A stretch of 64,000 nt of DNA, from NCBI GenBank assembly GCA_040387855.1, contig JAZKCY010000001.1, positions 910,922 to 974,921 of the forward strand, given 5' to 3'. The notes beneath the pieces were generated by a model, which saw only the letters and a program-made list of their open reading frames with translations, searched no databases and was not told the DNA's origin. Source of the DNA: Patescibacteria group bacterium (GTDB lineage Bacteria > Patescibacteriota > Minisyncoccia > Phycocordibacterales > JAKAEA01). This document shows positions 1-64,000 of the stretch, piece by piece; the stretch's first letter is position 1; the number at the start of each line of letters is the position of its first letter. Both the position numbers and the translations under genes were made by a program.

Positions 1-126
1 TTCCAGAACCTACTTCGCGCACTTTCTTTGCATGTTCTTCTACCGACGAGGCACTTCGAGAATACAAAGCCTGCATCATTGCCATATCTTCGGGACTAAA
101 CTCGTCGTAGATGAATGTTTTCATGG
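1..126 (-). CDS. Partial CDS (N-terminal 42 aa), possibly a ThyX-like flavin-dependent thymidylate synthase. It continues past the window edge.
   Basis: On the minus strand an ATG at 126 opens MKTFIYDEFSPEDMAMMQALYSRSASSVEEHAKKVREVGSG. The A-x-Y-SRS-x-S...EEH stretch loosely resembles the ThyX N-terminus. It lies 8 nt downstream of the dcd-like gene on the same strand. Confidence 0.3.
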
Positions 127-133
127 GTATTTA

Positions 134-1246
134 TTATTTTTGCTTAAAGTGTTTTGCCAATTTTGGACCTGTCTGTTTAATATAATTTGAATTGTATGCG
201 TCGTATGGTAGGTCTGGATTTTCAGTGATTTTTTCAAACTTTATCTTACCAATTGGTTGACCCTGACGCACAATTAAATCCTCAAAGGGTCGTACCTCAA
301 GCGTAAGCGGACGGCCCTTACCTTCACCTTCCATTCCCCACCCCCATCCTGGGTCAATAAAACCTGCGTAGTGTGAACGGAATTCTCCAGAGCGTTCATC
401 CATAGGCACCATTTCACATGCGAGTTCTGGAGGCACACGAATAGCTTCGTGAGTTGAAAGAATATAGAAAGCATTCTTTTTTAAGTACACATAATTACCT
501 TTCTTTTTTATAGGCTTGAAGAATTTCTTGTAATCATAAAAGTTTATCTTTTCGAGATCTACGACATTGTCTGAAACCACACCTTCATAGCCAAGAATTT
601 CTCCAGCAAGATCCAGAGTAAGAATAACAGAACTATCCTGATCACGTACTTTTAGATCCGAATATTCATACGGAGTATTATCTCGTTGTCGCCATAAAAG
701 CTTGTACTTTTTCATTGCAATCTCAAGCTCGGCATCATTCAAGCGTTTGTCTTCATTGAAAAATCGCAGTTGGTTTAAACTCACACCTTCATATAATTTA
801 ATAGGAAATGTTTTTGGCACAATCGAAATCCAGAGTTCACCTTTCCATCCAGGATTTACTGAATCGTATCGTGAGACGCCGTCAGCAATCAGACGAACAT
901 GGGCATCAATTCGTCCCGAAGTAGATTTTGGGTTGCAGAAACCGTAGACAGATTCAGGGAGCTCCATCGTTTCATTAAGACGGATCATATACATGCAATC
1001 TCGCTCTAGAGGTTTGGTGAGAGAATGTTTTTTCTTCTTGATGATATCCAAAACTTGTCGAACGGTTTCATTTTTCTTTGGTTGAAAAATCCCCTCGACG
1101 CTATAAATTTCATCTGAAATAGAAAGATCCAATGACGATGGTCGGACATTGGCTTCCTTAGCTCCTTTAATAAATCCGGCACTTATTAGTTCTAAAATAG
1201 ACTGACTAGGTAATGCTCCCTTTTTCTCTGAATTTCTGCTGTTCAT
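134..1246 (-). CDS. dCTP deaminase superfamily protein, long form of about 370 aa (DCD/PF06559-like).
   Basis: The N-terminus (LPSQSILELI...SSLDLSISDEIY) fits the dCTP deaminase N-terminal pattern. The C-terminal GFIDPGWGWGMEGEGKGRPLTLEV matches the dUTPase/dCTP-deaminase motif G-x-ID-x-G-[WY]-x-G...L-x-L-E. Confidence 0.55.
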   Translation of the reverse strand: MNSRNSEKKGALPSQSILELISAGFIKGAKEANVRPSSLDLSISDEIYSVEGIFQPKKNETVRQVLDIIKKKKHSLTKPLERDCMYMIRLNETMELPESVYGFCNPKSTSGRIDAHVRLIADGVSRYDSVNPGWKGELWISIVPKTFPIKLYEGVSLNQLRFFNEDKRLNDAELEIAMKKYKLLWRQRDNTPYEYSDLKVRDQDSSVILTLDLAGEILGYEGVVSDNVVDLEKINFYDYKKFFKPIKKKGNYVYLKKNAFYILSTHEAIRVPPELACEMVPMDERSGEFRSHYAGFIDPGWGWGMEGEGKGRPLTLEVRPFEDLIVRQGQPIGKIKFEKITENPDLPYDAYNSNYIKQTGPKLAKHFKQK

Positions 1247-1311
1247 GTAGCTTAATGATACGTCCTCTTAATGAAAATGCAAAGCTAGGCAAGTGATCAA
1301 TTTATATGCAT

Positions 1312-1334
1312 AAAAAAACCCGACGCATGCTGGG
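1312..1334 (-). terminator. Putative intrinsic terminator for the NDT-like gene.
   Basis: On the minus strand, an imperfect hairpin CCCAGCATGCGTCGGG is followed by TTTTTTT, right after the stop codon. Confidence 0.35.
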
Positions 1335-1337
1335 CAA

Positions 1338-1766
1338 TTACGTCAGGATATGGCGAGCCTTAAGATCTCTCACTGTCTCGTCGAGTAGCCTCGGGACATC
1401 CGTAAGGAGATCGGTGTAGCGCTTGAACCACACATTCTCCTCGTCGGGATCCTGGATGGCCCGAGTGACGAGTAGTTCGTCCTGCGCGACGATGAGCACT
1501 GGCGTCTTGTGTCGGCCGATGGCCAAGCCAATCTCGATGCCAAGGCCGGTTGAAGCGAAGTCGCCCACAGCAAGCAGGATTTTGCAGTTGGCAACGCACA
1601 CCTTCATGTCCTGAACCCAAACGTCGTGGCATGTGCCCTTCGTCATGTCGAGGAATTCGAGCACCTCGTAGCCGCGTTCCCGCAACAACGACTTAAGAGC
1701 AGTGATGCTGTCCCGGTAGGCCTGGGATGCAAACGTGAGTGCACAACCAACATAAACAGTCGTCAT
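1338..1766 (-). CDS. Nucleoside 2-deoxyribosyltransferase-like protein (NDT/DNPH1-Rcl fold), encoded on a GC-rich island.
   Basis: MTTVYVGCALTF...LLAVGDFASTGLGIEIGLAIGRHKTPVLIV resembles the NDT motif (DSGTAFELGYAYALGKPVI). A GAGGA ribosome-binding site sits 9 nt before the ATG at 1766. The upstream in-frame GTG at 1802 is less likely. GC is about 55-60%, against roughly 35% in the flanks. Confidence 0.5.
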   Translation of the reverse strand: MTTVYVGCALTFASQAYRDSITALKSLLRERGYEVLEFLDMTKGTCHDVWVQDMKVCVANCKILLAVGDFASTGLGIEIGLAIGRHKTPVLIVAQDELLVTRAIQDPDEENVWFKRYTDLLTDVPRLLDETVRDLKARHILT

Positions 1767-1880
1767 AAAACAATCCTCAAAAAGGTTACCCCCTGCCGCC
1801 ACTGTATCAGAAAAAAATTTCTCTGCAATGAAAATTATTATGCACAGGGCAAATAATGCATGAGTTGATATACTATTAAT

Positions 1881-3233
1881 ATGAAAAAGTTTCTACCCTA
1901 CGCAACACTTATTATATTTTTAGTAATTATTTCATCATTAGGTCAGTGGGCATTTGGTTACGCACCGTCACTCATTCACGATATCGATCTTCAACTGTTG
2001 GTATTAGGAGGAGTTCTTTTTATTGGATACTACATAAACCGGATTGCGCCACATACTGCAATTCCTTCTTTTGTATGGGCAATCTTTGCTGGTATGGCAA
2101 TGCAACCAATGCTCGCTACCTATACAAGCGAACTTAATAGCGTAAAAATCTTAATGGAAGTTTTTGCTGCTATTATCCTCTTTTCTGGAGGACTTGATAT
2201 TCCGTTTAAGAACTTTAAAAAATGGTTCTTCCCTATTGCATCTCTCTCATTAGTTGGAGTGATCTTATCATCTGTCTTTTTTGCAGTTGCATTAAGCTAC
2301 ATTGCGAGCTGGTTTGGACTTCTCACACCTGAATTACTACCATCTATAGTTATATTAAGTGCAGCGCTTGCATCTACCGATCCTACAGCAATTATTCCAA
2401 CCCTTGCTACGCTCCGATTTAAGCGAAGCTATATCAAACAAATTGCAATTTCAGAAAGTGCTCTTACTGACGTGAGTGGAAGTATTCTCACACGATTCCT
2501 ACTTTTAGCCATGCTTGGTGCAGCTGCAAGCACACATACTGGTTTGTTTAGCTATTTCACCCCACTCATTAATAAGACTACCTATGATGCTCTTGCACTT
2601 CAGATCCTCACCGGGATAATTGTTGGTTATATTGGCTTTATGCTCATCAAGCGCTTCTATTCAGAAAATGGGACTCATTCAACTGGCCACAAAGAAGCCG
2701 ATCCAGCACTTCTAGTCTCAGTGCCAATATTTACTTTTGTACTTGGAAACGTATTGGGAGGTGCAGGATTCCTTGCTGCATTTATGGCTGGACTCTTTTC
2801 TGATATTGGCCTTGGATTGCGTCAGGCATCAAGATTTACAGAAAGTCTTTTGAATCACCTCATCAAACCATTTATTTTCATAATGCTTGGTGCATTAGTG
2901 CCAGTAGCAACATTGCTTGATCTAGCACCAATTGGAATCCTTTCAGCATTCGTATTTATGTTTGTCATTCGTCCGCTCGTTGTATTTATTTCCCTATTAC
3001 CTTGGATCAAACAGTTTACGTTCTCAGATTTACTTTTCCTAAGTTTTATTCGAGAGACTGGAATTATCGCAGCTATTCTTCTCATCATTGCCGCAACATT
3101 CAGTATCATCACTTCACAGTTTGTTATCGCGATTGGTATGTGGGTAATTCTCCTTACACTTGTTATTGAGCCTCCACTCACGCCTTATATTGCTCGGAAA
3201 ATTGGAGTACTATCTGATAGACCTTCTAAATAA
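1881..3233 (+). CDS. Na+/H+ (cation:proton) antiporter, CPA1/NhaP-like.
   Basis: The 450-aa protein is polytopic, with 10-12 predicted transmembrane helices and an SESALTDVSGSIL stretch like the CPA1 ESxxND region. Confidence 0.55.
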   Translation: MKKFLPYATLIIFLVIISSLGQWAFGYAPSLIHDIDLQLLVLGGVLFIGYYINRIAPHTAIPSFVWAIFAGMAMQPMLATYTSELNSVKILMEVFAAIILFSGGLDIPFKNFKKWFFPIASLSLVGVILSSVFFAVALSYIASWFGLLTPELLPSIVILSAALASTDPTAIIPTLATLRFKRSYIKQIAISESALTDVSGSILTRFLLLAMLGAAASTHTGLFSYFTPLINKTTYDALALQILTGIIVGYIGFMLIKRFYSENGTHSTGHKEADPALLVSVPIFTFVLGNVLGGAGFLAAFMAGLFSDIGLGLRQASRFTESLLNHLIKPFIFIMLGALVPVATLLDLAPIGILSAFVFMFVIRPLVVFISLLPWIKQFTFSDLLFLSFIRETGIIAAILLIIAATFSIITSQFVIAIGMWVILLTLVIEPPLTPYIARKIGVLSDRPSK

Positions 3234-3242
3234 TTCCCTACT

Positions 3243-3279
3243 AAAAAACACCCTGAGATTAATCTCAGGGTGTTTTTTA
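3243..3279. terminator. Bidirectional intrinsic terminator.
   Basis: AAAAAA-CACCCTGAGATTAATCTCAGGGTG-TTTTTT. It sits between the convergent antiporter gene (+) and the small acidic ORF (-). Confidence 0.55.
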
Positions 3280-3283
3280 ATAG

Positions 3284-3487
3284 TTATGACATGCTTTCAT
3301 CATCATCTCCATCCACACTTCCTCCATCATCATTTGATGAATCATCTGCTGGTGTATCAGTACTTTCATCGGCTTCAAAAGAAGCAGGTCGTAATGTTTG
3401 AATTTCAATGCCATCTAAATCTGAAATTGGTCCAGCATCTACGGGCTGAGCATCATCGTTGTGATTCTGATTTTGGTCGTCGTTCAT
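3284..3487 (-). CDS. Small, highly acidic hypothetical protein (67 aa).
   Basis: The ORF is rich in D, E, N and S and is flanked by terminators on both sides. It has no recognisable domain. Confidence 0.3.
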   Translation of the reverse strand: MNDDQNQNHNDDAQPVDAGPISDLDGIEIQTLRPASFEADESTDTPADDSSNDDGGSVDGDDDESMS

Positions 3488-3521
3488 TAGGTTATATCTA
3501 GTTTTTAATAAAATAAGTATA

Positions 3522-3556
3522 CAAAAAATCCCTACGCAATGCGAGGGATTTTTTGG
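3522..3556 (-). terminator. Intrinsic terminator downstream of rplK.
   Basis: AAAAAA-TCCCTACGCAATGCGAGGGA-TTTTTT. It is palindromic with A and T runs on both sides. Confidence 0.55.
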
Positions 3557-3576
3557 TTTATGTAATCTAAAAGAGA

Positions 3577-3999
3577 TTATTTAACATCTACGCCCATTGA
3601 TCGAGCTGAACCTTCGATAATCTTCATTGCGGCATTGATATCAGCAGCATTTAGATCAACGAGTTTCTTTTCAGCAATAGTTTTAATTTGAGCTTTTGTG
3701 ATAGTACCAATTTTTGCTGTGTTTGGCTTACCTGATCCCTTTTCCTTTCCAATCGCTTTTAGGATGAGCTGACTTGCAGGCTCAGTCTTATAAAAAAGCT
3801 TGTAGGTTCGGTCATCGTACACTTCAACAACAGTAGGAACAATTTCCCCAACTCGTGCCTTCGTTTCATCGTTGAATCGCTTTACGAATTCACCAATGTT
3901 GATTCCGGCGCCTCCAAGTACTGGACCAAGAGCCTGACCTGGAACGGCCTTACCTCCAGGAATTTGCATCTTTAGAATTTTTGTAACTTTCTTTGCCAT
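3577..3999 (-). CDS. rplK: 50S ribosomal protein L11.
   Basis: MAKKVTKILKMQIPGGKA...PVLGGAGINIGEF is a canonical L11 sequence. Confidence 0.95.
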   Translation of the reverse strand: MAKKVTKILKMQIPGGKAVPGQALGPVLGGAGINIGEFVKRFNDETKARVGEIVPTVVEVYDDRTYKLFYKTEPASQLILKAIGKEKGSGKPNTAKIGTITKAQIKTIAEKKLVDLNAADINAAMKIIEGSARSMGVDVK

Positions 4000-4055
4000 C
4001 GAATTATTGTTTAGATATATATTAGTGTGAAGCGTAACAGTGCTAAGACTTTAGC

Positions 4056-4601
4056 TTAAATCTTGCGAATTTGCAAGAAATCTAGCTCTACTGGAGTTTC
4101 TCGGCCGAACATGTTTACAAGCACTTCTACCTTACCTCGTTCCTGATCAACCTTGTTTACCTTACCTTCAAGATCCTTAAATGGACCGTCAGCAATCTGA
4201 ACATGATCTTCTACTTCAAGATCAATGTTGTGCTTAGGTGTATCATTTTCCATTCGTCCCATAAGAGCATCAATTTCATGCTTGTTTATAGGTACAGGAT
4301 ATACTCCAGAACCTACGAATCCAGTTACACGAGGAGTGTTTCGAACTACATACCATGAATCGTCAGTAACGATCATATCTACGAGAATATAACCCGGGTA
4401 TACTTTTTCTTCTTCTTCAATTCGCTTGCCTCCTTTTACCTTAATTTTCTTTTCAGTAGGAACAACAACTTGGAAAATTTTGTTCTCCATTCCAAGAGAT
4501 TCGATTCGCTGTCGAAGATTTCGAGCAACAGCATTTTCGTATCCCGCATAGGTGTGGATCACATACCAATTTCGTCCTTCGTCAATTTTTTGTTTTGACA
4601 T
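4056..4601 (-). CDS. nusG: Transcription termination/antitermination factor NusG.
   Basis: The N-terminal NGN domain (WYVIHTYAGYE) and the C-terminal KOW domain (GPFKDLEGKV) are both present, in the standard secE-nusG-rplK order. Confidence 0.9.
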   Translation of the reverse strand: MSKQKIDEGRNWYVIHTYAGYENAVARNLRQRIESLGMENKIFQVVVPTEKKIKVKGGKRIEEEEKVYPGYILVDMIVTDDSWYVVRNTPRVTGFVGSGVYPVPINKHEIDALMGRMENDTPKHNIDLEVEDHVQIADGPFKDLEGKVNKVDQERGKVEVLVNMFGRETPVELDFLQIRKI

Positions 4602-4606
4602 GTATA

Positions 4607-4813
4607 TTAAAAGTTATTGATGAGATATTGAAGCCCCATTGAGAAGATATAATCGAAAAATCCAAGAATGATAGCAAGGCCGAGTGAAAGAAGGATAACT
4701 ACAAGGGTGAAAACTGTAGCCTGGCGTCGTGTAGGCCACGTTACATGCTTTAATTCCCCTCGTGTTTCTCTGATGTAGCTAAATAATGACATAGTGGATT
4801 GATTATATCTCAA
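4607..4813 (-). CDS. secE: Preprotein translocase subunit SecE.
   Basis: It carries the GELKHVTWPTRRQ motif and a single transmembrane helix. The true start may be the internal Met at 4792. Confidence 0.8.
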   Translation of the reverse strand: MRYNQSTMSLFSYIRETRGELKHVTWPTRRQATVFTLVVILLSLGLAIILGFFDYIFSMGLQYLINNF

Positions 4814-4895
4814 ATTCCGGTAATTAAAAACCGCCGGGTGGCGATCTTTAATATAATACTCTATTTGATAGTTTTGTCAAGAACCACTTCTTACC

Positions 4896-5699
4896 TTATC
4901 TTATTTCGTAGGTAATAGTTACAACAGTATTTACTTTATTCTCTCCTGCTGGAAGTGATGGCGCTGCACCTCGTGCATCCATTGCCTGATTCATAACCTT
5001 TGATTCGTATGCTGCTGGCATTGGGTATGGCATTCCTGATCCTGATTCAACGAAGCTTGTGATTCGTACAAGTCTTACTCCAAGATCATTTGCGAGAATT
5101 TCAGCCTTTGCTTTTGCATCTTCGATAGCTGCCTTTCGAGCTTCTCGCATGATAGCTTCATCATCGTTGAATGTCATTTGAAGTCCAGAAACATTCTGTA
5201 CTCCTACTTCTCCAATTCCACCCAAGATAGTTCCCGCTTGTGCTGTGTCTTTTACTTTCACGAGCACTGACTGTAATACTTCATATCCAATAAGTACCTG
5301 CTTTCCTGGCGCACAGTATCCAGATACACATGCTGATGCCTGTCGGTATTCGTATTGTGGATTGATGTTATAAGAAGTAGTTTTAATATCTTTTTCTTCT
5401 ATCTTTGCATCCTTCAAGTATGCGAGAGCTTTATTTGTTTTTTCAGTTGCTTTATCCTGAGCAATTTTTGGGGTTGCCCCTGTTTCAATTACCGTAAACG
5501 TAAAACTTGCTACATCAGGTACTGCAGTCATTTCTCCTTCTCCTGTTACGGTGATTTGAGGCTTTGCATCAGCAGAAAGATCATTTTCTTGCCATCCACG
5601 AACAGTACCTACGGTAAGTACTAAAAGGAAAAGTGAGGCTAGCGCTAAAAACACACCACCACCAATCACCAACGGTCTCTGCCATGAATTATTGTTCAT
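4896..5699 (-). CDS. SIMPL/DUF541 (BP26-like) periplasmic protein.
   Basis: An N-terminal transmembrane anchor is followed by ITVTGEGEMTAVPDVASFTFTV, which is typical of DUF541. Confidence 0.6.
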   Translation of the reverse strand: MNNNSWQRPLVIGGGVFLALASLFLLVLTVGTVRGWQENDLSADAKPQITVTGEGEMTAVPDVASFTFTVIETGATPKIAQDKATEKTNKALAYLKDAKIEEKDIKTTSYNINPQYEYRQASACVSGYCAPGKQVLIGYEVLQSVLVKVKDTAQAGTILGGIGEVGVQNVSGLQMTFNDDEAIMREARKAAIEDAKAKAEILANDLGVRLVRITSFVESGSGMPYPMPAAYESKVMNQAMDARGAAPSLPAGENKVNTVVTITYEIR

Positions 5700-5708
5700 A
5701 AAAATAAA

Positions 5709-6488
5709 TTATTGTTGTTTTACCTCGCTGTTACCTATACTACGCAGCTCAGTGGACTGAGTAACGTAATAATAACCAATAAAAAATATGAGGAGTGTAA
5801 AAATGATGCCAATACGTATATAGTTTTTATTTTGAAATATCGCCTTTTTATGCCCATTTTTATTGCGAAAATAGTGAAATAAACCAATAGAACTTGATAA
5901 GAATGCGACACCTAAAAGCCAGCCAGCAAGAACATCTGTTGGCCAATGAACACCAAGAACAATACGTGAGAGACCAATAAAAATAATGAGTTCAGCTGTA
6001 ACAAGAATCACAAGCACACGCTGCCATGTTGTTTTACATAGGTGGAAAAGCCCGTGACCCACAAACCCATAAAACATTGCAGCAGCAAATGCATGTCCAC
6101 TAGGAAATGCATAGCCACCCTGAGTAATGGCGAGGAAATCTTCAGGTCGTAATCTTCCAAAGGTAATTTTAAATAATCTAATAACACCCTCACCTACCGC
6201 AAGTCCAAACAAAAAGAAAATGATTATTTGAAATTCATGTACGATAAATAAAAGAATCAAAAGGAATATAAAAACAGCAGCGACAACTTCTGGATTTGCT
6301 AAGTAGGTAAAGAAAAGCGCGATTTTAGTGAGCTCGGGTGACGCATGAGAAATAACAGAATTTCGAATTGATTCATCATATGAATGAATAGCTTCTGTCA
6401 CTTCTCCACCACTATTTACGGCAACTGCTATAGCAGCAAAAAGAATGCATGATATGAGGGCACTGTAAAACCATAAACGGATGCGCAT
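5709..6488 (-). CDS. PAP2-family phosphatase (phosphatidic acid phosphatase type 2).
   Basis: The three PAP2 motifs are present: KxxFGRLRP, PSGH and SRIVLGVHWPTDV. Confidence 0.8.
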   Translation of the reverse strand: MRIRLWFYSALISCILFAAIAVAVNSGGEVTEAIHSYDESIRNSVISHASPELTKIALFFTYLANPEVVAAVFIFLLILLFIVHEFQIIIFFLFGLAVGEGVIRLFKITFGRLRPEDFLAITQGGYAFPSGHAFAAAMFYGFVGHGLFHLCKTTWQRVLVILVTAELIIFIGLSRIVLGVHWPTDVLAGWLLGVAFLSSSIGLFHYFRNKNGHKKAIFQNKNYIRIGIIFTLLIFFIGYYYVTQSTELRSIGNSEVKQQ

Positions 6489-6514
6489 ATAAGCGCAATT
6501 ATACTATAAAAAAC

Positions 6515-6784
6515 TTATTGTAGCGCTTCAAAAATAGATGCCATATTAGATTTTAATGGATAGAGCATATCTCCAGGTCCACTGAAAGCTGTATATACAA
6601 TCGCTCCCCCAAATATAACAATACTAAAAACTGTAGCTATTACGAAAAAAGAAGTATTCACTAGTGTTCGCTTTTTATTTAATCTAGAGCTTTTTTCCTG
6701 CACTGGATGCTGCTCCATAAATTCTAAGAGTGATGCACGAATTGCTTGTTTTTCATCTTTTTGTAATGAGTACCGTCTATTCAT
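6515..6784 (-). CDS. Small membrane protein, possibly an anti-sigma factor for the adjacent ECF sigma.
   Basis: It lies immediately downstream of the ECF sigma gene and has a single transmembrane helix. The call rests on position only. Confidence 0.3.
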   Translation of the reverse strand: MNRRYSLQKDEKQAIRASLLEFMEQHPVQEKSSRLNKKRTLVNTSFFVIATVFSIVIFGGAIVYTAFSGPGDMLYPLKSNMASIFEALQ

Positions 6785-6793
6785 AATTAATAT

Positions 6794-7402
6794 TTAAGGT
6801 GTCGCTAAGTTGAGCATTTCTTGAACCTTTTTGATTCCTCGGTTGATTCGTACAGAGACTGCATTTTCAGATTCACCAAGCATACTTGCAATCTCTTTTG
6901 GAGAATAATCTTTTACATATCTCATGAGAATAACTTCTTTATATTTGTCATCAAGCTTATTGATATGTGAAAGCATTGTATCTACTTCTACATTAAAAAT
7001 AGTTTTTTTATGGTCTTGAACTGGAGCATCAAATCCACTAGCTTCCTGAAGTGCCTCAAGAGATACCACTTTTTTCTTGCGGTATTCATCAATGATCATA
7101 TTATTGGCAACTTTAAAGAGAAAGCCCTTAATATTGTTTACTTCTTTACCTGAAGATAGATATTCCCATGTTCGTGCAAAAGTCTCTTGTACGAGGTCTA
7201 GGGCCAATTCTCGATTGGATACCTTAAAAAAGCAATGTCGAAATAGCTGATCGGCCATTTCGTCATACAGCTTTATGAATTCATTTGTTTTTTCAGCACT
7301 AGGTGTCACAATATGTATATTTATTGTCTTGGTAGTAAGTGTACACCCTACCACGTCTTTAAGCAAAGTCAACAGTATCCATCTATGCTGACCATCGAGC
7401 AA
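6794..7402 (-). CDS. RNA polymerase ECF-type sigma-70 factor.
   Basis: Region 2 (LALDLVQETFARTW) and region 4 (YSPKEIASMLGESENAVSVRINRG) are both recognisable. The start codon is uncertain because the ORF overlaps the upstream gene end. Confidence 0.8.
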   Translation of the reverse strand: MLDGQHRWILLTLLKDVVGCTLTTKTINIHIVTPSAEKTNEFIKLYDEMADQLFRHCFFKVSNRELALDLVQETFARTWEYLSSGKEVNNIKGFLFKVANNMIIDEYRKKKVVSLEALQEASGFDAPVQDHKKTIFNVEVDTMLSHINKLDDKYKEVILMRYVKDYSPKEIASMLGESENAVSVRINRGIKKVQEMLNLATP

Positions 7403-8252
7403 AAATTCCTGATGGTAATAGCTTTTGTGATGAAGTTTCTTGAATAGTGAGTTCTCCTATCTCAATTTTACCCTTCCACGCTTTCATCAACTCATCCAAA
7501 TTATTCTTATATGCAATAGCTGAGTATCCTGAAGCATATCCGTTTATGATAAAAAACAACGGTTGATCAGATAAGATTTGTTTACATTCTTCAAGCAAAG
7601 GAAGTAAATCATCTTCAATTTTCCAAACTTCTTTATCTGCCCCATGACCAAATGCCGGAGGGTCCATAATAATAGCATCATACTTGTTCCCTCGTTTTAT
7701 TTCTCGATGCACGAAGACTCGTGCATCATCCAAAATCCATCTGATTGGTTTTTCTGAAAGTCCAGAAATCTCTGCATTTTCGCGTGCCCAGGTAAGGGCT
7801 GTTTTTGATCCATCAACATGCACAACTTCTGCTCCTGCTTGTGCAGCAGCAAGTGTTGCTCCCCCTGTATATCCAAAAAGATTTAACACTTTAATAGGAC
7901 GTCCTGCATTTTTTACTTTGTCTTGAATCCAATTCCAATTTGGAACATGTTCAGGAAATAATCCAGTATGTTTGAATGTAGTAGGTCGAATCCAAAACTT
8001 TAATCCAGCTAATTCTATTTCCCAACGTTCTGGAACATCTGAAGATTTTTCCCATCGTGCATTTTCACTCGTGCGCAAAAAGACTGCTTTGGCTTTTTTC
8101 CATTCAGTTTCTGGAAGTGATCGTTTCCACAAAGCTTGAGGATCGGGTCGTGAGACAATGATATCGCCATAGCGTTCAAGCTTTTCGCCTTCACCACTAT
8201 CAAGCAGTTCATAACCAGCTTCAGGTTTAGTTATTTCAATTTTGAAATCCAT
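7383..8252 (-). CDS. Class I SAM-dependent methyltransferase, RlmI/YccW-like.
   Basis: LNLFGYTGGATLAAAQAGAEVVHVD is the SAM-binding motif I. DAIIMDPPAFG is the catalytic PP motif. Confidence 0.7.
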   Translation of the reverse strand: MDFKIEITKPEAGYELLDSGEGEKLERYGDIIVSRPDPQALWKRSLPETEWKKAKAVFLRTSENARWEKSSDVPERWEIELAGLKFWIRPTTFKHTGLFPEHVPNWNWIQDKVKNAGRPIKVLNLFGYTGGATLAAAQAGAEVVHVDGSKTALTWARENAEISGLSEKPIRWILDDARVFVHREIKRGNKYDAIIMDPPAFGHGADKEVWKIEDDLLPLLEECKQILSDQPLFFIINGYASGYSAIAYKNNLDELMKAWKGKIEIGELTIQETSSQKLLPSGIFARWSA

Positions 8253-8269
8253 ATATGGCCATACTACTA

Positions 8270-8316
8270 TGTTTACATAAAAAACAAAACAACATTCGTG
8301 CTGAAGGAATGTTGTC
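8270..8316 (-). terminator. Intrinsic terminator.
   Basis: A 9-bp stem ACAACATTC...GAATGTTGT is flanked by A/T runs. Confidence 0.5.
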
Positions 8317-8345
8317 TTGTTTAAAGGTTATAACTTTAGTCGCTC

Positions 8346-8549
8346 TTATTGACCTGTCTGTCCTCCTGTGTCGCCTCCTGTTGGGAGATTTACATTAATA
8401 CTTGCTCCTGGATTAGCAGGCGCAGGTGTTCCACGATTCTGAAGATAAGGAAGTCCGAATACTGCTAGTAGAACTACAATCAAGAGTACTACGAGGATTC
8501 CTACAACCACACCTGTTCCAGAACTTTCTCGTTCGATTACAGTTGTCAT
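8346..8549 (-). CDS. Small membrane protein (67 aa from the Met of MTTVIERE).
   Basis: It has a single hydrophobic helix and a Pro/Gly-rich tail. The ORF has high coding potential but no known domain. Confidence 0.4.
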   Translation of the reverse strand: MTTVIERESSGTGVVVGILVVLLIVVLLAVFGLPYLQNRGTPAPANPGASINVNLPTGGDTGGQTGQ

Positions 8550-8618
8550 AATAATAAGGTAATTAAAATTAAAACGACCTTTACTATACAGACGAGCAAA
8601 CCCGCAAAACATTACACA

Positions 8619-9803
8619 CTACTGTGTTTGAGGGAATTCACCGAGTACAAGTGTAATAATACGCTCCTGACCAGATCGCAAAATTTTAAGACTTATCGTG
8701 TCACCTGGTTTCTTGTTCCGAATAATTGATGATACTGACTTATCAGCTGTGATTTTTGTTCCTTCTATTTCGAGAATTATATCTCCATCTTTTATGCCAG
8801 CTCGTTCTGCAGGTGAATCCTTAACAACCCCAGATTCACTTGCTCTACCACCACTTACTTCTACTCCATTTTCTACAGTACCATAGCGAATTCCCATATA
8901 AGGTCGACTCACTATCCCGCGAGTTCGTACAGAATCAACAGCAGTCTTCACACTATCTGCAGGTAAGGCAAATCCGATATTCTGTGATCCAATAGCTACA
9001 GCAACGTTTACTCCAATTACATTTCCAGCAAGATCAAGTAACGGACCACCAGAGTTTCCTGGATTAATAGCAGCATCCGTTTGAATTACTTCATTTAATT
9101 CTTCAGATACTCCTGCTCCGTTCCCTGCAATGAGTGATCGTGACAATCCAGAGACAACCCCCACAGAAACAGTATTTCTAAATTCACCCAGTGCATTTCC
9201 TATTGCAATTACTGTTTGTCCAAGCTGAATATCTTTTGAAGAAGCAAATGTAAGGTAAGGATAATCCTTGGCAAATTCTGGTTCGATTTTAATAAATGCT
9301 ATATCTTCAACAGGATCTTTTGCAACTACTTTTGCAGGATGTTTTTTACCATCGTTTGTATATACCGTGTATGCAGCATCTTCATCATTGACTACATGTT
9401 GGTTTGTTACGATAAGACCATCGGGAGCAACGAAGAATCCTGATCCCCCACCCACTTGTCGCTCTTCAGTTCCATTCTGCGTATATTCAGGAGTATCGAA
9501 AATATCACCAAACAAATCAAAGAACGGACTTCGCGATCGGTTGTTACTACGTTCAAACACAGGCACATCTTTTGTAATAATAATTGAAACTACTGCAGGG
9601 TTTGTTTTTTCTACAGCTTGAACGACTGAAGTATCAGCACCTTCAGAATGTGAAGCAACCATTGTTCCTTGATTACTACCTAACAGATACAAAGCCACTT
9701 GTGTCTTGTTTGAGAAAACCAAACCTACAGTAAGAGCAACTACTATAATTGCTGTAATTGCACTTGTAGCAATAACTATAAGAATATTTTTCTGATCATG
9801 CAT
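8619..9803 (-). CDS. htrA: HtrA/DegP-family serine protease with a PDZ domain.
   Basis: The trypsin-like catalytic motif GNSGGPLLDLAGNVIGVN is present, with an N-terminal transmembrane helix and a C-terminal PDZ domain. Confidence 0.9.
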   Translation of the reverse strand: MHDQKNILIVIATSAITAIIVVALTVGLVFSNKTQVALYLLGSNQGTMVASHSEGADTSVVQAVEKTNPAVVSIIITKDVPVFERSNNRSRSPFFDLFGDIFDTPEYTQNGTEERQVGGGSGFFVAPDGLIVTNQHVVNDEDAAYTVYTNDGKKHPAKVVAKDPVEDIAFIKIEPEFAKDYPYLTFASSKDIQLGQTVIAIGNALGEFRNTVSVGVVSGLSRSLIAGNGAGVSEELNEVIQTDAAINPGNSGGPLLDLAGNVIGVNVAVAIGSQNIGFALPADSVKTAVDSVRTRGIVSRPYMGIRYGTVENGVEVSGGRASESGVVKDSPAERAGIKDGDIILEIEGTKITADKSVSSIIRNKKPGDTISLKILRSGQERIITLVLGEFPQTQ

Positions 9804-9806
9804 AGG

Positions 9807-10340
9807 TTAATCGTGAAGACTTACTAATTTATTAAGATCTGCGTATCTCACTTTTGCGTTACCTCGCAGCGCACATATTTTTATAAACTCCTGATTATCA
9901 TTTACTGTTGCCGTAATGAGACGCAATGATGGATAATTTGTTTCAGCATTTGTGGTATTAAGTACCCGAACATCATACTTAGTAAGAATTCCCATTGCTG
10001 TTGCGAAATTCACATCAGAAGTAAAACCCACTAAAATAGAACCACGTTCATATTCAGTATTTGTTGCCCGTGTTTGCTCCCACAAATCTTCAGCACATGC
10101 TGCGGAATTATTTGGAGCTGGAGATGGAGTTGCTGTAGTTGATGATCCAGTAGATGTTTTTATACCTGAATTTTCCGATTCTGGTGTAGTACTAGCACTA
10201 TCTGTAATTATAGGAGTTGATGTAGCGACAGGTGGTCTATAGGGAATCGCTCGAGATGGACGTGACGTAAGATATAATCCCCACCCGATTAAACCAAACA
10301 AAATGACGATACTACCAATGATATAACTTCGTGTTCTCAT
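9807..10340 (-). CDS. Membrane-anchored hypothetical protein.
   Basis: A transmembrane helix is followed by an S/T-rich linker and a globular domain. Confidence 0.45.
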   Translation of the reverse strand: MRTRSYIIGSIVILFGLIGWGLYLTSRPSRAIPYRPPVATSTPIITDSASTTPESENSGIKTSTGSSTTATPSPAPNNSAACAEDLWEQTRATNTEYERGSILVGFTSDVNFATAMGILTKYDVRVLNTTNAETNYPSLRLITATVNDNQEFIKICALRGNAKVRYADLNKLVSLHD

Positions 10341-10355
10341 ACTCTCTATTATACC

Positions 10356-10817
10356 CTAAGATATTTGAGAGGTGCACTGCGGACAACGGGTTGCCTTAAT
10401 TGGGATAACAGACATACAAAATGGACATGGTTTGGTTGTCGGAATTTCTTCATTGCCTTCATTTCTTCGTCGGTGAAGTGCATTCATCCATCGAACCAAC
10501 ATAAATACCACAAACGCGGTAATAATAAAGCTGATTACATCATTTATGAATAATCCGTATTTAAGCACTGGAGCGCCTGCCTGTTCTGCATCTGCTAAAG
10601 ATTTAAAATCTTGACGACTTAGGTCAAAATAAAGATTTGAAAAGTTAACTTTGTTGAGTGCTAGTCCAATAGGCGGAAGTACAATATTTTTAACAAGAGA
10701 ATTAACGAGATTATTGAATCCAGCACCAACAATAATACCAACAGCGAGATCAATAACATTTCCACGAAGTGCAAATTCTTTAAATTCCCGAGCTAAATTT
10801 TTTGCTGAAAAAATCAT
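10356..10817 (-). CDS. mscL: Large-conductance mechanosensitive channel MscL with a C-terminal Zn-ribbon extension.
   Basis: FALRGNVIDLAVGIIVGAGF is the MscL signature. The C-terminal CPFC...CPQC is a 4-Cys ribbon. Confidence 0.85.
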   Translation of the reverse strand: MIFSAKNLAREFKEFALRGNVIDLAVGIIVGAGFNNLVNSLVKNIVLPPIGLALNKVNFSNLYFDLSRQDFKSLADAEQAGAPVLKYGLFINDVISFIITAFVVFMLVRWMNALHRRRNEGNEEIPTTKPCPFCMSVIPIKATRCPQCTSQIS

Positions 10818-10822
10818 ACTAA

Positions 10823-11314
10823 TTAAGATTTAAATACCCACAAGCGATTAAGAAAAAAGTTCCAAAATATTGTTACTAATGTTGCTACAATTTTTGCTAC
10901 AAGATCATGCATACCAATATATCTTCGTAAAACTGCAAAAAGAGCAAGACTCAACAACAATGCAGTAATAGTACTGATATAAAACTTTGTAGCCTCTCCC
11001 ATTGATGCTCGCTCTTGTCGTTTGAATGTCCATGAGCGATTGAGGAAATAACTAAAAGTTGCGGCAGCAGCAAATGCAATAATGATAGCTATAGCATACT
11101 TACTATCACCTTCCAGTAATGTGAGTGGTGAATATCGAGTGAGTATATAATACGCACAAAAGTCTATTGCTGTGTTTGCTACACCAATAATACCAAATTT
11201 CACAAACTGGTGAAGTGATTGTTGAGTCTTATGTGATTTTACAAACACAGCTATACAAGCTAAGACAAGACCATCAAATCTAGTAATAAGAGAGTTCATG
11301 GAAATAGTATACAC
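10823..11314 (-). CDS. GtrA-family membrane protein.
   Basis: FVKFGIIGVANTAIDFCAYYIL is typical of GtrA, with 4 transmembrane helices. Confidence 0.75.
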   Translation of the reverse strand: MYTISMNSLITRFDGLVLACIAVFVKSHKTQQSLHQFVKFGIIGVANTAIDFCAYYILTRYSPLTLLEGDSKYAIAIIIAFAAAATFSYFLNRSWTFKRQERASMGEATKFYISTITALLLSLALFAVLRRYIGMHDLVAKIVATLVTIFWNFFLNRLWVFKS

Positions 11315-12489
11315 TAGCCAACCTGTGTTCCGTTTTCATACACAGCAGGAATAACGATCAAGTGATTCTTGATAAGAAATATCCATGACACTGTGAGGTT
11401 CCATGCAAAGCTAATAGTTGTTGCTAATACAATTGCAAGAATATCATTTACCCCAAGTACTAGGAATGATGTAAGTGCTGAAGTGTTTATAAAGAATGCG
11501 GCTGCAAGAATAGCGTACATTGTAACTCGCCCACTTCGTGTCTGTGTTGATTGTGGGAATACCCAGTACGAACCAGTAAGCAAGATTGGAAGACTTCCAA
11601 TAAAGAATGCAGCACTCTTCGCAATGATAAGATGATCAGCAAAAAATGGAATTGATCGAGTGAGTGCTAAATAAAAGATCCAGTCTATTGCAGTGTTGAT
11701 TGCTCCTAAAATCAAAAACTTAGCTAGAATAATATGTCGCTGATCTCCAAGTCGTTTATCATACATACCATAAATTCCGTTTGAGAGATTGAGCTTAATC
11801 TGAAATGTTTCCTTAAGCATCCGAACCATTCCCTTTAATGTTACGTGTGTTCGTTCATCATTTACCCAAGTAATTGGTTCTTCTTTAATCTTAAAACCAA
11901 ACAATTTTGCGATAGCAAGAATTTCCACATCAAATGCCCATGCAACTATTTTTTGCTTGCTAAATATCTTTTCTGCAGCTTTAGCTGTAAACATTTTAAA
12001 ACCGTTTTGTGAATCTGTAATTCCTAGAGGAACCATCATATGAATCATTGTTCGAAATATAGTTCCCAATAATTCACGTAATTTACTCTGATCTTTCACG
12101 AGCACAGATCCATCGATTCGACGAGAACTTACAACAACATCATACCCTTCTTCAAATTTAGGAAAAAATTGTTCAACATGATCAATAGTTGTTGAATTGT
12201 CTGCATCCATAAAGAGGCGGTACTGCCCGGTTGCTTCTAGCATACCTTGTCGTACGACAAAGCCTTTACCGTGATTTTTAGCATTATTACTCAAACGGAG
12301 GTTTTGAATAGATGGAAGTAAGTTTTGTACTACTTCAGCTGTTGTGTCTTTAGAACCGTCATTTACCACGATAATTTCGTAGGTGTAATGTTGTGACTTT
12401 AAATACGTATCAATAGAAAGGAGCGTAGCCTCAATTCGTTCAGCTTCGTTGTATGCCGGTATTACGACAGATAAAAGGGGGTTTTGCAT
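11314..12489 (-). CDS. Family 2 glycosyltransferase (GT2), DPM1-like, with a C-terminal GtrA-like membrane domain.
   Basis: LSVVIPAYNEAERI...VVNDGSKD...FMDADNS carries the DxD motif. The C-terminus contains AINTAIDWIFYLAL. Confidence 0.8.
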   Translation of the reverse strand: MQNPLLSVVIPAYNEAERIEATLLSIDTYLKSQHYTYEIIVVNDGSKDTTAEVVQNLLPSIQNLRLSNNAKNHGKGFVVRQGMLEATGQYRLFMDADNSTTIDHVEQFFPKFEEGYDVVVSSRRIDGSVLVKDQSKLRELLGTIFRTMIHMMVPLGITDSQNGFKMFTAKAAEKIFSKQKIVAWAFDVEILAIAKLFGFKIKEEPITWVNDERTHVTLKGMVRMLKETFQIKLNLSNGIYGMYDKRLGDQRHIILAKFLILGAINTAIDWIFYLALTRSIPFFADHLIIAKSAAFFIGSLPILLTGSYWVFPQSTQTRSGRVTMYAILAAAFFINTSALTSFLVLGVNDILAIVLATTISFAWNLTVSWIFLIKNHLIVIPAVYENGTQVG

Positions 12490-12536
12490 GGTGATTTTAT
12501 AATCTATGCATAGTGTGACGGTAAAAGACCGATTCT

Positions 12537-12595
12537 CTTACAGATTAAGAAGCAAACGCGGGTATTATTATACCTGTAAGAATAAGCCTTTTTTA
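12537..12595 (+). promoter_or_regulatory. Structured leader element with a T-run upstream of the + strand polysaccharide operon.
   Basis: A 7-bp stem CTTACAG...CTGTAAG encloses an inner GGTAT...ATACC hairpin and is followed by CCTTTTTT. It lies in the divergent intergenic region. Confidence 0.25.
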
Positions 12596-12644
12596 GCGTC
12601 TTTATTCCTGAGACCGCAATCGAAATCCATTAACTGAGAAATTT

Positions 12645-13232
12645 ATGACCATCAAAAAATTACTAAAATTACTGCTCATCCTTATCATAGTTGTAGCATT
12701 TTCAAGCACAACAATAAAGGCTTTTGCCGCAGTTGAAGATAAAGCCAACAGTAAAAAGGACGACGATGCCTCACCTACTTTATCAGAAGTCATCAAAGAC
12801 TTGGTAGCTCCCTCACAGGCAACCACAACTGAGCCAGTTGCAGAACAAGAACAAACAGCTACAACAACACCCGTTGTAGAGCCAAAAGAAGAACCAAAGA
12901 CGGTTGAAGAAGTTCTTAATACAGTTATCCCTCCACGAGATACCCCACAGAAAAACCCACCTACAAAATCAACAATAGGCACAACTACTCCAGTTGCAGG
13001 ATCAACAGACGAGACTCCTTTCCAACGTCTTATTGGTGGAATTACACAAGGTTACTCACCTACTAATTACTACTCACCTCTCAATTCACTAAGCCCAATG
13101 GCGACCTATGCATTTAGCTTTTGTGCAATGGTTATGGGAATAGCTGGCGCAGTATGCATTCTACGTGATCCACGTGAAGCAACGGTCTGGGCACCAGAAT
13201 CTATGGCAACATCACCATTATTAGAGCAATAA
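12645..13232 (+). CDS. Secreted or surface hypothetical protein with a Thr/Pro-rich linker.
   Basis: It has a signal peptide, a TTTP-rich low-complexity stretch and a C-terminal hydrophobic segment. It is the first gene of the GH8-GT2-GT-C operon, ending 17 nt before the GH8 start. Confidence 0.5.
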   Translation: MTIKKLLKLLLILIIVVAFSSTTIKAFAAVEDKANSKKDDDASPTLSEVIKDLVAPSQATTTEPVAEQEQTATTTPVVEPKEEPKTVEEVLNTVIPPRDTPQKNPPTKSTIGTTTPVAGSTDETPFQRLIGGITQGYSPTNYYSPLNSLSPMATYAFSFCAMVMGIAGAVCILRDPREATVWAPESMATSPLLEQ

Positions 13233-13248
13233 TCCAACTACCATCACA

Positions 13249-14445
13249 ATGTCACGAAAAACCTGGGGGATATTTTTATTAGTCGGAGCATTCCTAATTT
13301 TAGGATTTGTTGCGTATAAAAATAGTCCAAAACGACAAGTACCAATCATTTTCTCACCTCGAACTGAACTTCTTACACTGTGGGAAGCATACAAACAAGA
13401 ATATATCGAGAAAGGAAGTTTTCGAGTACTTGATAAACAAAAAGATTCTATAACCACATCTGAAGGTCAAAGTTATGCAATGCTTAGAGCAGTGTGGCTT
13501 GATGACAAACCAACGTTTGATGGAGTGTGGAAGTTTACAAAAGACAATCTTCAACACAAAGAAGGAGATAAGCTTTTTGCATGGCTCTTTGGTAAGCAGC
13601 CAGATGGTTCATACGGAATTATGACAAGCCAAGGTGGCCAAAACAGTGCAACTGATGCAGATACAGATATTGCTCTTGCTCTTATCTTTGCTTCTGCGCG
13701 ATGGAACAATCAGGATTATTTAAATGAAGCAAAATTGATTCTTGATAGTGTTTGGGCGCACGAAGTAGTCGATATTAAAGGCCGACCATACCTTGTTGCA
13801 AACAATCTCGAGAAAAACTCACCAACAACAATGGTGGTCAATCCTTCATACTTCTCTCCTTATGCATATCGAGTATTTGCAAAAGTTGATCCAACACATA
13901 ACTGGATGGGCCTTGTAGATACTTCATATGAAGTACTAGAAAAGAGTATGGCGGCTCCTCTTGATCAAACAAAGAGTGCAAATATTCCACCAGACTGGAT
14001 TTTCCTCGATAAAACCAATGGCGCGATCTTACCACCAAAGGCAGAAAATCTTTCTACCAACTTTGGATATGATGCACTTCGCACACCATGGAGAATTGCG
14101 CTTGATTGGCAGTGGTTTGAAGAACCTCGAGCAAAAGCGCTCTTAACTGATATGAAATTCCTAAGCGAACAATGGAATAGTAATTCTGTATTGTATGTGC
14201 CATATAAGCACAATGGCGAACCTGCTGAGAAACATCAATCTGCGGCCTTCTATGGCGGTACAATTGGTTATTTCATGGTAGCAGATCCAGAGAATGCAAA
14301 GGTCATTTATGACAATAAACTCCAAGTACTTTACAACCCAGATACAAATTCTTGGAAAGTTAAGCTCGGCTATTACGACGATAACTGGGTATGGTTTGGA
14401 ATTGCACTTTATAACAATCTTCTCCCAAATCTCGCAGCAAATTAA
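13249..14445 (+). CDS. Glycoside hydrolase family 8 endoglucanase (BcsZ/CelY-like).
   Basis: The GH8 signature A-T-D-A-D-T-D-I-A-L-A-L-I-F-A-S-A-R-W matches exactly. SEGQSYAMLRAV and an N-terminal signal anchor are also present. Confidence 0.85.
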   Translation: MSRKTWGIFLLVGAFLILGFVAYKNSPKRQVPIIFSPRTELLTLWEAYKQEYIEKGSFRVLDKQKDSITTSEGQSYAMLRAVWLDDKPTFDGVWKFTKDNLQHKEGDKLFAWLFGKQPDGSYGIMTSQGGQNSATDADTDIALALIFASARWNNQDYLNEAKLILDSVWAHEVVDIKGRPYLVANNLEKNSPTTMVVNPSYFSPYAYRVFAKVDPTHNWMGLVDTSYEVLEKSMAAPLDQTKSANIPPDWIFLDKTNGAILPPKAENLSTNFGYDALRTPWRIALDWQWFEEPRAKALLTDMKFLSEQWNSNSVLYVPYKHNGEPAEKHQSAAFYGGTIGYFMVADPENAKVIYDNKLQVLYNPDTNSWKVKLGYYDDNWVWFGIALYNNLLPNLAAN

Positions 14446-14456
14446 TTATCACCATT

Positions 14457-16004
14457 ATGACACCCTACACAAAAACAGCCTTGCCTTCGAAGATGTCGTT
14501 TCTGTTCAACAACATCCCAAAATTCTTGGTATTTGTTGATATTGTGATTGCGATTATTTACACATTTATACTTACCTTCTGGTTTCAGGTATCAAATGTG
14601 TATCTTTTCAGTGCACTTATTGTAGGGCAAGCATTCTCATTGTGGATGGCACTCACCTTCCTTTACACCATTTGGGACATGTCATACATGCCAGAAGGTG
14701 ATGATTCTTTTAGTGAGCCTGTAGATGTATACATTACTGTAGCTGGTGAACCAACAAACATTGTTGAAGAAACACTTGTCGCAGCTCTTGCAATGGAGTA
14801 TCCAAAGTTTAGTGTCTATCTTTTGAACGATGGATTTGTTGCTAAAAAAGACAATTGGAAAGAAATTGAAGACTTAGCTATTAAATACGGTGCTGGATGT
14901 ATCACACGTACAGTTCCTGGAGGAGCAAAAGCAGGAAATATAAATAACGCACTCAAGAATACAACAAGTCCATTTGTTGCTATCTTTGATGCTGATCATA
15001 TTCCTCACAAAGACTTCCTTCAAAAGACAATGCGATACTTTGCAGATGAAAAAATGGCATTCGTACAGTCTCCTCAATACTACAAAAACTATGCTACAAA
15101 TTATGTAACTCGTGGTGCATGGGATCAACAGTCACTCTTTTTCGGATCAATTCTTAAAGGAAAGAATCGTCACAATGCAGTAAGTATGTGTGGAACCAAC
15201 ATGGTTATCCGACGTGAACCCCTAATTGCAGTAGGTGGTATGTGTGATACCAACATTGCTGAAGACTTCGTAACAGGTCTTATGATCCACAAGCTTGGAT
15301 ACAAGTCTACCTATGTTCCTGAAGTACTCGCAGAAGGACTCGCACCAGAAGACTTCCTGTCATATTACAAGCAGCAGCTACGATGGGCACGAGGGAGTTT
15401 GGAAGTGCTTTTCAAGTACAATCCAATCTTTAGTAGAAAACTCACATGGGCACAAAAGATTCAATACATGTCATCTGCTAGTTATTACCTTTCAGGAATC
15501 TTTGTGATCATGAATGCGATAATTCCAATTATCTTCTTCTTTACTGGTTCTGTTCCCTTCCTGATTTCAACAATGGCATTGGCAATTGTGTTTATTCCTT
15601 ATATCTTCTTACTCATTTACAGTCTCCAGCTTTCAACCAACTTCACCTATAGCTTCCAAGCAATCGCATTCTCAATGGCATCATGGTCTATTCATGTCCG
15701 CGCATTATACGAGCTTATTATTGGAAGAAAGAGTGGGTTCGCGATTACTTCAAAAACAGCGATTAAAGGAAACTTTATAAAACTAGTACGTCCTCATATT
15801 GCTTACTATGTGATAGCATTAATTGGTCTCGGTGTTGCTCTCTTCCGAGAAGGATTGAGCGCATCGGTATCAACAAACATGGCATGGGTGCTTTTGAATG
15901 TTGTCATCTTTTACCCATTTATTAAAGCATCACTTCCTGAAAAGGAATCAAAGGAAGAAGCAGCCGTTGTAACTACAAACGCATATGCATTACCAAAACG
16001 ATAA
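14457..16004 (+). CDS. Processive GT2 beta-glycan synthase, BcsA/cellulose-synthase-like catalytic subunit (no PilZ domain).
   Basis: The BcsA catalytic motifs are present: DAD (FDADH), AED (IAEDFVTG), the QxxRW motif as KQQLRWARGSLEV, and VSMCGTN in place of FFCGS. Transmembrane helices flank the catalytic domain. Confidence 0.8.
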   Translation: MTPYTKTALPSKMSFLFNNIPKFLVFVDIVIAIIYTFILTFWFQVSNVYLFSALIVGQAFSLWMALTFLYTIWDMSYMPEGDDSFSEPVDVYITVAGEPTNIVEETLVAALAMEYPKFSVYLLNDGFVAKKDNWKEIEDLAIKYGAGCITRTVPGGAKAGNINNALKNTTSPFVAIFDADHIPHKDFLQKTMRYFADEKMAFVQSPQYYKNYATNYVTRGAWDQQSLFFGSILKGKNRHNAVSMCGTNMVIRREPLIAVGGMCDTNIAEDFVTGLMIHKLGYKSTYVPEVLAEGLAPEDFLSYYKQQLRWARGSLEVLFKYNPIFSRKLTWAQKIQYMSSASYYLSGIFVIMNAIIPIIFFFTGSVPFLISTMALAIVFIPYIFLLIYSLQLSTNFTYSFQAIAFSMASWSIHVRALYELIIGRKSGFAITSKTAIKGNFIKLVRPHIAYYVIALIGLGVALFREGLSASVSTNMAWVLLNVVIFYPFIKASLPEKESKEEAAVVTTNAYALPKR

Positions 16005-17490
16005 AACTAATAATGATCGAAGTGCCTTTCTCCCACTATTGGGCCTCATTATCTTTGTAATTGCAATTGCGTTCCTTTTCTTTACTCAGCAAAGTCTACG
16101 CCTCGATGAAGCGCAAAGTTTATGGCAAACAAGTCATACGCCAACTAAAATATTAAACATCATTGCTCAAGATGTGCATGTACCGTTTTATCACATGATC
16201 TTGCACTTCTGGCAGTTATTTCTTGGTAATACCGTAGAAACAGGACGAGCACTTTCTCTCATTTTCTTTGTGCTCTCAATTCCTGCAATGTACTTCTTAG
16301 GTAAACGTGCATTCAATAGAAATGTTGCGTTGTTTGCAACAACTCTCTATGCTGTTTCACCATTTATGAATTGGTACGGAAGTGAAATTCGAATGTACAG
16401 TTTGCTTACACTTCTTACAATTCTTTCTCAGTATTTCTTCTTAGGAATCTATAAATTACGAGATGGTGATTCTTGGATTGGATATTCTATTGTTGCACTC
16501 TTTGGAATCTTCACCCACTACTTCTTCTTCTTTGTACTTCTTGTACAAGCATTATTCTATTTTATTTATCGACCTGGCTTTGCACCCAATTCACTTAAAA
16601 AATTTATAACTATAGCTGTACTTTTGGTACTCATATTTAGTCCATGGGTCTACTATATGCAAATTCAAGGTAGTGGAAGTACTACAGCTCCAATGCTTAC
16701 TGCTCCATCTACTATTGATGTTTTCAATTCATTCTCACAATTCTTGTTCGGATTCCAGAATGATCACATGAATACCCTTCTTGTTTCATTGTGGCCAATT
16801 ACAGTGCTCTTAGGATTCTTGGCTTTACGAGAAAACGAAAAAGTATCTTCAGACGCAGTGTATATGTTGATGTCGATTTTGATTCCAATGGTAGCTGCGT
16901 TTGTGGTGAGTGTTACCCTTCGACCATTGTTTGTATCACGATATCTGATTCTCACCATACCTTCTTTGTATTTATTTATTGGTTGGGTATTTTCTACCTA
17001 TCCAAAGCAATTGCAGAATGTAGTAAAAGCAGTTCTTATCTTCGCAATGCTTGCTAGTCTTGCAATTGAAATTGTAAGTCCTACAACTCCAACCAAAGAA
17101 AACTACCGAGAAGCTGTAACCTATCTTGAACAGCGCACAACAGCTCAAGATGTTATTGTTCTCTCAGCACCATTCACTCGATACCCTGTAGAATATTATT
17201 ATCGTGGACCAGCAGAACTCACGACCCTTCCAATTTGGAATCAGCTTACTGGTGCTATGCCTCAGTTTAGTGAAGAAAAACTTCCAGAAGAAATCAACAC
17301 TATTAAGCAAGGTCATAAAATTGCCTGGGTTCTCTTAAGTTATGATCAGGGATATTCAGAAACAATCCGACTCTACATGGACAACAACTTTGAACGAATT
17401 GATACCCACGTATTCTCTCCCGACCTCAAACTCTATGTCTATAAATTAAACTACGACGAGCCAATCTTTGGTCAAGCTACATCTCAATAA
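15985..17490 (+). CDS. GT-C fold glycosyltransferase (family GT39/GT83, PMT_2/ArnT-like) membrane protein.
   Basis: The 501-aa polytopic protein has the N-terminal loop LRLDEAQSLWQT with a DE motif, and YAVSPFMNWYGSEIRMY. Its start overlaps the GT2 stop by 20 nt. Confidence 0.6.
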   Translation: MHYQNDKTNNDRSAFLPLLGLIIFVIAIAFLFFTQQSLRLDEAQSLWQTSHTPTKILNIIAQDVHVPFYHMILHFWQLFLGNTVETGRALSLIFFVLSIPAMYFLGKRAFNRNVALFATTLYAVSPFMNWYGSEIRMYSLLTLLTILSQYFFLGIYKLRDGDSWIGYSIVALFGIFTHYFFFFVLLVQALFYFIYRPGFAPNSLKKFITIAVLLVLIFSPWVYYMQIQGSGSTTAPMLTAPSTIDVFNSFSQFLFGFQNDHMNTLLVSLWPITVLLGFLALRENEKVSSDAVYMLMSILIPMVAAFVVSVTLRPLFVSRYLILTIPSLYLFIGWVFSTYPKQLQNVVKAVLIFAMLASLAIEIVSPTTPTKENYREAVTYLEQRTTAQDVIVLSAPFTRYPVEYYYRGPAELTTLPIWNQLTGAMPQFSEEKLPEEINTIKQGHKIAWVLLSYDQGYSETIRLYMDNNFERIDTHVFSPDLKLYVYKLNYDEPIFGQATSQ

Positions 17491-17491
17491 T

Positions 17492-17530
17492 AAAAACTAA
17501 AACACCCTGATTTAAATCAGGGTGTTTTGT
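17492..17530. terminator. Bidirectional intrinsic terminator.
   Basis: AAAAACTAAAA-CACCCTGATTTAAATCAGGGTG-TTTTGTT. The stem sequence is shared with the terminator at 3249. Confidence 0.6.
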
Positions 17531-17868
17531 TATGCTTCAGGATTTAATGATTCAATAAATGCCTGTACAGAATCAGGACTTTGAAAGTCAAAGAGTGTAC
17601 ATTTTTCTTCAGGCTTTTCCTTATCCGATACGAGGAGATAATATAATTCATACTGTTTGTAATTCTGATATTTAGTCTGTAGACGTGTAGCAAATCCCGT
17701 TAAGAGCTCTTTTGTCTTTTGTGGATCATCCATGTATAGATTAAGCAGGATTTGATCAAGTGATTTTGTAATCTGCTCACGGCTTTTTGGAGGCTCATGA
17801 TAAACATGTCCATGCTCATGATCATTTGTGGGTTCTTCTTCTTGATAACTACCAAAGCCCTCATTCAT
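17530..17868 (-). CDS. Hypothetical protein with a His-rich N-terminus.
   Basis: 112 aa (HEHGHVYHE). No known domain is recognisable. Confidence 0.45.
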   Translation of the reverse strand: MNEGFGSYQEEEPTNDHEHGHVYHEPPKSREQITKSLDQILLNLYMDDPQKTKELLTGFATRLQTKYQNYKQYELYYLLVSDKEKPEEKCTLFDFQSPDSVQAFIESLNPEA

Positions 17869-17990
17869 ACCTTAATTATGAACTCAATATTTTTTTTGTA
17901 CAGTATATTAGTATGATCATTCTTGCATTTACCTTTGAAACTTGTAGTATTGCCACTGGACGAGATGTCACCCACACAAGGAGGTTAACC

Positions 17991-18464
17991 GTGCCTACGG
18001 AACCTAATACGATTCATGCGGTTTTCGCAGACCAAATTTGCAGCGATTGCTATGTCCCTAGGCCTCACTGGAGGCATTCGGGCGCGTTGGTTCCTGAGGG
18101 AAGCCCGCTTGGGCACTTCTGCGACGACTGCTGGGAAGTCCGCAAGAAGGGAGCAAAACTCCCCCTCGGGACAACGGTCTACACCGACCGTGCCCAGGGC
18201 AAGTACGTCCTACTTCGCTTCCCCGACAAGCTCCCGCCGCCGTCAGGAATTGAGGTTCCCGACATTGCCGCCCTTGGCGAACGTGTCAGAAGGCATCTCG
18301 GCGTGCGTGTCAACAACGCAAGCGTCATGAGAGCAGTGCAGTTCTTTTGGGATCCCAAGCTTGATCAAGAGCTCGTCAACAGGTTCTTAAACGAGCTTCA
18401 TGGCGAGATCCGAATACTCCTCTTCGCCGCGCGCAACGTTCCATACGTCGCTCCGGAAAGCTGA
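17991..18464 (+). CDS. GC-rich hypothetical protein with CxxC...CxxC Zn-ribbon-like motifs (157 aa, GTG start).
   Basis: A perfect AAGGAGG ribosome-binding site lies 7 nt upstream of the GTG at 17991. GC is about 58%. The two Cys pairs are CSDC...CDDC. Confidence 0.5.
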   Translation: MPTEPNTIHAVFADQICSDCYVPRPHWRHSGALVPEGSPLGHFCDDCWEVRKKGAKLPLGTTVYTDRAQGKYVLLRFPDKLPPPSGIEVPDIAALGERVRRHLGVRVNNASVMRAVQFFWDPKLDQELVNRFLNELHGEIRILLFAARNVPYVAPES

Positions 18465-18492
18465 GAAACCTGCCATCAACCTGTGTACCCCG

Positions 18493-18514
18493 CCGACTTC
18501 ATGTCGGTTTTTTT
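18493..18514 (+). terminator. Intrinsic terminator.
   Basis: CCGACTTCATGTCGG followed by TTTTTTT. Confidence 0.45.
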
Positions 18515-18555
18515 ATTGATAGTTTATGAATTTTAATAATAAAAAACAGCATCGG

Positions 18556-18879
18556 TTAGGACTGCTGCCAACGAACTTCTCCTCTTTTGTGCACGAAATC
18601 GTACTCGCCTTCGACAACCCCAATATACTTATACTCGGGGCTATCAACCCAGGCTACAAAGCTCATCCTCCCAAAGTCATCGGAGCTGGGCTGCTTTGTC
18701 CTCCAAACCAAAAAAACGGCGTAAAGCGAGGGACTCCAGGTATCAGACTCAGCCGATACTTTCAGCCCCAATCTCACTCGATGTCGTGCTGGCAACTGAA
18801 TTCTTGCCGCTTGAGCTAGGCACAGAACGATATCTTCGGGTGCCAGCTCATTCATAATACAGAACTTCTGCTGTCCCAT
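18556..18879 (-). CDS. GC-rich hypothetical protein (107 aa).
   Basis: An AAAGGAG ribosome-binding site lies 7 nt upstream of the ATG (MGQQKF...). It is convergent with the 17991 gene. GC is about 50%. Confidence 0.45.
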   Translation of the reverse strand: MGQQKFCIMNELAPEDIVLCLAQAARIQLPARHRVRLGLKVSAESDTWSPSLYAVFLVWRTKQPSSDDFGRMSFVAWVDSPEYKYIGVVEGEYDFVHKRGEVRWQQS

Positions 18880-18944
18880 GATTGAGCTCCTTTTAGCAAT
18901 GAATTTCCCCACGATGATAGTAAATTATTTACTAAGAAATGCAA

Positions 18945-18990
18945 GTAACACAAAACCCGCATACTAATATGCGGGCTTTATGCTTTTTTT
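18945..18990 (-). terminator. Intrinsic terminator downstream of the 19001 hydrolase gene.
   Basis: An 8-bp stem CCCGCATA-ctaa-TATGCGGG with flanking A/T runs. Confidence 0.5.
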
Positions 18991-19000
18991 CTGGTAACTA

Positions 19001-20785
19001 TTATTTCACAAATACATTTACTGCTTTCTGAGAAAATGTAGTATTGCCGGCATTATCTTTTGATACGAAGTTGAGTGTGTATGGACCCTGGCCTTTCCAA
19101 TTCCATCCAATAAAATCTACCAATGCTTCCTTGTGAGGATAATCTTGATTACTATTAAACATTTCAACAAGTCCCCCTCCGTCTACTTGCCAATACATTT
19201 TATAATCTGCAATTGCTTTGTTTGTAAGCATAGCCTTAAGTGGTACAACTCCATTCACAGAGCTACCATCTGTTGGCCACCAGATATTTGTTGAGTATGT
19301 GGTTGGTGTTGGAGTTGGAGTTGTTGGCGGGGTTGTTGTTGCTGGAGGAGTTGTTTGACCTTGGCCAACAGTGATTGTTGAAACATTTCCATTCCAATAA
19401 TATGCAGTCGTCCAATTATTATTGAATACTCCTACTTTTAATTTATAAGTTCCAGCTGTTGTTGGAGTCCATGATGTTGTATACGAACCTGGTTGCCCAT
19501 TTGAGACTGTTTGGTTCTCATAAAACTTCTGAAATATTTTCTGATCCGCAGAGTTATATACTTCAAGGTCTACGATTGCTCCAGATACACTTCCAGAGTT
19601 TGTAAGATCCACTTTGAGACTCACCGGATTATTTACGGTATTCCCCGTTACAGTTCCTGTTGTATTCCAAGCACCTGGTTGTGGCTGGGTTGGGTTTGTA
19701 GGATTTGTGGGTGTTGTTCCTGTTGTGCCATACCACTTTTTAAGAGTGTCAAATGCAGGCTTATTTTGAGGCGTATAATCACGATTTCCTTGTCCTCCAG
19801 CTGCAGGATCAGCTATCCAATCCCACAAATACATACCTTCTATATGTGATTTATCATTCCAAAAGCTAAACAATGCTTCATAATTATTTACTTGCTCTTG
19901 AGCATTGTATGCACCACCCATTCCACTATTCCATGGCTGACTATGAGAATTATCTACACTCATGTATCCAATCTCAGTAAAAATCACCTTCTTTCCATAT
20001 TGATCTGAAATTGGTTTTATTTTCGAGGTATTCCAATTGTTCCATGATGACTTAAGGGCTTCTTGAGATGGATTCCACTGTCCTTCTGCTAGTGGGTAAT
20101 ATCCAGAAATACCTATGTAATCTAATTTATTCCAAAATCCAATATGTGGAACTTCTTCTGCAAAATCTCCCGATCCCCAATTTGCACTATAGGTCAAAAA
20201 TCCTGGAAAACGTGTTCTTAGACTATCAATCATAGTTGACCAGCGCTGAGTATTGTCACTGTTTGACGTATACGTAGCGACGGTAATTAATTCTGATCCC
20301 ACCACAATACCAGCTGCTCCTGTTTGCCTTCCGATATCACCTAAATGATTTAGTTTGGCACTGTAATTTGTATAAAAAGCACTTCTGTTACTAGGATTTA
20401 TACTCGCTCGCCAAACTCCATCATGTGATTCAAGATGGGGTTTAAGAACAACTTTAAAACCGAGTGATTTTGCATAGGTAATACCATCAATCAATGCCGC
20501 GTCTGTAGGAGTATTCCATCCATTCTGAATATCAGATGCTGTTGTATTTGCTACGTAATATGGAATAACTAACGATACAGTGTTTGCACCTGTAGACCGC
20601 AAATTTCGCAACGAAGCACGATACGCCTCGGTTGCATATTCACCACTGGATGTTGGATCTATACTTGCTCCTTTTTGCCAGTCTCCTGTTGCCGCTGATG
20701 CAATGTGTGGACTTGTTAATGCAAACGATCCGACAAAAAGTGCGACTATCACAAACAGACTACAGATTTTTGATGTTGTTTTCAT
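19001..20785 (-). CDS. Secreted TIM-barrel glycoside hydrolase of clan GH-A (GH5/26/113-like) with C-terminal beta-sandwich domains.
   Basis: It has a signal peptide. The candidate acid/base Glu is in VGSELITV and the nucleophile Glu in VIFTEIGY, which is the GH-A arrangement. A T/P-rich linker, an Ig-like domain and a C-terminal module of about 90 aa (W-Q-V-D-G-G...W-N-W-K-G-Q-G-P-Y) follow. Confidence 0.7.
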   Translation of the reverse strand: MKTTSKICSLFVIVALFVGSFALTSPHIASAATGDWQKGASIDPTSSGEYATEAYRASLRNLRSTGANTVSLVIPYYVANTTASDIQNGWNTPTDAALIDGITYAKSLGFKVVLKPHLESHDGVWRASINPSNRSAFYTNYSAKLNHLGDIGRQTGAAGIVVGSELITVATYTSNSDNTQRWSTMIDSLRTRFPGFLTYSANWGSGDFAEEVPHIGFWNKLDYIGISGYYPLAEGQWNPSQEALKSSWNNWNTSKIKPISDQYGKKVIFTEIGYMSVDNSHSQPWNSGMGGAYNAQEQVNNYEALFSFWNDKSHIEGMYLWDWIADPAAGGQGNRDYTPQNKPAFDTLKKWYGTTGTTPTNPTNPTQPQPGAWNTTGTVTGNTVNNPVSLKVDLTNSGSVSGAIVDLEVYNSADQKIFQKFYENQTVSNGQPGSYTTSWTPTTAGTYKLKVGVFNNNWTTAYYWNGNVSTITVGQGQTTPPATTTPPTTPTPTPTTYSTNIWWPTDGSSVNGVVPLKAMLTNKAIADYKMYWQVDGGGLVEMFNSNQDYPHKEALVDFIGWNWKGQGPYTLNFVSKDNAGNTTFSQKAVNVFVK

Positions 20786-20839
20786 GCGGTTTTAATAAAG
20801 TATATAAATTATTTGACGCCGCATTGATTTAACTCTTAC

Positions 20840-20875
20840 ACAACACAACAGCACATTTCTGTGCTGTTGTGTTGT
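20840..20875. other. Perfect 16-bp inverted repeat or hairpin in an intergenic region.
   Basis: ACAACACAACAGCACA-tttc-TGTGCTGTTGTGTTGT. It lies 55-90 nt upstream of the 19001 gene start and downstream of the 20911 gene. Confidence 0.45.
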
Positions 20876-20910
20876 TCTGTATTTTACTAATGTCTGAACG
20901 CCTGTATGAA

Positions 20911-23403
20911 TTAAGGATTTACGTAGATCGTAACATCTTTCTGTCCAATAACTTTCTGTTCAAGATCCTTGGCAATGAATGTGAATACATACGGACCATT
21001 ATCTTTCCAAGTCCATCCTGTAAAATCTACCCATGATTCTTTTGATGTACCGTCTTCACTTGAAACCATATCTACAAGTCCTCCCCCATCTACCTGCCAT
21101 GTGAGTGAATAATCTGCAGCATTTTTTCCGGTTACTCGTGCTTTAAGAAGATGTAAACCTTTCATTACCTGTCCTTCAGTTGGTTCACTTATTTCGAGAA
21201 TAGGTGTAACTGGTGGAGTAACTGGTGGTGTGGTTTGTGACACTACGGTGACTTCAATTGTATATGCAGCACCTGCTGTTCCAGTTCCTGCAGTTCCACT
21301 ATAAGGAACAACACGTACTGTGTGTTTCCCTAATGGAGCATTCCATTTATTGTAATTTGTACCTCCTAGATCGCCTCCAATTCCATATGGTGCATTTGTC
21401 TCAGTTGCGACTTTAACTCCATTGAGGAAGAAAACAAGGCTTCCAGGCTTAGATTTTAGATTGGGAACGATTGTTATATTTGGAGTTTCTGCAAGATTGA
21501 TAGTATCAGTTGCATTCAATACTCGAATTGGCTGATCAGTATCTGAATTGTAGAGTGAAAGTGATTCTATAACTGTGCCAGTTGTAGGTGGAGGAGGTGG
21601 TGGTGTTGTGCTCTTTGCAACAAAGGTTACATCAATAGAAAGAGATGTTCCTATACTTCCCGCTGCACCACTTTGTGAGTAAGGAGTAGCCTTGATTGTA
21701 TGCTTACCAAGTGGAGCACTCCATGGAGTATAATTTCCTCCTGCGTCAGTTCCTAATGCATATGGTGCAGCACTTTCTGTTCGAATAGTTTTACCATCAA
21801 CAAAGAATTTAACACTCTTTGTACCGGTGCCTGCAATTGCTTGGATATTCATTTCAGGATAATCAGCAAGAACCACAGTATCTCCTGTTTTTAATTCTCG
21901 TACCGGTTTGTCAGTCTTAGCATCAATCAACATGAATGCAGAAACCTTATTACCAGTAGGTGTAGTTGGTGGTGTAACAGGTGGAGTCACTGGAGGTGTT
22001 GGAGGAGTACCAGTTCCTTGTGGCACTACAAACGATACGACACTATTTCCCCAGTATAAATTCTTTGACCAATCATTTGAGAATACTCCCACTTTCACAA
22101 CATGCTTTCCTGTTGTTGTTGGGGTCCAATTCACAGTATATTGACCAGGCATACTATTTGAAATAGTTTGATGATCATATACTTGCTGAAAGACTAGCTG
22201 ATTTGATGCATTATAGATTTCAATATCAACAACAACATCTGATGCTGATTGTGAATTTGTAACTTTTACTGAAAGATTTGAGGCAGTATTCACTGGATTG
22301 ATAAGTCCAGATGCTGATGCTCCCCACACTCCTACAGGATTTGGATTACCGGTACCTTTGAACCACTCTGTCATTGTTTGCTGAGCCTTTTTGTTTTGAG
22401 GAGTGAAATGGTTTTCTGATGGCCCTCCAGTATTTGGATCAATGTTCCAGTTCCAAAGATGAACACCTTGCATATATGGCTTGCTATCCCAATATTTGAA
22501 CAATGCTTCATAGAGATTTGCTTGTTCTTGTTCATTTACATTTCCAGCACGACTTCCGTTCCATGGATCTGAATGTGCACCATCAACACTTCTGTATCCT
22601 ATTTCAGTAAAGACGATTGGTTTTTTATAAGTATCGTAAAGAGGCTTAATTTTAGTTGTATCCCATGTTTCCCATGACTTCATAAAACTATCTACTGTTC
22701 CTCCTGACAATGGGTAATATGCTGAAATTCCCAAGTAATCAAGTTTGTCCCAGAAAGCGATATGTGGTGCTTCTTCAGCAAAATCTCCTGCTCCCCAGTT
22801 TGCACTATAGGTAAGTAAACCAGAGTATCGTGCTCGAACATCAGCAATCATTTTCACCCATCGCTGAGTGTTGTCTGGATTTTCAGTGTAGGCAGCTACA
22901 TTAATGAGTTCTGTTCCAATACAAATCTCTTCAGCTTTTGTTTCCTGAGCAATTACAGCAAGTTTGTTCAACATAGCTCCATAACTTGCATACCAGGTAT
23001 TTCGATTTGTTGGTTTTATGAGAGCTCTCCATGTTCCTCCACGTGCTTCTATGTGTGGCTTAAGCATCACCATCATGCCCTGACTATGAACATAATTGAT
23101 AGCATCTTTGAGTGAGGCATCGGTAGGTGTATTCCATCCACTAAGAATCTCAGAACCAGAATTACCTTCTTGGTAATAAGTAACTACAAGAGACACGTAG
23201 TTTGCACCTGTAGATTTCAAATTTCGTACAGACTGCTTAAACTGTTCTCCTGAGAAGTCAGTTGTTGATAACGAATAAATACTGGCGCTTTTTTGCCAGT
23301 TTGAAATATCTGCCTGTGTATTATTTGCTAAAAAAGGCATATAAGAGGCCAAAAGACCTACAATTATAGCCGGAACCATCATTAAGACCATTATCTTTTT
23401 CAT
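20911..23403 (-). CDS. Secreted GH-A clan glycoside hydrolase, a paralog of the 19001 gene, with extra tandem beta-sandwich repeats.
   Basis: The N-terminal catalytic domain is colinear with the 19001 protein (IGTELINV, VFTEIGY). Two repeats of about 110 aa carry APY-x-LG-x-D-x-GG...W-x-APLGKHT. Pro/Thr linkers and the same C-terminal W-Q-V-D-G-G module follow. Confidence 0.7.
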   Translation of the reverse strand: MKKIMVLMMVPAIIVGLLASYMPFLANNTQADISNWQKSASIYSLSTTDFSGEQFKQSVRNLKSTGANYVSLVVTYYQEGNSGSEILSGWNTPTDASLKDAINYVHSQGMMVMLKPHIEARGGTWRALIKPTNRNTWYASYGAMLNKLAVIAQETKAEEICIGTELINVAAYTENPDNTQRWVKMIADVRARYSGLLTYSANWGAGDFAEEAPHIAFWDKLDYLGISAYYPLSGGTVDSFMKSWETWDTTKIKPLYDTYKKPIVFTEIGYRSVDGAHSDPWNGSRAGNVNEQEQANLYEALFKYWDSKPYMQGVHLWNWNIDPNTGGPSENHFTPQNKKAQQTMTEWFKGTGNPNPVGVWGASASGLINPVNTASNLSVKVTNSQSASDVVVDIEIYNASNQLVFQQVYDHQTISNSMPGQYTVNWTPTTTGKHVVKVGVFSNDWSKNLYWGNSVVSFVVPQGTGTPPTPPVTPPVTPPTTPTGNKVSAFMLIDAKTDKPVRELKTGDTVVLADYPEMNIQAIAGTGTKSVKFFVDGKTIRTESAAPYALGTDAGGNYTPWSAPLGKHTIKATPYSQSGAAGSIGTSLSIDVTFVAKSTTPPPPPPTTGTVIESLSLYNSDTDQPIRVLNATDTINLAETPNITIVPNLKSKPGSLVFFLNGVKVATETNAPYGIGGDLGGTNYNKWNAPLGKHTVRVVPYSGTAGTGTAGAAYTIEVTVVSQTTPPVTPPVTPILEISEPTEGQVMKGLHLLKARVTGKNAADYSLTWQVDGGGLVDMVSSEDGTSKESWVDFTGWTWKDNGPYVFTFIAKDLEQKVIGQKDVTIYVNP

Positions 23404-23487
23404 ATAGAGTAATAGACGCTATATGGCCGAGCTTCTTACAGCTTTTTAAAGATGAGGTTTTGATTAAGTAACCCTAAAAATAAGCAA

Positions 23488-23955
23488 TTATAGGCAGGTT
23501 ACATCATCCACAGCACTCAAACTTGAACCTGCAGTTACCTCAGCTTTTCCTAAATAATCCACACAATACAATCCACCGGGAGTAGACTTTAATGGGATTT
23601 CAATTGCCCACCCAGTAGAGGTGTCATTACATGTTGAGCTATCATAATTACCAATTGCATCTACAGATACTGATACATCAGAACTTTCAGCAGCAGCTGC
23701 ATTTACCATAGGATATATTCCCCCTACAGTTCCTTCTGTACAAATGGTGTCATAACTAAATTCGAAACCCGCATTATCTGTTGCAAATTGTTCTGCCTGA
23801 GTACGTGCACTTGCTAGATTAGTTTTTACCGCTGTATCACTTGCCTTACTTCGAGCAACATTAAGAGAAACTAAGATGACAGCAGATAAAAGACTTATTA
23901 TTGCAATAACTACTAAAAGTTCTATAAGAGTAAAACCGTTTTTATTTTTGCTCAT
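23488..23955 (-). CDS. Type IV pilin or pseudopilin with a prepilin-type N-terminal cleavage/methylation domain.
   Basis: MSKNKNG|FTLIELLVVIAIISLLSAV shows the G/F cleavage site and Glu at position +5. Confidence 0.8.
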   Translation of the reverse strand: MSKNKNGFTLIELLVVIAIISLLSAVILVSLNVARSKASDTAVKTNLASARTQAEQFATDNAGFEFSYDTICTEGTVGGIYPMVNAAAAESSDVSVSVDAIGNYDSSTCNDTSTGWAIEIPLKSTPGGLYCVDYLGKAEVTAGSSLSAVDDVTCL

Positions 23956-24001
23956 GTTTACTACATTATAAGACAATAAATTTTATTAACTAGGGATAAC
24001 A

Positions 24002-24031
24002 AAACCACTCATACTTGTATGAGTGGTTTTG
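24002..24031 (-). terminator. Intrinsic terminator downstream of the GH6 gene.
   Basis: AAAACCACTCATAC-ttg-TATGAGTGGTTTT, an 11-bp stem with A/T runs. Confidence 0.55.
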
Positions 24032-24062
24032 TGTTTATTAGTCGTTGCTACGAAATGTTGGT

Positions 24063-25961
24063 TTAGTATGCTGAACGCTTTGCAATATCGAGAGCATATT
24101 CTGGCCACCATTCCCCTGCATTTGGACCTCCGTTACAGTTTCCGTCAGATCCTCCAGGGCCCTTTACCCACAAGAATGCATCCACTAATGGATATCCGGT
24201 ATTTGTAGTCGGCTTTGCTCCGAGAGCTCGTCCCCATGGGTTACACCATTCATTGTTTGGTGCAGAACCAAGTCCGTTTCGGCCGGTATCAATTACGAAG
24301 TGCTTGCCTCCAACCTTATCTGAAACCTGAGTTCCGTACGCAATATTTTTCTGAGTGTCTACGAAGTTTGAAGTATTCAATGCGAATCCATCAGCTTGAG
24401 CAATACCTGCTTGCTTCAATCGATTTGCCATATCATCTGGTGTAATCCATCCAGGGTGACCGGCATCAATGTAGACTGAAATATTACCCTTTGATTTGAA
24501 TGTACTTACGGCATCTTTGATTAGTGAGAATCGTTCTGCTGTTCGTGATCCGAGACAATCAGTAAGTGTTGTACCATCTGGTTCAATTATCATTGCTGCT
24601 TTGTTTCCTCCAATTGCATCAGCAATTTTTCGAATCCAATTTCGATATTCATCTGCACTTCCCACTCCTCCGGCTGAGTACTGACCGCAGTCTCGTCCTG
24701 GAATATTGTAAGCTACAAATACAGGCATTGCTCCTTGAGCTTGTGCATCCTTAATTGCATTTTGCACATCTCGAGTAATATCCCAGTTCCATCCTCCAAG
24801 CCATGTCACACTTGCACCGTTCGCAATTTTCTTAAGCTGTTCTGCATCTGCAGGTCGTGAATTCTGCCATTGCTTAATAACTTGTGAAGCTTCATTATTT
24901 GGATTTACATACAACTTCTGACCACTAATAGGATTACCCGCTATAGCCTGCACAGGAGCCGTTACAGCTTGAGTAATAGTATTTACAACAGTAGCTGTTT
25001 GATTTTTTTTCTGAGTATCTGTTGGAGATACTGTTGGTGATGTAGTAACAAGTGCTGGCTTCGCCACAGTTACAGAACCTACAGACATACTTGTATCCTT
25101 AGTTGTAATTAAGTTTCCAGAATTATCTCTAACAACAAAAGTAATTGCGTATGGCCCAGAACCTTTCCAATTCCATGTAGATACATCTACAGAAGCTTCT
25201 TTGTGGTCACCCACGTTGTTCATTACTGTTTCTCCACCATTATCAACCTTCCAAGACATTTTGTAACTATCTGGAGTTGAATTATCAAGCTTTGCACTGA
25301 AGACAGTAACACCACCTACGGTTGAACCTGAAGTTGGAGCAATAACACTCACGGTTGAATATATTGCTGGAGGCGTGGTTGTTTGTGGTTGCTGAGTAGG
25401 AGCAGGTGCCTGAGCAGATGCTACAGGAACTCCTGCTGCTTGTAGCAATGCACTACCTACTGATGCAGATAATGTTGATGACGCTGCTTCTATTTGTACT
25501 GGGCCTTGTGGTGCATCAGGAGTACTGATTTCAATACTTGTTTCACCAAGTGAATTATTATTTTTATCTAATGCTTTAAAGGTAATCTTGTATGGACCAG
25601 ATCCTCGCCATGTCCATGACTTAAGATCTACCACAGCCTCCTTATGAGGATGATCTGTGTATGAATCATACATAGAATTCATCTGACCGTTATCTACTGA
25701 CCAAGACATAGTGTAATCAGAAACATTTTTGTCCTGTACCATTGCCTTGAATGTTTGTGTATCACCTATCTTTGCCCCCTGAGTTGGCCACCAAAGATTA
25801 ATGTTACCATCTGCGTTTACTCCCGTAGTAACAGTATGAGGGAGTATGTCAGATTTGTTTAACCACTCAAACGCATACACACCACCCAACCAAAGAACTG
25901 TTATTAAGAGAAGTTTTGAAGATAAAGAAAGTGCTTTTTTTAGAGACCTATTGTATATCAT
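24063..25961 (-). CDS. Glycoside hydrolase family 6 (cellulase/cellobiohydrolase-like) with two N-terminal W-x-VDNG modules.
   Basis: Both GH6 signatures are present: VFVAYNIPGRDCGQYSAGG and MIIEPDGTTL. A signal anchor and two copies of the shared 90-aa module lie at the N-terminus. Confidence 0.85.
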   Translation of the reverse strand: MIYNRSLKKALSLSSKLLLITVLWLGGVYAFEWLNKSDILPHTVTTGVNADGNINLWWPTQGAKIGDTQTFKAMVQDKNVSDYTMSWSVDNGQMNSMYDSYTDHPHKEAVVDLKSWTWRGSGPYKITFKALDKNNNSLGETSIEISTPDAPQGPVQIEAASSTLSASVGSALLQAAGVPVASAQAPAPTQQPQTTTPPAIYSTVSVIAPTSGSTVGGVTVFSAKLDNSTPDSYKMSWKVDNGGETVMNNVGDHKEASVDVSTWNWKGSGPYAITFVVRDNSGNLITTKDTSMSVGSVTVAKPALVTTSPTVSPTDTQKKNQTATVVNTITQAVTAPVQAIAGNPISGQKLYVNPNNEASQVIKQWQNSRPADAEQLKKIANGASVTWLGGWNWDITRDVQNAIKDAQAQGAMPVFVAYNIPGRDCGQYSAGGVGSADEYRNWIRKIADAIGGNKAAMIIEPDGTTLTDCLGSRTAERFSLIKDAVSTFKSKGNISVYIDAGHPGWITPDDMANRLKQAGIAQADGFALNTSNFVDTQKNIAYGTQVSDKVGGKHFVIDTGRNGLGSAPNNEWCNPWGRALGAKPTTNTGYPLVDAFLWVKGPGGSDGNCNGGPNAGEWWPEYALDIAKRSAY

Positions 25962-26124
25962 TACGTAGCAAACTAACTAATAAACCAACATAGTTGATCC
26001 TAATAGAGTGACCTTTTTTGACAAGGGGTGTTGTTGGGTACGCTTATATAGAGCCATATCGAAAAAGCCAGACAATACAATTGTCCAGCTGAGCAAATCC
26101 TTGAGGCTGCTTTTTAATGGGATC

Positions 26125-26754
26125 TTAATCTTGCACTTTCTGTACTGCTGACTTCTTTGGTTTTAGGAGAAATTCGTACACTACAGGTAAAACAGACACT
26201 AAAATTATGCCTATAATGATGTAGGTAAGGTAATCTTCAATGCCGGGAATGCGTGTTCCAAGCTGATATGAGGCATAGAGTATTCCACCAGCCCAGATAA
26301 CACCACCAATAATATTGTAACTAATAAACGTTTTGTAATTCATCTTTCCTACCCCAGCCATAATAGGAGCAAACGTTCGGACAATAGGTATAAATCGAGC
26401 AACTATAATGGTTCTTTTTCCATATTTTTCAAAATATTCTTGAGTTTTTTCCACGTATTCTTTTTTGAAGAAAAATGAATCTTTTTTACTAAACAATCGA
26501 GGTCCAAAGCGGTATCCAATGTAGTATCCAAAGCTATCACCTAATATTGCAGCAGAAACACAAAGGATAATTAGTACATTAATATTGAATACTCCCTTAG
26601 AAGCCAAAAGGCCTAATGTAAACAAAAGTGAGTCTCCAGGAAGAAAAAAGCCAAAAAGGAAGCCTGATTCGGCAAAAATAGTAAGGAATATGCCAATATA
26701 TCCTAGGCTAATAATAAAGTCTGAAAGTCCATGTAATTGTTCAATAATATTCAT
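26125..26754 (-). CDS. DedA-family membrane protein.
   Basis: GYIGIFLTIFAESGFLFGFFLPGDSLL is the DedA (SNARE-associated) motif. Confidence 0.85.
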   Translation of the reverse strand: MNIIEQLHGLSDFIISLGYIGIFLTIFAESGFLFGFFLPGDSLLFTLGLLASKGVFNINVLIILCVSAAILGDSFGYYIGYRFGPRLFSKKDSFFFKKEYVEKTQEYFEKYGKRTIIVARFIPIVRTFAPIMAGVGKMNYKTFISYNIIGGVIWAGGILYASYQLGTRIPGIEDYLTYIIIGIILVSVLPVVYEFLLKPKKSAVQKVQD

Positions 26755-26876
26755 GTGTTTAGTATATAACGGATGAGGTAGCTCTAACTTACCATATTAT
26801 TTGTTTTTTTCTAATACCTTGCTAGTATTGCCTCATAATAATAATTAATGCTAATAGTTTCACTTTAATTCAGAAT

Positions 26877-28733
26877 ATGAAAAAGATTATTGCCGGAATC
26901 ATTGTTTTCAGTTTTATATCAGTTAGCTTATTCGGTAATAATGCTCAAGCAGCCACAAAAACTACTGACTTACAAAAAAAGACTCCTCAAGTTGAAAGCA
27001 GTAGTGATCCTGAAGTACAGAGAGCCCCCACCCAAGAACTACGTGCTCAAGCCCGCTCAATCAATATTCAAGCACTACTTGCTCCTCAAGCAATAACAAC
27101 AACATCTCTCGGTCCCAATCTTATAGCTAATCCTGGATTCGAAAATGGAAGTCCATCACTTCCTACAAGCTGGCAAAAAAACCGTTGGTCAAACAACCTT
27201 GGTGCTTTCATGTATCCGGTTACTGGAATTGATGGATCAAAAGCCGCAAGTGTTTCAATTACTAGCTATACCGCAGGTGATGCAAAGTGGTTTTTTGCTG
27301 ATGTGCCTGTTACTGCTGGTAAAACATATGAATTTTCAAATTACTCTCAAGCGTCAATCAGTAGCATCCTAACAATAAGATACAAGATGACTGATGGTTC
27401 ATACACATACAAATATTTGAGCGCAGTTCCAGCACAATCTACATTCACTCAAAATAAATACACGATAATTGTTCCAACAAATGCAGTGGCAATGACAGTA
27501 TTTCATCTTATAGATAAAGTAGGAATATTAAGTGTAGACGATTATGAATTGCGAGAAGTAATTACAACAACAATTCCAGATCCCACTCCTACCCCATCTG
27601 AGAATCTTGTTCCCAATGGGAATCTAGAATCCCAGGCAACCAATGGTAATCCTACAGGCTGGAGTAAAAATCGTTGGGGAAATAATACAGGTTCGTTTAC
27701 CTATCCACTATCAGGAGTAAGTGGATCAAAGGCAGCTCGAGTAACAACAACAAGTTATACAACGGGAGATGCAAAGTGGTATTTTGAACCAGTAGCAGTA
27801 TCTGCTGGAACATATGAATATACCGATACCTACAGTTCAACTGTTCCTACAGAACTTACTGCACAATTCATTCACAAAGATGGAAGTATTACATACAAAT
27901 GGCTTGGTACAGCTCCGGTTACCACAGAATTCACCACGATAAAAAAATCTATAACAGTTACTGACAGTGTTGCAAAAGTCACTGTATTACATGTACTACC
28001 TGCAGTTGGTTTCCTGACGATAGATAATGTGAGTTTAGTAAAAGGATCAACTCCTACCCCACCGCCAACACTATTTAGTAATGGTGCTGTTAGCCTCACT
28101 TTTGATGATGGTTGGTTATCTCAATATCAAAACTCAGTTCCAAAAATGAACAGTGTAAACATGAAAGGTACTTTCTATGTAACAAGTCGCCAGCTTTCAG
28201 ATTTTGGATTTACGGGATTCTTTAGCAAAGATACTATCAAGACTATTTATGCTGATGGACATGAAATTGGATCTCATACGCAGACCCATCCTCACCTCAC
28301 TACGTTAAGTCAAACTCAACAGACAACCGAAATCCAAGGATCACGACAAGATCTTCTAGATCTAAATGTGGGACCAATTACTACTTTCGCCTACCCTTTT
28401 GGAGAATATAATGAGATCTCAATTCAAGCAGTAAAAAATAGTGGGTACTCATCAGCACGATCTACAATTGATGGCTATGCAACCGTAGGGACAGATAAAT
28501 ATCAGCTCCCCCGACAATCAGTAGAAGTAGATACATCAATAGAACAAATTCGGCAGTGGATCGATACAGCTATTGCAAATAAGCAGTGGCTCATCCTTGC
28601 ATTCCATAGAATAGATCAGAGCAATGATCAATATGCAGTAACACCAGCAAATTTTAATTTAATCATTGATTATCTTGCACAAAAGAATGCACGAGTTATC
28701 ACAGTAGACCAAGGAATTAAAGCTCTACAATAG
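26877..28733 (+). CDS. Secreted CBM4_9-CBM4_9-CE4 polysaccharide deacetylase.
   Basis: Two repeats of about 150 aa begin NPGFENGS / PNGNLESQ. The carbohydrate esterase family 4 (CE4) motifs follow in order: TFDDGW, HEIGSHTQTH, AYPFGEY and LAFHRI. Confidence 0.8.
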   Translation: MKKIIAGIIVFSFISVSLFGNNAQAATKTTDLQKKTPQVESSSDPEVQRAPTQELRAQARSINIQALLAPQAITTTSLGPNLIANPGFENGSPSLPTSWQKNRWSNNLGAFMYPVTGIDGSKAASVSITSYTAGDAKWFFADVPVTAGKTYEFSNYSQASISSILTIRYKMTDGSYTYKYLSAVPAQSTFTQNKYTIIVPTNAVAMTVFHLIDKVGILSVDDYELREVITTTIPDPTPTPSENLVPNGNLESQATNGNPTGWSKNRWGNNTGSFTYPLSGVSGSKAARVTTTSYTTGDAKWYFEPVAVSAGTYEYTDTYSSTVPTELTAQFIHKDGSITYKWLGTAPVTTEFTTIKKSITVTDSVAKVTVLHVLPAVGFLTIDNVSLVKGSTPTPPPTLFSNGAVSLTFDDGWLSQYQNSVPKMNSVNMKGTFYVTSRQLSDFGFTGFFSKDTIKTIYADGHEIGSHTQTHPHLTTLSQTQQTTEIQGSRQDLLDLNVGPITTFAYPFGEYNEISIQAVKNSGYSSARSTIDGYATVGTDKYQLPRQSVEVDTSIEQIRQWIDTAIANKQWLILAFHRIDQSNDQYAVTPANFNLIIDYLAQKNARVITVDQGIKALQ

Positions 28734-29709
28734 AGTAATCATCAAATTCAACATCCATAAAATCTGTACGAATGCCGGCATACCCGGCATTTGTTAATGG
28801 TGAGGGACCATACGACTCAGCTTTATCTTTTGTTTCAAGGACTAGACGCCAAACTCCGGTCTTACCTTCATCAACATAGAGACGAATAGTGACAGATGCA
28901 TCTTGATTAGTAATCACCTCACTTTTAACTCCTATCCATGTAGCAACTGGCAAAAGATTTGGTTCTGAATCTCGATCATATTTTTGATTCTTTGTACCAA
29001 ATATTTTCTTCATTGCCATCGTATAGTATGCGCCTTTAATTTTTTTCTTAATGACTGCAGCTCCATCAACTCGAATTCCTGTATAGTACAAATCATCACC
29101 TGTTTGATATCGGTTAAACAACAAGACTCCATTCGATGCATTTCGATTAGGGCTCTCACTTAGAATTAAAGAATTAATTTTAAAGTACGCTTGCTGAGTA
29201 AAATCACCCCATACATGAGTATTCACAAGACGAAAAATGTTTTGTGGGTGTGCACCATCATCAGTATCTTCTGGATTACTCCGAATATATCGCTTGTACC
29301 ACGCGTCAGAAGGAGCTAGGTCACCCTGAATTGTTTTGGCAGTTCCATTTGAAACATAGAGACGTCCCCCAGAATTGAGCCACCAATTTTTATTTGAACT
29401 TTTTGAAATCTTTGCTGATTCCTCGAGTGTTTGAGGCGTAAGAAAGGCATCAGAAAACATTCGTGGTTCAGACACAGAAGATGTAGGTTGTGGTCTTTGT
29501 AGTACTGCGATAGCTGAGGTAGCTGAAGCCGAATTTGGCAGACCATCTTCTTTTAGGAAATCTCCTCCCTCCAACTCATTAGATTCTGGATTTAATACTA
29601 TTACAGGTTTACTTTCTCTCGATAACAAAAATATAACTCCAATTCCAATGAAGACAAATAGAATATTAACGATAATGATGTTCTTATTCTTCATGCTATG
29701 CTTGAGCAC
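28717..29709 (-). CDS. Secreted hypothetical protein with a probable jelly-roll (ConA-like) C-terminal domain.
   Basis: It has an N-terminal transmembrane/signal segment and no named family. Its C-terminal region resembles the C-terminal domain of the 29728 protein. Confidence 0.45.
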   Translation of the reverse strand: MLKHSMKNKNIIIVNILFVFIGIGVIFLLSRESKPVIVLNPESNELEGGDFLKEDGLPNSASATSAIAVLQRPQPTSSVSEPRMFSDAFLTPQTLEESAKISKSSNKNWWLNSGGRLYVSNGTAKTIQGDLAPSDAWYKRYIRSNPEDTDDGAHPQNIFRLVNTHVWGDFTQQAYFKINSLILSESPNRNASNGVLLFNRYQTGDDLYYTGIRVDGAAVIKKKIKGAYYTMAMKKIFGTKNQKYDRDSEPNLLPVATWIGVKSEVITNQDASVTIRLYVDEGKTGVWRLVLETKDKAESYGPSPLTNAGYAGIRTDFMDVEFDDYSIVEL

Positions 29710-29727
29710 AGTATACCAGGATAAGCT

Positions 29728-31278
29728 CTAAAAAGCTGGTGCGATAGTGAGACTAGAAACCTCAGAATGAGCTGTAGACATGAGATCCCATATCTTAATT
29801 CCTGCTTTACCTCCCTTCTGTTTAATACTTACATTTCTAAAGAGATGATACCCATTTACATACGTAGTAATTTTGCCGTTTTTTATTTCAACTTTAAATT
29901 CAATAGGTTTATCAGTAACTCGGGTTGATGTAAAAGGTGGAACCAAATCTTTTGTAACACCCTGCACTGTACTTCGCAGGAAATAATAATTACCACTCAA
30001 ACCAAACGCAACATAATTTTGTGCGTCTTTATAGTAAAGCAATAATCCTGTAGAGGCTCCTTGTATACGATCTATATTTGCTGTAACTGAATAATTTTCC
30101 CAATAGTCTTCACCAAAAAGCACCTTTCCACTTTGATCTGGTTCTATAGTTTTTATATGTAGCCCAGTTTCCTGAATTGTAACTTCAGCATCTGTTACCC
30201 CATTTTGAGGAATAACAAAATTAGTATTTGCATAGACAAGGTCTGGTGATATTGGAGCTTGGCTATGAAGTATCTTCACAAGATCAAGCGCAGACATATT
30301 TTTAACTTCTATTCTTCGAATGAAATATGGATCTGTATCTTTATAGTTGTAAACTGGCAGTCGCAATGTTGTTACATTTGAAGGGTCATTGGCTTCGATA
30401 AATGCCATCTTAAAATACTTTCTAATCACCTTTTGGTTAAATGGGATAGCCTCTTCATAGTTTGTATGTTCTTGCTGACCATAATCATTTAATGGAATAG
30501 CATAATATTGAGCATCTAATCCTAGATTGATTTTAATATCTTGAAGTCCAGCAAGATAGTCGGCTTCTACTCGTGCCTCAAATTCTTCTGTTGTCTCAAG
30601 TCGATTCTTATCTTCTAAATACATTTTTGAATTTAGGAATCTTCCCCAATCTTCTTCATCTGATGCATTTTTAACAAGAGGAATCTCTGCATGTGAATCA
30701 CGTCCATGGGCTTCGATCTCCCATCTTCCAGAGTCTCGAAGTGTTCTCAAATCATTCCAATCCAAATAGAATGGATCTTTGTTATTAGCTTTTGCTGTAG
30801 CAACAAACATTGTTGCTTTGAAATTCAGTTTCTTTAAAACATCATCAGTTGTGTAATAACTATCTTTTCGGCCATCATCAAAACTAATGATTATAGGCTT
30901 TGGAGGAAGCGTAAATGTTCCCTGTCGGAATTGATCGTATTCAGCTACTGATATTGTGGTAAAACCACTTTGCTTTAATAGCTCCAGCTGCTGGATAAAA
31001 TTCTTTATTGTTGTATTTGTGTCATCCTTTACAGTATTTACGCCGTGATACATAAGCATTGGTACCGCTAATGCAGGAGATGACGACACACTCTGTACTT
31101 CAATATTGGCAAACACACGTGGCTTGTAGGTGTAATACTCAATTGAATATGGGTTGAGCTTTCTCAACGTATTTTGAGCCTCTGGGTAAAAAGCATTAAT
31201 CGAAATACCAATACTTACAATAAGTACTACACATAATACTAATCTAAACCACGGTGAATGTTTTATCGGGTGCCCCAT
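29728..31278 (-). CDS. Membrane-anchored CE4 polysaccharide deacetylase (PgaB/NodB-like) with a C-terminal ConA-like domain.
   Basis: The CE4 motifs are MLMYHGV, IISFDDGRKDSY and EAHGRDSH. It overlaps the upstream GT2 gene by 16 nt, which indicates translational coupling. Confidence 0.75.
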   Translation of the reverse strand: MGHPIKHSPWFRLVLCVVLIVSIGISINAFYPEAQNTLRKLNPYSIEYYTYKPRVFANIEVQSVSSSPALAVPMLMYHGVNTVKDDTNTTIKNFIQQLELLKQSGFTTISVAEYDQFRQGTFTLPPKPIIISFDDGRKDSYYTTDDVLKKLNFKATMFVATAKANNKDPFYLDWNDLRTLRDSGRWEIEAHGRDSHAEIPLVKNASDEEDWGRFLNSKMYLEDKNRLETTEEFEARVEADYLAGLQDIKINLGLDAQYYAIPLNDYGQQEHTNYEEAIPFNQKVIRKYFKMAFIEANDPSNVTTLRLPVYNYKDTDPYFIRRIEVKNMSALDLVKILHSQAPISPDLVYANTNFVIPQNGVTDAEVTIQETGLHIKTIEPDQSGKVLFGEDYWENYSVTANIDRIQGASTGLLLYYKDAQNYVAFGLSGNYYFLRSTVQGVTKDLVPPFTSTRVTDKPIEFKVEIKNGKITTYVNGYHLFRNVSIKQKGGKAGIKIWDLMSTAHSEVSSLTIAPAF

Positions 31279-32567
31279 GTTGTGTCTCTTAATTTAAATA
31301 CTGCATACGGCATTTGCCAGACTAAAGCGAATGTATACATAACAGTAAACGGAACTACATACCACCAATACTTATTATTTGATTGCCAGTAGTAAAACAA
31401 TCCATACACGAAGCTTAGTGATACAACGCCAATCAAGAATACATACGGCATTTGTTGATTCAATAAAATCTGTATTACTAATGCATTGAGTACTATAAAC
31501 GGACTAAATATTGGGAGTAACAAGTTTGTGTAGAAAGAAAGTGAGGCAATAATATTCTTTCTCCAAATAAAAGATGATGCCGCTAAACCTTCTCTGACCC
31601 ATGATTTCTTCCAACGAAGCTGTTGCTTAAAAAACTTTCGATATTTATCTGGCACAATAGTAACTGCCTTTGCAGTACTGCAATATACAACCTTCCAATT
31701 TCTAAGCACAAAGTTTGTGAGACTTCGATCATCACCAAATGTACTTCGCGTTCCCATAAACATTTGATTTCGCCATTTATCCAAAACAGTAAGCAATATA
31801 GTACGTCGATACGCAGAAAAACATCCAGGGCAGCACGTTACCGTACCAAACACACTCTCACATGCTTTGAATATATCAAATGAAACACCATATCGAGCTG
31901 ACTGCATCTTGGTTAGCGCATTTGTAGAATCATTGTCTACTCCAGTATTTCCTGCTACAGCACCAACCATAGAATCTTCTAAAAAGTGCTCCACAAGATG
32001 CTTAACTGCTGTCTTTTCAAGAAAGCTATCTGAATCCACAAATACAACTATTTCTCCAGTTGCAGCTAAAATTCCTTCTGCCATACCTTCACGCTTCCCT
32101 CGATTTTTTGCAAAAGAAATAACATTTACTGATACTCCTTTATTTTTATAAAATTCATGTGCCCGCTCCATTTCAGCTTTCGTTTTATCGGTAGAGCCAT
32201 CATCTACCGCAATGCATTCTAACGTTCCAGGATATGCAGATTGCATACAGGTCTCAATAGTTTTGTATATAGAATCCTCTTCGTTTTTTGCGGCAATTAC
32301 AAAACTCACACTTGGATATAGTGTGTCTGCATATTTTTTATAATGAGCATCTTTATAAAAAATAATAATAAGAAATCGTGATGTAAGAAAGAATCCTGTA
32401 AGGATGATATAAATCTTAACTAAAATAAACTGACTACCTCCCAGAAGCAACGTGAATTTATAAATAAAGAGAACATGAAGTAATACAAGAAACACAGCCA
32501 AAACAAACATCTTCTTTACAGAAGAAAAAGGAGATAGTAAACGTGGGAGAATTGCTTGTAGAGTCAT
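31263..32567 (-). CDS. Processive GT2 of the HasA/NodC class (hyaluronan/chitin-oligosaccharide/PNAG synthase-like).
   Basis: VSFVIAAKNEE...IAVDDGSTD is followed by CCPGCFSAYRR, FGDDRSLTNF and KQQLRWKKSW (QxxRW). The order and spacing parallel HasA and NodC, and transmembrane helices sit at both ends. Confidence 0.8.
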   Translation of the reverse strand: MTLQAILPRLLSPFSSVKKMFVLAVFLVLLHVLFIYKFTLLLGGSQFILVKIYIILTGFFLTSRFLIIIFYKDAHYKKYADTLYPSVSFVIAAKNEEDSIYKTIETCMQSAYPGTLECIAVDDGSTDKTKAEMERAHEFYKNKGVSVNVISFAKNRGKREGMAEGILAATGEIVVFVDSDSFLEKTAVKHLVEHFLEDSMVGAVAGNTGVDNDSTNALTKMQSARYGVSFDIFKACESVFGTVTCCPGCFSAYRRTILLTVLDKWRNQMFMGTRSTFGDDRSLTNFVLRNWKVVYCSTAKAVTIVPDKYRKFFKQQLRWKKSWVREGLAASSFIWRKNIIASLSFYTNLLLPIFSPFIVLNALVIQILLNQQMPYVFLIGVVSLSFVYGLFYYWQSNNKYWWYVVPFTVMYTFALVWQMPYAVFKLRDTTWGTR

Positions 32568-32573
32568 GGGAGA

Positions 32574-33320
32574 TTAGGCTGTTTTCCCTACTACTTCCTG
32601 AGGTGCTTTCATATTTACTGCGGCATAGTCTGCATTAGCTTTTTTAATTCGCTCAGCAGATAAGCTATTTAGTAAGTGTGAATTCTGAACCACACAGTGT
32701 CCTCCAATCGGACCATCCATGTATTTGAGGTAGGGTCGTACTACCTCTTTTCGACCTAGTTCTTGATACCCTTCATTATAACTGGCATTAAATTCTTTAT
32801 AGACAATATCAAAATCAAGTCCATTTTCCTCACAATATGCATGAATCTCTTTATTAAGAAGGATCATTACTCCATACTGAGTTGTATCCCAGAGCTTTGC
32901 AGCTTCGGTATCTTCTTGTCGAGATGTACACTTTGTTTTTACCCCTTTCGCCTCAAAAAGTGCTGCAGCTTCCTCGGCTCGTTCTCCACCAAAAAACTTC
33001 ACAAAAGTTCTAATTCCTTTTGCTAAATGAGGATGAACACCACGAATTGGAGAATGCACGGCGTTAAGTCCTCGTGACGTACCTAGGGGTACAGTTGAGT
33101 GAATTATTATTAAATCAGGAGTGAATTTGGTTTTATACTCATTTATAAGTGCCGCAAAATCATAATGTGCAGGATTATATGGAATAGCAATATGCATTAC
33201 ATCATAATGACCTTCTGCAATTACACCTTTATACGGATCATGACCGTCACACCCTAAGACTTCCCGAACCGCTCCTCCTACTTCCCCAAGCCCTACGACT
33301 ATTTGTGTTAAATTATTCAT
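32574..33320 (-). CDS. Short Rossmann-fold NAD(P)-binding protein resembling the N-terminal and central part of UDP-glucose/GDP-mannose dehydrogenases.
   Basis: VVGLGEVGGAV is a GxGxxG Rossmann motif. DVMHIAIP and IIIHSTVPLGTS are UGDH-like strands. GGHC is a Cys-motif candidate. The C-terminal UDP-binding domain of true UGDH is missing. Confidence 0.35.
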   Translation of the reverse strand: MNNLTQIVVGLGEVGGAVREVLGCDGHDPYKGVIAEGHYDVMHIAIPYNPAHYDFAALINEYKTKFTPDLIIIHSTVPLGTSRGLNAVHSPIRGVHPHLAKGIRTFVKFFGGERAEEAAALFEAKGVKTKCTSRQEDTEAAKLWDTTQYGVMILLNKEIHAYCEENGLDFDIVYKEFNASYNEGYQELGRKEVVRPYLKYMDGPIGGHCVVQNSHLLNSLSAERIKKANADYAAVNMKAPQEVVGKTA

Positions 33321-33420
33321 ATAATGAGTATTGTTGAGACTACCTTTAATAAGGACCCCATACTACAACACATTCTAAAAAAAGCAAGTACCGGTCTCGA
33401 CTACCACTATATTTTATGGT

Positions 33421-33723
33421 TTATATTAGGCAATGTTGAGCTTCCTCTCTAATTCTCCTTTCTATTTTGCTTTTAAAAAAAGTAAGCGCCCATGGTACTT
33501 TCGCATCTAGTATTACTTCCATCTTTCCCACTATAAGTGTTCCGGATAGTTCATATCCCTTTGTTTTAAAACTGAATGTGCATTCATGACTATCCCATTC
33601 CTCCTTAAGATTAGTTATCTCTTTCGAATACTTTTCTTTTACATTATCTAATAAATTTTTGACGCATGAGATAGCTTCTTCTTGAGTCTTATTGTGAGGA
33701 ATCTTAATAGTTATGTTTGCCAT
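33421..33723 (-). CDS. PHA_gran_rgn-like small protein (putative polyhydroxyalkanoic acid system protein family).
   Basis: The 100-aa protein has a pattern (IKIPHNKTQEEA...KYSKEI...W..H.C.F...G..L.G.L...) that fits TIGR02610-like proteins. Confidence 0.45.
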   Translation of the reverse strand: MANITIKIPHNKTQEEAISCVKNLLDNVKEKYSKEITNLKEEWDSHECTFSFKTKGYELSGTLIVGKMEVILDAKVPWALTFFKSKIERRIREEAQHCLI

Positions 33724-33789
33724 ACCTACAAAAGACGAAGTAGATGAGTGTCTGTTACGATGATTGACAGTACATCAGTTTATTTATAA

Positions 33790-34050
33790 CGTATATTCTG
33801 AACCACGTTCCCGCATGAGGTATGAAAGATGCTAGATATCATCTTGTGGCCGTTCCGTTTTCTTGGGAGATGTTGGGACAGACTTGATAGAAGGATGTGC
33901 AGGTCCCTACCCAACGTTGTGAGGATTCCATGGTGTAGGCTGTGGATCCGCAAAGACGAGTTCCATCCTTCGCTCGATATCGACACCGGTAGTAACGACC
34001 CGATGGATGTTGTGAGGCGCAGACAAATAGCTCACGAGCGTGAGCCATAA
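33790..34050 (+). other. GC-rich element of about 260-290 nt: candidate structured ncRNA or small foreign ORF (73 aa, W/R/C-rich).
   Basis: GC is about 50% against about 35% in the flanks. Several hairpins are present (AAGATG...CATCTT; GCTCAC-gagc-GTGAGC) and the element ends at its own terminator. A GAGGT ribosome-binding site lies 9 nt before the ATG at 33829. The frames on both strands give improbable proteins. Confidence 0.3.
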
Positions 34051-34076
34051 CGATAGAGTACCCCTCTATCTTTTTT
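34051..34076 (+). terminator. Intrinsic terminator ending the GC-rich element.
   Basis: GATAGAG-taccc-CTCTATC followed by TTTTTT. Confidence 0.5.
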
Positions 34077-34077
34077 A

Positions 34078-34638
34078 TTACTTAGAAAATCGAAGCTTAA
34101 TTCCAATCACCAATGCGAGCGCTACGAATGTAGAAAATGCCATCCAAGGGATAGTAATGTAACCAAATTCAACAAATGGAATCTGAGAACATGAAACTCC
34201 AGTTGCAATACATGCATCCAAAAGACTTGGATTAAACATTTGGCCGTAATAGTGGAAACCTGTTACAAGCACCCCCATGATAGAGAAAACCAATGCATAA
34301 ATATAAACAGCACTATCTGTTATCTTATATTTCCATGATCTAAACCATGCTACAAAAAAGAGTACTGCCTGAGGGAATAATAGAATTCGTGCCCACCAAC
34401 AGAATTCACATGGAATGAAGCCAATCACTGATGAATAGATGAGACTGCCTATAGTTCCTCCTATTGCAATAAGAGCAGAAAGTACCAAAGCATGTGAAGC
34501 AATTTTACTGCCAAGATCTTTATTTTTTTTATCAGGAGTTCCAAGCACTAAGATCCACAGTAAAATCACACTGAGAATATTTAATACGACAACACCTAAC
34601 GAAATAACAAATGTAATGTTTTGTGCGAATGGTGTCAT
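34078..34638 (-). CDS. Disulfide bond formation protein B (DsbB/BdbC family).
   Basis: PCEFCWWARILLFPQAVL is the BdbC CxxCWxxR motif. The protein has 4 transmembrane helices. Confidence 0.65.
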   Translation of the reverse strand: MTPFAQNITFVISLGVVVLNILSVILLWILVLGTPDKKNKDLGSKIASHALVLSALIAIGGTIGSLIYSSVIGFIPCEFCWWARILLFPQAVLFFVAWFRSWKYKITDSAVYIYALVFSIMGVLVTGFHYYGQMFNPSLLDACIATGVSCSQIPFVEFGYITIPWMAFSTFVALALVIGIKLRFSK

Positions 34639-34655
34639 AAATAATATACCTAAAC

Positions 34656-35150
34656 TTATTGAACTTTAAGAGTTGTAGTTGCTGTAGAAGTAGCACCTGA
34701 AGTTGCCGATGAAGAAGTTGTTGAAGTACCTGTAATTACATCTGCACTTGTGCCTCCAGAAAGTTCTGCCGGAAGTGGACAACTAGTTTTTTCTGAAAGC
34801 TGCTGGAGTGAAAGTTCTCCCTTGAGGATAGAACCATCTTTGAAGATCCATGTTGGATAGGTATCAATTCCCTTTTCAATACAAATAGGAAGCTGTCCTT
34901 TTCCATCTGGAGTTGAACATTCTACGTATGGAAGATTATCCTTTGAAGATCCAAATAGTTTCTTTGTAGCTTGGCAGTGTGGACACCAGAAAGCTCCGTA
35001 AAAAGTTGCTCCTTCATCTTTAAGACACTGAGTAAATGCACTGAGATCAACACGTGATGCTGGGTTTTGAGCTCGATATGTAATAAATATAAAAATCCCT
35101 AACAATGCAGCAATGCCGACAACAAATCCTATAATGTGTTTTGTTTCCAT
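34656..35150 (-). CDS. Membrane-anchored thioredoxin-fold thiol-disulfide oxidoreductase (DsbA/BdbD-like).
   Basis: The WCPHCQ (CxxC) active site is present, with an N-terminal transmembrane anchor and an S/T-rich tail. Confidence 0.65.
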   Translation of the reverse strand: METKHIIGFVVGIAALLGIFIFITYRAQNPASRVDLSAFTQCLKDEGATFYGAFWCPHCQATKKLFGSSKDNLPYVECSTPDGKGQLPICIEKGIDTYPTWIFKDGSILKGELSLQQLSEKTSCPLPAELSGGTSADVITGTSTTSSSATSGATSTATTTLKVQ

Positions 35151-35169
35151 ATGTTTATACTATTTGATT

Positions 35170-36066
35170 CTAACCTTTTATACAAGTATTAAATGCTCTC
35201 ACATCTGCATTATAGGTATCAACATCTTCTTTAAGCTCAGCAATCATATCATTATACGTCCCTACCTTTTTGTTGTATTCCTGGGCTTTCTGCTCATACG
35301 CAGCATCTTCATCTGGATTTGAACGTGACATACTACTAATATCTCCCCGCATTGCCTCAAGCTCAACTTCTGTTGCACTAATCTCTTGTTTTGCTACATC
35401 TATACGTGTTTTTAAGCTAGGACTTACTATAGGGCACTCAGAAGAAGCAAGCCCAAATTCTTGAACGGCCATCCAAACCTTTTTGCCCTTGTATGTTCCC
35501 TGACCTACAGCTACTCCAATTTCTTTAAAACGATCATGGAGAATATTTGCTTTGTGACCTGGACTTGCCATCCATGCATCAACAAGTGCTTTATCATCAG
35601 CAAAATTTCCCATAGCGAGATTTTCTCCTACTATAATGTAGGTATATGTTGCTTCAGTTGCCAGGTATCCAGGACCGTGACCATTTGGAGAAATATGCTC
35701 GAAATACTGTTGCTCAAACATATCCTGAAGTTTCATGCGAGCTGCAGCAGCTAGTTTTGTATTTTCTTTAACTCCAGGTAATCCTGCGTTTGCTCGTTCT
35801 TGATTTGAAAAGGAAATCACTCCTGTTGCACTCAATCGTGCGTCTTCGCTATCTTTGGCTGAGCGAAGTGGATTTGAAAAAAACTCTTGTCGTATTTCAC
35901 TTACAACAGTATCTTTACTCTCAATTACATGATATGTAACATCCTGAGTTGCTTTTACCCATACATTTACTGTCTCTTTCATATTGGGATACCACAGATA
36001 AAATCCTCCTCCTAAGAAAAGTAGTACGCATGCTGTGATACTAATACCAATAAAATGTTTTTTCAT
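35170..36066 (-). CDS. Secreted CAP/SCP (PR-1-like) domain protein.
   Basis: NQERANAGL...LAAAARMKLQDM...ALVDAWMASPGHKANIL...EIGVA are the CAP-domain motifs. A coiled-coil C-terminus follows. Confidence 0.7.
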   Translation of the reverse strand: MKKHFIGISITACVLLFLGGGFYLWYPNMKETVNVWVKATQDVTYHVIESKDTVVSEIRQEFFSNPLRSAKDSEDARLSATGVISFSNQERANAGLPGVKENTKLAAAARMKLQDMFEQQYFEHISPNGHGPGYLATEATYTYIIVGENLAMGNFADDKALVDAWMASPGHKANILHDRFKEIGVAVGQGTYKGKKVWMAVQEFGLASSECPIVSPSLKTRIDVAKQEISATEVELEAMRGDISSMSRSNPDEDAAYEQKAQEYNKKVGTYNDMIAELKEDVDTYNADVRAFNTCIKG

Positions 36067-36500
36067 TATTCGACGATAAGTGAGAATCTAAAGTCTGAAA
36101 CTGTGTCTGTACTACTCTTTACAATAATATCAGCCATACCTTTTTTCACAACCTGAAATTCAGCTGCCCAGTTTCCACGCCCTTTTGGTGATGGCTGTCC
36201 AATCTTTTTTAGGATATTAGCAGGATTTTGCAATGCTGTAAGATTTGCTTCGGGATAGAGATCCTCAGGCAGTTCTATTGTAATAGTTTCAGAAAGTTGA
36301 ACTGTCTTTGATGTGTTATTTTGAGCTATCGTTATGCATTTTTTACAGCTCGTAGCCGAAGAATATTCAGGAGTATTGCTTTTGATCCCAAGTACTGGCT
36401 TTAGTGTCGTAATCATTCCATATAAAAGCGCAATCCCTACAAGGATACCAAGAGCGACAATAAGATGGTTGACCCAGTCTTTTGTGTGAATATCAATCAT
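36066..36500 (-). CDS. Membrane-anchored hypothetical protein.
   Basis: One transmembrane helix and no known domain. Confidence 0.4.
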   Translation of the reverse strand: MIDIHTKDWVNHLIVALGILVGIALLYGMITTLKPVLGIKSNTPEYSSATSCKKCITIAQNNTSKTVQLSETITIELPEDLYPEANLTALQNPANILKKIGQPSPKGRGNWAAEFQVVKKGMADIIVKSSTDTVSDFRFSLIVE

Positions 36501-36509
36501 AAGGTAATA

Positions 36510-37346
36510 CTATGCCCTATCGAGTTTTTGATCAATGACATGAGTTATAGCAGCACCAACAATAAATATCTGGGCAGTAATATATGCCCATACAAGAAGT
36601 ACGGTTATGGTACTTACTGCGCCATAGCCAGAAGAAGCAAAACCTGAGGCAAGATACCATCCCATTACAAATTTTCCAGCCATAAATAAAAATGATGTCA
36701 TAATTCCACCAAATATAGCTGCTCTCCATTTTATCTTTTGTGCAGGCAAAGCAATGTAGAGCAAGACAAACATACCGGTAAGAATCATAATTGATAAACC
36801 GAGATTTGCGAGATTAATTATTGATTCAATATTCTGAACATATTTTGAAAGTGCTGTACCAAACAATGTCACTATTGTACTTGCCATAAATGAGGCAGAT
36901 AAAAGAAAGCCCAACATAATGACAATAAGGATTGCGGCAACTCTCTCTTTAATTACAGTAAGTATTCCAGGATTGGCATCTTCCTTAACTTCCCAAATCT
37001 TTTTCATTGATGTCTGCAATTGGCCAAATGCTCCTATTGAACCCCAAAGTACAGAAATTAATCCTATGATACTCACTACGATACTGGTTCCTGGCTGTCG
37101 AATTTCTGTAATCAGTGTTCGAATTGCAGATGATGCTTGTGAACCAAACAAAATAGTTAGCTCATTTATTAAACGTTTTTCTACCAGATCAGGACTTACC
37201 AAAAGCCCCGCTACTGCCAATGCTAAAATAAATGCAGTAGGCAATGAAAACAATAAATAGTATGCAAGCGCAGCACCAGTTGTTGCTGGATCGGCAGCTT
37301 TCCAAGCTTTGAATGTATGAGCGATAATATGAGGTTGTCGTTTCAT
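36510..37346 (-). CDS. YihY/BrkB-family membrane protein.
   Basis: TTGAALAYYLLFSLPTAFI and 6 transmembrane helices are typical of YihY. Confidence 0.7.
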   Translation of the reverse strand: MKRQPHIIAHTFKAWKAADPATTGAALAYYLLFSLPTAFILALAVAGLLVSPDLVEKRLINELTILFGSQASSAIRTLITEIRQPGTSIVVSIIGLISVLWGSIGAFGQLQTSMKKIWEVKEDANPGILTVIKERVAAILIVIMLGFLLSASFMASTIVTLFGTALSKYVQNIESIINLANLGLSIMILTGMFVLLYIALPAQKIKWRAAIFGGIMTSFLFMAGKFVMGWYLASGFASSGYGAVSTITVLLVWAYITAQIFIVGAAITHVIDQKLDRA

Positions 37347-37354
37347 TACAAATA

Positions 37355-37798
37355 CTATATATGGTGTCGAGAATGCATGAGTGACTTTATACTGAAGTAG
37401 TCTCCTGCACGAGCCGCATGTAGATATACTAATGCAATTGCATATATAAAATAATCATTAACAATTATTTGATTTGTTCCAACATATGGAAACTTTAAAA
37501 GCGGAAAATATAAAAACAACATAATAAATGCACCGATGAGCGCAACAATCCGAACAAACAATCCGAGTATAAGTAATGCTCCTACGGCAATTAATACAAT
37601 TTTAAATCCAGTATTCAATAGATTGAGCATTTCTGGAGTTGAAAATGCATCATAAAATTCAGGAAATGTATCAGAGTTCTCAAGGAGAGATGCAATAGAC
37701 CAACCTTCGGTTGTGAAGGCAACTATTCCCCAATACAAAAGGTACCATCCTAATGATATTCGCAATAATACAATACTAATTATTGATAGTTTACTCAT
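37355..37798 (-). CDS. DoxX-like membrane protein.
   Basis: LLRISLGWYLLYWG begins the DoxX-type helix 1. The protein has 4 transmembrane helices. Confidence 0.45.
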   Translation of the reverse strand: MSKLSIISIVLLRISLGWYLLYWGIVAFTTEGWSIASLLENSDTFPEFYDAFSTPEMLNLLNTGFKIVLIAVGALLILGLFVRIVALIGAFIMLFLYFPLLKFPYVGTNQIIVNDYFIYAIALVYLHAARAGDYFSIKSLMHSRHHI

Positions 37799-37810
37799 GT
37801 GATTAGTGTA

Positions 37811-38305
37811 TCACGAATCTTTATTCTGTTGCTTGAATTTTTCCACGTCTTCAACTAATTTTTTCAAATCAGTATAAATAGTATGAAGTGTTGTTTGTTG
37901 ATCGAGCGGTAACACATCAGTGTGGTGAATTTCACTAATTTCCCCAACATCATCCTGAATTTCATCGACGTCTTCTTGGATCTCATCAACGTCTTCCTGA
38001 ATTTCGTCGATATCCTCTTGAATTTCATCCACATCTTCCTGGATCTCATCAATACCTTCCTCAACGTTTTTAATTACTTCCGATTGACTGTTGATTGTCA
38101 TCTGAATAAACAGTGCTAGATAGATAGCTTCGAGTGACACTCCCGTCGTGAGCGTAAGTAAAACAGTGTCGATAGGCACACCAAAACGTATAGAAGCAAA
38201 GCTCGCAATAAAAATAATCGTGTGTATAACGATTGATGAAGGAGAACCAAGCCATCGAGTAAATTTTAAGGCGATCTTCTCAAATGGGCTTGGAGTATTA
38301 CTCAT
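37811..38305 (-). CDS. Membrane protein with C-terminal acidic heptad tandem repeats (DUF1003-like N-terminus).
   Basis: The N-terminus is a 2-TM helix region. It is followed by five or more tandem copies of EDVDEIQ. Confidence 0.5.
   Translation of the reverse strand: MSNTPSPFEKIALKFTRWLGSPSSIVIHTIIFIASFASIRFGVPIDTVLLTLTTGVSLEAIYLALFIQMTINSQSEVIKNVEEGIDEIQEDVDEIQEDIDEIQEDVDEIQEDVDEIQDDVGEISEIHHTDVLPLDQQTTLHTIYTDLKKLVEDVEKFKQQNKDS
37925..38045. repeat. Tandem 21-bp coding repeats, about six imperfect copies.
   Basis: gacgtcttcttggatctcatc-like units repeat in the DNA. They encode the (E/D)(D)(V/I)DEIQ heptads of the 37811 protein. Confidence 0.6.
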
Positions 38306-39084
38306 GAGTACAGTATACCTAAAAGTGCTAAAGCGAGAAAGATTCTGTAGATACCAAACCCAATCATTGTATGGTTGCGTATATATTTTAAGAAAGTTTT
38401 CACTGCAATGAGGGCAGAAATAAAAGCAGCTACAAATCCTATTCCCAATAATGAAAACTCATGTGATGAAAAACTTGATGCTTCTTTTAGCAATGAATAC
38501 CCTGTTGCAGCAGCCATGGTAGGTATTGCTAATAAAAAAGAAAATTCAACAATAGCTTGTCGGGATACACCTAATGATCGCCCAGCTATAACTGTTGCAG
38601 CAGAACGTGATACTCCAGGAATCACAGCAATAGCTTGTACCAATCCAATAATAAAAGCTTTCTTATACGATAATGTTTCCAACTCTTGCTCTGAAGAAAC
38701 AGTCTTCGGCTTTTCTTTATATAAAAGTTCAAACAGTATAAGAACAATACCTCCAATACCCAGAGTCCATACCATTATTTCTATATTACCCAACAATATA
38801 CTTTTTATAAGTTTATAAAGAACAAAACCTATAATACCTGTAGGCAAAAAGGCTATGATTATTCTCTTCCATAGTTCACGGCTTCGCTTAAGCCATGAAG
38901 CATAAATAATTACCACAGCAAGAATGGCACCAAGCTGAATAGCAATTTCAAATGTTTTTAAAAACTCACTCGTGGGGATGCTCAACAGTCGAGCAGATAG
39001 ATCCAAATGTGCAGTAGATGATACGGGAAGAAATTCAGTTATTCCTTCAATAATTCCCAATATAAGCGCATGAATATAGGTCAT
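38302..39084 (-). CDS. uppP: Undecaprenyl-diphosphate phosphatase.
   Basis: LGIIEGITEFLPVSSTAHL is the canonical UppP/BacA N-terminal motif. Confidence 0.85.
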   Translation of the reverse strand: MTYIHALILGIIEGITEFLPVSSTAHLDLSARLLSIPTSEFLKTFEIAIQLGAILAVVIIYASWLKRSRELWKRIIIAFLPTGIIGFVLYKLIKSILLGNIEIMVWTLGIGGIVLILFELLYKEKPKTVSSEQELETLSYKKAFIIGLVQAIAVIPGVSRSAATVIAGRSLGVSRQAIVEFSFLLAIPTMAAATGYSLLKEASSFSSHEFSLLGIGFVAAFISALIAVKTFLKYIRNHTMIGFGIYRIFLALALLGILYS

Positions 39085-39101
39085 ACGCTAGTATACCCTA
39101 T

Positions 39102-39488
39102 TTAGATTACGTAGGTATAGAGTAAATATGTTCCAATAAGTACTATTGGTACCGCAAGAGCTACCATGAAGTACAAAGATGTAATTCCTAGTGCTACATA
39201 GCTAATAGTGAGTCCTTTATCACCTGAGCGGTGAATTTGTCGAAGAGAAACAACAGCTGAGAAGAGTGCTACAACAGGTGCAAGAATCACAAATAGTAAT
39301 GAGGCATCAAAAATATATGAGAACACGCCAACATGCGGTACAAGGAAGTAAGAAAGGAAAAGTACAGTAAGAGAAATACTTACAAGTGCAGCCTTATTTA
39401 CTGCTTGCAATGCATTACTTGCTTGAAATGATCGTGATGCTTTTTGTGATTGAATTGCTATTGTTGCCATAATAGTAAAGAGACGCAA
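39102..39488 (-). CDS. Hypothetical membrane protein.
   Basis: The ORF encodes 4 transmembrane helices and has no known domain. Confidence 0.4.
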   Translation of the reverse strand: MRLFTIMATIAIQSQKASRSFQASNALQAVNKAALVSISLTVLFLSYFLVPHVGVFSYIFDASLLFVILAPVVALFSAVVSLRQIHRSGDKGLTISYVALGITSLYFMVALAVPIVLIGTYLLYTYVI

Positions 39489-39650
39489 GCAACCTGAACT
39501 TCTTACACAAAAAAGTCACACAGCTGTTGTATGATTTCATCTTTTGTTACGTCATTAGTTGTATGAATCTTTAAGCGTTCAGATATCTTTCAATACACCA
39601 AAGATTAAAGCTTAGAATTCCAAATGCCCGCTACACGGGCATTTTTATTT

Positions 39651-40739
39651 TTAATAGATTATCGTTTGTAGAGCCGGCTGTGAAGTAACAGATTCGACTA
39701 CAAACTTTATGGTGCCAATCACCTGACCTCGTGGAGTTTCAACTCTCACTTCCCAGCGACCTGGTGTTAATGCTGATTTAGTACTATAACCTCTATAACC
39801 ATCTTCCCTTCCTCCTCGAATAGGAAAATCAAGTTTGTTTTTTGTCAGCCATTTTCGTTGATTCTCATCATAATAGCGCCAATGATGAACTACATTTGTT
39901 GTGAGTGATGTTGGTGCAAATACAGAACTGTAGACATAGACTGAGCCTCCTGGAACAACATGTACTTTTTGATAGATCTTTAAGAAATCAAAAAGCTTTT
40001 TCTCTTCTTGCTGTAACCGATAACCTGTGGAAGTACGCTCGAGGGTATGTGCAACCTCGATAGATTTTATTGAAAGTGGGATTGGAGGGATAATATTTAA
40101 AAAATAGAAAAGGGTTATAACTGCATAAATAGACCCAATACTTATTATTAACAGTTTTTTAACTTCTTTAATTCTTTGAGGTATAAAAAGATAAAGTATC
40201 CCGATAAACAAACCCATAATTACTAGACTTGCAAAACCACTTGAGAGAAAAACCAAATCCCCTATTCGTTTTACCAATACCGGGAGTGAAAATATTGAGA
40301 ATGAAAAAATACAGAAGAAAAATATACTTAATGTAAAAACCATTCTCTTATAAAACTTTTTAAAGACTTCGTTGCCAATAAGTAGAATCAGAAGACCTAA
40401 GATAAAAGGCCAGCTTGAAGCTATAGAAGAACTTCTAAAATAGAACACAAAGAATCCACTAAATAAACCTCCAAACACGAATTGAATAACTATTGGTAAA
40501 AATGTATGGAGCCGCTCAAACAATCTACCTTTTAGATATCCGCCTTCATATAAATTAACAAGTGCAATTGATACCGCAGCAACAAGAATGTAAAAAATGA
40601 TTATGAGGTTTTCAAATAGTTGATCAATTCTTTGAAGGGTCAAACTATCAATAATAAAGCCCCCAATAAGTGCACCAGATGAAATATGACGTTCATATCG
40701 CTCAACAAACTTTTTCAGCCTATCAATGAGAGCTTTCAT
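39651..40739 (-). CDS. Hypothetical polytopic membrane protein with a C-terminal soluble domain.
   Basis: About 6 transmembrane helices are followed by a domain of about 120 aa. No family was recognised. Confidence 0.45.
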   Translation of the reverse strand: MKALIDRLKKFVERYERHISSGALIGGFIIDSLTLQRIDQLFENLIIIFYILVAAVSIALVNLYEGGYLKGRLFERLHTFLPIVIQFVFGGLFSGFFVFYFRSSSIASSWPFILGLLILLIGNEVFKKFYKRMVFTLSIFFFCIFSFSIFSLPVLVKRIGDLVFLSSGFASLVIMGLFIGILYLFIPQRIKEVKKLLIISIGSIYAVITLFYFLNIIPPIPLSIKSIEVAHTLERTSTGYRLQQEEKKLFDFLKIYQKVHVVPGGSVYVYSSVFAPTSLTTNVVHHWRYYDENQRKWLTKNKLDFPIRGGREDGYRGYSTKSALTPGRWEVRVETPRGQVIGTIKFVVESVTSQPALQTIIY

Positions 40740-40771
40740 AATTACCTCGAGTATAGCATTTATTTACAAAG

Positions 40772-40797
40772 AAAAACTCTGCATGTGCAGAGTTTTT
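40772..40797. terminator. Bidirectional intrinsic terminator.
   Basis: AAAAA-CTCTGCA-tg-TGCAGAG-TTTTT. The motif is related to the terminator at 51823. Confidence 0.55.
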
Positions 40798-40836
40798 CTT
40801 TGTAATGAAACGTAGGTGTACACCCGCATTACATAA

Positions 40837-41115
40837 TTACATAGCTGTTCGGTGACTTCGTGATGAAGCTCCACGTACAGCACGCACGAGTGCGAGTAGT
40901 ACTACGGCTCCTACAATTGCTACGATGAGACTGTAAACATTGAATCCATCAACTCCGGTTGTTCCGAAGAGACTCATAATCCATCCTCCAAGAACAGCTC
41001 CCACAATTCCCACGATCACATTCATGACAGCACCTTGCTGTGCATTTGTTCCCATGATAATTGATGCGATCCATCCTGCTAATGCTCCTAATACGAGCCA
41101 TGAAAGTAATGCCAT
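40837..41115 (-). CDS. GlsB/YeaQ/YmgE-family transglycosylase-associated stress membrane protein.
   Basis: [20 protein letters not shown]...[14 protein letters not shown] is the family signature. Confidence 0.8.
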
Positions 41116-41193
41116 ATATTTGTTTATATTAATTACTAATATTTACCTCTCTATACTACTGAGACGATGAGCAATACAGAATATTACAAGAAA

Positions 41194-41715
41194 TTATTTT
41201 GTATATTCTCGTATCTCCTCAGCGTTATATTTTGTAAATACATTTCGCACACCTGTGGCTGCACCAGATCGAGCGGTCACAAGAATACCTCCACTTTTTA
41301 CGCGAGTCTCATAAATTTCTGCATCTTCAGAACTCACTCCAAGTCCGGTGAGTGCTCCTACTAGACCTCCTGCTGCAGCTCCAGTCATTGCACCGGCAGC
41401 AGTTGTTGCAGCACCTCCGGTAAGACCAATCGCAGTCGCTAACGGACCAGCAACAAACAAAGTACCCAATCCCGGTAGGATTCCGTTTGCCACAGCAAGC
41501 CCAGCTAGTGCTCCTACGACAGCTCCTGTAGTTGCTCCACTTGCAGCACCTCCAGCAACCTTTGCTCCTGTTGCATCTTCTGCAATAGCTTTTCCTTCTT
41601 CAGACATATAGATATATGAAATATCAGTATCTGCTACACCGAGAGCGCGCAATTCTTGAAGTGCTCCTTCTGCATTTATCCTATCGTTAAACACACCAAT
41701 CGTTGTTGTATCCAT
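41194..41715 (-). CDS. Gly-zipper membrane protein (general-stress-protein/DUF1269-like).
   Basis: A Gly/Ala-rich transmembrane core lies between small soluble segments (GVFNDRINAEGALQEL and EDAEIYETRVKSGGILV). Confidence 0.4.
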   Translation of the reverse strand: MDTTTIGVFNDRINAEGALQELRALGVADTDISYIYMSEEGKAIAEDATGAKVAGGAASGATTGAVVGALAGLAVANGILPGLGTLFVAGPLATAIGLTGGAATTAAGAMTGAAAGGLVGALTGLGVSSEDAEIYETRVKSGGILVTARSGAATGVRNVFTKYNAEEIREYTK

Positions 41716-41787
41716 AATCTTTACTATTATCTAGTAATATGGAAACTGAGACGTGAAAGTCAACAAAAAGTTACTATCGAAAAATAG

Positions 41788-42159
41788 TTATTCAGCTGGA
41801 ACTAATAGTTTTGGAATGTTATTCCACGCTTTACGAAGTGCATATACTTCAAGCGATGGTGAAGGAGATTCTGCCATCACTGCTTCTGTATGAAGCATGC
41901 TCACAATATCTTCATAATATACAGTTCCCTCTTCAAGCAGATAGAAAAGAATTAATTTTTCACAATGAGCTACAGTCATAGTCTCATCTGAAAATATCTC
42001 ATCAATATTTCTTTCTGAAAGATAACTCACGCGTTCTTCATAAAGCTCATCCACGTTTTGCATTGGAGCAGCTTCAGTGATTTGTAAAATATTTATTGGT
42101 GCTGATGGAAATTCCTGATCTAGCTTTTCTTTATACTTTTTTTCTAAAGATTGGTTCAT
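41788..42159 (-). CDS. Hypothetical protein.
   Basis: An acidic 123-aa protein with no known domain. Confidence 0.4.
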   Translation of the reverse strand: MNQSLEKKYKEKLDQEFPSAPINILQITEAAPMQNVDELYEERVSYLSERNIDEIFSDETMTVAHCEKLILFYLLEEGTVYYEDIVSMLHTEAVMAESPSPSLEVYALRKAWNNIPKLLVPAE

Positions 42160-42323
42160 ATAGGCTATTTATACACTGGTTTCTACCTTTTTTCTAGTCT
42201 ATTTATTAACGTCCAGCCTATTCCTGATGGGATCGCAATAGCGAGTGACCAGATGATATCGAAAATTGTCATGAGCACCTTTCTACACTATTGCTCACAA
42301 AAAGAAAAGCAAACTCATCTATA

Positions 42324-43118
42324 TCACTTCATTCTAGTCAATATACTTGTAGGCGAAATAACATCGCGTAATTCAGAAAGAGGTACGGTCACAGCTTCCT
42401 CACAAGCTTCCATAACATGGGGCCACATTGGCTCAATAGTTAGTCCTTTATCACTCACTGTATATGCATAATACGAAGTTACTACTTGATATCGCGTGTA
42501 GACACTATCACAAGTATCTTGATCTACGGTGAGCTCTGCTTTTGCTATTTGAGGTGCATACATGGTGGTAACAAAATTTTCTTTAATCTTCTCATAATCG
42601 GCAAAAAGGTTCTCAAATGCTACGAGCTCCCCTGTTTTCATATCAAACGTGACAGATTCATTCACATCATTATTTGGATGTGCTCCTCCACAAAAATATG
42701 AGCTATGTATGGAGACACTATAAATATCATTCTTTGCATATGTCACACTTGAAGTTGCAGTATACGTATAATATTGTTTCAACTCATCGCCCACTCGTCC
42801 TGAATCAGGATTACACGTCATTTCATTACTCATGCCCAAAAGATGACCATTTACCTTATTCAATACTTCTTTGTTTTCATAGGAAGTAATAAAAGGCATG
42901 ACCACACCAGTCGAGCTACGACTTTCGTATTGATATCGAATCGGTGAATATCCAGTTTGTTTGATAGTAGCTGAAATATAAGAATCATGTAGTACCGTCA
43001 ACGTTTTTTGATACTGCATACCAATATAAAATGTAAGAGCTGGTACTATCAGCATGAAAAAGAATGCTGCGATAAGCATTGAATACCATGTGCACGTATC
43101 CCACATACTATTTTTCAT
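42324..43118 (-). CDS. DUF3298/DUF4163 (RsiV/PdaC-like) domain protein with an N-terminal transmembrane helix.
   Basis: SYFCGGAHPNNDVNESVTFDMKTGELV is the DUF3298 motif. The Met at 43118 (MKNSMWD...) is the likely start. The longer ORF from 43214 overlaps the response regulator gene. Confidence 0.6.
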   Translation of the reverse strand: MKNSMWDTCTWYSMLIAAFFFMLIVPALTFYIGMQYQKTLTVLHDSYISATIKQTGYSPIRYQYESRSSTGVVMPFITSYENKEVLNKVNGHLLGMSNEMTCNPDSGRVGDELKQYYTYTATSSVTYAKNDIYSVSIHSSYFCGGAHPNNDVNESVTFDMKTGELVAFENLFADYEKIKENFVTTMYAPQIAKAELTVDQDTCDSVYTRYQVVTSYYAYTVSDKGLTIEPMWPHVMEACEEAVTVPLSELRDVISPTSILTRMK

Positions 43119-43143
43119 TACTCTAGTATAGATCACATATGAC

Positions 43144-43503
43144 CTACGGCACAAACTGACGAACCGTCTGAATAAGATGGTCCATATCAAATGGCTTTTC
43201 AATAAAGCCATCATTCATAATTTCTTTTTGATTTGCTATTATTGCAGATCGAGCATTTGCTGAAAATAGTATTATGGGTATGGTATGGGTAGCTTTGTGT
43301 TTTTTTAGCTTCTTGCAAATTTCCCGGCCATCTTCCCCTGAAAGCATGACGTCGAGTAAAATTAAATTTGGTTTTTCTTTATCTAATTTTTTAATACAAG
43401 CAGTATTTGTATAGGTTTCTACGCTATAGCCCTGAAGTTCTAAAATCAGTTTGGTTGCGTGAAGGATTGCCTCATCGTCATCAATTACTAAAATCTTTTT
43501 CAT
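43144..43503 (-). CDS. Single-domain response regulator (CheY-like receiver).
   Basis: MKKILVIDDDEAIL has the DD pair, LILLDVMLSGEDG the phospho-acceptor Asp, and a conserved Lys lies in IEKPF. Confidence 0.8.
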   Translation of the reverse strand: MKKILVIDDDEAILHATKLILELQGYSVETYTNTACIKKLDKEKPNLILLDVMLSGEDGREICKKLKKHKATHTIPIILFSANARSAIIANQKEIMNDGFIEKPFDMDHLIQTVRQFVP

Positions 43504-43578
43504 TACTTTATTTTTTGGTTACACTTAATAAAAGCATAACGAAATTAATACTAAATGAAGTTAACCTAAATTTGCATA

Positions 43579-44061
43579 TTATCTTTTATACAGCTTTAAT
43601 TTTGTAAAAAAAGATGCGGTGTAATGCTCTTCATTGGGTACAATTTCAGGATTTTGAGTATCAATACATATAGCATCGTCAACATCATCAGGATGATCTT
43701 TATATACGATGCAGTATGAAGTGATCTCCCCATTTTGTTCTTGTACTCGCACCATTATTCTATTCCGAACAACAGATTCATTCAAATCCTGAAAGGGATA
43801 ATAATCTGTTGCACGAATATTTGTAGTGTAATTCCTATTTTGTTGATAGTTTTGTTTGAAAATTGATTCAAGCTCGCCAAGCGTTTTACTATCTGTTTTA
43901 AAAACATCATCAAAATCATACACTCCTGAAGAAGTATGAACTTGATTTATGTTTTGAGATTCTTGATAACGCGAGAAATAGAAAATGATTCCTGCAATAA
44001 CGGCAAGCATGATTAGAACTAATAATATGATTGAGCTAAAACCTCTTTGATAGTTTCTCAT
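43579..44061 (-). CDS. Membrane-anchored hypothetical protein.
   Basis: One transmembrane helix and no known domain. Confidence 0.4.
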   Translation of the reverse strand: MRNYQRGFSSIILLVLIMLAVIAGIIFYFSRYQESQNINQVHTSSGVYDFDDVFKTDSKTLGELESIFKQNYQQNRNYTTNIRATDYYPFQDLNESVVRNRIMVRVQEQNGEITSYCIVYKDHPDDVDDAICIDTQNPEIVPNEEHYTASFFTKLKLYKR

Positions 44062-44099
44062 ATCTTTATATTCTACATTACTCTTCTGTAAGAGTCATT

Positions 44100-45335
44100 C
44101 TACTCGTAGCGTAGAGCTTCCATAGGACTCTTTTGCGCAGCACGTTTTGCAGGATAGATTCCGAATATTAGTCCTATAAATGCGGATACACTAATACCTA
44201 GAATTGCTGCTGAAATTGGAAATGCAAATTCCCATCCAGAGGCAACTGTAGAACTCAATACTACAGCAGCAAGATATGAAATACTTGCTCCAAGAATAAT
44301 TCCAATAACTCCACCAAGCCCTGTAAGCATTACTGATTCATACAAAAACTGTGTAAGAATATCTTTTTCTGTTGCTCCTAAAGCTTTTCGCAAACCTATT
44401 TCACGAGTTCGTTCACTCACTGATACAAGCATGATATTCATAATTCCAATTCCACCTACTAAGAGTGAGATGCCTGCAACAGATCCTAGCAATGCTGTGA
44501 GTACAGTAGTAATAGTGCCAACAATAGCAGCAGCATCTTCAGGGGTACTTACATTAAAATCATCATTTTCTGGATCAGTAATATCATGAGATTCACGCAA
44601 TGTAGCCTCTACATCAGCCACTACTCGTGGAACCATTTGTTCGGTTTGAGCTCGCAATAACATTGAATTGAAATGCGAGGTTCCAGTGAGATATTGCTGG
44701 ACTGTTGTATAGGGAGCAACCATCATTTCATCTACACTAAAAATAGATGTCTCATCATTTGGAAATATACCAACTATTCTAAAATTTTGATCTTTCACTC
44801 TGATCGTCTTCCCCATCGCATCAGATTGACCAAATAGATTTTCTTTTACTTTAGATCCTAAAATTACGATCCGCGCTTTCTGCTTTACGTCATCTTCCGT
44901 AAAAAACTGTCCCACTTCTGGATATACGCCAATAATATCTGCAAAAGATTCAGAAACTCCAACTACGGTGGATCGCTCTGTATCATTCTCAAATATGGCT
45001 GATGCAGGTTGCATAACCATTGGAGTAATGTCTCTCAATCCCTGAACATTTGCAGGATTTTTTAAAGCATCTATATCTTTTTGCTTAAGTGAATCTGTAT
45101 ACAGCTGAGCAAAATCAGAAGGACCTGATGGCTGCTTCCCTGGATCAATATTAATTGTTGTTGCCCCGAGTCCTTCTATCTGTCCAAGAATTAAGTTCTC
45201 AGCTCCCTGTCCAATAGACATCACAATAATAATAGAAGTAATACCAATAACGATTCCTAAAATAGTAAGAAGTGATCGTGATTTATTTGTTTTAAGTCCT
45301 GTAAAAGCCGTTTTAATACGATGTTTTAAGAGCAT
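44100..45335 (-). CDS. ABC transporter permease, MacB/FtsX-like.
   Basis: It has an N-terminal transmembrane helix, a large periplasmic domain and a C-terminal FtsX 3-TM bundle. Confidence 0.85.
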   Translation of the reverse strand: MLLKHRIKTAFTGLKTNKSRSLLTILGIVIGITSIIIVMSIGQGAENLILGQIEGLGATTINIDPGKQPSGPSDFAQLYTDSLKQKDIDALKNPANVQGLRDITPMVMQPASAIFENDTERSTVVGVSESFADIIGVYPEVGQFFTEDDVKQKARIVILGSKVKENLFGQSDAMGKTIRVKDQNFRIVGIFPNDETSIFSVDEMMVAPYTTVQQYLTGTSHFNSMLLRAQTEQMVPRVVADVEATLRESHDITDPENDDFNVSTPEDAAAIVGTITTVLTALLGSVAGISLLVGGIGIMNIMLVSVSERTREIGLRKALGATEKDILTQFLYESVMLTGLGGVIGIILGASISYLAAVVLSSTVASGWEFAFPISAAILGISVSAFIGLIFGIYPAKRAAQKSPMEALRYE

Positions 45336-45336
45336 A

Positions 45337-46053
45337 TTATTTCGTGTAATTATCTATAGCACGGCGTTGAGTTGATACTTTAGTATCACTTTCAATGTTA
45401 CCGTCGCGAATTCTAATGATTCGCTTTGCATGTTCTGCAGTTGAGGTTTCGTGTGTGATGAGGAGGATAGTGTGACCTTTATCATTCAGTTTCTGAATGA
45501 TTTCCATAACAGCTTTACCAGATTTTGAATCTAGGTTTCCTGTTGGCTCATCAGCAAAAATAATACTTGGCTCACATACAAGAGCTCTCGCAATCGCTAC
45601 ACGTTGTTTTTCTCCTCCCGATAACTGTGCAGGTTCATGATCAATTCTATGAGTAAGGCCCACTGCTTCAATCGCATCTTTCGCTCGGCGTTCCCACTCT
45701 GATTCTTTAATATTTGAATACAAAAGAGGTAGCTTCACATTTTCAAGTACCGTAGTTCGTGGTAACAAATTGAAAGCCTGAAAAATAAATCCCAGTTTTT
45801 CATTTCGAATTTTTGCAACTTCTGCTTTTGAATATCCTGATACTTCTCTACCCTCAAAGATATATTCACCTTTTGTATGGGTATCAAGAAAACCCAATAT
45901 CTGCAAAAGTGTTGATTTTCCAGATCCTGAAGGCCCCATTACAGCTACAAATTCTCCAGGTTCAATAACAAAATCAATTCCATGAAGTACTGGTGTTGGG
46001 ACCCCGTCAGTGTAATATGTCTTTTCTAATTTTTTTAAGTTAACAAGTGACAT
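45337..46053 (-). CDS. ABC transporter ATP-binding protein (MacB/LolD-type).
   Basis: Walker A (GPSGSGKST), the ABC signature ([15 protein letters not shown]) and Walker B (IIFADEPT) are all present. Confidence 0.9.
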
Positions 46054-46076
46054 AAAGATTGGTATGTGAAATTCAA

Positions 46077-47585
46077 CTACTTTGCTTCAGTAAACACAAC
46101 AACTTTATCTCCTTCTACAATTCCACTTGTAATTTCAATGTTTCCATCAGAACCTCGAAGTCCAGTCTGAACAGGTTTATCTACAATTGTTTCACCCACT
46201 AATACCTGCACAAACTTTTGATCATTCTTTGTAATGACAGATCGCTGGGGTACTGCAATAACATTTTCTTTCTGTTCACCCTTTACCTCAATACTTGCAG
46301 TCATTCCAGATTTGATTCGTTCATCTTTTTCAACAAACTGGAATGTGGTTCTATATGTTGCTACACCTTCGACTAGAGTTTCTGCAGGATCTATAGCAAC
46401 TACTTTTGCTTTAAACACGACGTCATTGCCATATGCATCTAGGGTCACATCGGTGTCAGCACCCACGGCAATCTTTGCCATATCAGCTTCAGGAATATTT
46501 GCTTCAATTTCAAACTGATTTGCCGAAATAATTGAGATCACAGGGCCACTTGGAGAAATAGTTTCCCCTACTTCTGCATCTACTTTTGTAACAATGCCAT
46601 TTACTGGTGATTTAATTGTTCGATTACTTATTTGAACTAGCGTATCTTGAATATCAAGTTGAGCCTGTTGAATATCAATACGATTACTTTGTGTATCACT
46701 TGATTCATCAGTTAATCCCTTTCGTGAGTTTTTAATAGTATTTTGAACAGTCACAATTTCAGAAAGGTGTGAGTTTACTTTAGTTGTGTATCCTTCAAGA
46801 GTATCCTCATCTCGAGCAATTTCACTTGGTTGCGGTGCGGCTGTGCGATCAGAAATATACTTCACAAGGTTTCGCATGTCTTTTATAACATCTGAAAGAT
46901 TCTTAGTGAGCGCGTAGGTTTCATTGAGCATACTTTCGAGTTCTTCTGTAGATGCAGTTCTACTAAAAGATTGGTATCGTTTGATGATCACATCATAGGC
47001 ATCTTCCACACGATCAAATTCATATCCAGTATCTAATTTTAATTTCTGTGCTGTATCACCAGTGTTTCGAACGTTATTATCAGATAAATATGGTGAGTAT
47101 GAATTGTCATACAACATATCATGTACTTCGGAAATTATAGTTGGTACATCTACGAATGCATCTTCAATAGCACTAAATCCATCATCATATGCCTTCTTCA
47201 AATCCCCCTCTGCTGTCTGGCTTGATCCTTTATTAAGAGTAATTTGAGCCTTTGCTAGAGCCGCTTGCTGGCGTCCTAGTCGAATTTGTAGATCTGCACT
47301 ATCAACACGTAGCAATGTTTGTCCTGCTGTTACTTCTTGTCCAACTTTTGCAGTAATAGAAGTAACTTTACCTCCAGACTGAACAGCAAGATCTACATCT
47401 TGAGCAGGAATTACTCTGCCAGTTACACTTACTTCTTGAGCCACTGTTCCCCGAGCAGCAGTAATTGTGTCACTTTTTACAACAGCTTTTCCTCGAGTAG
47501 CTGCAAATCCAATGATAATAAGTACAACAATGAATACTGGTACCGATACTTTATAGTTTTTTATGAATCTTTTAATCTTTTGCAT
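46077..47585 (-). CDS. Efflux periplasmic adaptor (HlyD/MacA-like membrane fusion protein).
   Basis: An N-terminal transmembrane helix, biotin-lipoyl-like and coiled-coil segments, and a beta-barrel C-terminus are present. It is operonic with the ABC pair. Confidence 0.8.
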   Translation of the reverse strand: MQKIKRFIKNYKVSVPVFIVVLIIIGFAATRGKAVVKSDTITAARGTVAQEVSVTGRVIPAQDVDLAVQSGGKVTSITAKVGQEVTAGQTLLRVDSADLQIRLGRQQAALAKAQITLNKGSSQTAEGDLKKAYDDGFSAIEDAFVDVPTIISEVHDMLYDNSYSPYLSDNNVRNTGDTAQKLKLDTGYEFDRVEDAYDVIIKRYQSFSRTASTEELESMLNETYALTKNLSDVIKDMRNLVKYISDRTAAPQPSEIARDEDTLEGYTTKVNSHLSEIVTVQNTIKNSRKGLTDESSDTQSNRIDIQQAQLDIQDTLVQISNRTIKSPVNGIVTKVDAEVGETISPSGPVISIISANQFEIEANIPEADMAKIAVGADTDVTLDAYGNDVVFKAKVVAIDPAETLVEGVATYRTTFQFVEKDERIKSGMTASIEVKGEQKENVIAVPQRSVITKNDQKFVQVLVGETIVDKPVQTGLRGSDGNIEITSGIVEGDKVVVFTEAK

Positions 47586-47589
47586 AGTA

Positions 47590-48027
47590 TTATTTTTTAT
47601 TAATTATATTTTTTATTATTTTTTTATGTAAATGTATATACTGCTCAAACTCTGTATCATCTAATGCTTCAAACAACTTCCTAAAACCCTGTACATGCTG
47701 ATCTTTAAACTTCTGAATGAATTTTTTGGTATTGCGAGTTAAGGTTATTGCTGTTGCTCGCTTATCATCAGGATGTGCCTCTCTTGCTACATGCTTTTTC
47801 TTTTCTAATTCATTTACAAGCTGGGTTGCTGCACTACTCGTAATGTTTAGAGCTGTATGTATATCCTTAATAGTAACATAATCGTGCTCATCTATAACAT
47901 CGAGCACCCTCCATTGGGAAAACGTTACCTGATCAATACTTGCCATCGGTTTATGCTTTGCCAGCATTTTTTGCTGCATAAGATGAAAACCTTCCATGAG
48001 GTCGGCTATATGTGGAGTTCTATTCAT
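47590..48027 (-). CDS. MarR-family transcriptional regulator.
   Basis: The winged helix-turn-helix is FSQWRVLDVIDEHDYVTIKDIHTALNITSSAATQLVNELE...DDKRA. Confidence 0.8.
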   Translation of the reverse strand: MNRTPHIADLMEGFHLMQQKMLAKHKPMASIDQVTFSQWRVLDVIDEHDYVTIKDIHTALNITSSAATQLVNELEKKKHVAREAHPDDKRATAITLTRNTKKFIQKFKDQHVQGFRKLFEALDDTEFEQYIHLHKKIIKNIINKK

Positions 48028-48098
48028 TATGTAAGCATCTTACATAATTATATACAATAGTCAATATGCTCAAGTATAAGTTGATGTATACTACCTTC

Positions 48099-48710
48099 AT
48101 GATAAAAAATATTGCCGTCTATTGTTCTTCAAGCGATGTACTTTCATCTCAGTATTTTACAGCTGCAAAAGAGACAGGCACAGCAATTGGCGCCAATATG
48201 TATTCTCTAGTATACGGAGGTGGTAATACTGGCCTTATGGGGAGTGTTGCTGAATATACACAAAAAGCTAATGGCACTGTTGTTGCTGTTATACCAAAAG
48301 CAATGGAAGTGCTTGGTCTCGCATACTCTACGGCAGAAGAGCTTATTGTTACCTCAGATATGTATGAGCGCAAAAAGATAATGTCGGACCGTGCAGATGC
48401 ATTTATCACACTTGCAGGAGGATTTGGAACACTCGAAGAAGTATTAGAAGTGATCACACAAAAACAATTACACCTTCATAGTAAGCCTATAGTATTTGTT
48501 AATACTAATAAATTTTATGACAAGCTCATAGAAATGTTTGAAGTACTATTTAAAGAAAAAACGGCAAAAGAATTATATAGAGATCTTTATTATGTTACTG
48601 CTACCGTCGAAGACGCATTTGAATATATAAAAAAATATACTCCTCCAGAGTTACCGACAAAATGGTTTAAAGATACTGGAGAAAATATTGCTGAGGCTTC
48701 CCCTATTTAA
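48099..48710 (+). CDS. LOG-family protein (cytokinin riboside 5'-monophosphate phosphoribohydrolase-like; TIGR00730).
   Basis: YGGGNTGLMG and LAGGFGTLEE are the LOG motifs. The alternative upstream start at 48066 is less likely. Confidence 0.8.
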   Translation: MIKNIAVYCSSSDVLSSQYFTAAKETGTAIGANMYSLVYGGGNTGLMGSVAEYTQKANGTVVAVIPKAMEVLGLAYSTAEELIVTSDMYERKKIMSDRADAFITLAGGFGTLEEVLEVITQKQLHLHSKPIVFVNTNKFYDKLIEMFEVLFKEKTAKELYRDLYYVTATVEDAFEYIKKYTPPELPTKWFKDTGENIAEASPI

Positions 48711-49123
48711 TCAGAATACATAACTCCTCCCAAATAATTTTTTATTGATTTTCTACTCGGTATAAATATATTTTCTGGTAAATCATTTCGATCGTACCAT
48801 TTCCAATTTTTAGATTTTTCTGGTTCTGCATCATACGGCTCGCCGGTCTTTGATTCCACAAGCATAGTAATAGAAACATAATGCTTATCATAGGCAATAT
48901 CATTACTAATCGAAACTATGCCTTTCATAATGAGATCTATAAGCCCTGTCTCCTCTTTTGCTTCACGTAATGCAGCTTGTTCAAATGATTCCCCAAATTC
49001 CAAATGACCACCTGCAATCATAAAGGTACCAGAGCCATGATTCCCCACTCGTTCACCAATAAGAATCTTTCCATCACGGACAATGATTACTCCTATTCCC
49101 ACTTTTGGTCTTTCTTCTTGCAT
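48707..49123 (-). CDS. NUDIX hydrolase.
   Basis: The Nudix box is GGHLEFGESFEQAALREAKEETGL. Confidence 0.8.
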   Translation of the reverse strand: MQEERPKVGIGVIIVRDGKILIGERVGNHGSGTFMIAGGHLEFGESFEQAALREAKEETGLIDLIMKGIVSISNDIAYDKHYVSITMLVESKTGEPYDAEPEKSKNWKWYDRNDLPENIFIPSRKSIKNYLGGVMYSD

Positions 49124-49127
49124 ATTT

Positions 49128-49376
49128 TTACGCAGCTGTCTGATTTTCTCCAGGATTTTGTAGCGCTTTAATTCTATTTTTAACCATTCTTTCCATTGTT
49201 GTATCAGGCATTACATACAAAAGCACAGTATTCAATTGATCTACTGTTGTAGCAGCTCGTTCCATTCTAGATAATAAAGCTCTCTTCTCTTCTGAATTAT
49301 GGGACTTATAAAAAAGGTCGTTTACTATATCAAATTCAGATCCTTCATTTTCTTGTAAAAATATTCTTTCGTTCAT
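49128..49376 (-). CDS. Hypothetical protein.
   Basis: 82 aa with no known domain. Confidence 0.35.
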   Translation of the reverse strand: MNERIFLQENEGSEFDIVNDLFYKSHNSEEKRALLSRMERAATTVDQLNTVLLYVMPDTTMERMVKNRIKALQNPGENQTAA

Positions 49377-49386
49377 ATGGATTACA

Positions 49387-49959
49387 TTAGCTTTGAACTT
49401 CTTTAAGTAATTTTTTAATGATATGTAATGGCATTCCCATCATACTATCAATACTGCCTATTTGTTCTTTTATATATGGTTTTAAAATTGGAAGCTGCAC
49501 ACTAAAGCCTCCCGCTTTACTAAATGGGTCCCCTGTTGCGATAAACTCATCTACAACATGAAGGGGTATCGGACTAAACAAAATCTTAGTTATCTCACGT
49601 TCCTCTACTTTTTTTCCTGTATGAGTATTTACTACAACTATTCCGCATGAAATTTCTGCGGGGTATCCTTCTCCATATTTTTTAAGCCATGCATGTACTT
49701 GCTCAGGTGATTCAGGCTTTTCATATAATTCACCATCGCAGATAACCACTACATCCCCTGTTATAACAAGTGCTGGTTCTGTAACGTTAGGAATAATAGC
49801 TTCCGACTTAGCTCGAGCTAATATTAGGGGTAATTCATAATAATCAGTAGATCGAATTGCCATCTCATCTACATCAGGACTCATAACATCAAATGTATAT
49901 CCCGCACTCTCAAGTACAGCTTTCCGGTATTTTGATGATGATCCTAAAATGATTTTCAT
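49387..49959 (-). CDS. maf: Maf-like nucleoside triphosphate pyrophosphatase.
   Basis: MKIILGSSSKYRKAVLE...GDVVVICDGELYEKPES matches the Maf/YhdE family. Confidence 0.8.
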   Translation of the reverse strand: MKIILGSSSKYRKAVLESAGYTFDVMSPDVDEMAIRSTDYYELPLILARAKSEAIIPNVTEPALVITGDVVVICDGELYEKPESPEQVHAWLKKYGEGYPAEISCGIVVVNTHTGKKVEEREITKILFSPIPLHVVDEFIATGDPFSKAGGFSVQLPILKPYIKEQIGSIDSMMGMPLHIIKKLLKEVQS

Positions 49960-50390
49960 AGAGTTATTTCGTGAGTAACATCTGGCTGGACACTCATATC
50001 AAGAATTCTAATCCATGTAGGCTTTACAAGAAAATACCGTTGATCTTCTCGTTTCATGAATTTCTCTGACCGAGGATTCTTTGCAATCATTATCTGTGCA
50101 TAAGCATCTTTCTGTTCTAGTGGGACTTCCTGAGCTATTCCTTCATATTGCACAGTACCAATAGTGGGATCCCAACCAATAACAAATGAAACATGAGGAT
50201 TCTTTTGAAGATTTTGATATTTTCTACTGAGATTTGAAGTACCAAAAATTAACTCTAAATTTTCTCGCTCAGCAAAAGCAATACAAGCACTTTCTGGTTT
50301 GTTATTAGCTTGATCTACCGTAGCAATAACAGTTAGCTTTTGCTTAGAAATGAAATCGGAGATTTTACTTTTTATTTCTACATCATTCAT
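49956..50390 (-). CDS. Pyridoxamine 5'-phosphate oxidase-like FMN-binding split-barrel protein.
   Basis: The pattern TVIATVDQANNKPESACIAF...FVIGWD fits the PNPOx-like family. Confidence 0.5.
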   Translation of the reverse strand: MNDVEIKSKISDFISKQKLTVIATVDQANNKPESACIAFAERENLELIFGTSNLSRKYQNLQKNPHVSFVIGWDPTIGTVQYEGIAQEVPLEQKDAYAQIMIAKNPRSEKFMKREDQRYFLVKPTWIRILDMSVQPDVTHEITL

Positions 50391-50493
50391 ATTGCTATAA
50401 CACTAGCACATTAGATTTTCAAGGCAAATTGCCAACCAAACAAAAACCCCAAACCATAGCGGCTGGGGTTTTGTCATTCAAATTACTTTGAAT

Positions 50494-51666
50494 TTAGATA
50501 GTTGCAGGTGTTGTTGTTGCTGATCCATTAGCAACTGAACTTACACACTGTCCCTGATTCTTGAATGTAGGATTTGTGAATGTCTTCCATCCATCATTCT
50601 TACACTGATCCTTATTTGTAGGACCTGTTGGTGCTGGTGGCGTTACTGTATTGTTTACGGTAAAGCTCCATGCATCAGACCACGCACTTGAGTTTGGAAC
50701 TGTTGCACTATCTACTGCACGTACATGCCAGTAGTATGTTCCCTCTGGTGTTCCTGGTGTCGCAATTTCAGAAGCTGCGAGTGGACCTGATACATATACC
50801 GGTGCGGTAAATGATCCATCAGGATTTGTGGTACTTGCATATGATGATTCATAGAAGTATGTAACTGGTGATGATGAAGCATCGGTTACATCTGTCCAAT
50901 CTACTTTAAGCAATGATGCTGTTGTAGTTGTTGCACCGTTGAGTGGTGAAACATGCATTGGAACTGCTGGTGCAGTTGTGTCTACATCTTCAATCACTAC
51001 ATTAACTTCAAAGTTGTAGGTAGTATCGTTGAATACAACTCCGTCTGTATACACATTGTATCCAGGATTGTATGTACCAACATTTACTCCGAACCCAAGT
51101 ACTACAGCATCAGGACAAGCTGTCTTCAAAGCTTCTAGAGTGTAGAAAGGTGGACCTCCTGCTCCATTTGTTGTTGAACATGTTCCTTCAGTAAATGTTT
51201 TACTTGACCAGAATTGTCCAGCATCAACATCCCACTGCTGCCATGTTCCTGGCACTACGGTTCCGTTCCAATATGGTTCGTAGACCAAGTTTGCAAATCC
51301 ACCTTCAGCTGCACCGTTAAGATCTACTGCAAGTTGATATGAAGGTGCTGCCACTGCTGGGCCTGCAACCTGCTTTGTGTAGTAGCTAAGATCAGTTACT
51401 GATGCGAGAGTTCCAGTTGCCGCGTGAAGATACTGTGCTTTTGCAGCATTTGTATCATCAGTAGTTAACTGAAGTGCTCCATCCGGAAATGGAGATGTTG
51501 GATCAACAACAAAGTTTACTGTCCCTCCTGGACGAGTATCTGCTGTTGCCCAACCTTGTGTGTTAGATGGAGTAACAACAGTTGTCATTGCGGCTTGAGA
51601 CACTGAAGCAAATGCAACAGCAACCAATAACGTCGCTACACCACCTAAGGCTAATTTTTTTACCAT
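50494..51666 (-). CDS. Secreted hypothetical protein rich in T, A, G and V.
   Basis: It has a signal peptide and no named family. The composition suggests beta-rich extracellular domains. Confidence 0.45.
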   Translation of the reverse strand: MVKKLALGGVATLLVAVAFASVSQAAMTTVVTPSNTQGWATADTRPGGTVNFVVDPTSPFPDGALQLTTDDTNAAKAQYLHAATGTLASVTDLSYYTKQVAGPAVAAPSYQLAVDLNGAAEGGFANLVYEPYWNGTVVPGTWQQWDVDAGQFWSSKTFTEGTCSTTNGAGGPPFYTLEALKTACPDAVVLGFGVNVGTYNPGYNVYTDGVVFNDTTYNFEVNVVIEDVDTTAPAVPMHVSPLNGATTTTASLLKVDWTDVTDASSSPVTYFYESSYASTTNPDGSFTAPVYVSGPLAASEIATPGTPEGTYYWHVRAVDSATVPNSSAWSDAWSFTVNNTVTPPAPTGPTNKDQCKNDGWKTFTNPTFKNQGQCVSSVANGSATTTPATI

Positions 51667-51817
51667 TATGTGTAATAAGACTTATGAATAAAACTGCACT
51701 GCCTCAATATGACAATGCATATATAGTATAACGCTTTGCATCAATAATTCTTATATGAAAAAGTATTAAAGGATATATAAAAAGTATAAGCAAACGCTAT
51801 ACTAAGATTTGGAATAT

Positions 51818-51851
51818 AAAAACTCTGTACATGTTGTGTACAGAGTTTTTA
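51818..51851. terminator. Bidirectional intrinsic terminator.
   Basis: AAAAA-CTCTGTACA-tgttg-TGTACAGAG-TTTTT. Confidence 0.5.
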
Positions 51852-51869
51852 AAAACCAAATAGTTCCTA

Positions 51870-52715
51870 TTACTGTGAGCGAGTCATAAATGACTGCTGA
51901 CTTGTAGATGTTGAAACATTTGAACTATTTGTTGCTGAGATAGTGTAGTAGTATGTTGTTGAAGCAGTAAGGTTTGGAATTACAACACTGTGATTCATAC
52001 CATTTAAAGTTGTACTCATGATAGAGCTACTTGATGCTGTTACGGGAGAAGTAGTTGAATACCATACTTTTCCTGTAGTGCTTACATTTGTATTCCATGT
52101 AATTAATGCTGTTGTTGTGGCGGTACTTGTTGCAACAACATTTGAAATTATTGGAGCGACTATTGCAGGAGGAGTTGTTGTTCCAGTAGTAGTACCTGTT
52201 CCCATCCCCAACTTTGCAGCAATTCCTGGTGGAAGCTTTTGGCACGTTGGTGCAACTGGGAGCTGACCTAATTTCTTAAGCTGACCAGGAGCAATCAAAT
52301 GTCCTGGTGGAATTTTTGCACATGCTACAGTCAATCCATTCTGTGTTTGAAGTGTTATATCAAGTGAACCTAAATTATTCTTTAAAGCTGCAAGGGTTGC
52401 AGGACCCACTCGGCCTACAGCAGGCAATCCCATTTTCTTTTGTAACTTTGCTACTGCCTTTGTGGTAAGTGGACCATAGTATCCAGTAATTTGTCCTCCT
52501 GGATAAATGTCAGGCTGAGTTGCGAGATATGCCTGAAGCATTTTCACATCTTCACCAGTCATTCCCTGCTGAAGCTGTCGCAAGTTTTGAAGCTGAGTTA
52601 TATATGCGTTTACAGCTGGGGATGTTGTTGCGGTAGTTGTACTTGTTTGAGCGAATGCAGGAGTTGCAGCCAATGCGCAGGCAACAATGAGCATGCTAAT
52701 ACCAATTTTCTTCAT
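51870..52715 (-). CDS. Secreted protein with a peptidoglycan-binding domain (PG_binding_1) and a C-terminal FN3-like domain.
   Basis: GEDVKMLQAYLATQPDIYPGGQITGYYGPLTTKAVAKLQKKMGLPAVGRVGPATLAAL is a PG_binding_1 sequence. The C-terminal ITWNTNVSTTGKVWYS...TYYYTISATN is FN3-like. Confidence 0.6.
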   Translation of the reverse strand: MKKIGISMLIVACALAATPAFAQTSTTTATTSPAVNAYITQLQNLRQLQQGMTGEDVKMLQAYLATQPDIYPGGQITGYYGPLTTKAVAKLQKKMGLPAVGRVGPATLAALKNNLGSLDITLQTQNGLTVACAKIPPGHLIAPGQLKKLGQLPVAPTCQKLPPGIAAKLGMGTGTTTGTTTPPAIVAPIISNVVATSTATTTALITWNTNVSTTGKVWYSTTSPVTASSSSIMSTTLNGMNHSVVIPNLTASTTYYYTISATNSSNVSTSTSQQSFMTRSQ

Positions 52716-52810
52716 AACAAAAATTATTAACTAATACAGATATATATACGTACAGAAAGTCAGAACATTTCATGTACATACTTAGTATATCATTGTCTAT
52801 TTTTATCCAA

Positions 52811-52829
52811 TAAAAAAACCCCGAAGGGG
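52811..52829 (-). terminator. Intrinsic terminator abutting the stop codon of the 52830 gene.
   Basis: On the minus strand, CCCCTTCGGGG is followed by TTTTTTT. Confidence 0.55.
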
Positions 52830-53132
52830 CTATTCGTACACATACATTTTCTGGCGTGGAATATGGGCACAGGTTCCAGTCACCGTAGGCTTCCCTTCGC
52901 AGCGAGGGCAATACGGCAACGCAACAGAGTACACATTTCCTGGCCCTTTGCATTCGTCGGAACTCCGGTCGTGCAGTGAAATTGCGCAGCTATCAAACGC
53001 AATTTCAGCACCACAGGTAGAACAGACAAATTTGCCATCAACACCAGTAGGTCTGTAACGACTTTCTACGTGAGCTGCGATGATCCTTTCAACTTCTTCA
53101 ACCGAACGTTGACGAGGTGGAGGAGCATTCAT
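52830..53132 (-). CDS. GC-rich Cys-rich (Zn-ribbon-like) hypothetical protein (100 aa).
   Basis: An AAAGGGG ribosome-binding site lies 9 nt before the ATG (MNAPPP...). CSTC...C and CPRCEGK...C motifs are present. GC is about 50%. It has its own terminator. Confidence 0.5.
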   Translation of the reverse strand: MNAPPPRQRSVEEVERIIAAHVESRYRPTGVDGKFVCSTCGAEIAFDSCAISLHDRSSDECKGPGNVYSVALPYCPRCEGKPTVTGTCAHIPRQKMYVYE

Positions 53133-53186
53133 GGATAAAACCCCTTTCCAAATGCAGATTACCGCACCCACAAACAAAGTCAATTA

Positions 53187-53831
53187 TTATAGTGTATGTT
53201 TTTTCAAACTATTCATTAATTCTTTAATAGATTGGTCAGTAATATCTTCTGGCTTAATTTTTGAATCAGCAAAAAGTGCTTTCTCAATATTTCTAAGGGA
53301 CTGCGCAAGTGATTCATGTTCGCCGGTATTTACAGTATGCAATCTTCCCTCATATCTTTTTCTCGCATCAGCCAAACGTTGTTCGATTGAAAGCACACCG
53401 TGAGGTCCCACTCGCATATCTGCATAGCTGCAAATTTTAAATTCTGGATGCTCATCTTTTTCATTTATAGTAAGTTTTGAAAAACCAATTCGGTTCAGAT
53501 ATTCAAAAGCATTATCTGGCACTCCCAATTCTTTAGCAATAATTATAGTTGCCTCATGTTCTTTTGGCCCATACTTTAAAATGTATTCATCTTTGACCCC
53601 TTGCCAGTATTCTATTCCCTCAGGTTCGAGAAATTCTGGAAACCGTGGGAGGTCAGATTTAATAATATTCCCCATGTCATGGAAGAGACATGCGAGAACT
53701 ACGTTATCTGAATCAACATTATATGGAAGACTTTCACATACGATTTTTGCTACAGACGCAACGCGCAATTGGTGCAGTTGAAGCCCGGGCATGATTTTAT
53801 AGTCTTTATAAATTTGTTCGATTGTTTGCAT
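53187..53831 (-). CDS. HD-domain phosphohydrolase.
   Basis: LACLFHDMGNIIK carries the H...HD metal-binding motif. Confidence 0.65.
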   Translation of the reverse strand: MQTIEQIYKDYKIMPGLQLHQLRVASVAKIVCESLPYNVDSDNVVLACLFHDMGNIIKSDLPRFPEFLEPEGIEYWQGVKDEYILKYGPKEHEATIIIAKELGVPDNAFEYLNRIGFSKLTINEKDEHPEFKICSYADMRVGPHGVLSIEQRLADARKRYEGRLHTVNTGEHESLAQSLRNIEKALFADSKIKPEDITDQSIKELMNSLKKHTL

Positions 53832-53836
53832 GATAG

Positions 53837-54487
53837 CTATCGTGATTTTTTAATACTCTCATATGCATCTTCCCATGTTGGGCAGCATACAACATTAATA
53901 TCTGTGCGATTACATGAGTTTAAATTATAAAGATAGATAGTACCTTTATAGTCTGGAGTCATATCACGCTCAAGCTTTTGATTATCATCTATTATTCCTT
54001 GCACCTGAGGATACAAATAATGAAGCACTCCTGCTTTCCACTTGTTTGCATCTCTTATATGGAATTCTGGAGGGCGCAGTATGACAGGAGCTTCTGGGAA
54101 GTTGTGTTTAGTGAGCCAGCGCTTTGTCGATTCTCGAACCGATTCTGGACGAGCTGTAATATATGCAACTATAGGAACAATAGTATTAATCCTCTGAACA
54201 ACTGAGTGTGCATTTTCTATTATCGGTAATGATTCGTTAATTTCATCAGACCCCATTGTTCTGTTCATCCAATCAAGATGTTCTTGTTCCAACCAATATG
54301 GAACATCATTCGGATATCTATATTTCTGTACCATTTCTTCAGCAGTAAGTCCTTCTCTACTTCCAAAGCTTTTATGCATATCTGCAATCCAGATCTTTGA
54401 GGTATGAGAGAGCGTCTCGTCTATATCCAAAGCAAGGCCAGTAATCCCAAGTGCTCCCAGTGATGCTTTTAACTCTTCAGGTTTCAT
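53837..54487 (-). CDS. HAD-superfamily-like hydrolase (putative).
   Basis: LALDIDETLSHT looks like HAD motif I (DxDxT). The later motifs are less clear. Confidence 0.4.
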   Translation of the reverse strand: MKPEELKASLGALGITGLALDIDETLSHTSKIWIADMHKSFGSREGLTAEEMVQKYRYPNDVPYWLEQEHLDWMNRTMGSDEINESLPIIENAHSVVQRINTIVPIVAYITARPESVRESTKRWLTKHNFPEAPVILRPPEFHIRDANKWKAGVLHYLYPQVQGIIDDNQKLERDMTPDYKGTIYLYNLNSCNRTDINVVCCPTWEDAYESIKKSR

Positions 54488-54490
54488 ATT

Positions 54491-55021
54491 TTATTTTTTA
54501 AACTTTGCTCTATATTCGTTTCTGCTCATAAAACTTTCTGTATCTGTTATTCGATCGAGAAATACTTTACCCTCAATATGATCTTGTTCATGCTGAATCA
54601 CTCGAGCTAGTAATCCCTGTGCAGTAAATTCAAATGGCTCGCCCTTCTCATTGTAAGCTTTAATAACAATAGATTCAGATCGGGGCACTTTGCCAAACAA
54701 TTCTGAGCTTGCAACACTTCCACAACCTTCATATCCTAGTGCTACTTTTTTAGAATAATATGTAATCTCAGGATTAATGAATACTCTGATAGGATCCAAA
54801 TCTTTTGGCTTACGATTTTTTGTTTGTCGAATTTCGGTAACAAAAACTCGTAAGCTTTTACCAATTTGAGGAGCAGCCATTCCCACCAATGCATGATAGT
54901 GCATTGAATCAACGAGGTCTTTAATAATCTTCTTAGTTTCCTTTGAGGTTATATTTTTAACTGACTTAGCCTTTGAGCGAATAATCGGATTTCCAACTTG
55001 TGTAGCATGTTTAACAATCAT
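54491..55021 (-). CDS. def: Peptide deformylase.
   Basis: GMAAPQIG is motif 1, EGCGS motif 2 and QHEQDHIEG (HExxH) motif 3. The start is taken at the Met of MIVKHATQ. The longer ORF from 55087 is less likely. Confidence 0.85.
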   Translation of the reverse strand: MIVKHATQVGNPIIRSKAKSVKNITSKETKKIIKDLVDSMHYHALVGMAAPQIGKSLRVFVTEIRQTKNRKPKDLDPIRVFINPEITYYSKKVALGYEGCGSVASSELFGKVPRSESIVIKAYNEKGEPFEFTAQGLLARVIQHEQDHIEGKVFLDRITDTESFMSRNEYRAKFKK

Positions 55022-55116
55022 ATTTGAACAGTAACAAAATGAATGGCATCTATCAAACAAATACAATAAAAGCTCTATGTTTTTCATAAAGCTTTCATTG
55101 ATTCTCTCCCCTACAC

Positions 55117-55386
55117 TTATGAGATCGGCATTATTTGCACTACATTAAACTTAACTCTATTGCCTATTTCCTCTTGCTTTGTTTGGTGTGATACATGAAT
55201 AAGACTATCTCTATTTTCCAGTACAACATTAAACTCCACACAGCCCTTCCCTTTATCTTCAAAAAATGTCGAGTTCTTGAGTGCGAAAGATGGTTTAGAG
55301 GTATCTCCTTTCATTTCACTATTTGCTTCTTTTACTCCACTAGCAATCCCAACTAAAACACTTTTCACAAAATCATTTAATACCAT
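55117..55386 (-). CDS. Hypothetical protein.
   Basis: 89 aa with no known domain. Confidence 0.35.
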   Translation of the reverse strand: MVLNDFVKSVLVGIASGVKEANSEMKGDTSKPSFALKNSTFFEDKGKGCVEFNVVLENRDSLIHVSHQTKQEEIGNRVKFNVVQIMPIS

Positions 55387-55500
55387 ATACCTTTATTGTT
55401 ATTGAGTAATAAATTAATGGTAGTAAGAATGGGAAAGACTCACAACGCAAAAGCTGTTACTAAACTCACATAAATAGAGGTACAACGTGGGGAAAACCTG

Positions 55501-56007
55501 TTACTTATCTTCTAAGTATATAAACTTCATTTCCTTGCCTGCTTTTTGTTCTATCTTTGAACTAATTTCAACAAACCCCAATTTCTTCCAAAATTCTAAT
55601 GCCTGAGTATTATTTTCAAATACTGATATCTGAATAGACTCAAAATCCCCACGGCTTTTTAATTCTGCTTTAAGGCCTGTATATATTTTTCTTCCCAAAC
55701 CTTTATTTCTATATTCTGGGTCAAGTAGTAATAATCCGATAAACCAAATATTTGCTTTTGGATAATCTTTAATCACATCAATAACACCTATAAACGCTTC
55801 CCCCTCGCGAATAGCTAAAACATATTTATCTTCCATTTGTTTGCCATCAGGCAATGAAAGCAACATATCTCCAGCATCACTTTCCCTTAGCGGCCGTCCT
55901 TCGACAAGTTCGATATAGTCTTTTGATTTCTCTGCGAGATTTTGAAGACTCCCGATGTCTTGTAATAAAATTGGATCTATTGAAATAGTATCGATAGTGA
56001 ATTTCAT
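55501..56007 (-). CDS. GNAT-family N-acetyltransferase.
   Basis: YRNKGLGRKIYTGLKAELK is acetyl-CoA-binding motif A (R/Q-x-x-G-x-G/A). Confidence 0.75.
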   Translation of the reverse strand: MKFTIDTISIDPILLQDIGSLQNLAEKSKDYIELVEGRPLRESDAGDMLLSLPDGKQMEDKYVLAIREGEAFIGVIDVIKDYPKANIWFIGLLLLDPEYRNKGLGRKIYTGLKAELKSRGDFESIQISVFENNTQALEFWKKLGFVEISSKIEQKAGKEMKFIYLEDK

Positions 56008-56012
56008 ATTAT

Positions 56013-56282
56013 TTATCTTAGATTTTTAATCCACCACTTCTTTATGTATGGCAAAGATAATGTAGAAAGTATATAACCAATAGTTGGTATAAGCGCATTT
56101 AGAAATACATTCCCGGCTCCAATCACATACATTACAGCAGCAGCCACAAAATACGTAACCACAGCAATACTCATTCTTCGCACAAAGCTTGTTTCCCAGG
56201 CTTTATCAGCATCCACCCGTAAGTTTCGCATCTGTAAAATCTGGATTTCTTTCTGAAGTTTGTGGAAGTATTTTTCTTTCAT
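56013..56282 (-). CDS. Small membrane protein.
   Basis: Two transmembrane helices and no known domain. Confidence 0.35.
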   Translation of the reverse strand: MKEKYFHKLQKEIQILQMRNLRVDADKAWETSFVRRMSIAVVTYFVAAAVMYVIGAGNVFLNALIPTIGYILSTLSLPYIKKWWIKNLR

Positions 56283-56302
56283 ACGGTAACACTACCACAA
56301 TA

Positions 56303-56330
56303 AAAAATGCCGGACTAGCCGGCATTTTTT
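56303..56330. terminator. Bidirectional intrinsic terminator.
   Basis: AAAAAAT-GCCGGACTAGCCGGC-ATTTTTT. Confidence 0.55.
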
Positions 56331-56350
56331 ATGTTGAAATATGCTCTGTT

Positions 56351-56947
56351 TTATACCATTCGCTTGAAGTATCTAAACCCAACGACAATAAGAACAATCG
56401 GTACAAGATAGGCAAACGAAACTCCCCAGAGAAGTTGTGGGTCAAAGAATGAAATCCCTGACTCCATATATTGAGCTCCTATATATACAATCGATCCGAT
56501 TTGAGAAATTGTATAAAGATACAATCCCACTCGTTTCATAAACCAAATTCCCACAACTCCAATAAATGCTGCAAGCATCATTATCGTTACTACATTTAGT
56601 GTAAGATACTGAGCAAAAGAAACTCCTCCCATTCCTGAATACATTACATATAAAATCACTTGCTGAAGTATGAGTAACAACCAGGTAATAAAATAGTATC
56701 CACAAATAGCTGTAATAAGTGTCGGTCGATCTGCAGTAAAAAACTTTCTTATTGCTGTTACTGGCATACCATATGCATCGGTTCTTTTTGACACCTCTGG
56801 TTCTTTATTTGTTTCAACAGCTGTATATGCTTCTGATATGAGTTCTTGATTTGATCCCCCTTTTGAAAGGGTTTCAAAAATCTCTTCCTTCGATTTACCC
56901 TGTGCCTTTGCGTTCTTGATAAAATTGTAGAGTCCTAGGTCAACCAT
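56351..56947 (-). CDS. Hypothetical polytopic membrane protein.
   Basis: The ORF encodes 4-5 transmembrane helices and no known domain. Confidence 0.45.
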   Translation of the reverse strand: MVDLGLYNFIKNAKAQGKSKEEIFETLSKGGSNQELISEAYTAVETNKEPEVSKRTDAYGMPVTAIRKFFTADRPTLITAICGYYFITWLLLILQQVILYVMYSGMGGVSFAQYLTLNVVTIMMLAAFIGVVGIWFMKRVGLYLYTISQIGSIVYIGAQYMESGISFFDPQLLWGVSFAYLVPIVLIVVGFRYFKRMV

Positions 56948-56985
56948 AAAGTTTTGTTATTTTGTAATTGTAGAGTCATTATACA

Positions 56986-58044
56986 TTATTTAGAAATAAT
57001 TATTTCTCCTATCGCAGCTCTAAATGCATTTATAACAGACGCATCTTTTGGTCGTGTTGGATAAATGCGATTTGTTAATACAACATACGCAATTCCCTTT
57101 TCAACATCGCATACACAAAGCGTTCCGGTAAAACCCGTTTTCCCAAACGTATGAGGCCCACAATTTTTTCCCATAAATCGAGGCTGATTGAGCTCCCATC
57201 CAAGTCCAGTAGAATCTCCCAAAGTTTCAATCTGATTAGTACCCATTTCACCAATCATCTTTTCTGAAAAATAGGTGGTACCCTTAAAAGTCCCTTTGTG
57301 TAGAAGCATTTCTAAAAAAGTGAGGGTATCTCCAGCTGTAGAAAACAATCCCGCATGCCCCACGACTTTGTTTCCTTTAGTTTTAAATATGTATGCGCTT
57401 TCATCGTGTACCACCCCCTGCACAATTCCCCGGTTATCGATCTCAGTTGGCACGATTTCTTCTTTACTAAGAAGTTCTGGATGAAAGGTAGTTCGCGTCA
57501 TTCCCAATGGTTTATAGAAATATTCTTGGGCAAGCACATCTAATGTACTGCCGTATATTTTTTCAACGACCAAACCTAAAAGATATGCAGGAATATTTGT
57601 ATACTTGAATACTTTTCCTGGAGGACTGTTGAAGTCATGCTTCATAATATATGCATGCAATTCTTCTGGTGGTATGTCCCCTAAAGATGCCAAACCATAT
57701 CCATCTATTGTATAGGTAAGCAAATGCCTAATGAGCACTGTATCTTTATCAGAATTAGAAAACTCTGGAATGTAATCAACTAATTTATCTTCAACACTTA
57801 GTTTCCCTTCATCAATAAGTTTTAGAGCTAAGCATCCAGTTGCAAGAGATTTTGTAAGTGATGCTACATCAAAGATAGAATCTGATTTTACTTCTTGAGC
57901 TCCCGCATCATAGGTAAAATTCCCAAACGGAAGAATATTCCGTTCGCCATTTGTTTTTACATAGCCTATTACTCCTCCAGGAAAAATCTTAGCGTCTATA
58001 GCTTCTTGAGCTTTTTGTAAAATCTGTTCGTCCATAAAATCCAT
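56986..58044 (-). CDS. Serine hydrolase of the beta-lactamase/penicillin-binding-protein (class C-like) family.
   Basis: FDVASLTKSLATGCL carries the SxxK active-site motif. YGS is a YxN-like region and a KTG-like HAGLF segment follows. Confidence 0.75.
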   Translation of the reverse strand: MDFMDEQILQKAQEAIDAKIFPGGVIGYVKTNGERNILPFGNFTYDAGAQEVKSDSIFDVASLTKSLATGCLALKLIDEGKLSVEDKLVDYIPEFSNSDKDTVLIRHLLTYTIDGYGLASLGDIPPEELHAYIMKHDFNSPPGKVFKYTNIPAYLLGLVVEKIYGSTLDVLAQEYFYKPLGMTRTTFHPELLSKEEIVPTEIDNRGIVQGVVHDESAYIFKTKGNKVVGHAGLFSTAGDTLTFLEMLLHKGTFKGTTYFSEKMIGEMGTNQIETLGDSTGLGWELNQPRFMGKNCGPHTFGKTGFTGTLCVCDVEKGIAYVVLTNRIYPTRPKDASVINAFRAAIGEIIISK

Positions 58045-58045
58045 T

Positions 58046-58465
58046 CTATACTTTCAACTTCTTCGCAAAATACTCTTCCATCATTTTCACGCTTCTTTTA
58101 TCTTTCTTTCGTGGCAAATTTTTTGCAAAAGCTAATAAATCTTCCAATCGTAAAAACGGCACGCCATCATGCATCTCTGCCCTATCAATGAGATCCTGAG
58201 TCTTTGGTCGATACTTCCATGTCCAATGAATGTTGGTGAATGCCTCATTTTCACCATTAACGATTGCTTTGCACCACAACGTTCTCCAGAAAAACCATTT
58301 ACGCTTCCATCCCTGCTTTTTTAATTCTTTATACAAATCTTGTGTTACCAAAACATCAACATCTTTTGCTTTTCGAATGCCATGCACTTCCATTACCCCG
58401 CTGCCAAAGACACAGTATTTTCCTAAGGGTAAGTTGAGAGCTTTTGCTCGAGAGATGATGTCCAT
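58046..58465 (-). CDS. Hypothetical protein with a minimal nucleotidyltransferase-like motif.
   Basis: VFGSGVMEVHGIRKAKDVDVLV fits the hG[GS]...DhDh NTase-fold pattern. Confidence 0.35.
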   Translation of the reverse strand: MDIISRAKALNLPLGKYCVFGSGVMEVHGIRKAKDVDVLVTQDLYKELKKQGWKRKWFFWRTLWCKAIVNGENEAFTNIHWTWKYRPKTQDLIDRAEMHDGVPFLRLEDLLAFAKNLPRKKDKRSVKMMEEYFAKKLKV

Positions 58466-58475
58466 ATATTTTTAA

Positions 58476-59189
58476 TTAAGCATAATTCGCAAGTATATCT
58501 TTCATTTCATCCCATGCCTTACGTAAAGAATAGGTTATGAGAGAAGATGGAGGGATATGACTAAACGCAAGATCAACTTCAACCATTCTTCTAACCTGAT
58601 CAAAACTAATAGATCCCTTTTTAATTACGGCAACAATAATATCTGCATGAATACTGAGAATCATCAGATCTTCATCCATGTATTTTCTTTCTTCATCTTC
58701 TTCATTAAACAGAGAAACTTTCTTATCATACAAAGCTTCTAGTTTAGCAACTACTTTTGGGTCATCTATATTTGCTGAGAGCTCGCCAATGGGATCAAAT
58801 GAATATTCTTCTTGAAGTTTTTGGGCGTAATGCTGTTCAAGAGACTCCTCTCGTTTTATCTCAACTTTTTCTTTTTTTATTGCTCCTGCTAGTTTGGGAT
58901 ATTCGTTAATCGCAAGTTGATTAACCTTCTCACGAAGACCACAGCTTCCAGTTACCCCTATAACACTATACATAAAACCACCTGGGTTATCTTCAGCCAT
59001 TTTCCTAATCAGATCAATATACTTAATCAGCTTGTCTGCAGAATAAAAAGATGTACTTCCTTGGACACCTTCTATTTGTCGGAGTACCTCATACAGCTCA
59101 TCAAAATTAGTAGCAGCAGCGATTTTTTCAGTCGCTATTTCGATACTATTATCATTACCTTCATCAAACCCCGGAAACTTGTCTGGCAT
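58476..59189 (-). CDS. Hypothetical protein.
   Basis: 237 aa with no known domain. Confidence 0.4.
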   Translation of the reverse strand: MPDKFPGFDEGNDNSIEIATEKIAAATNFDELYEVLRQIEGVQGSTSFYSADKLIKYIDLIRKMAEDNPGGFMYSVIGVTGSCGLREKVNQLAINEYPKLAGAIKKEKVEIKREESLEQHYAQKLQEEYSFDPIGELSANIDDPKVVAKLEALYDKKVSLFNEEDEERKYMDEDLMILSIHADIIVAVIKKGSISFDQVRRMVEVDLAFSHIPPSSLITYSLRKAWDEMKDILANYA

Positions 59190-59265
59190 TGAATTGTTGT
59201 GTTATTTTTGTGATAAGTATACTCTCTTCATTTACACAAGTATATATATTACATACAATTCATGT

Positions 59266-59613
59266 ATGAATATATTTTTACAATGGCTAGTATCTGCTTT
59301 AGCCGTACTTATTACAGCTTACCTATTACCGGGGGTTACTCTCTCAGGATTTGGTGCAGCACTTATTGTCGCAGTAATATTAGGAGTCTTAAATATTTTT
59401 ATTCGGCCAATTCTACTCATTCTTACTCTCCCAATTAATATACTCACGTTGGGATTATTTACCTTTGTCGTAAACGCACTCATCATTATGCTTGCATCAG
59501 GAGTTTCTCCTGGCTTTTATGTTGTGAACTTTTGGTGGGCACTTATCTTTAGTGTTGTCCTTTCACTCGTAAACTCATTGTTTGATCGAATGGTTGCAAA
59601 AGATCCAAACTAG
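59266..59613 (+). CDS. DUF360/YvlD-like 4-TM membrane protein (phage holin family IV-like).
   Basis: LQWLVSALAVLITAYLLPGV...GFGAALIVAVILGVLNIFIRPIL is a DUF360-type sequence. Confidence 0.55.
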   Translation: MNIFLQWLVSALAVLITAYLLPGVTLSGFGAALIVAVILGVLNIFIRPILLILTLPINILTLGLFTFVVNALIIMLASGVSPGFYVVNFWWALIFSVVLSLVNSLFDRMVAKDPN

Positions 59614-59850
59614 ATGACCTCGCTCGTCAAAATCCACCCTTTTACATAGCGATCTATTACCGCGTATACTTTTTATGGCTCAAAATATTGGTTATGCGAC
59701 CATATATCTGTACTCCTGTAAAAAACTGTTGTAATTACGAAGCAGTATTCCATACGGCTGAGATACCTGTTAATTACTCATATTGATCAACCCGCTGTGC
59801 TTGCTATAGTGCCAAAGTCGGTTTATTAGGGATTAAGTAGGTGTATATAA

Positions 59851-60945
59851 ATGAGTAAGCTGTTAGTTCGCAAGATCATCATGGTGACACTGGTGATGGT
59901 TCTCGCAGGAGTAAGTACTGGGGCACTTCAGGTTTTTGCCCAGATACGAGATTATAGATACGATTACGAAAAAACTAAAACAAGTCCTGAATATATTACT
60001 AGCATAAATAATTATTGGAAAAAATATTGGCAGAATTATTATAAAATAGCCGAAGCATCATCAACTCCAACTGTCGCAACAACTACTCAGCCAGTAGCAA
60101 CAACTACCCCACCACAAATACCAACTACAATGACTGGCACACAAGATACTTTTGGTATCAAAAAATTGTACACGACAATTTCTGGTGGAAAAGAATGGGC
60201 ATCATCTTGGAATAATGGTGTCGCTCGAAACTTTACAGGGGTAGATCCAAAAGATCCATGGTTTGATGCCGATCATGGTAATGCTTCATACAAAGTTGAT
60301 GGTCAGGGACAATTAAAAATTACTGGCTCTGTACCCCGCATGTATATTCACGATCCAGCTCTACAAAACAGTTGGAGAAATGTTGAGATGACCGTGTATG
60401 CTATGCGTAAGGCAGATAGCAGTACTCCATGGGGAGGTATTGTAGGTATTGCCCGTACCAATCACGGCACAACTGGAAATGAAAACGAAAACGCATGTGA
60501 TACCAGAGGGATGGGAGCTCGCATGAGATACGATGGACGAATTGATTTTGAGAAAGAAACAAAACATCCAACATCTGTTGCAGTACAAAATAAACCAATA
60601 TGGTCTGGAGGTCTTCCCTACAACACCTGGATTGGATACAAATATATTGTGTACGATCTTCCCGATGGTAACGTCAAAGCAGAATTGTGGCTTGATGAAA
60701 CCGATGGTCTCAACGGAGGTACGTGGAGGAAGGTAAATGAAATTATCGACACTGGTAAAAACTTTGGAGTTGGTGGCGCACCCTGTGCTTCAGGAATTGA
60801 TCCAGCACTACGTTTGACGAGTGGTAATTCACGGGCTGGTTCTGAATCAGGTAAACCAAACATAAGTGTGTACTTTAGAAGTGACAATGTCGGTACTGAT
60901 GGTTTGATCTATAAAAAAATGAGTGTTCGAGAGATTACTCAGTAA
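59851..60945 (+). CDS. Secreted hypothetical protein, possibly with a ConA-like/polysaccharide-lyase-like beta-jelly-roll.
   Basis: It has a signal peptide and a T/P-rich linker. No named family was recognised. Confidence 0.45.
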
Positions 60946-60960
60946 TAATTAAAACTAAAT

Positions 60961-60990
60961 AAAAAGCTGACTCATCCGAGTCAGCTTTTT
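60961..60990. terminator. Bidirectional intrinsic terminator.
   Basis: AAAAA-GCTGACTC-atcc-GAGTCAGC-TTTTT. It overlaps the stop codon of the 60989 gene. Confidence 0.55.
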
Positions 60991-61591
60991 ATTTGTTTAA
61001 AGATTTAATGTCTGCAATAATTTCTGGAAATGTTTGTAGATTAAAATGTTTTCTATCCTCAAAAAAACGAGCATGCGCATGTGGCAAAGCCTGATAATAT
61101 TTTTCACCATTTGAAAATGGCACAACTACGTCATCTTTACTCTGATAAATAAAAATCTCGCCTCCCTGCTTCGCTAGGTTATCAAGGCTGTTTGAGAAAA
61201 TAAAATCAACAAGTGGATGTTCATCTTTTGTATTAAACGGTGCAGCTACTAGAAAAGTTCCAGCAATCTTTTTAGAAAAAGTGTTCTCAGACAAATATTT
61301 TGCAAGAAAGATTCCTCCTAATGAGTGTCCAATAAGTATAACTTCATCATCTAACAATGGAATGATTCTCTCAAACCAAATCTTCCACTCTGAATATCGA
61401 GCATTTTGTGAATTTGGCATTTGAGGGGTTAGAACATCATATTCATTACCCAACACTTCTCCCAAAGTTCTTTTCCAATCTTTTGCTCTTAATTTTTCAA
61501 GGGAAATATCTTTAGTACGTAAATATGACAGATACTCTTCATATTTTTCAAAAGCATTCCCGCCATGTAGTACAAGCATTTGCTTTGTCAT
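60989..61591 (-). CDS. Alpha/beta hydrolase, YdeN/RBBP9-like serine hydrolase.
   Basis: LIGHSLGG is the GxSxG nucleophile elbow. The size of about 200 aa and the LVLHGG N-terminus fit this family. Confidence 0.6.
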   Translation of the reverse strand: MTKQMLVLHGGNAFEKYEEYLSYLRTKDISLEKLRAKDWKRTLGEVLGNEYDVLTPQMPNSQNARYSEWKIWFERIIPLLDDEVILIGHSLGGIFLAKYLSENTFSKKIAGTFLVAAPFNTKDEHPLVDFIFSNSLDNLAKQGGEIFIYQSKDDVVVPFSNGEKYYQALPHAHARFFEDRKHFNLQTFPEIIADIKSLNK

Positions 61592-61714
61592 AGAGTAAGC
61601 CTACCATATATTTTATACACTTGTTATTTAATTAAAATCATGTGAATGTAGAGTCTGCTGCGGACCGTACGTTATACGGTTTGCTGTTCAGTGAGGTACG
61701 TAAGAGGAAGTGCT

Positions 61715-62578
61715 ATGCGTAAGACTGGAAAGTTTGCTTCGACGATGATCGAAGGGCTCGAGAGGCGTCGGCTGTTCGCGGTGTCGATGACGCTCGAACC
61801 CACCGGCGTGCTCAACGTCGTCGGGGATGACGGGCCCAACACCGTGACCATCACCGCGGATGCACGGGAGACGCGCGTGAGCGTGCTCGGCGTCAGCAAG
61901 GTAAAGGTCTTCAAGGGCACGCCGCAGATCGAAGTCAGCATGAAGGGCGGAGACGACATCGTTACCGCCAGGCATGTCGGGCGTGCTGCCCTGGATGCAG
62001 CCGCCAAGCACGTGTTGACCAGGATCTTCGGCGGCGACGGCAACGATAGGATCTCTGCCACGACCGATGGTGGCATCCTGATCGTGGTCGGTGACGGCGG
62101 AGCCGACATCGTCGACTTCGACAACGGCAATTCACCAATCCCAAACGGCCACATGATGCTGGGTGGCCCGGGCAACGACAAGTTGACCAACTACGGGAAG
62201 GTCTACCTCCAAAGCCAGGGCGGTGACGGTGACGACGAGATCTTCGGCGAAGACGGCAACGATGAGATCTACGGTGGCCCGGGCAACGACATCCTCCGGG
62301 GTGGCGCGGGCAACGACACGCTGAGCGGCGAAGATGGGAACGATTCCCTCTTCGGAGGCGTCGGCAACGACGTGCTCTGCATCACCAACGGAGTCGACGA
62401 GATCTTCGGCGAAGACGGCGACGACTTCGTCTACCAGATCCCGGTGACCGTGAGCAACTGGAGTCTGATCGACGGTGGTAACGGGTTCGACACCTTCTAC
62501 TACCACCCCGATACCGACCCCAGCACGCTCGGCCACACGTTCAGCAGCATCGAGATCTCGCTCCCCAATCCGTACTAG
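61715..62578 (+). CDS. RTX-type calcium-binding repeat protein (hemolysin-type Ca-binding nonapeptides), encoded on a GC-rich island.
   Basis: At least seven GGxGxDxUx nonapeptides occur in tandem: GGPGNDKLT, GGDGDDEIF, GEDGNDEIY, GGPGNDILR, GGAGNDTLS, GEDGNDSLF and GGVGNDVLC. GC is about 62%. A GAGGAAG ribosome-binding site lies 5 nt upstream of the ATG. Confidence 0.7.
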   Translation: MRKTGKFASTMIEGLERRRLFAVSMTLEPTGVLNVVGDDGPNTVTITADARETRVSVLGVSKVKVFKGTPQIEVSMKGGDDIVTARHVGRAALDAAAKHVLTRIFGGDGNDRISATTDGGILIVVGDGGADIVDFDNGNSPIPNGHMMLGGPGNDKLTNYGKVYLQSQGGDGDDEIFGEDGNDEIYGGPGNDILRGGAGNDTLSGEDGNDSLFGGVGNDVLCITNGVDEIFGEDGDDFVYQIPVTVSNWSLIDGGNGFDTFYYHPDTDPSTLGHTFSSIEISLPNPY

Positions 62579-62601
62579 GAACAAGGAGCATCGTTCTTTC
62601 C

Positions 62602-62632
62602 AGACGGCACTGAAAGGTGTTGTCTTTTTTTA
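62602..62632 (+). terminator. Intrinsic terminator for the RTX gene.
   Basis: AGACGGCAC-tgaaag-GTGTTGTCT (two G.U wobble pairs) followed by TTTTTTT. Confidence 0.45.
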
Positions 62633-62635
62633 TAC

Positions 62636-62992
62636 TTAAGCTTCAGCCTTCTGATATTTGGTTACAATCCCAACGGACACATCAACACTTATCCAAATCT
62701 CACTATCAGTCATCCTATTTTCAGGAGTAAATGTCAGGTGATATACATTTTCGGTATCAGGTGACTTTATTATATGAATTAATTTATATGATACACCACG
62801 AATCTCACCATCTTTAAAATGCTTAGTAAGTTCAGCCCATGCAATATCATACGCTTTCTGCTCTTGGATATTTAAAGTCATAGTTGGTTTTGTTGGTTTC
62901 TCAGCTTGTAGCTTTAATTCTTTATTCCTGATTATTAAGAACATTGCAAGACCAACAACAATCACAATTAAAACTATATACATTATTTTCAT
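62636..62992 (-). CDS. Membrane-anchored hypothetical protein.
   Basis: One transmembrane helix and no known domain. Confidence 0.4.
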   Translation of the reverse strand: MKIMYIVLIVIVVGLAMFLIIRNKELKLQAEKPTKPTMTLNIQEQKAYDIAWAELTKHFKDGEIRGVSYKLIHIIKSPDTENVYHLTFTPENRMTDSEIWISVDVSVGIVTKYQKAEA

Positions 62993-63001
62993 ATATGAGA
63001 T

Positions 63002-63922
63002 CTACTTAAAAATCGCAGAACCACTATCCCGCTCAAGATCTAGAACAAGCTCACCTTTGCTTGTAAATAGATATCCCGCTGCTCGATCAAGTACTTTGTG
63101 AAAATCGGTTTCTTGAGAACCCTCACAATACATTTTAGTTGAAATAATATCTGAAAAATCTATTGATCCATTTTTAGTAACTACCTTTCCAGCAAAACGA
63201 TTACAATCGGTTGTTGCAGAGAATGTCTCATCCCCATTAAACTCAAGGGTAAATGCTAGGGTTTGCTTTGGCTTAATTACGGTGCCGTCACTATAGGTCA
63301 CATTAATCCAAGTCCAAGATTTCATACCCAGATTCATAACCTTTGGATCTGCCTCCCCCTCAAAATCTTTTGCCACTTCTCCAAACTGCATTGAATTTAC
63401 ATCCAATAAAAGCTGAATTGATTTTCCTACTGATGGCTTCACACTAAAGTCTTCGCCAGGTCGTCGATCAGAATAATTAACTACAACTAGTTTCTTTTCG
63501 TTTATTTCTGTAGTTTGTGGAGCGATGCGATCACCTAATAATAATCCCTGAGAACCTTCATATCCATTCACTTTATTGAGTGCTGCTACAACATAATAAA
63601 ATGTGCCGCTACCTCCAGTTTGTTGAGTGAGAATAAAAGCCACATCTTCTCGTCCGTCATTATCAAAATCGGCTTTCACTTCATTACCAAAATACTGAGT
63701 AACAATTTTTGATGATGAACCAGGAGCAGCCTCTACTTCAACCTTCCCATCTTTGAGCATTACAACTTTCCCATCAATAACGTAGGTAGCATCTTTATGT
63801 GATGCGACAGGAGCTGGAGCTTGATCCCCTTGCTTTTCATTATAGATATAGCTATTAAGCACATAAAATCCGGTAATACAAAGTATGAGAATACCAACTA
63901 GTATTATTAAAGTTTTTTTCAT
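63002..63922 (-). CDS. Secreted META-domain (HslJ-like/DUF306) protein.
   Basis: TTDCNRFAGKVVTKNGSIDFSDIISTKMYCEG is the META motif. The start is taken at MKKTLIIL (63922). The longer ORF from 63943 is less likely. Confidence 0.55.
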   Translation of the reverse strand: MKKTLIILVGILILCITGFYVLNSYIYNEKQGDQAPAPVASHKDATYVIDGKVVMLKDGKVEVEAAPGSSSKIVTQYFGNEVKADFDNDGREDVAFILTQQTGGSGTFYYVVAALNKVNGYEGSQGLLLGDRIAPQTTEINEKKLVVVNYSDRRPGEDFSVKPSVGKSIQLLLDVNSMQFGEVAKDFEGEADPKVMNLGMKSWTWINVTYSDGTVIKPKQTLAFTLEFNGDETFSATTDCNRFAGKVVTKNGSIDFSDIISTKMYCEGSQETDFHKVLDRAAGYLFTSKGELVLDLERDSGSAIFK

Positions 63923-64000
63923 TATGTATGTAGTATACCTCAAGAGCCTACTTTCTAATTAATACTACAATGTAACGTTTATCAGCGATTCTATGGATTT

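Follow-up and report, generated by a model that had tools for sequence, protein, structure and literature searches.

A probable exopolysaccharide operon of a Patescibacteria bacterium, headed by a shortened sugar dehydrogenase

Four co-oriented genes lie on the minus strand between positions 33320 and 28717 of the window, the 64,000-nucleotide stretch of DNA that was analysed. They encode, in order, a short dehydrogenase of 248 residues (V4519_05130, 32574..33320); a membrane-embedded, processive-type GT2 synthase of 434 residues, which belongs to the group formed by hyaluronan synthases (HAS), NodC and chitin synthases (V4519_05125, 31263..32567); a CE4 ecto-deacetylase of 516 residues (29728..31278); and p330, which is 330 residues long, or 325 from the NCBI start (V4519_05115, 28717..29709). 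According to the list of open reading frames, the dehydrogenase gene ends 6 nt upstream of the synthase gene, the synthase and deacetylase genes overlap by 16 nt, and a gap of 18 nt precedes p330. An earlier sequence-only reading of this DNA had described the first three genes and the 16-nt overlap, which the list bears out, but had missed p330, which is part of the same unit. The motifs quoted in that reading are all present in the translations: VDDGSTD, CCPGCFSAYRR, FGDDRSLTNF and KQQLRWKKSW in the synthase, (MY)HGV, SFDDGRKD and EAHGRDSH in the deacetylase, and GGHC in the 248-residue protein. Every gene of the operon has hundreds to thousands of homologues, which rules out chance reading frames. 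A second, secreted CE4 deacetylase of 618 residues is encoded convergently on the plus strand (26877..28733), and its 3′ end overlaps that of p330 by 17 nt. The intergenic stretch of 100 nt in front of the first gene (33321..33420, minus strand) contains three sigma-70-like matches; the number of such matches across the whole region is not above shuffled expectation, so that this candidate promoter region marks a position only. The organism itself is a bacterium with a tiny genome.

The overlap between synthase and deacetylase (31263..31278, minus strand) falls within the last codons of the synthase, ACA TGG GGC ACC CGA TAA, which encode W-G-T-R and stop. The deacetylase ATG combines the final base of the codon before Trp with TG from the Trp codon itself, so that the protein begins MGHP. 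The same overlap recurs in related loci across several phyla, with ATG as the start codon in 15 and GTG or TTG in 10 more, and is also found in the called genes of loci L001 and L176.

The deacetylase scores 45 bits against Polysacc_deac_1 and 71.6 bits against the PgaB model, and matches BpsB (5bu6) with an E value of 1.3e-11. Its residues H78, D134, D135, H191 and H196 align with His55, Asp114, Asp115, His184 and His189 of PgaB, so that all five catalytic or metal residues are kept. Together with a single N-terminal transmembrane anchor, this upholds the earlier description of a membrane-anchored CE4 enzyme. The ConA-like C-terminal domain was also correctly recognised: its profile matches the CBM66 of Bacillus subtilis levanase (4azz) with an E value of 1e-5.

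The synthase consists of N-terminal transmembrane helices, a GT-A domain, C-terminal transmembrane helices and a terminal WGTR. It scores 94.7 bits against Glycos_transf_2 and 91.8 bits against Chitin_synth_2; among NCBIfam models NodC fits best, over the full model length and at 183.9 bits (cutoff 550), and the PgaC_IcaA model gives 149.9 bits. In a neighbour-joining tree it falls in a separate clade, sister to HasA, NodC and the Chlorella virus HAS (CvHAS), with PgaC as outgroup, and every catalytic motif aligns. By tblastn it is 30.9% identical to B. anthracis HasA and 27.9% to NodC, while PgaC matches span only about 59% of the query. The proposed assignment to a HasA/NodC class therefore stands as regards grouping and motifs; orthology to HasA, NodC or PgaC is ruled out by NCBIfam scores that are all far under cutoff. 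The closest solved structure is CvHAS (7sp7, 1e-32), and scores against the PDB are about 117 bits for HAS and about 36 bits for chitin synthases; the switch-loop motif PGxFSAYR, however, is shared with chitin synthases and is not HAS-like. In CvHAS, Lys177 and Arg341 read the GlcA carboxylate (PMC12987647). A motif alignment indicates that their equivalents are kept in the synthase, but they are kept in NodC and PgaC as well, and so have no bearing on specificity.

The short dehydrogenase, which is predicted to be cytoplasmic and has no transmembrane segment, pairs a Rossmann with a helical domain; the two are homologous to the first two domains, N-terminal and central, of nucleotide-sugar 6-dehydrogenases. 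Its AlphaFold2 model has a pLDDT of 95, and the top Foldseek matches are UDP-Glc and UDP-ManNAc dehydrogenases. Comparison with full-length dehydrogenases using hhalign gave probabilities of 95–97% and brought the catalytic Lys and Cys into register. This confirms the homology to UDP-glucose dehydrogenase (UGDH) proposed earlier, and rules out an enzyme of the ketopantoate reductase type. The protein nevertheless falls under every Pfam and NCBIfam threshold, the only Pfam match being to the UDPG_MGDP_dh central domain at 19.5 bits (cutoff 25.4), and its family carries no existing annotation. The family comprises 1530 homologues (1436 clusters at 50% identity, nearly all of 215–260 residues), is found in Patescibacteria and in phages, where it is abundant, and has the invariant residues GxGxxG, D28, H74-S75, R93, H96, K142, T146 and G206-G207-H208-C209. 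The gene had been described as truncated and anomalous, but 248 residues is full length for this family: the 120 homologues listed are all 213–271 residues long, and the C-terminal domain that binds UDP in all characterised relatives is absent from every family member listed. The gene is thus intact and not broken, and its product appears to represent a new, shortened type of sugar dehydrogenase. It had also been called HasB-like, which holds for the family, but it is closer to UDP-ManNAc and UDP-GlcNAc dehydrogenases (WecC, TviB), with which it shares the GGHC motif, than to UDP-glucose dehydrogenase. The active site of UGDH is changed, with HSPIRGVHP in place of the PEFLREG loop, Thr in place of Asn and Asn in place of Asp; these changes and the missing UDP-binding domain suggest that the substrate may be something other than a UDP-sugar.

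The fourth protein, p330, has an N-terminal transmembrane anchor, a disordered linker and an extracytoplasmic ConA-like β-jelly-roll, the core of which is predicted by AlphaFold2 with a pLDDT above 90. It has 1768 homologues; among the 120 listed, no Pfam domain covers the family and every name given by the source is “hypothetical protein”. No sequence relatives were found in the PDB. Foldseek matches CBM66 best, with L-type lectins, DUF1080, GH16 and PL14/20 next in rank, and p330 may be a polymer-binding protein, a hydrolase or a lyase. The convergent 618-residue deacetylase contains a signal peptide, two repeats of about 170 residues and a canonical NodB-type CE4 domain (Polysacc_deac_1 92.7 bits; HfsH model 98 bits). 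Homologues are likewise placed convergently in L001, L010, L011, L032 and L176 and lie elsewhere in the locus in L026, L048, L065, L079 and L080; this enzyme is probably an accessory of the module.

Genomes of at least 572 species, spread over many phyla, encode relatives of the synthase. A CE4 gene of the PgaB/IcaB kind lies directly downstream in 67 of 78 related loci; p330 is present in 42 of the 78, usually right after the CE4 gene, and GH18 in 14, the two occurring together in only one. Loci L001 and L011 have a four-gene order identical to that of the window, the distant lineage L178 has short dehydrogenase, synthase, CE4 and GH18, with the dehydrogenase gene overlapping the synthase start, and a plasmid of the cultured Paenibacillus cellulositrophicus carries CE4, synthase, CE4 and GH18. 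In 24 of 68 related loci, the gene directly upstream of the synthase, in the same orientation, encodes a full-length TIGR03026 dehydrogenase, closest to UDP-ManNAc dehydrogenase and TviB. This is the position that the short dehydrogenase takes here; it strongly supports the analogy to hasAB drawn earlier, and leads us to read the short protein as a minimal dehydrogenase feeding the synthase. Counting both forms, a co-oriented dehydrogenase is directly upstream in about 37% of synthase loci, across phyla. About 60% have no adjacent dehydrogenase, and none adjoins the synthase in the close operon relatives L176, L010 and L012–L023, so that the loci do not demonstrate a requirement for uronic acid as a building block.

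Class I HAS systems (streptococcal, the hasA-hasB-hasC of B. anthracis pXO1, and Chlorella virus HAS) resemble the present one in having a single membrane GT2 with D, DxD, GDDR, QxxRW and terminal WGTR; HasA has the same size and end point, and has operons place a co-oriented gene of the nucleotide-sugar 6-dehydrogenase family beside the synthase. They differ in that our synthase shares only about 31% identity with HasA, falls outside the HasA clade and has a chitin-synthase-like switch loop, and in that the dehydrogenase gene here comes before that of the synthase and encodes the N-acetylhexosamine or the short type instead of a UDP-glucose dehydrogenase. The window operon has no galU/hasC, and its obligatory coupling to an ecto-deacetylase is not known from any has operon. 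In pgaABCD and icaADBC the synthase and CE4 genes also adjoin (with an 8-nt overlap between pgaC and pgaB in E. coli), and our deacetylase has in common with PgaB and IcaB the order His…Asp-Asp…His-x4-His and a site of action outside the membrane; but the gene order is reversed, the synthase is not PgaC-like, PgaD/IcaD and the PgaA porin are absent here, and the second domain of the deacetylase is CBM66-like rather than GH153. NodC, at 28% identity, is about as distant as HasA and likewise has a CE4 partner; NodB, however, is a small cytoplasmic enzyme encoded upstream, whereas the partners here are ectoproteins, NodA is absent, and NodC has GEDR and WLSR. Fungal chitin synthases are QxxRW enzymes sharing PGxFSAYR, which extrude a GlcNAc polymer that extracellular CE4 enzymes convert to chitosan, but they are much larger, unlinked and eukaryotic. 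Finally, the UDP-glucose/GDP-mannose dehydrogenases (Ugd, HasB, WecC, Cap5O, TviB, WbpA) share with the short protein its two domains, the KSTVPxGT-like strand, the catalytic Lys, the GG(H)C Cys and the genomic slot; it differs from them in lacking their C-terminal domain, in the replaced loop and in the abundance of its family in phages.

We consider it rather probable that these four tightly packed genes are a single operon, by which this Patescibacteria bacterium makes an extracellular polysaccharide of the synthase-dependent kind. With NAD+, Cys209 and Lys142, the short dehydrogenase would convert an N-acetylhexosamine donor, for which UDP-GlcNAc and UDP-ManNAc are the likeliest candidates, to a uronic acid by oxidation at the C6 alcohol, through chemistry like that of UGDH, WecC and TviB but in a minimal two-domain enzyme. 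In favour of such a role, phage genes of this family lie within sugar-nucleotide modules, and one of the encoded proteins carries a hexapeptide acyltransferase domain as a fusion. The synthase, whose class is clear, would polymerise UDP-GlcNAc, possibly alternating with the uronic acid, into a β-linked chain exported through its own membrane channel, as in class I hyaluronan synthases and chitin synthases. Outside the membrane, the anchored deacetylase, started within the last Trp codon of the synthase, would grip the emerging chain through its CBM66-like domain and remove some of the N-acetyl groups. p330 would then bind, trim or organise the polymer, a role that the chitinase-family GH18 enzyme would take over in other lineages, and the convergent CE4 may deacetylate it further.

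A possible but clearly less favoured explanation is that the synthase makes a plain β-1,4-GlcNAc homopolymer which the two CE4 enzymes turn into a chitosan-like product, the dehydrogenase being merely co-located and serving another sugar or glycan. The switch loop, the linkage of two deacetylases to the module, the use of GH18 as the alternative fourth gene (in 14 loci, in L178 and in Paenibacillus) and the many loci lacking an adjoining dehydrogenase, close relatives among them, all fit this. However, the recurrence of the dehydrogenase upstream of the synthase across phyla, and its overlap with the synthase start in L178, are hard to explain other than by a functional link, and the synthase scores far higher overall against HAS structures than against chitin synthases. 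We regard it as rather unlikely that the substrate of the dehydrogenase is a free sugar, or one not carried by UDP, such as ManNAc from a hydrolysing 2-epimerase or an intermediate of the nonulosonic acid type, its product decorating the polymer or another surface glycan. On this view the absence of the UDP-binding domain from all members listed would be accounted for. The phage genes lie beside those for 4,6-dehydratase, aminotransferase and NeuC/PseF-type enzymes, and these neighbours point to chemistry other than that proposed above. In phage locus L177 the order is NeuC-type hydrolysing epimerase, short dehydrogenase and PseF-like cytidylyltransferase, and LegB- and LegC-like neighbours occur in 26 and 22 of 80 viral loci, about a quarter to a third. 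Against this, canonical UDP-sugar dehydrogenases fill the equivalent slot in synthase loci, and the window ORFs checked for family, which include all operon neighbours, yielded no cytidylyltransferase, NeuB-like synthase or epimerase.

Patescibacteria are typically episymbionts, and the synthase could be imagined to make short chito-oligosaccharides that, after deacetylation and release, would act on a host cell as signals. The full-length match to NodC as best NCBIfam model, and a size and C-terminal end as in NodC and HasA, agree with this, but the score is far below the NodC cutoff, cytoplasmic partners of the NodA and NodB types are absent, and the terminal WGTR is that of HAS and chitin synthases rather than the WLSR of NodC. 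The deacetylase and p330 are moreover membrane-anchored ectoproteins with carbohydrate-binding domains, which fits an exported polymer, and we think such signalling improbable. A PNAG (β-1,6-GlcNAc) system of the pga/ica type is more improbable still, and PNAG is the least likely of the chitosan-, PNAG- and hyaluronan-like products. The deacetylase is PgaB/IcaB-like in sequence and residue order, and the PgaC_IcaA model does match the synthase; but PgaC, which lacks GDDR and WGTR, lies outside the synthase clade and aligns with only part of it, the deacetylase has no GH153 domain, and GH18 partners suit β-1,4 linkages.

The arrangement of synthase, CE4 and then p330 or GH18 is a widespread conserved module, not specific to the Patescibacteria genome described here. 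Its core is apparently unstudied despite being so widespread, a literature search having found no paper on the module or on the short dehydrogenase family. The polymer may be chitin- or chitosan-like, or one containing N-acetyl-hexosaminuronate.

ORF calling confirmed the three minus-strand genes that the sequence-only reading had proposed: a 248-residue dehydrogenase-like protein at 33320–32574 (shortDH), a 434-residue glycosyltransferase at 32567–31263 (GT2) and a 516-residue carbohydrate esterase family 4 deacetylase at 31278–29728 (CE4). The shortDH and GT2 genes are 6 nt apart, and GT2 and CE4 overlap by 16 nt, as had been read. A fourth co-oriented ORF (29709–28717), encoding a membrane-anchored ConA-like protein of 330 residues (p330), lies 18 nt past CE4, and its 3′ end is overlapped by a convergent plus-strand gene (26877–28733) for a second, secreted deacetylase of 618 residues. 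Identical proteins occur under the tags V4519_05115 (p330) and V4519_05130 (shortDH) in a "Patescibacteria group bacterium" MAG, annotated as hypothetical or as "glycosyltransferase". The window has a G+C content of approximately 38% and contains no tRNA or Rfam matches; in a promoter and terminator scan, promoter matches were not above shuffled expectation. The best-supported reading is that the four genes form a synthase-dependent operon whose product, a GlcNAc-based polymer, is exported and then loses part of its N-acetyl groups outside the cell, and in which a minimal dehydrogenase replaces the usual full-length one. The operon belongs to a module that is widespread and apparently uncharacterised. 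The earlier interpretation stands in part, but was too narrow: there are four genes and the module is widespread. ShortDH is complete rather than truncated.

Pfam analysis of GT2 identified Glycos_transf_2 (94.7 bits) and Chitin_synth_2 (PF03142, 91.8 bits, above a gathering threshold of 27), although the latter match is not specific for chitin synthases because the model also hits hyaluronan synthases (HAS; PMC5122149). The closest solved structures are the Chlorella-virus and Xenopus hyaluronan synthases (approximately 1e-32), with chitin synthases (approximately 3e-8) and BcsA (approximately 5e-5) far behind. GT2 was aligned with twelve members of its family and with HasA, NodC, E. coli PgaC and a fragment of CvHAS; the motifs VDDGS, DSDS, GDDR and QQLRWKKSW and the final residues WGTR all align. 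The class I HAS motifs (D, DxD, G(D/E)DR and QxxRW) are present in order together with the C-terminal WGTR, in agreement with CvHAS, B. anthracis HasA and NodC. In a simple neighbor-joining tree of the same set, drawn without support values, the GT2 family stands apart as a clade whose sister group is HasA/NodC/CvHAS, and PgaC is the outgroup. The HasA/NodC-class assignment proposed earlier holds, since the motifs align and the protein groups beside HasA, NodC and CvHAS; judged by its sequence, GT2 is a synthase of the HAS/NodC/CHS type that is the orthologue of no named one.

The 516-residue protein has a Polysacc_deac_1 domain (PF01522) scoring 45 bits against a threshold of 23.1. Its residues H78, D134, D135, H191 and H196 align on H55, D114, D115, H184 and H189 of E. 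coli PgaB, which in that enzyme are the catalytic acid, catalytic base and metal triad. The protein thus has the features of a CE4 enzyme: the domain above threshold, the catalytic Asp, the Asp-His-His metal triad and the catalytic His. One N-terminal hydrophobic segment is predicted as a membrane anchor. The ConA-like C-terminal domain had been recognised correctly: the C-terminal 215 residues, used as a profile, match CBM66 of the B. subtilis levanase (E 1e-5). The CE4 ATG consists of the base preceding the Trp codon of the invariant WGTR of GT2 and the first two bases of that codon. Fifteen related loci, drawn from several phyla, share this 16-nt overlap and its ATG, and a further 10 have the overlap with GTG or TTG as the start.

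The top NCBIfam model for GT2 is NodC (TIGR04242), which matches end to end and could point to a Nod-factor-like product, but at 183.9 bits the score is below the equivalog cutoff of 550. When GT2 was searched against plasmids with tblastn, Rhizobium NodC (27.9% identity, 91% coverage) was about equal to B. anthracis pXO1 HasA (30.9%, 87%), and GT2 is not inside the HasA/HAS clade of the tree. There are no nodA or nodB neighbours in the window and, in contrast to the R. etli nodABC locus, the CE4 partner here is a 516-residue ectoenzyme; we consider a Nod-factor-like product unlikely. The same is true of a PNAG system, for which the deacetylase provides some likeness: it is matched by the PgaB model (71.6 bits, N-terminal domain only) and by BpsB (5bu6, 1.3e-11). 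The score is however below the PgaB equivalog cutoff (TIGR03938, 321.9 bits), as is that of GT2 for PgaC/IcaA (TIGR03937, 149.9 versus 422.3 bits); the tblastn match to PgaC spans only about 59% of the length of GT2; and PgaB carries a C-terminal GH153 domain where the 516-residue protein has a CBM66-like domain instead.

The 248-residue protein had been described as a truncated UGDH-like gene. Its relation to UGDH was borne out, and the truncation was not: 248 residues is the norm of a family of uniform length and strong conservation, which rules out a truncated gene or pseudogene. A word-index search found 1530 homologues, 213–271 residues long among the 120 matches listed, and an exhaustive HMMER search found 1436 clusters at 50% identity, 631 of them below 1e-30, with nearly all of the 150 matches listed being 215–260 residues long. 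The UGDH C-terminal domain (PF03720) is absent from shortDH, which ends approximately 40 residues past the catalytic Cys, and from the 150 listed family representatives. Longer members were considered as possible carriers of a C-terminal UDP-binding domain; the few scanned proved to have an HNH/HTH homing-endonuclease-like tail or a hexapeptide acyltransferase domain fused on instead. Six members (P0395, P0451, P0459, P0463, P0470 and P0493) are fused to, or run on into, such HTH and HNH-type tails, which fits a phage setting.

Among 45 family sequences the invariant residues include GxGxxG, Asp28, His74-Ser75, Arg93, His96, Lys142, Thr146 and Gly-Gly-His-Cys209, followed by Asn213. K142 and C209 align with the catalytic Lys and Cys of the UDP-glucose/GDP-mannose dehydrogenase family. 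The AlphaFold model (pLDDT 95) is closest in Foldseek to UDP-glucose and UDP-ManNAc dehydrogenases (TM-score approximately 0.7 on the query), with 3-hydroxyisobutyrate dehydrogenases (HIBADH) a near second. Pfam and NCBIfam matches are below threshold or absent (no PF03721; PF00984 19.5 against 25.4; TIGR03026 17.9 against 189.8), and the family member P0470 reaches 26.2 bits for PF00984. By hhalign, the family profile matches Ugd/HasB/WecC at 95% probability and 26 full-length dehydrogenases from GT2 loci at 97%, with HSTVPxGT falling on KSTVPxG and IGGHC on GVGGHC. The profile alignment and the Lys and Cys motifs favour the nucleotide-sugar dehydrogenases over a ketopantoate reductase or HIBADH-type identity. 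Differences from UGDH lie in the PEFLREG loop, Asn and Asp, all of which are replaced in shortDH (Asn by Thr146 and Asp by Asn213).

A full-length nucleotide-sugar dehydrogenase lies directly upstream of GT2, on the same strand, in 24 of the 68 loci with enough upstream sequence to be counted. These enzymes exceed the TIGR03026 cutoff and are nearest to UDP-ManNAc dehydrogenase and TviB, being less like UDP-glucose dehydrogenases. ShortDH occupies the same slot in the window and in the related loci L001/L002 and L011. It is also there, overlapping the GT2 start, in L178, an unrelated GH18-type version of the module, whose GT2 is 42% identical to that of the window and whose CE4 is 29% identical with the same two-domain build. 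The 64-kb window encodes no canonical nucleotide-sugar dehydrogenase of this family. In close relatives, among them L176 with a GT2 73% identical to that of the window, GT2 has no dehydrogenase gene beside it. Because shortDH shares the slot of the full-length dehydrogenases and recurs in L178, we think that it probably supplies substrate to the synthase. Two Patescibacteria loci encode a different short nucleotide-sugar dehydrogenase of 290–307 residues near the GT2 module (L001:3086–3958 and L039:7917–8840). It has the N-terminal and central domains recognised by Pfam, along with the UGDH active-site motifs SPEFL, K...N and GGHCFIKD in canonical form, and no C-terminal domain; loss of the C-terminal domain seems to be recurrent among the dehydrogenases of Patescibacteria GT2 loci.

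The shortDH family is also found in phages, with 270 hits in IMG/VR. Its phage neighbours include LegB/RmlB-like 4,6-dehydratases (26 of 80 loci) and LegC/PseC-like aminotransferases (22 of 80), as well as methyltransferases, glycosyltransferases and PIG-L-like enzymes. An Arn-like pathway (UGDH, decarboxylase and aminotransferase) was rejected, as the phage SDRs score as LegB/RmlB-type 4,6-dehydratases and not as UDP-GlcA decarboxylases. On one phage contig, which also carries a terminase and Dam, shortDH lies between a NeuC-type enzyme (a hydrolysing UDP-GlcNAc 2-epimerase) and a PseF-like cytidylyltransferase, followed by a 2-hydroxyacid dehydrogenase (L177:4359–7533); no NeuB-like synthase was seen within this segment. 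An N-acetylhexosamine substrate would be consistent with these phage neighbours. So would a free sugar, which would neatly account for the missing UDP-binding domain, a domain that to our knowledge is present in all characterised relatives of shortDH.

The p330 family comprises at least 1768 proteins. Among the 120 matches listed, every source-given name is "hypothetical protein" and no Pfam domain covers the family; PDB and Pfam searches with the p330 sequence were empty. The AlphaFold model consists of a transmembrane helix, a disordered linker and a β-jelly-roll (core pLDDT above 90), for which Foldseek ranks CBM66 first, then L-type lectins, DUF1080 hydratases, GH16 glucanases and PL14/PL20 lyases. 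Because this modelled ConA-like fold is generic, the predicted role may be either binding or catalytic. Both p330 and the C-terminal domain of CE4 resemble CBM66; a direct relationship was not adopted, hhalign being weak and inconsistent (48% in one run, 8% in another). The family also occurs as proteins of approximately 545–640 residues (P0242–P0252, L001:4761–6680 and L026:4777–6486), the last two with a duplicated ConA-like domain, and additional paralogues flank the module in several loci.

In a scan of one genome per species, GT2 relatives were found in at least 572 genomes, spanning Patescibacteria, Methylococcales, Acidobacteriota, Nitrospirota, Verrucomicrobiota, Actinomycetota and others. 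ORFs were called in the best 80 GT2 loci and searched with the window proteins. The same kind of CE4 lies directly downstream of GT2 in 67 of 78 loci; p330 is present in 42, a GH18 in 14 and the second-deacetylase type in 8, with p330 and GH18 together in only one locus. Carriers of the module include many Patescibacteria lineages, Methylocaldum, Crenothrix, Holophaga foetida and a Rhodococcus strain, as well as MAGs of Acidobacteriota, Nitrospirota, Verrucomicrobiota and Lentisphaerota. In Paenibacillus cellulositrophicus, a cultured species, the arrangement CE4-GT2-CE4-GH18 is plasmid-borne. Proteobacterial, acidobacterial and Nitrospirota loci (L024–L064) have GT2, a CE4 of approximately 650 residues, and then a giant protein of 1270–1450 residues (for example L031:13813–17871 and L035:15284–19315) with a second CE4m-like domain inside. 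Our full-text literature search found no published description of the module or of the shortDH family, and no described product. The chitin synthases that PMC5122149 describes from bacteria form another set, derived by horizontal gene transfer and with different neighbours (DUF1501/DUF1800).

The surrounding region looks like a glycan island. On the plus strand at 13249–17490 is a second synthase-type polysaccharide cluster, encoding in this order a BcsZ-like GH8 (398 residues), a cellulose-synthase-like GT2 (515 residues, Cellulose_synt match) and a PMT_2 membrane protein (501 residues). Minus-strand genes at 19001–25961 encode two GH113 proteins (594 and 830 residues) and one GH6 protein (632 residues), all three large, with a signal or anchor segment at the N terminus and with Ig-like/filamin-like repeat segments in common; in L048 the module is followed 0.7 kb downstream by a GH6 homologue. 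Also on the minus strand are a 164-residue membrane protein with a tandem acidic heptad-like repeat, EEGIDEIQEDVDEIQEDIDEIQEDVDEIQEDVDEIQDDVGEISE (37811–38305), and, at 34078–35150, a pair noted by eye: a secreted or anchored thioredoxin-like protein (CPHC, 164 residues) and a multi-pass membrane protein (CEFC, 186 residues), which from their motifs look like a disulfide-bond-forming pair.

GH18 enzymes require an N-acetyl group beside the cleaved bond. This requirement, together with the CE4, argues for a GlcNAc-containing product, most likely β-1,4-linked. The chain could be either chitin/chitosan-like, or alternatively contain N-acetyl-hexosaminuronate. One local feature of GT2 leans toward chitin synthases: the segment ESVFGTVTCCPGCFSAYRR in its switch loop corresponds to ESxFGFxxVLPGAFSAYR in the enzymes of P. 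sojae and yeast, where HAS enzymes have C-x-G-P-L-G-x-Y. The CvHAS residues that read the GlcA carboxylate, Lys177 and Arg341 (the QxxRW Arg; PMC12987647), were considered as a test of a uronic-acid donor and of the alternating UDP-GlcNAc/UDP-GlcA use of HAS, and are uninformative because their equivalents are conserved in NodC and PgaC too. We tentatively offer a joint proposal, which we regard as possible though on balance doubtful: that shortDH is a minimal UDP-HexNAc 6-dehydrogenase lacking the UDP-binding domain; that the module, dehydrogenase-GT2-CE4-(ConA-like or GH18), makes an undescribed, partly de-N-acetylated β-linked GlcNAc/N-acetyl-hexosaminuronate polymer in Patescibacteria and many other phyla; and that phages have taken up the mini-enzyme to serve glycan pathways of their own.

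If this is true, the two-fold oxidation chemistry of UGDH would fit into two-thirds of the usual protein, and the shortDH family would account for a gene position that lacks annotation in many glycan modules of phages. Synthase-dependent exopolysaccharide systems are few and well catalogued (cellulose, alginate, PNAG, Pel and hyaluronan), and the module appears to be one more. It can be tested in the cultured strains that carry it, which are Paenibacillus cellulositrophicus KACC 16577, Methylocaldum sp. GT1BB, Holophaga foetida DSM 6591 and the Rhodococcus strain. The joint proposal would imply an acidic or zwitterionic chitosan-like coat in Patescibacteria and many other phyla. Patescibacteria live attached to host cells, and a chitosan- or glycosaminoglycan-like polymer on their surface could be relevant to that attachment.
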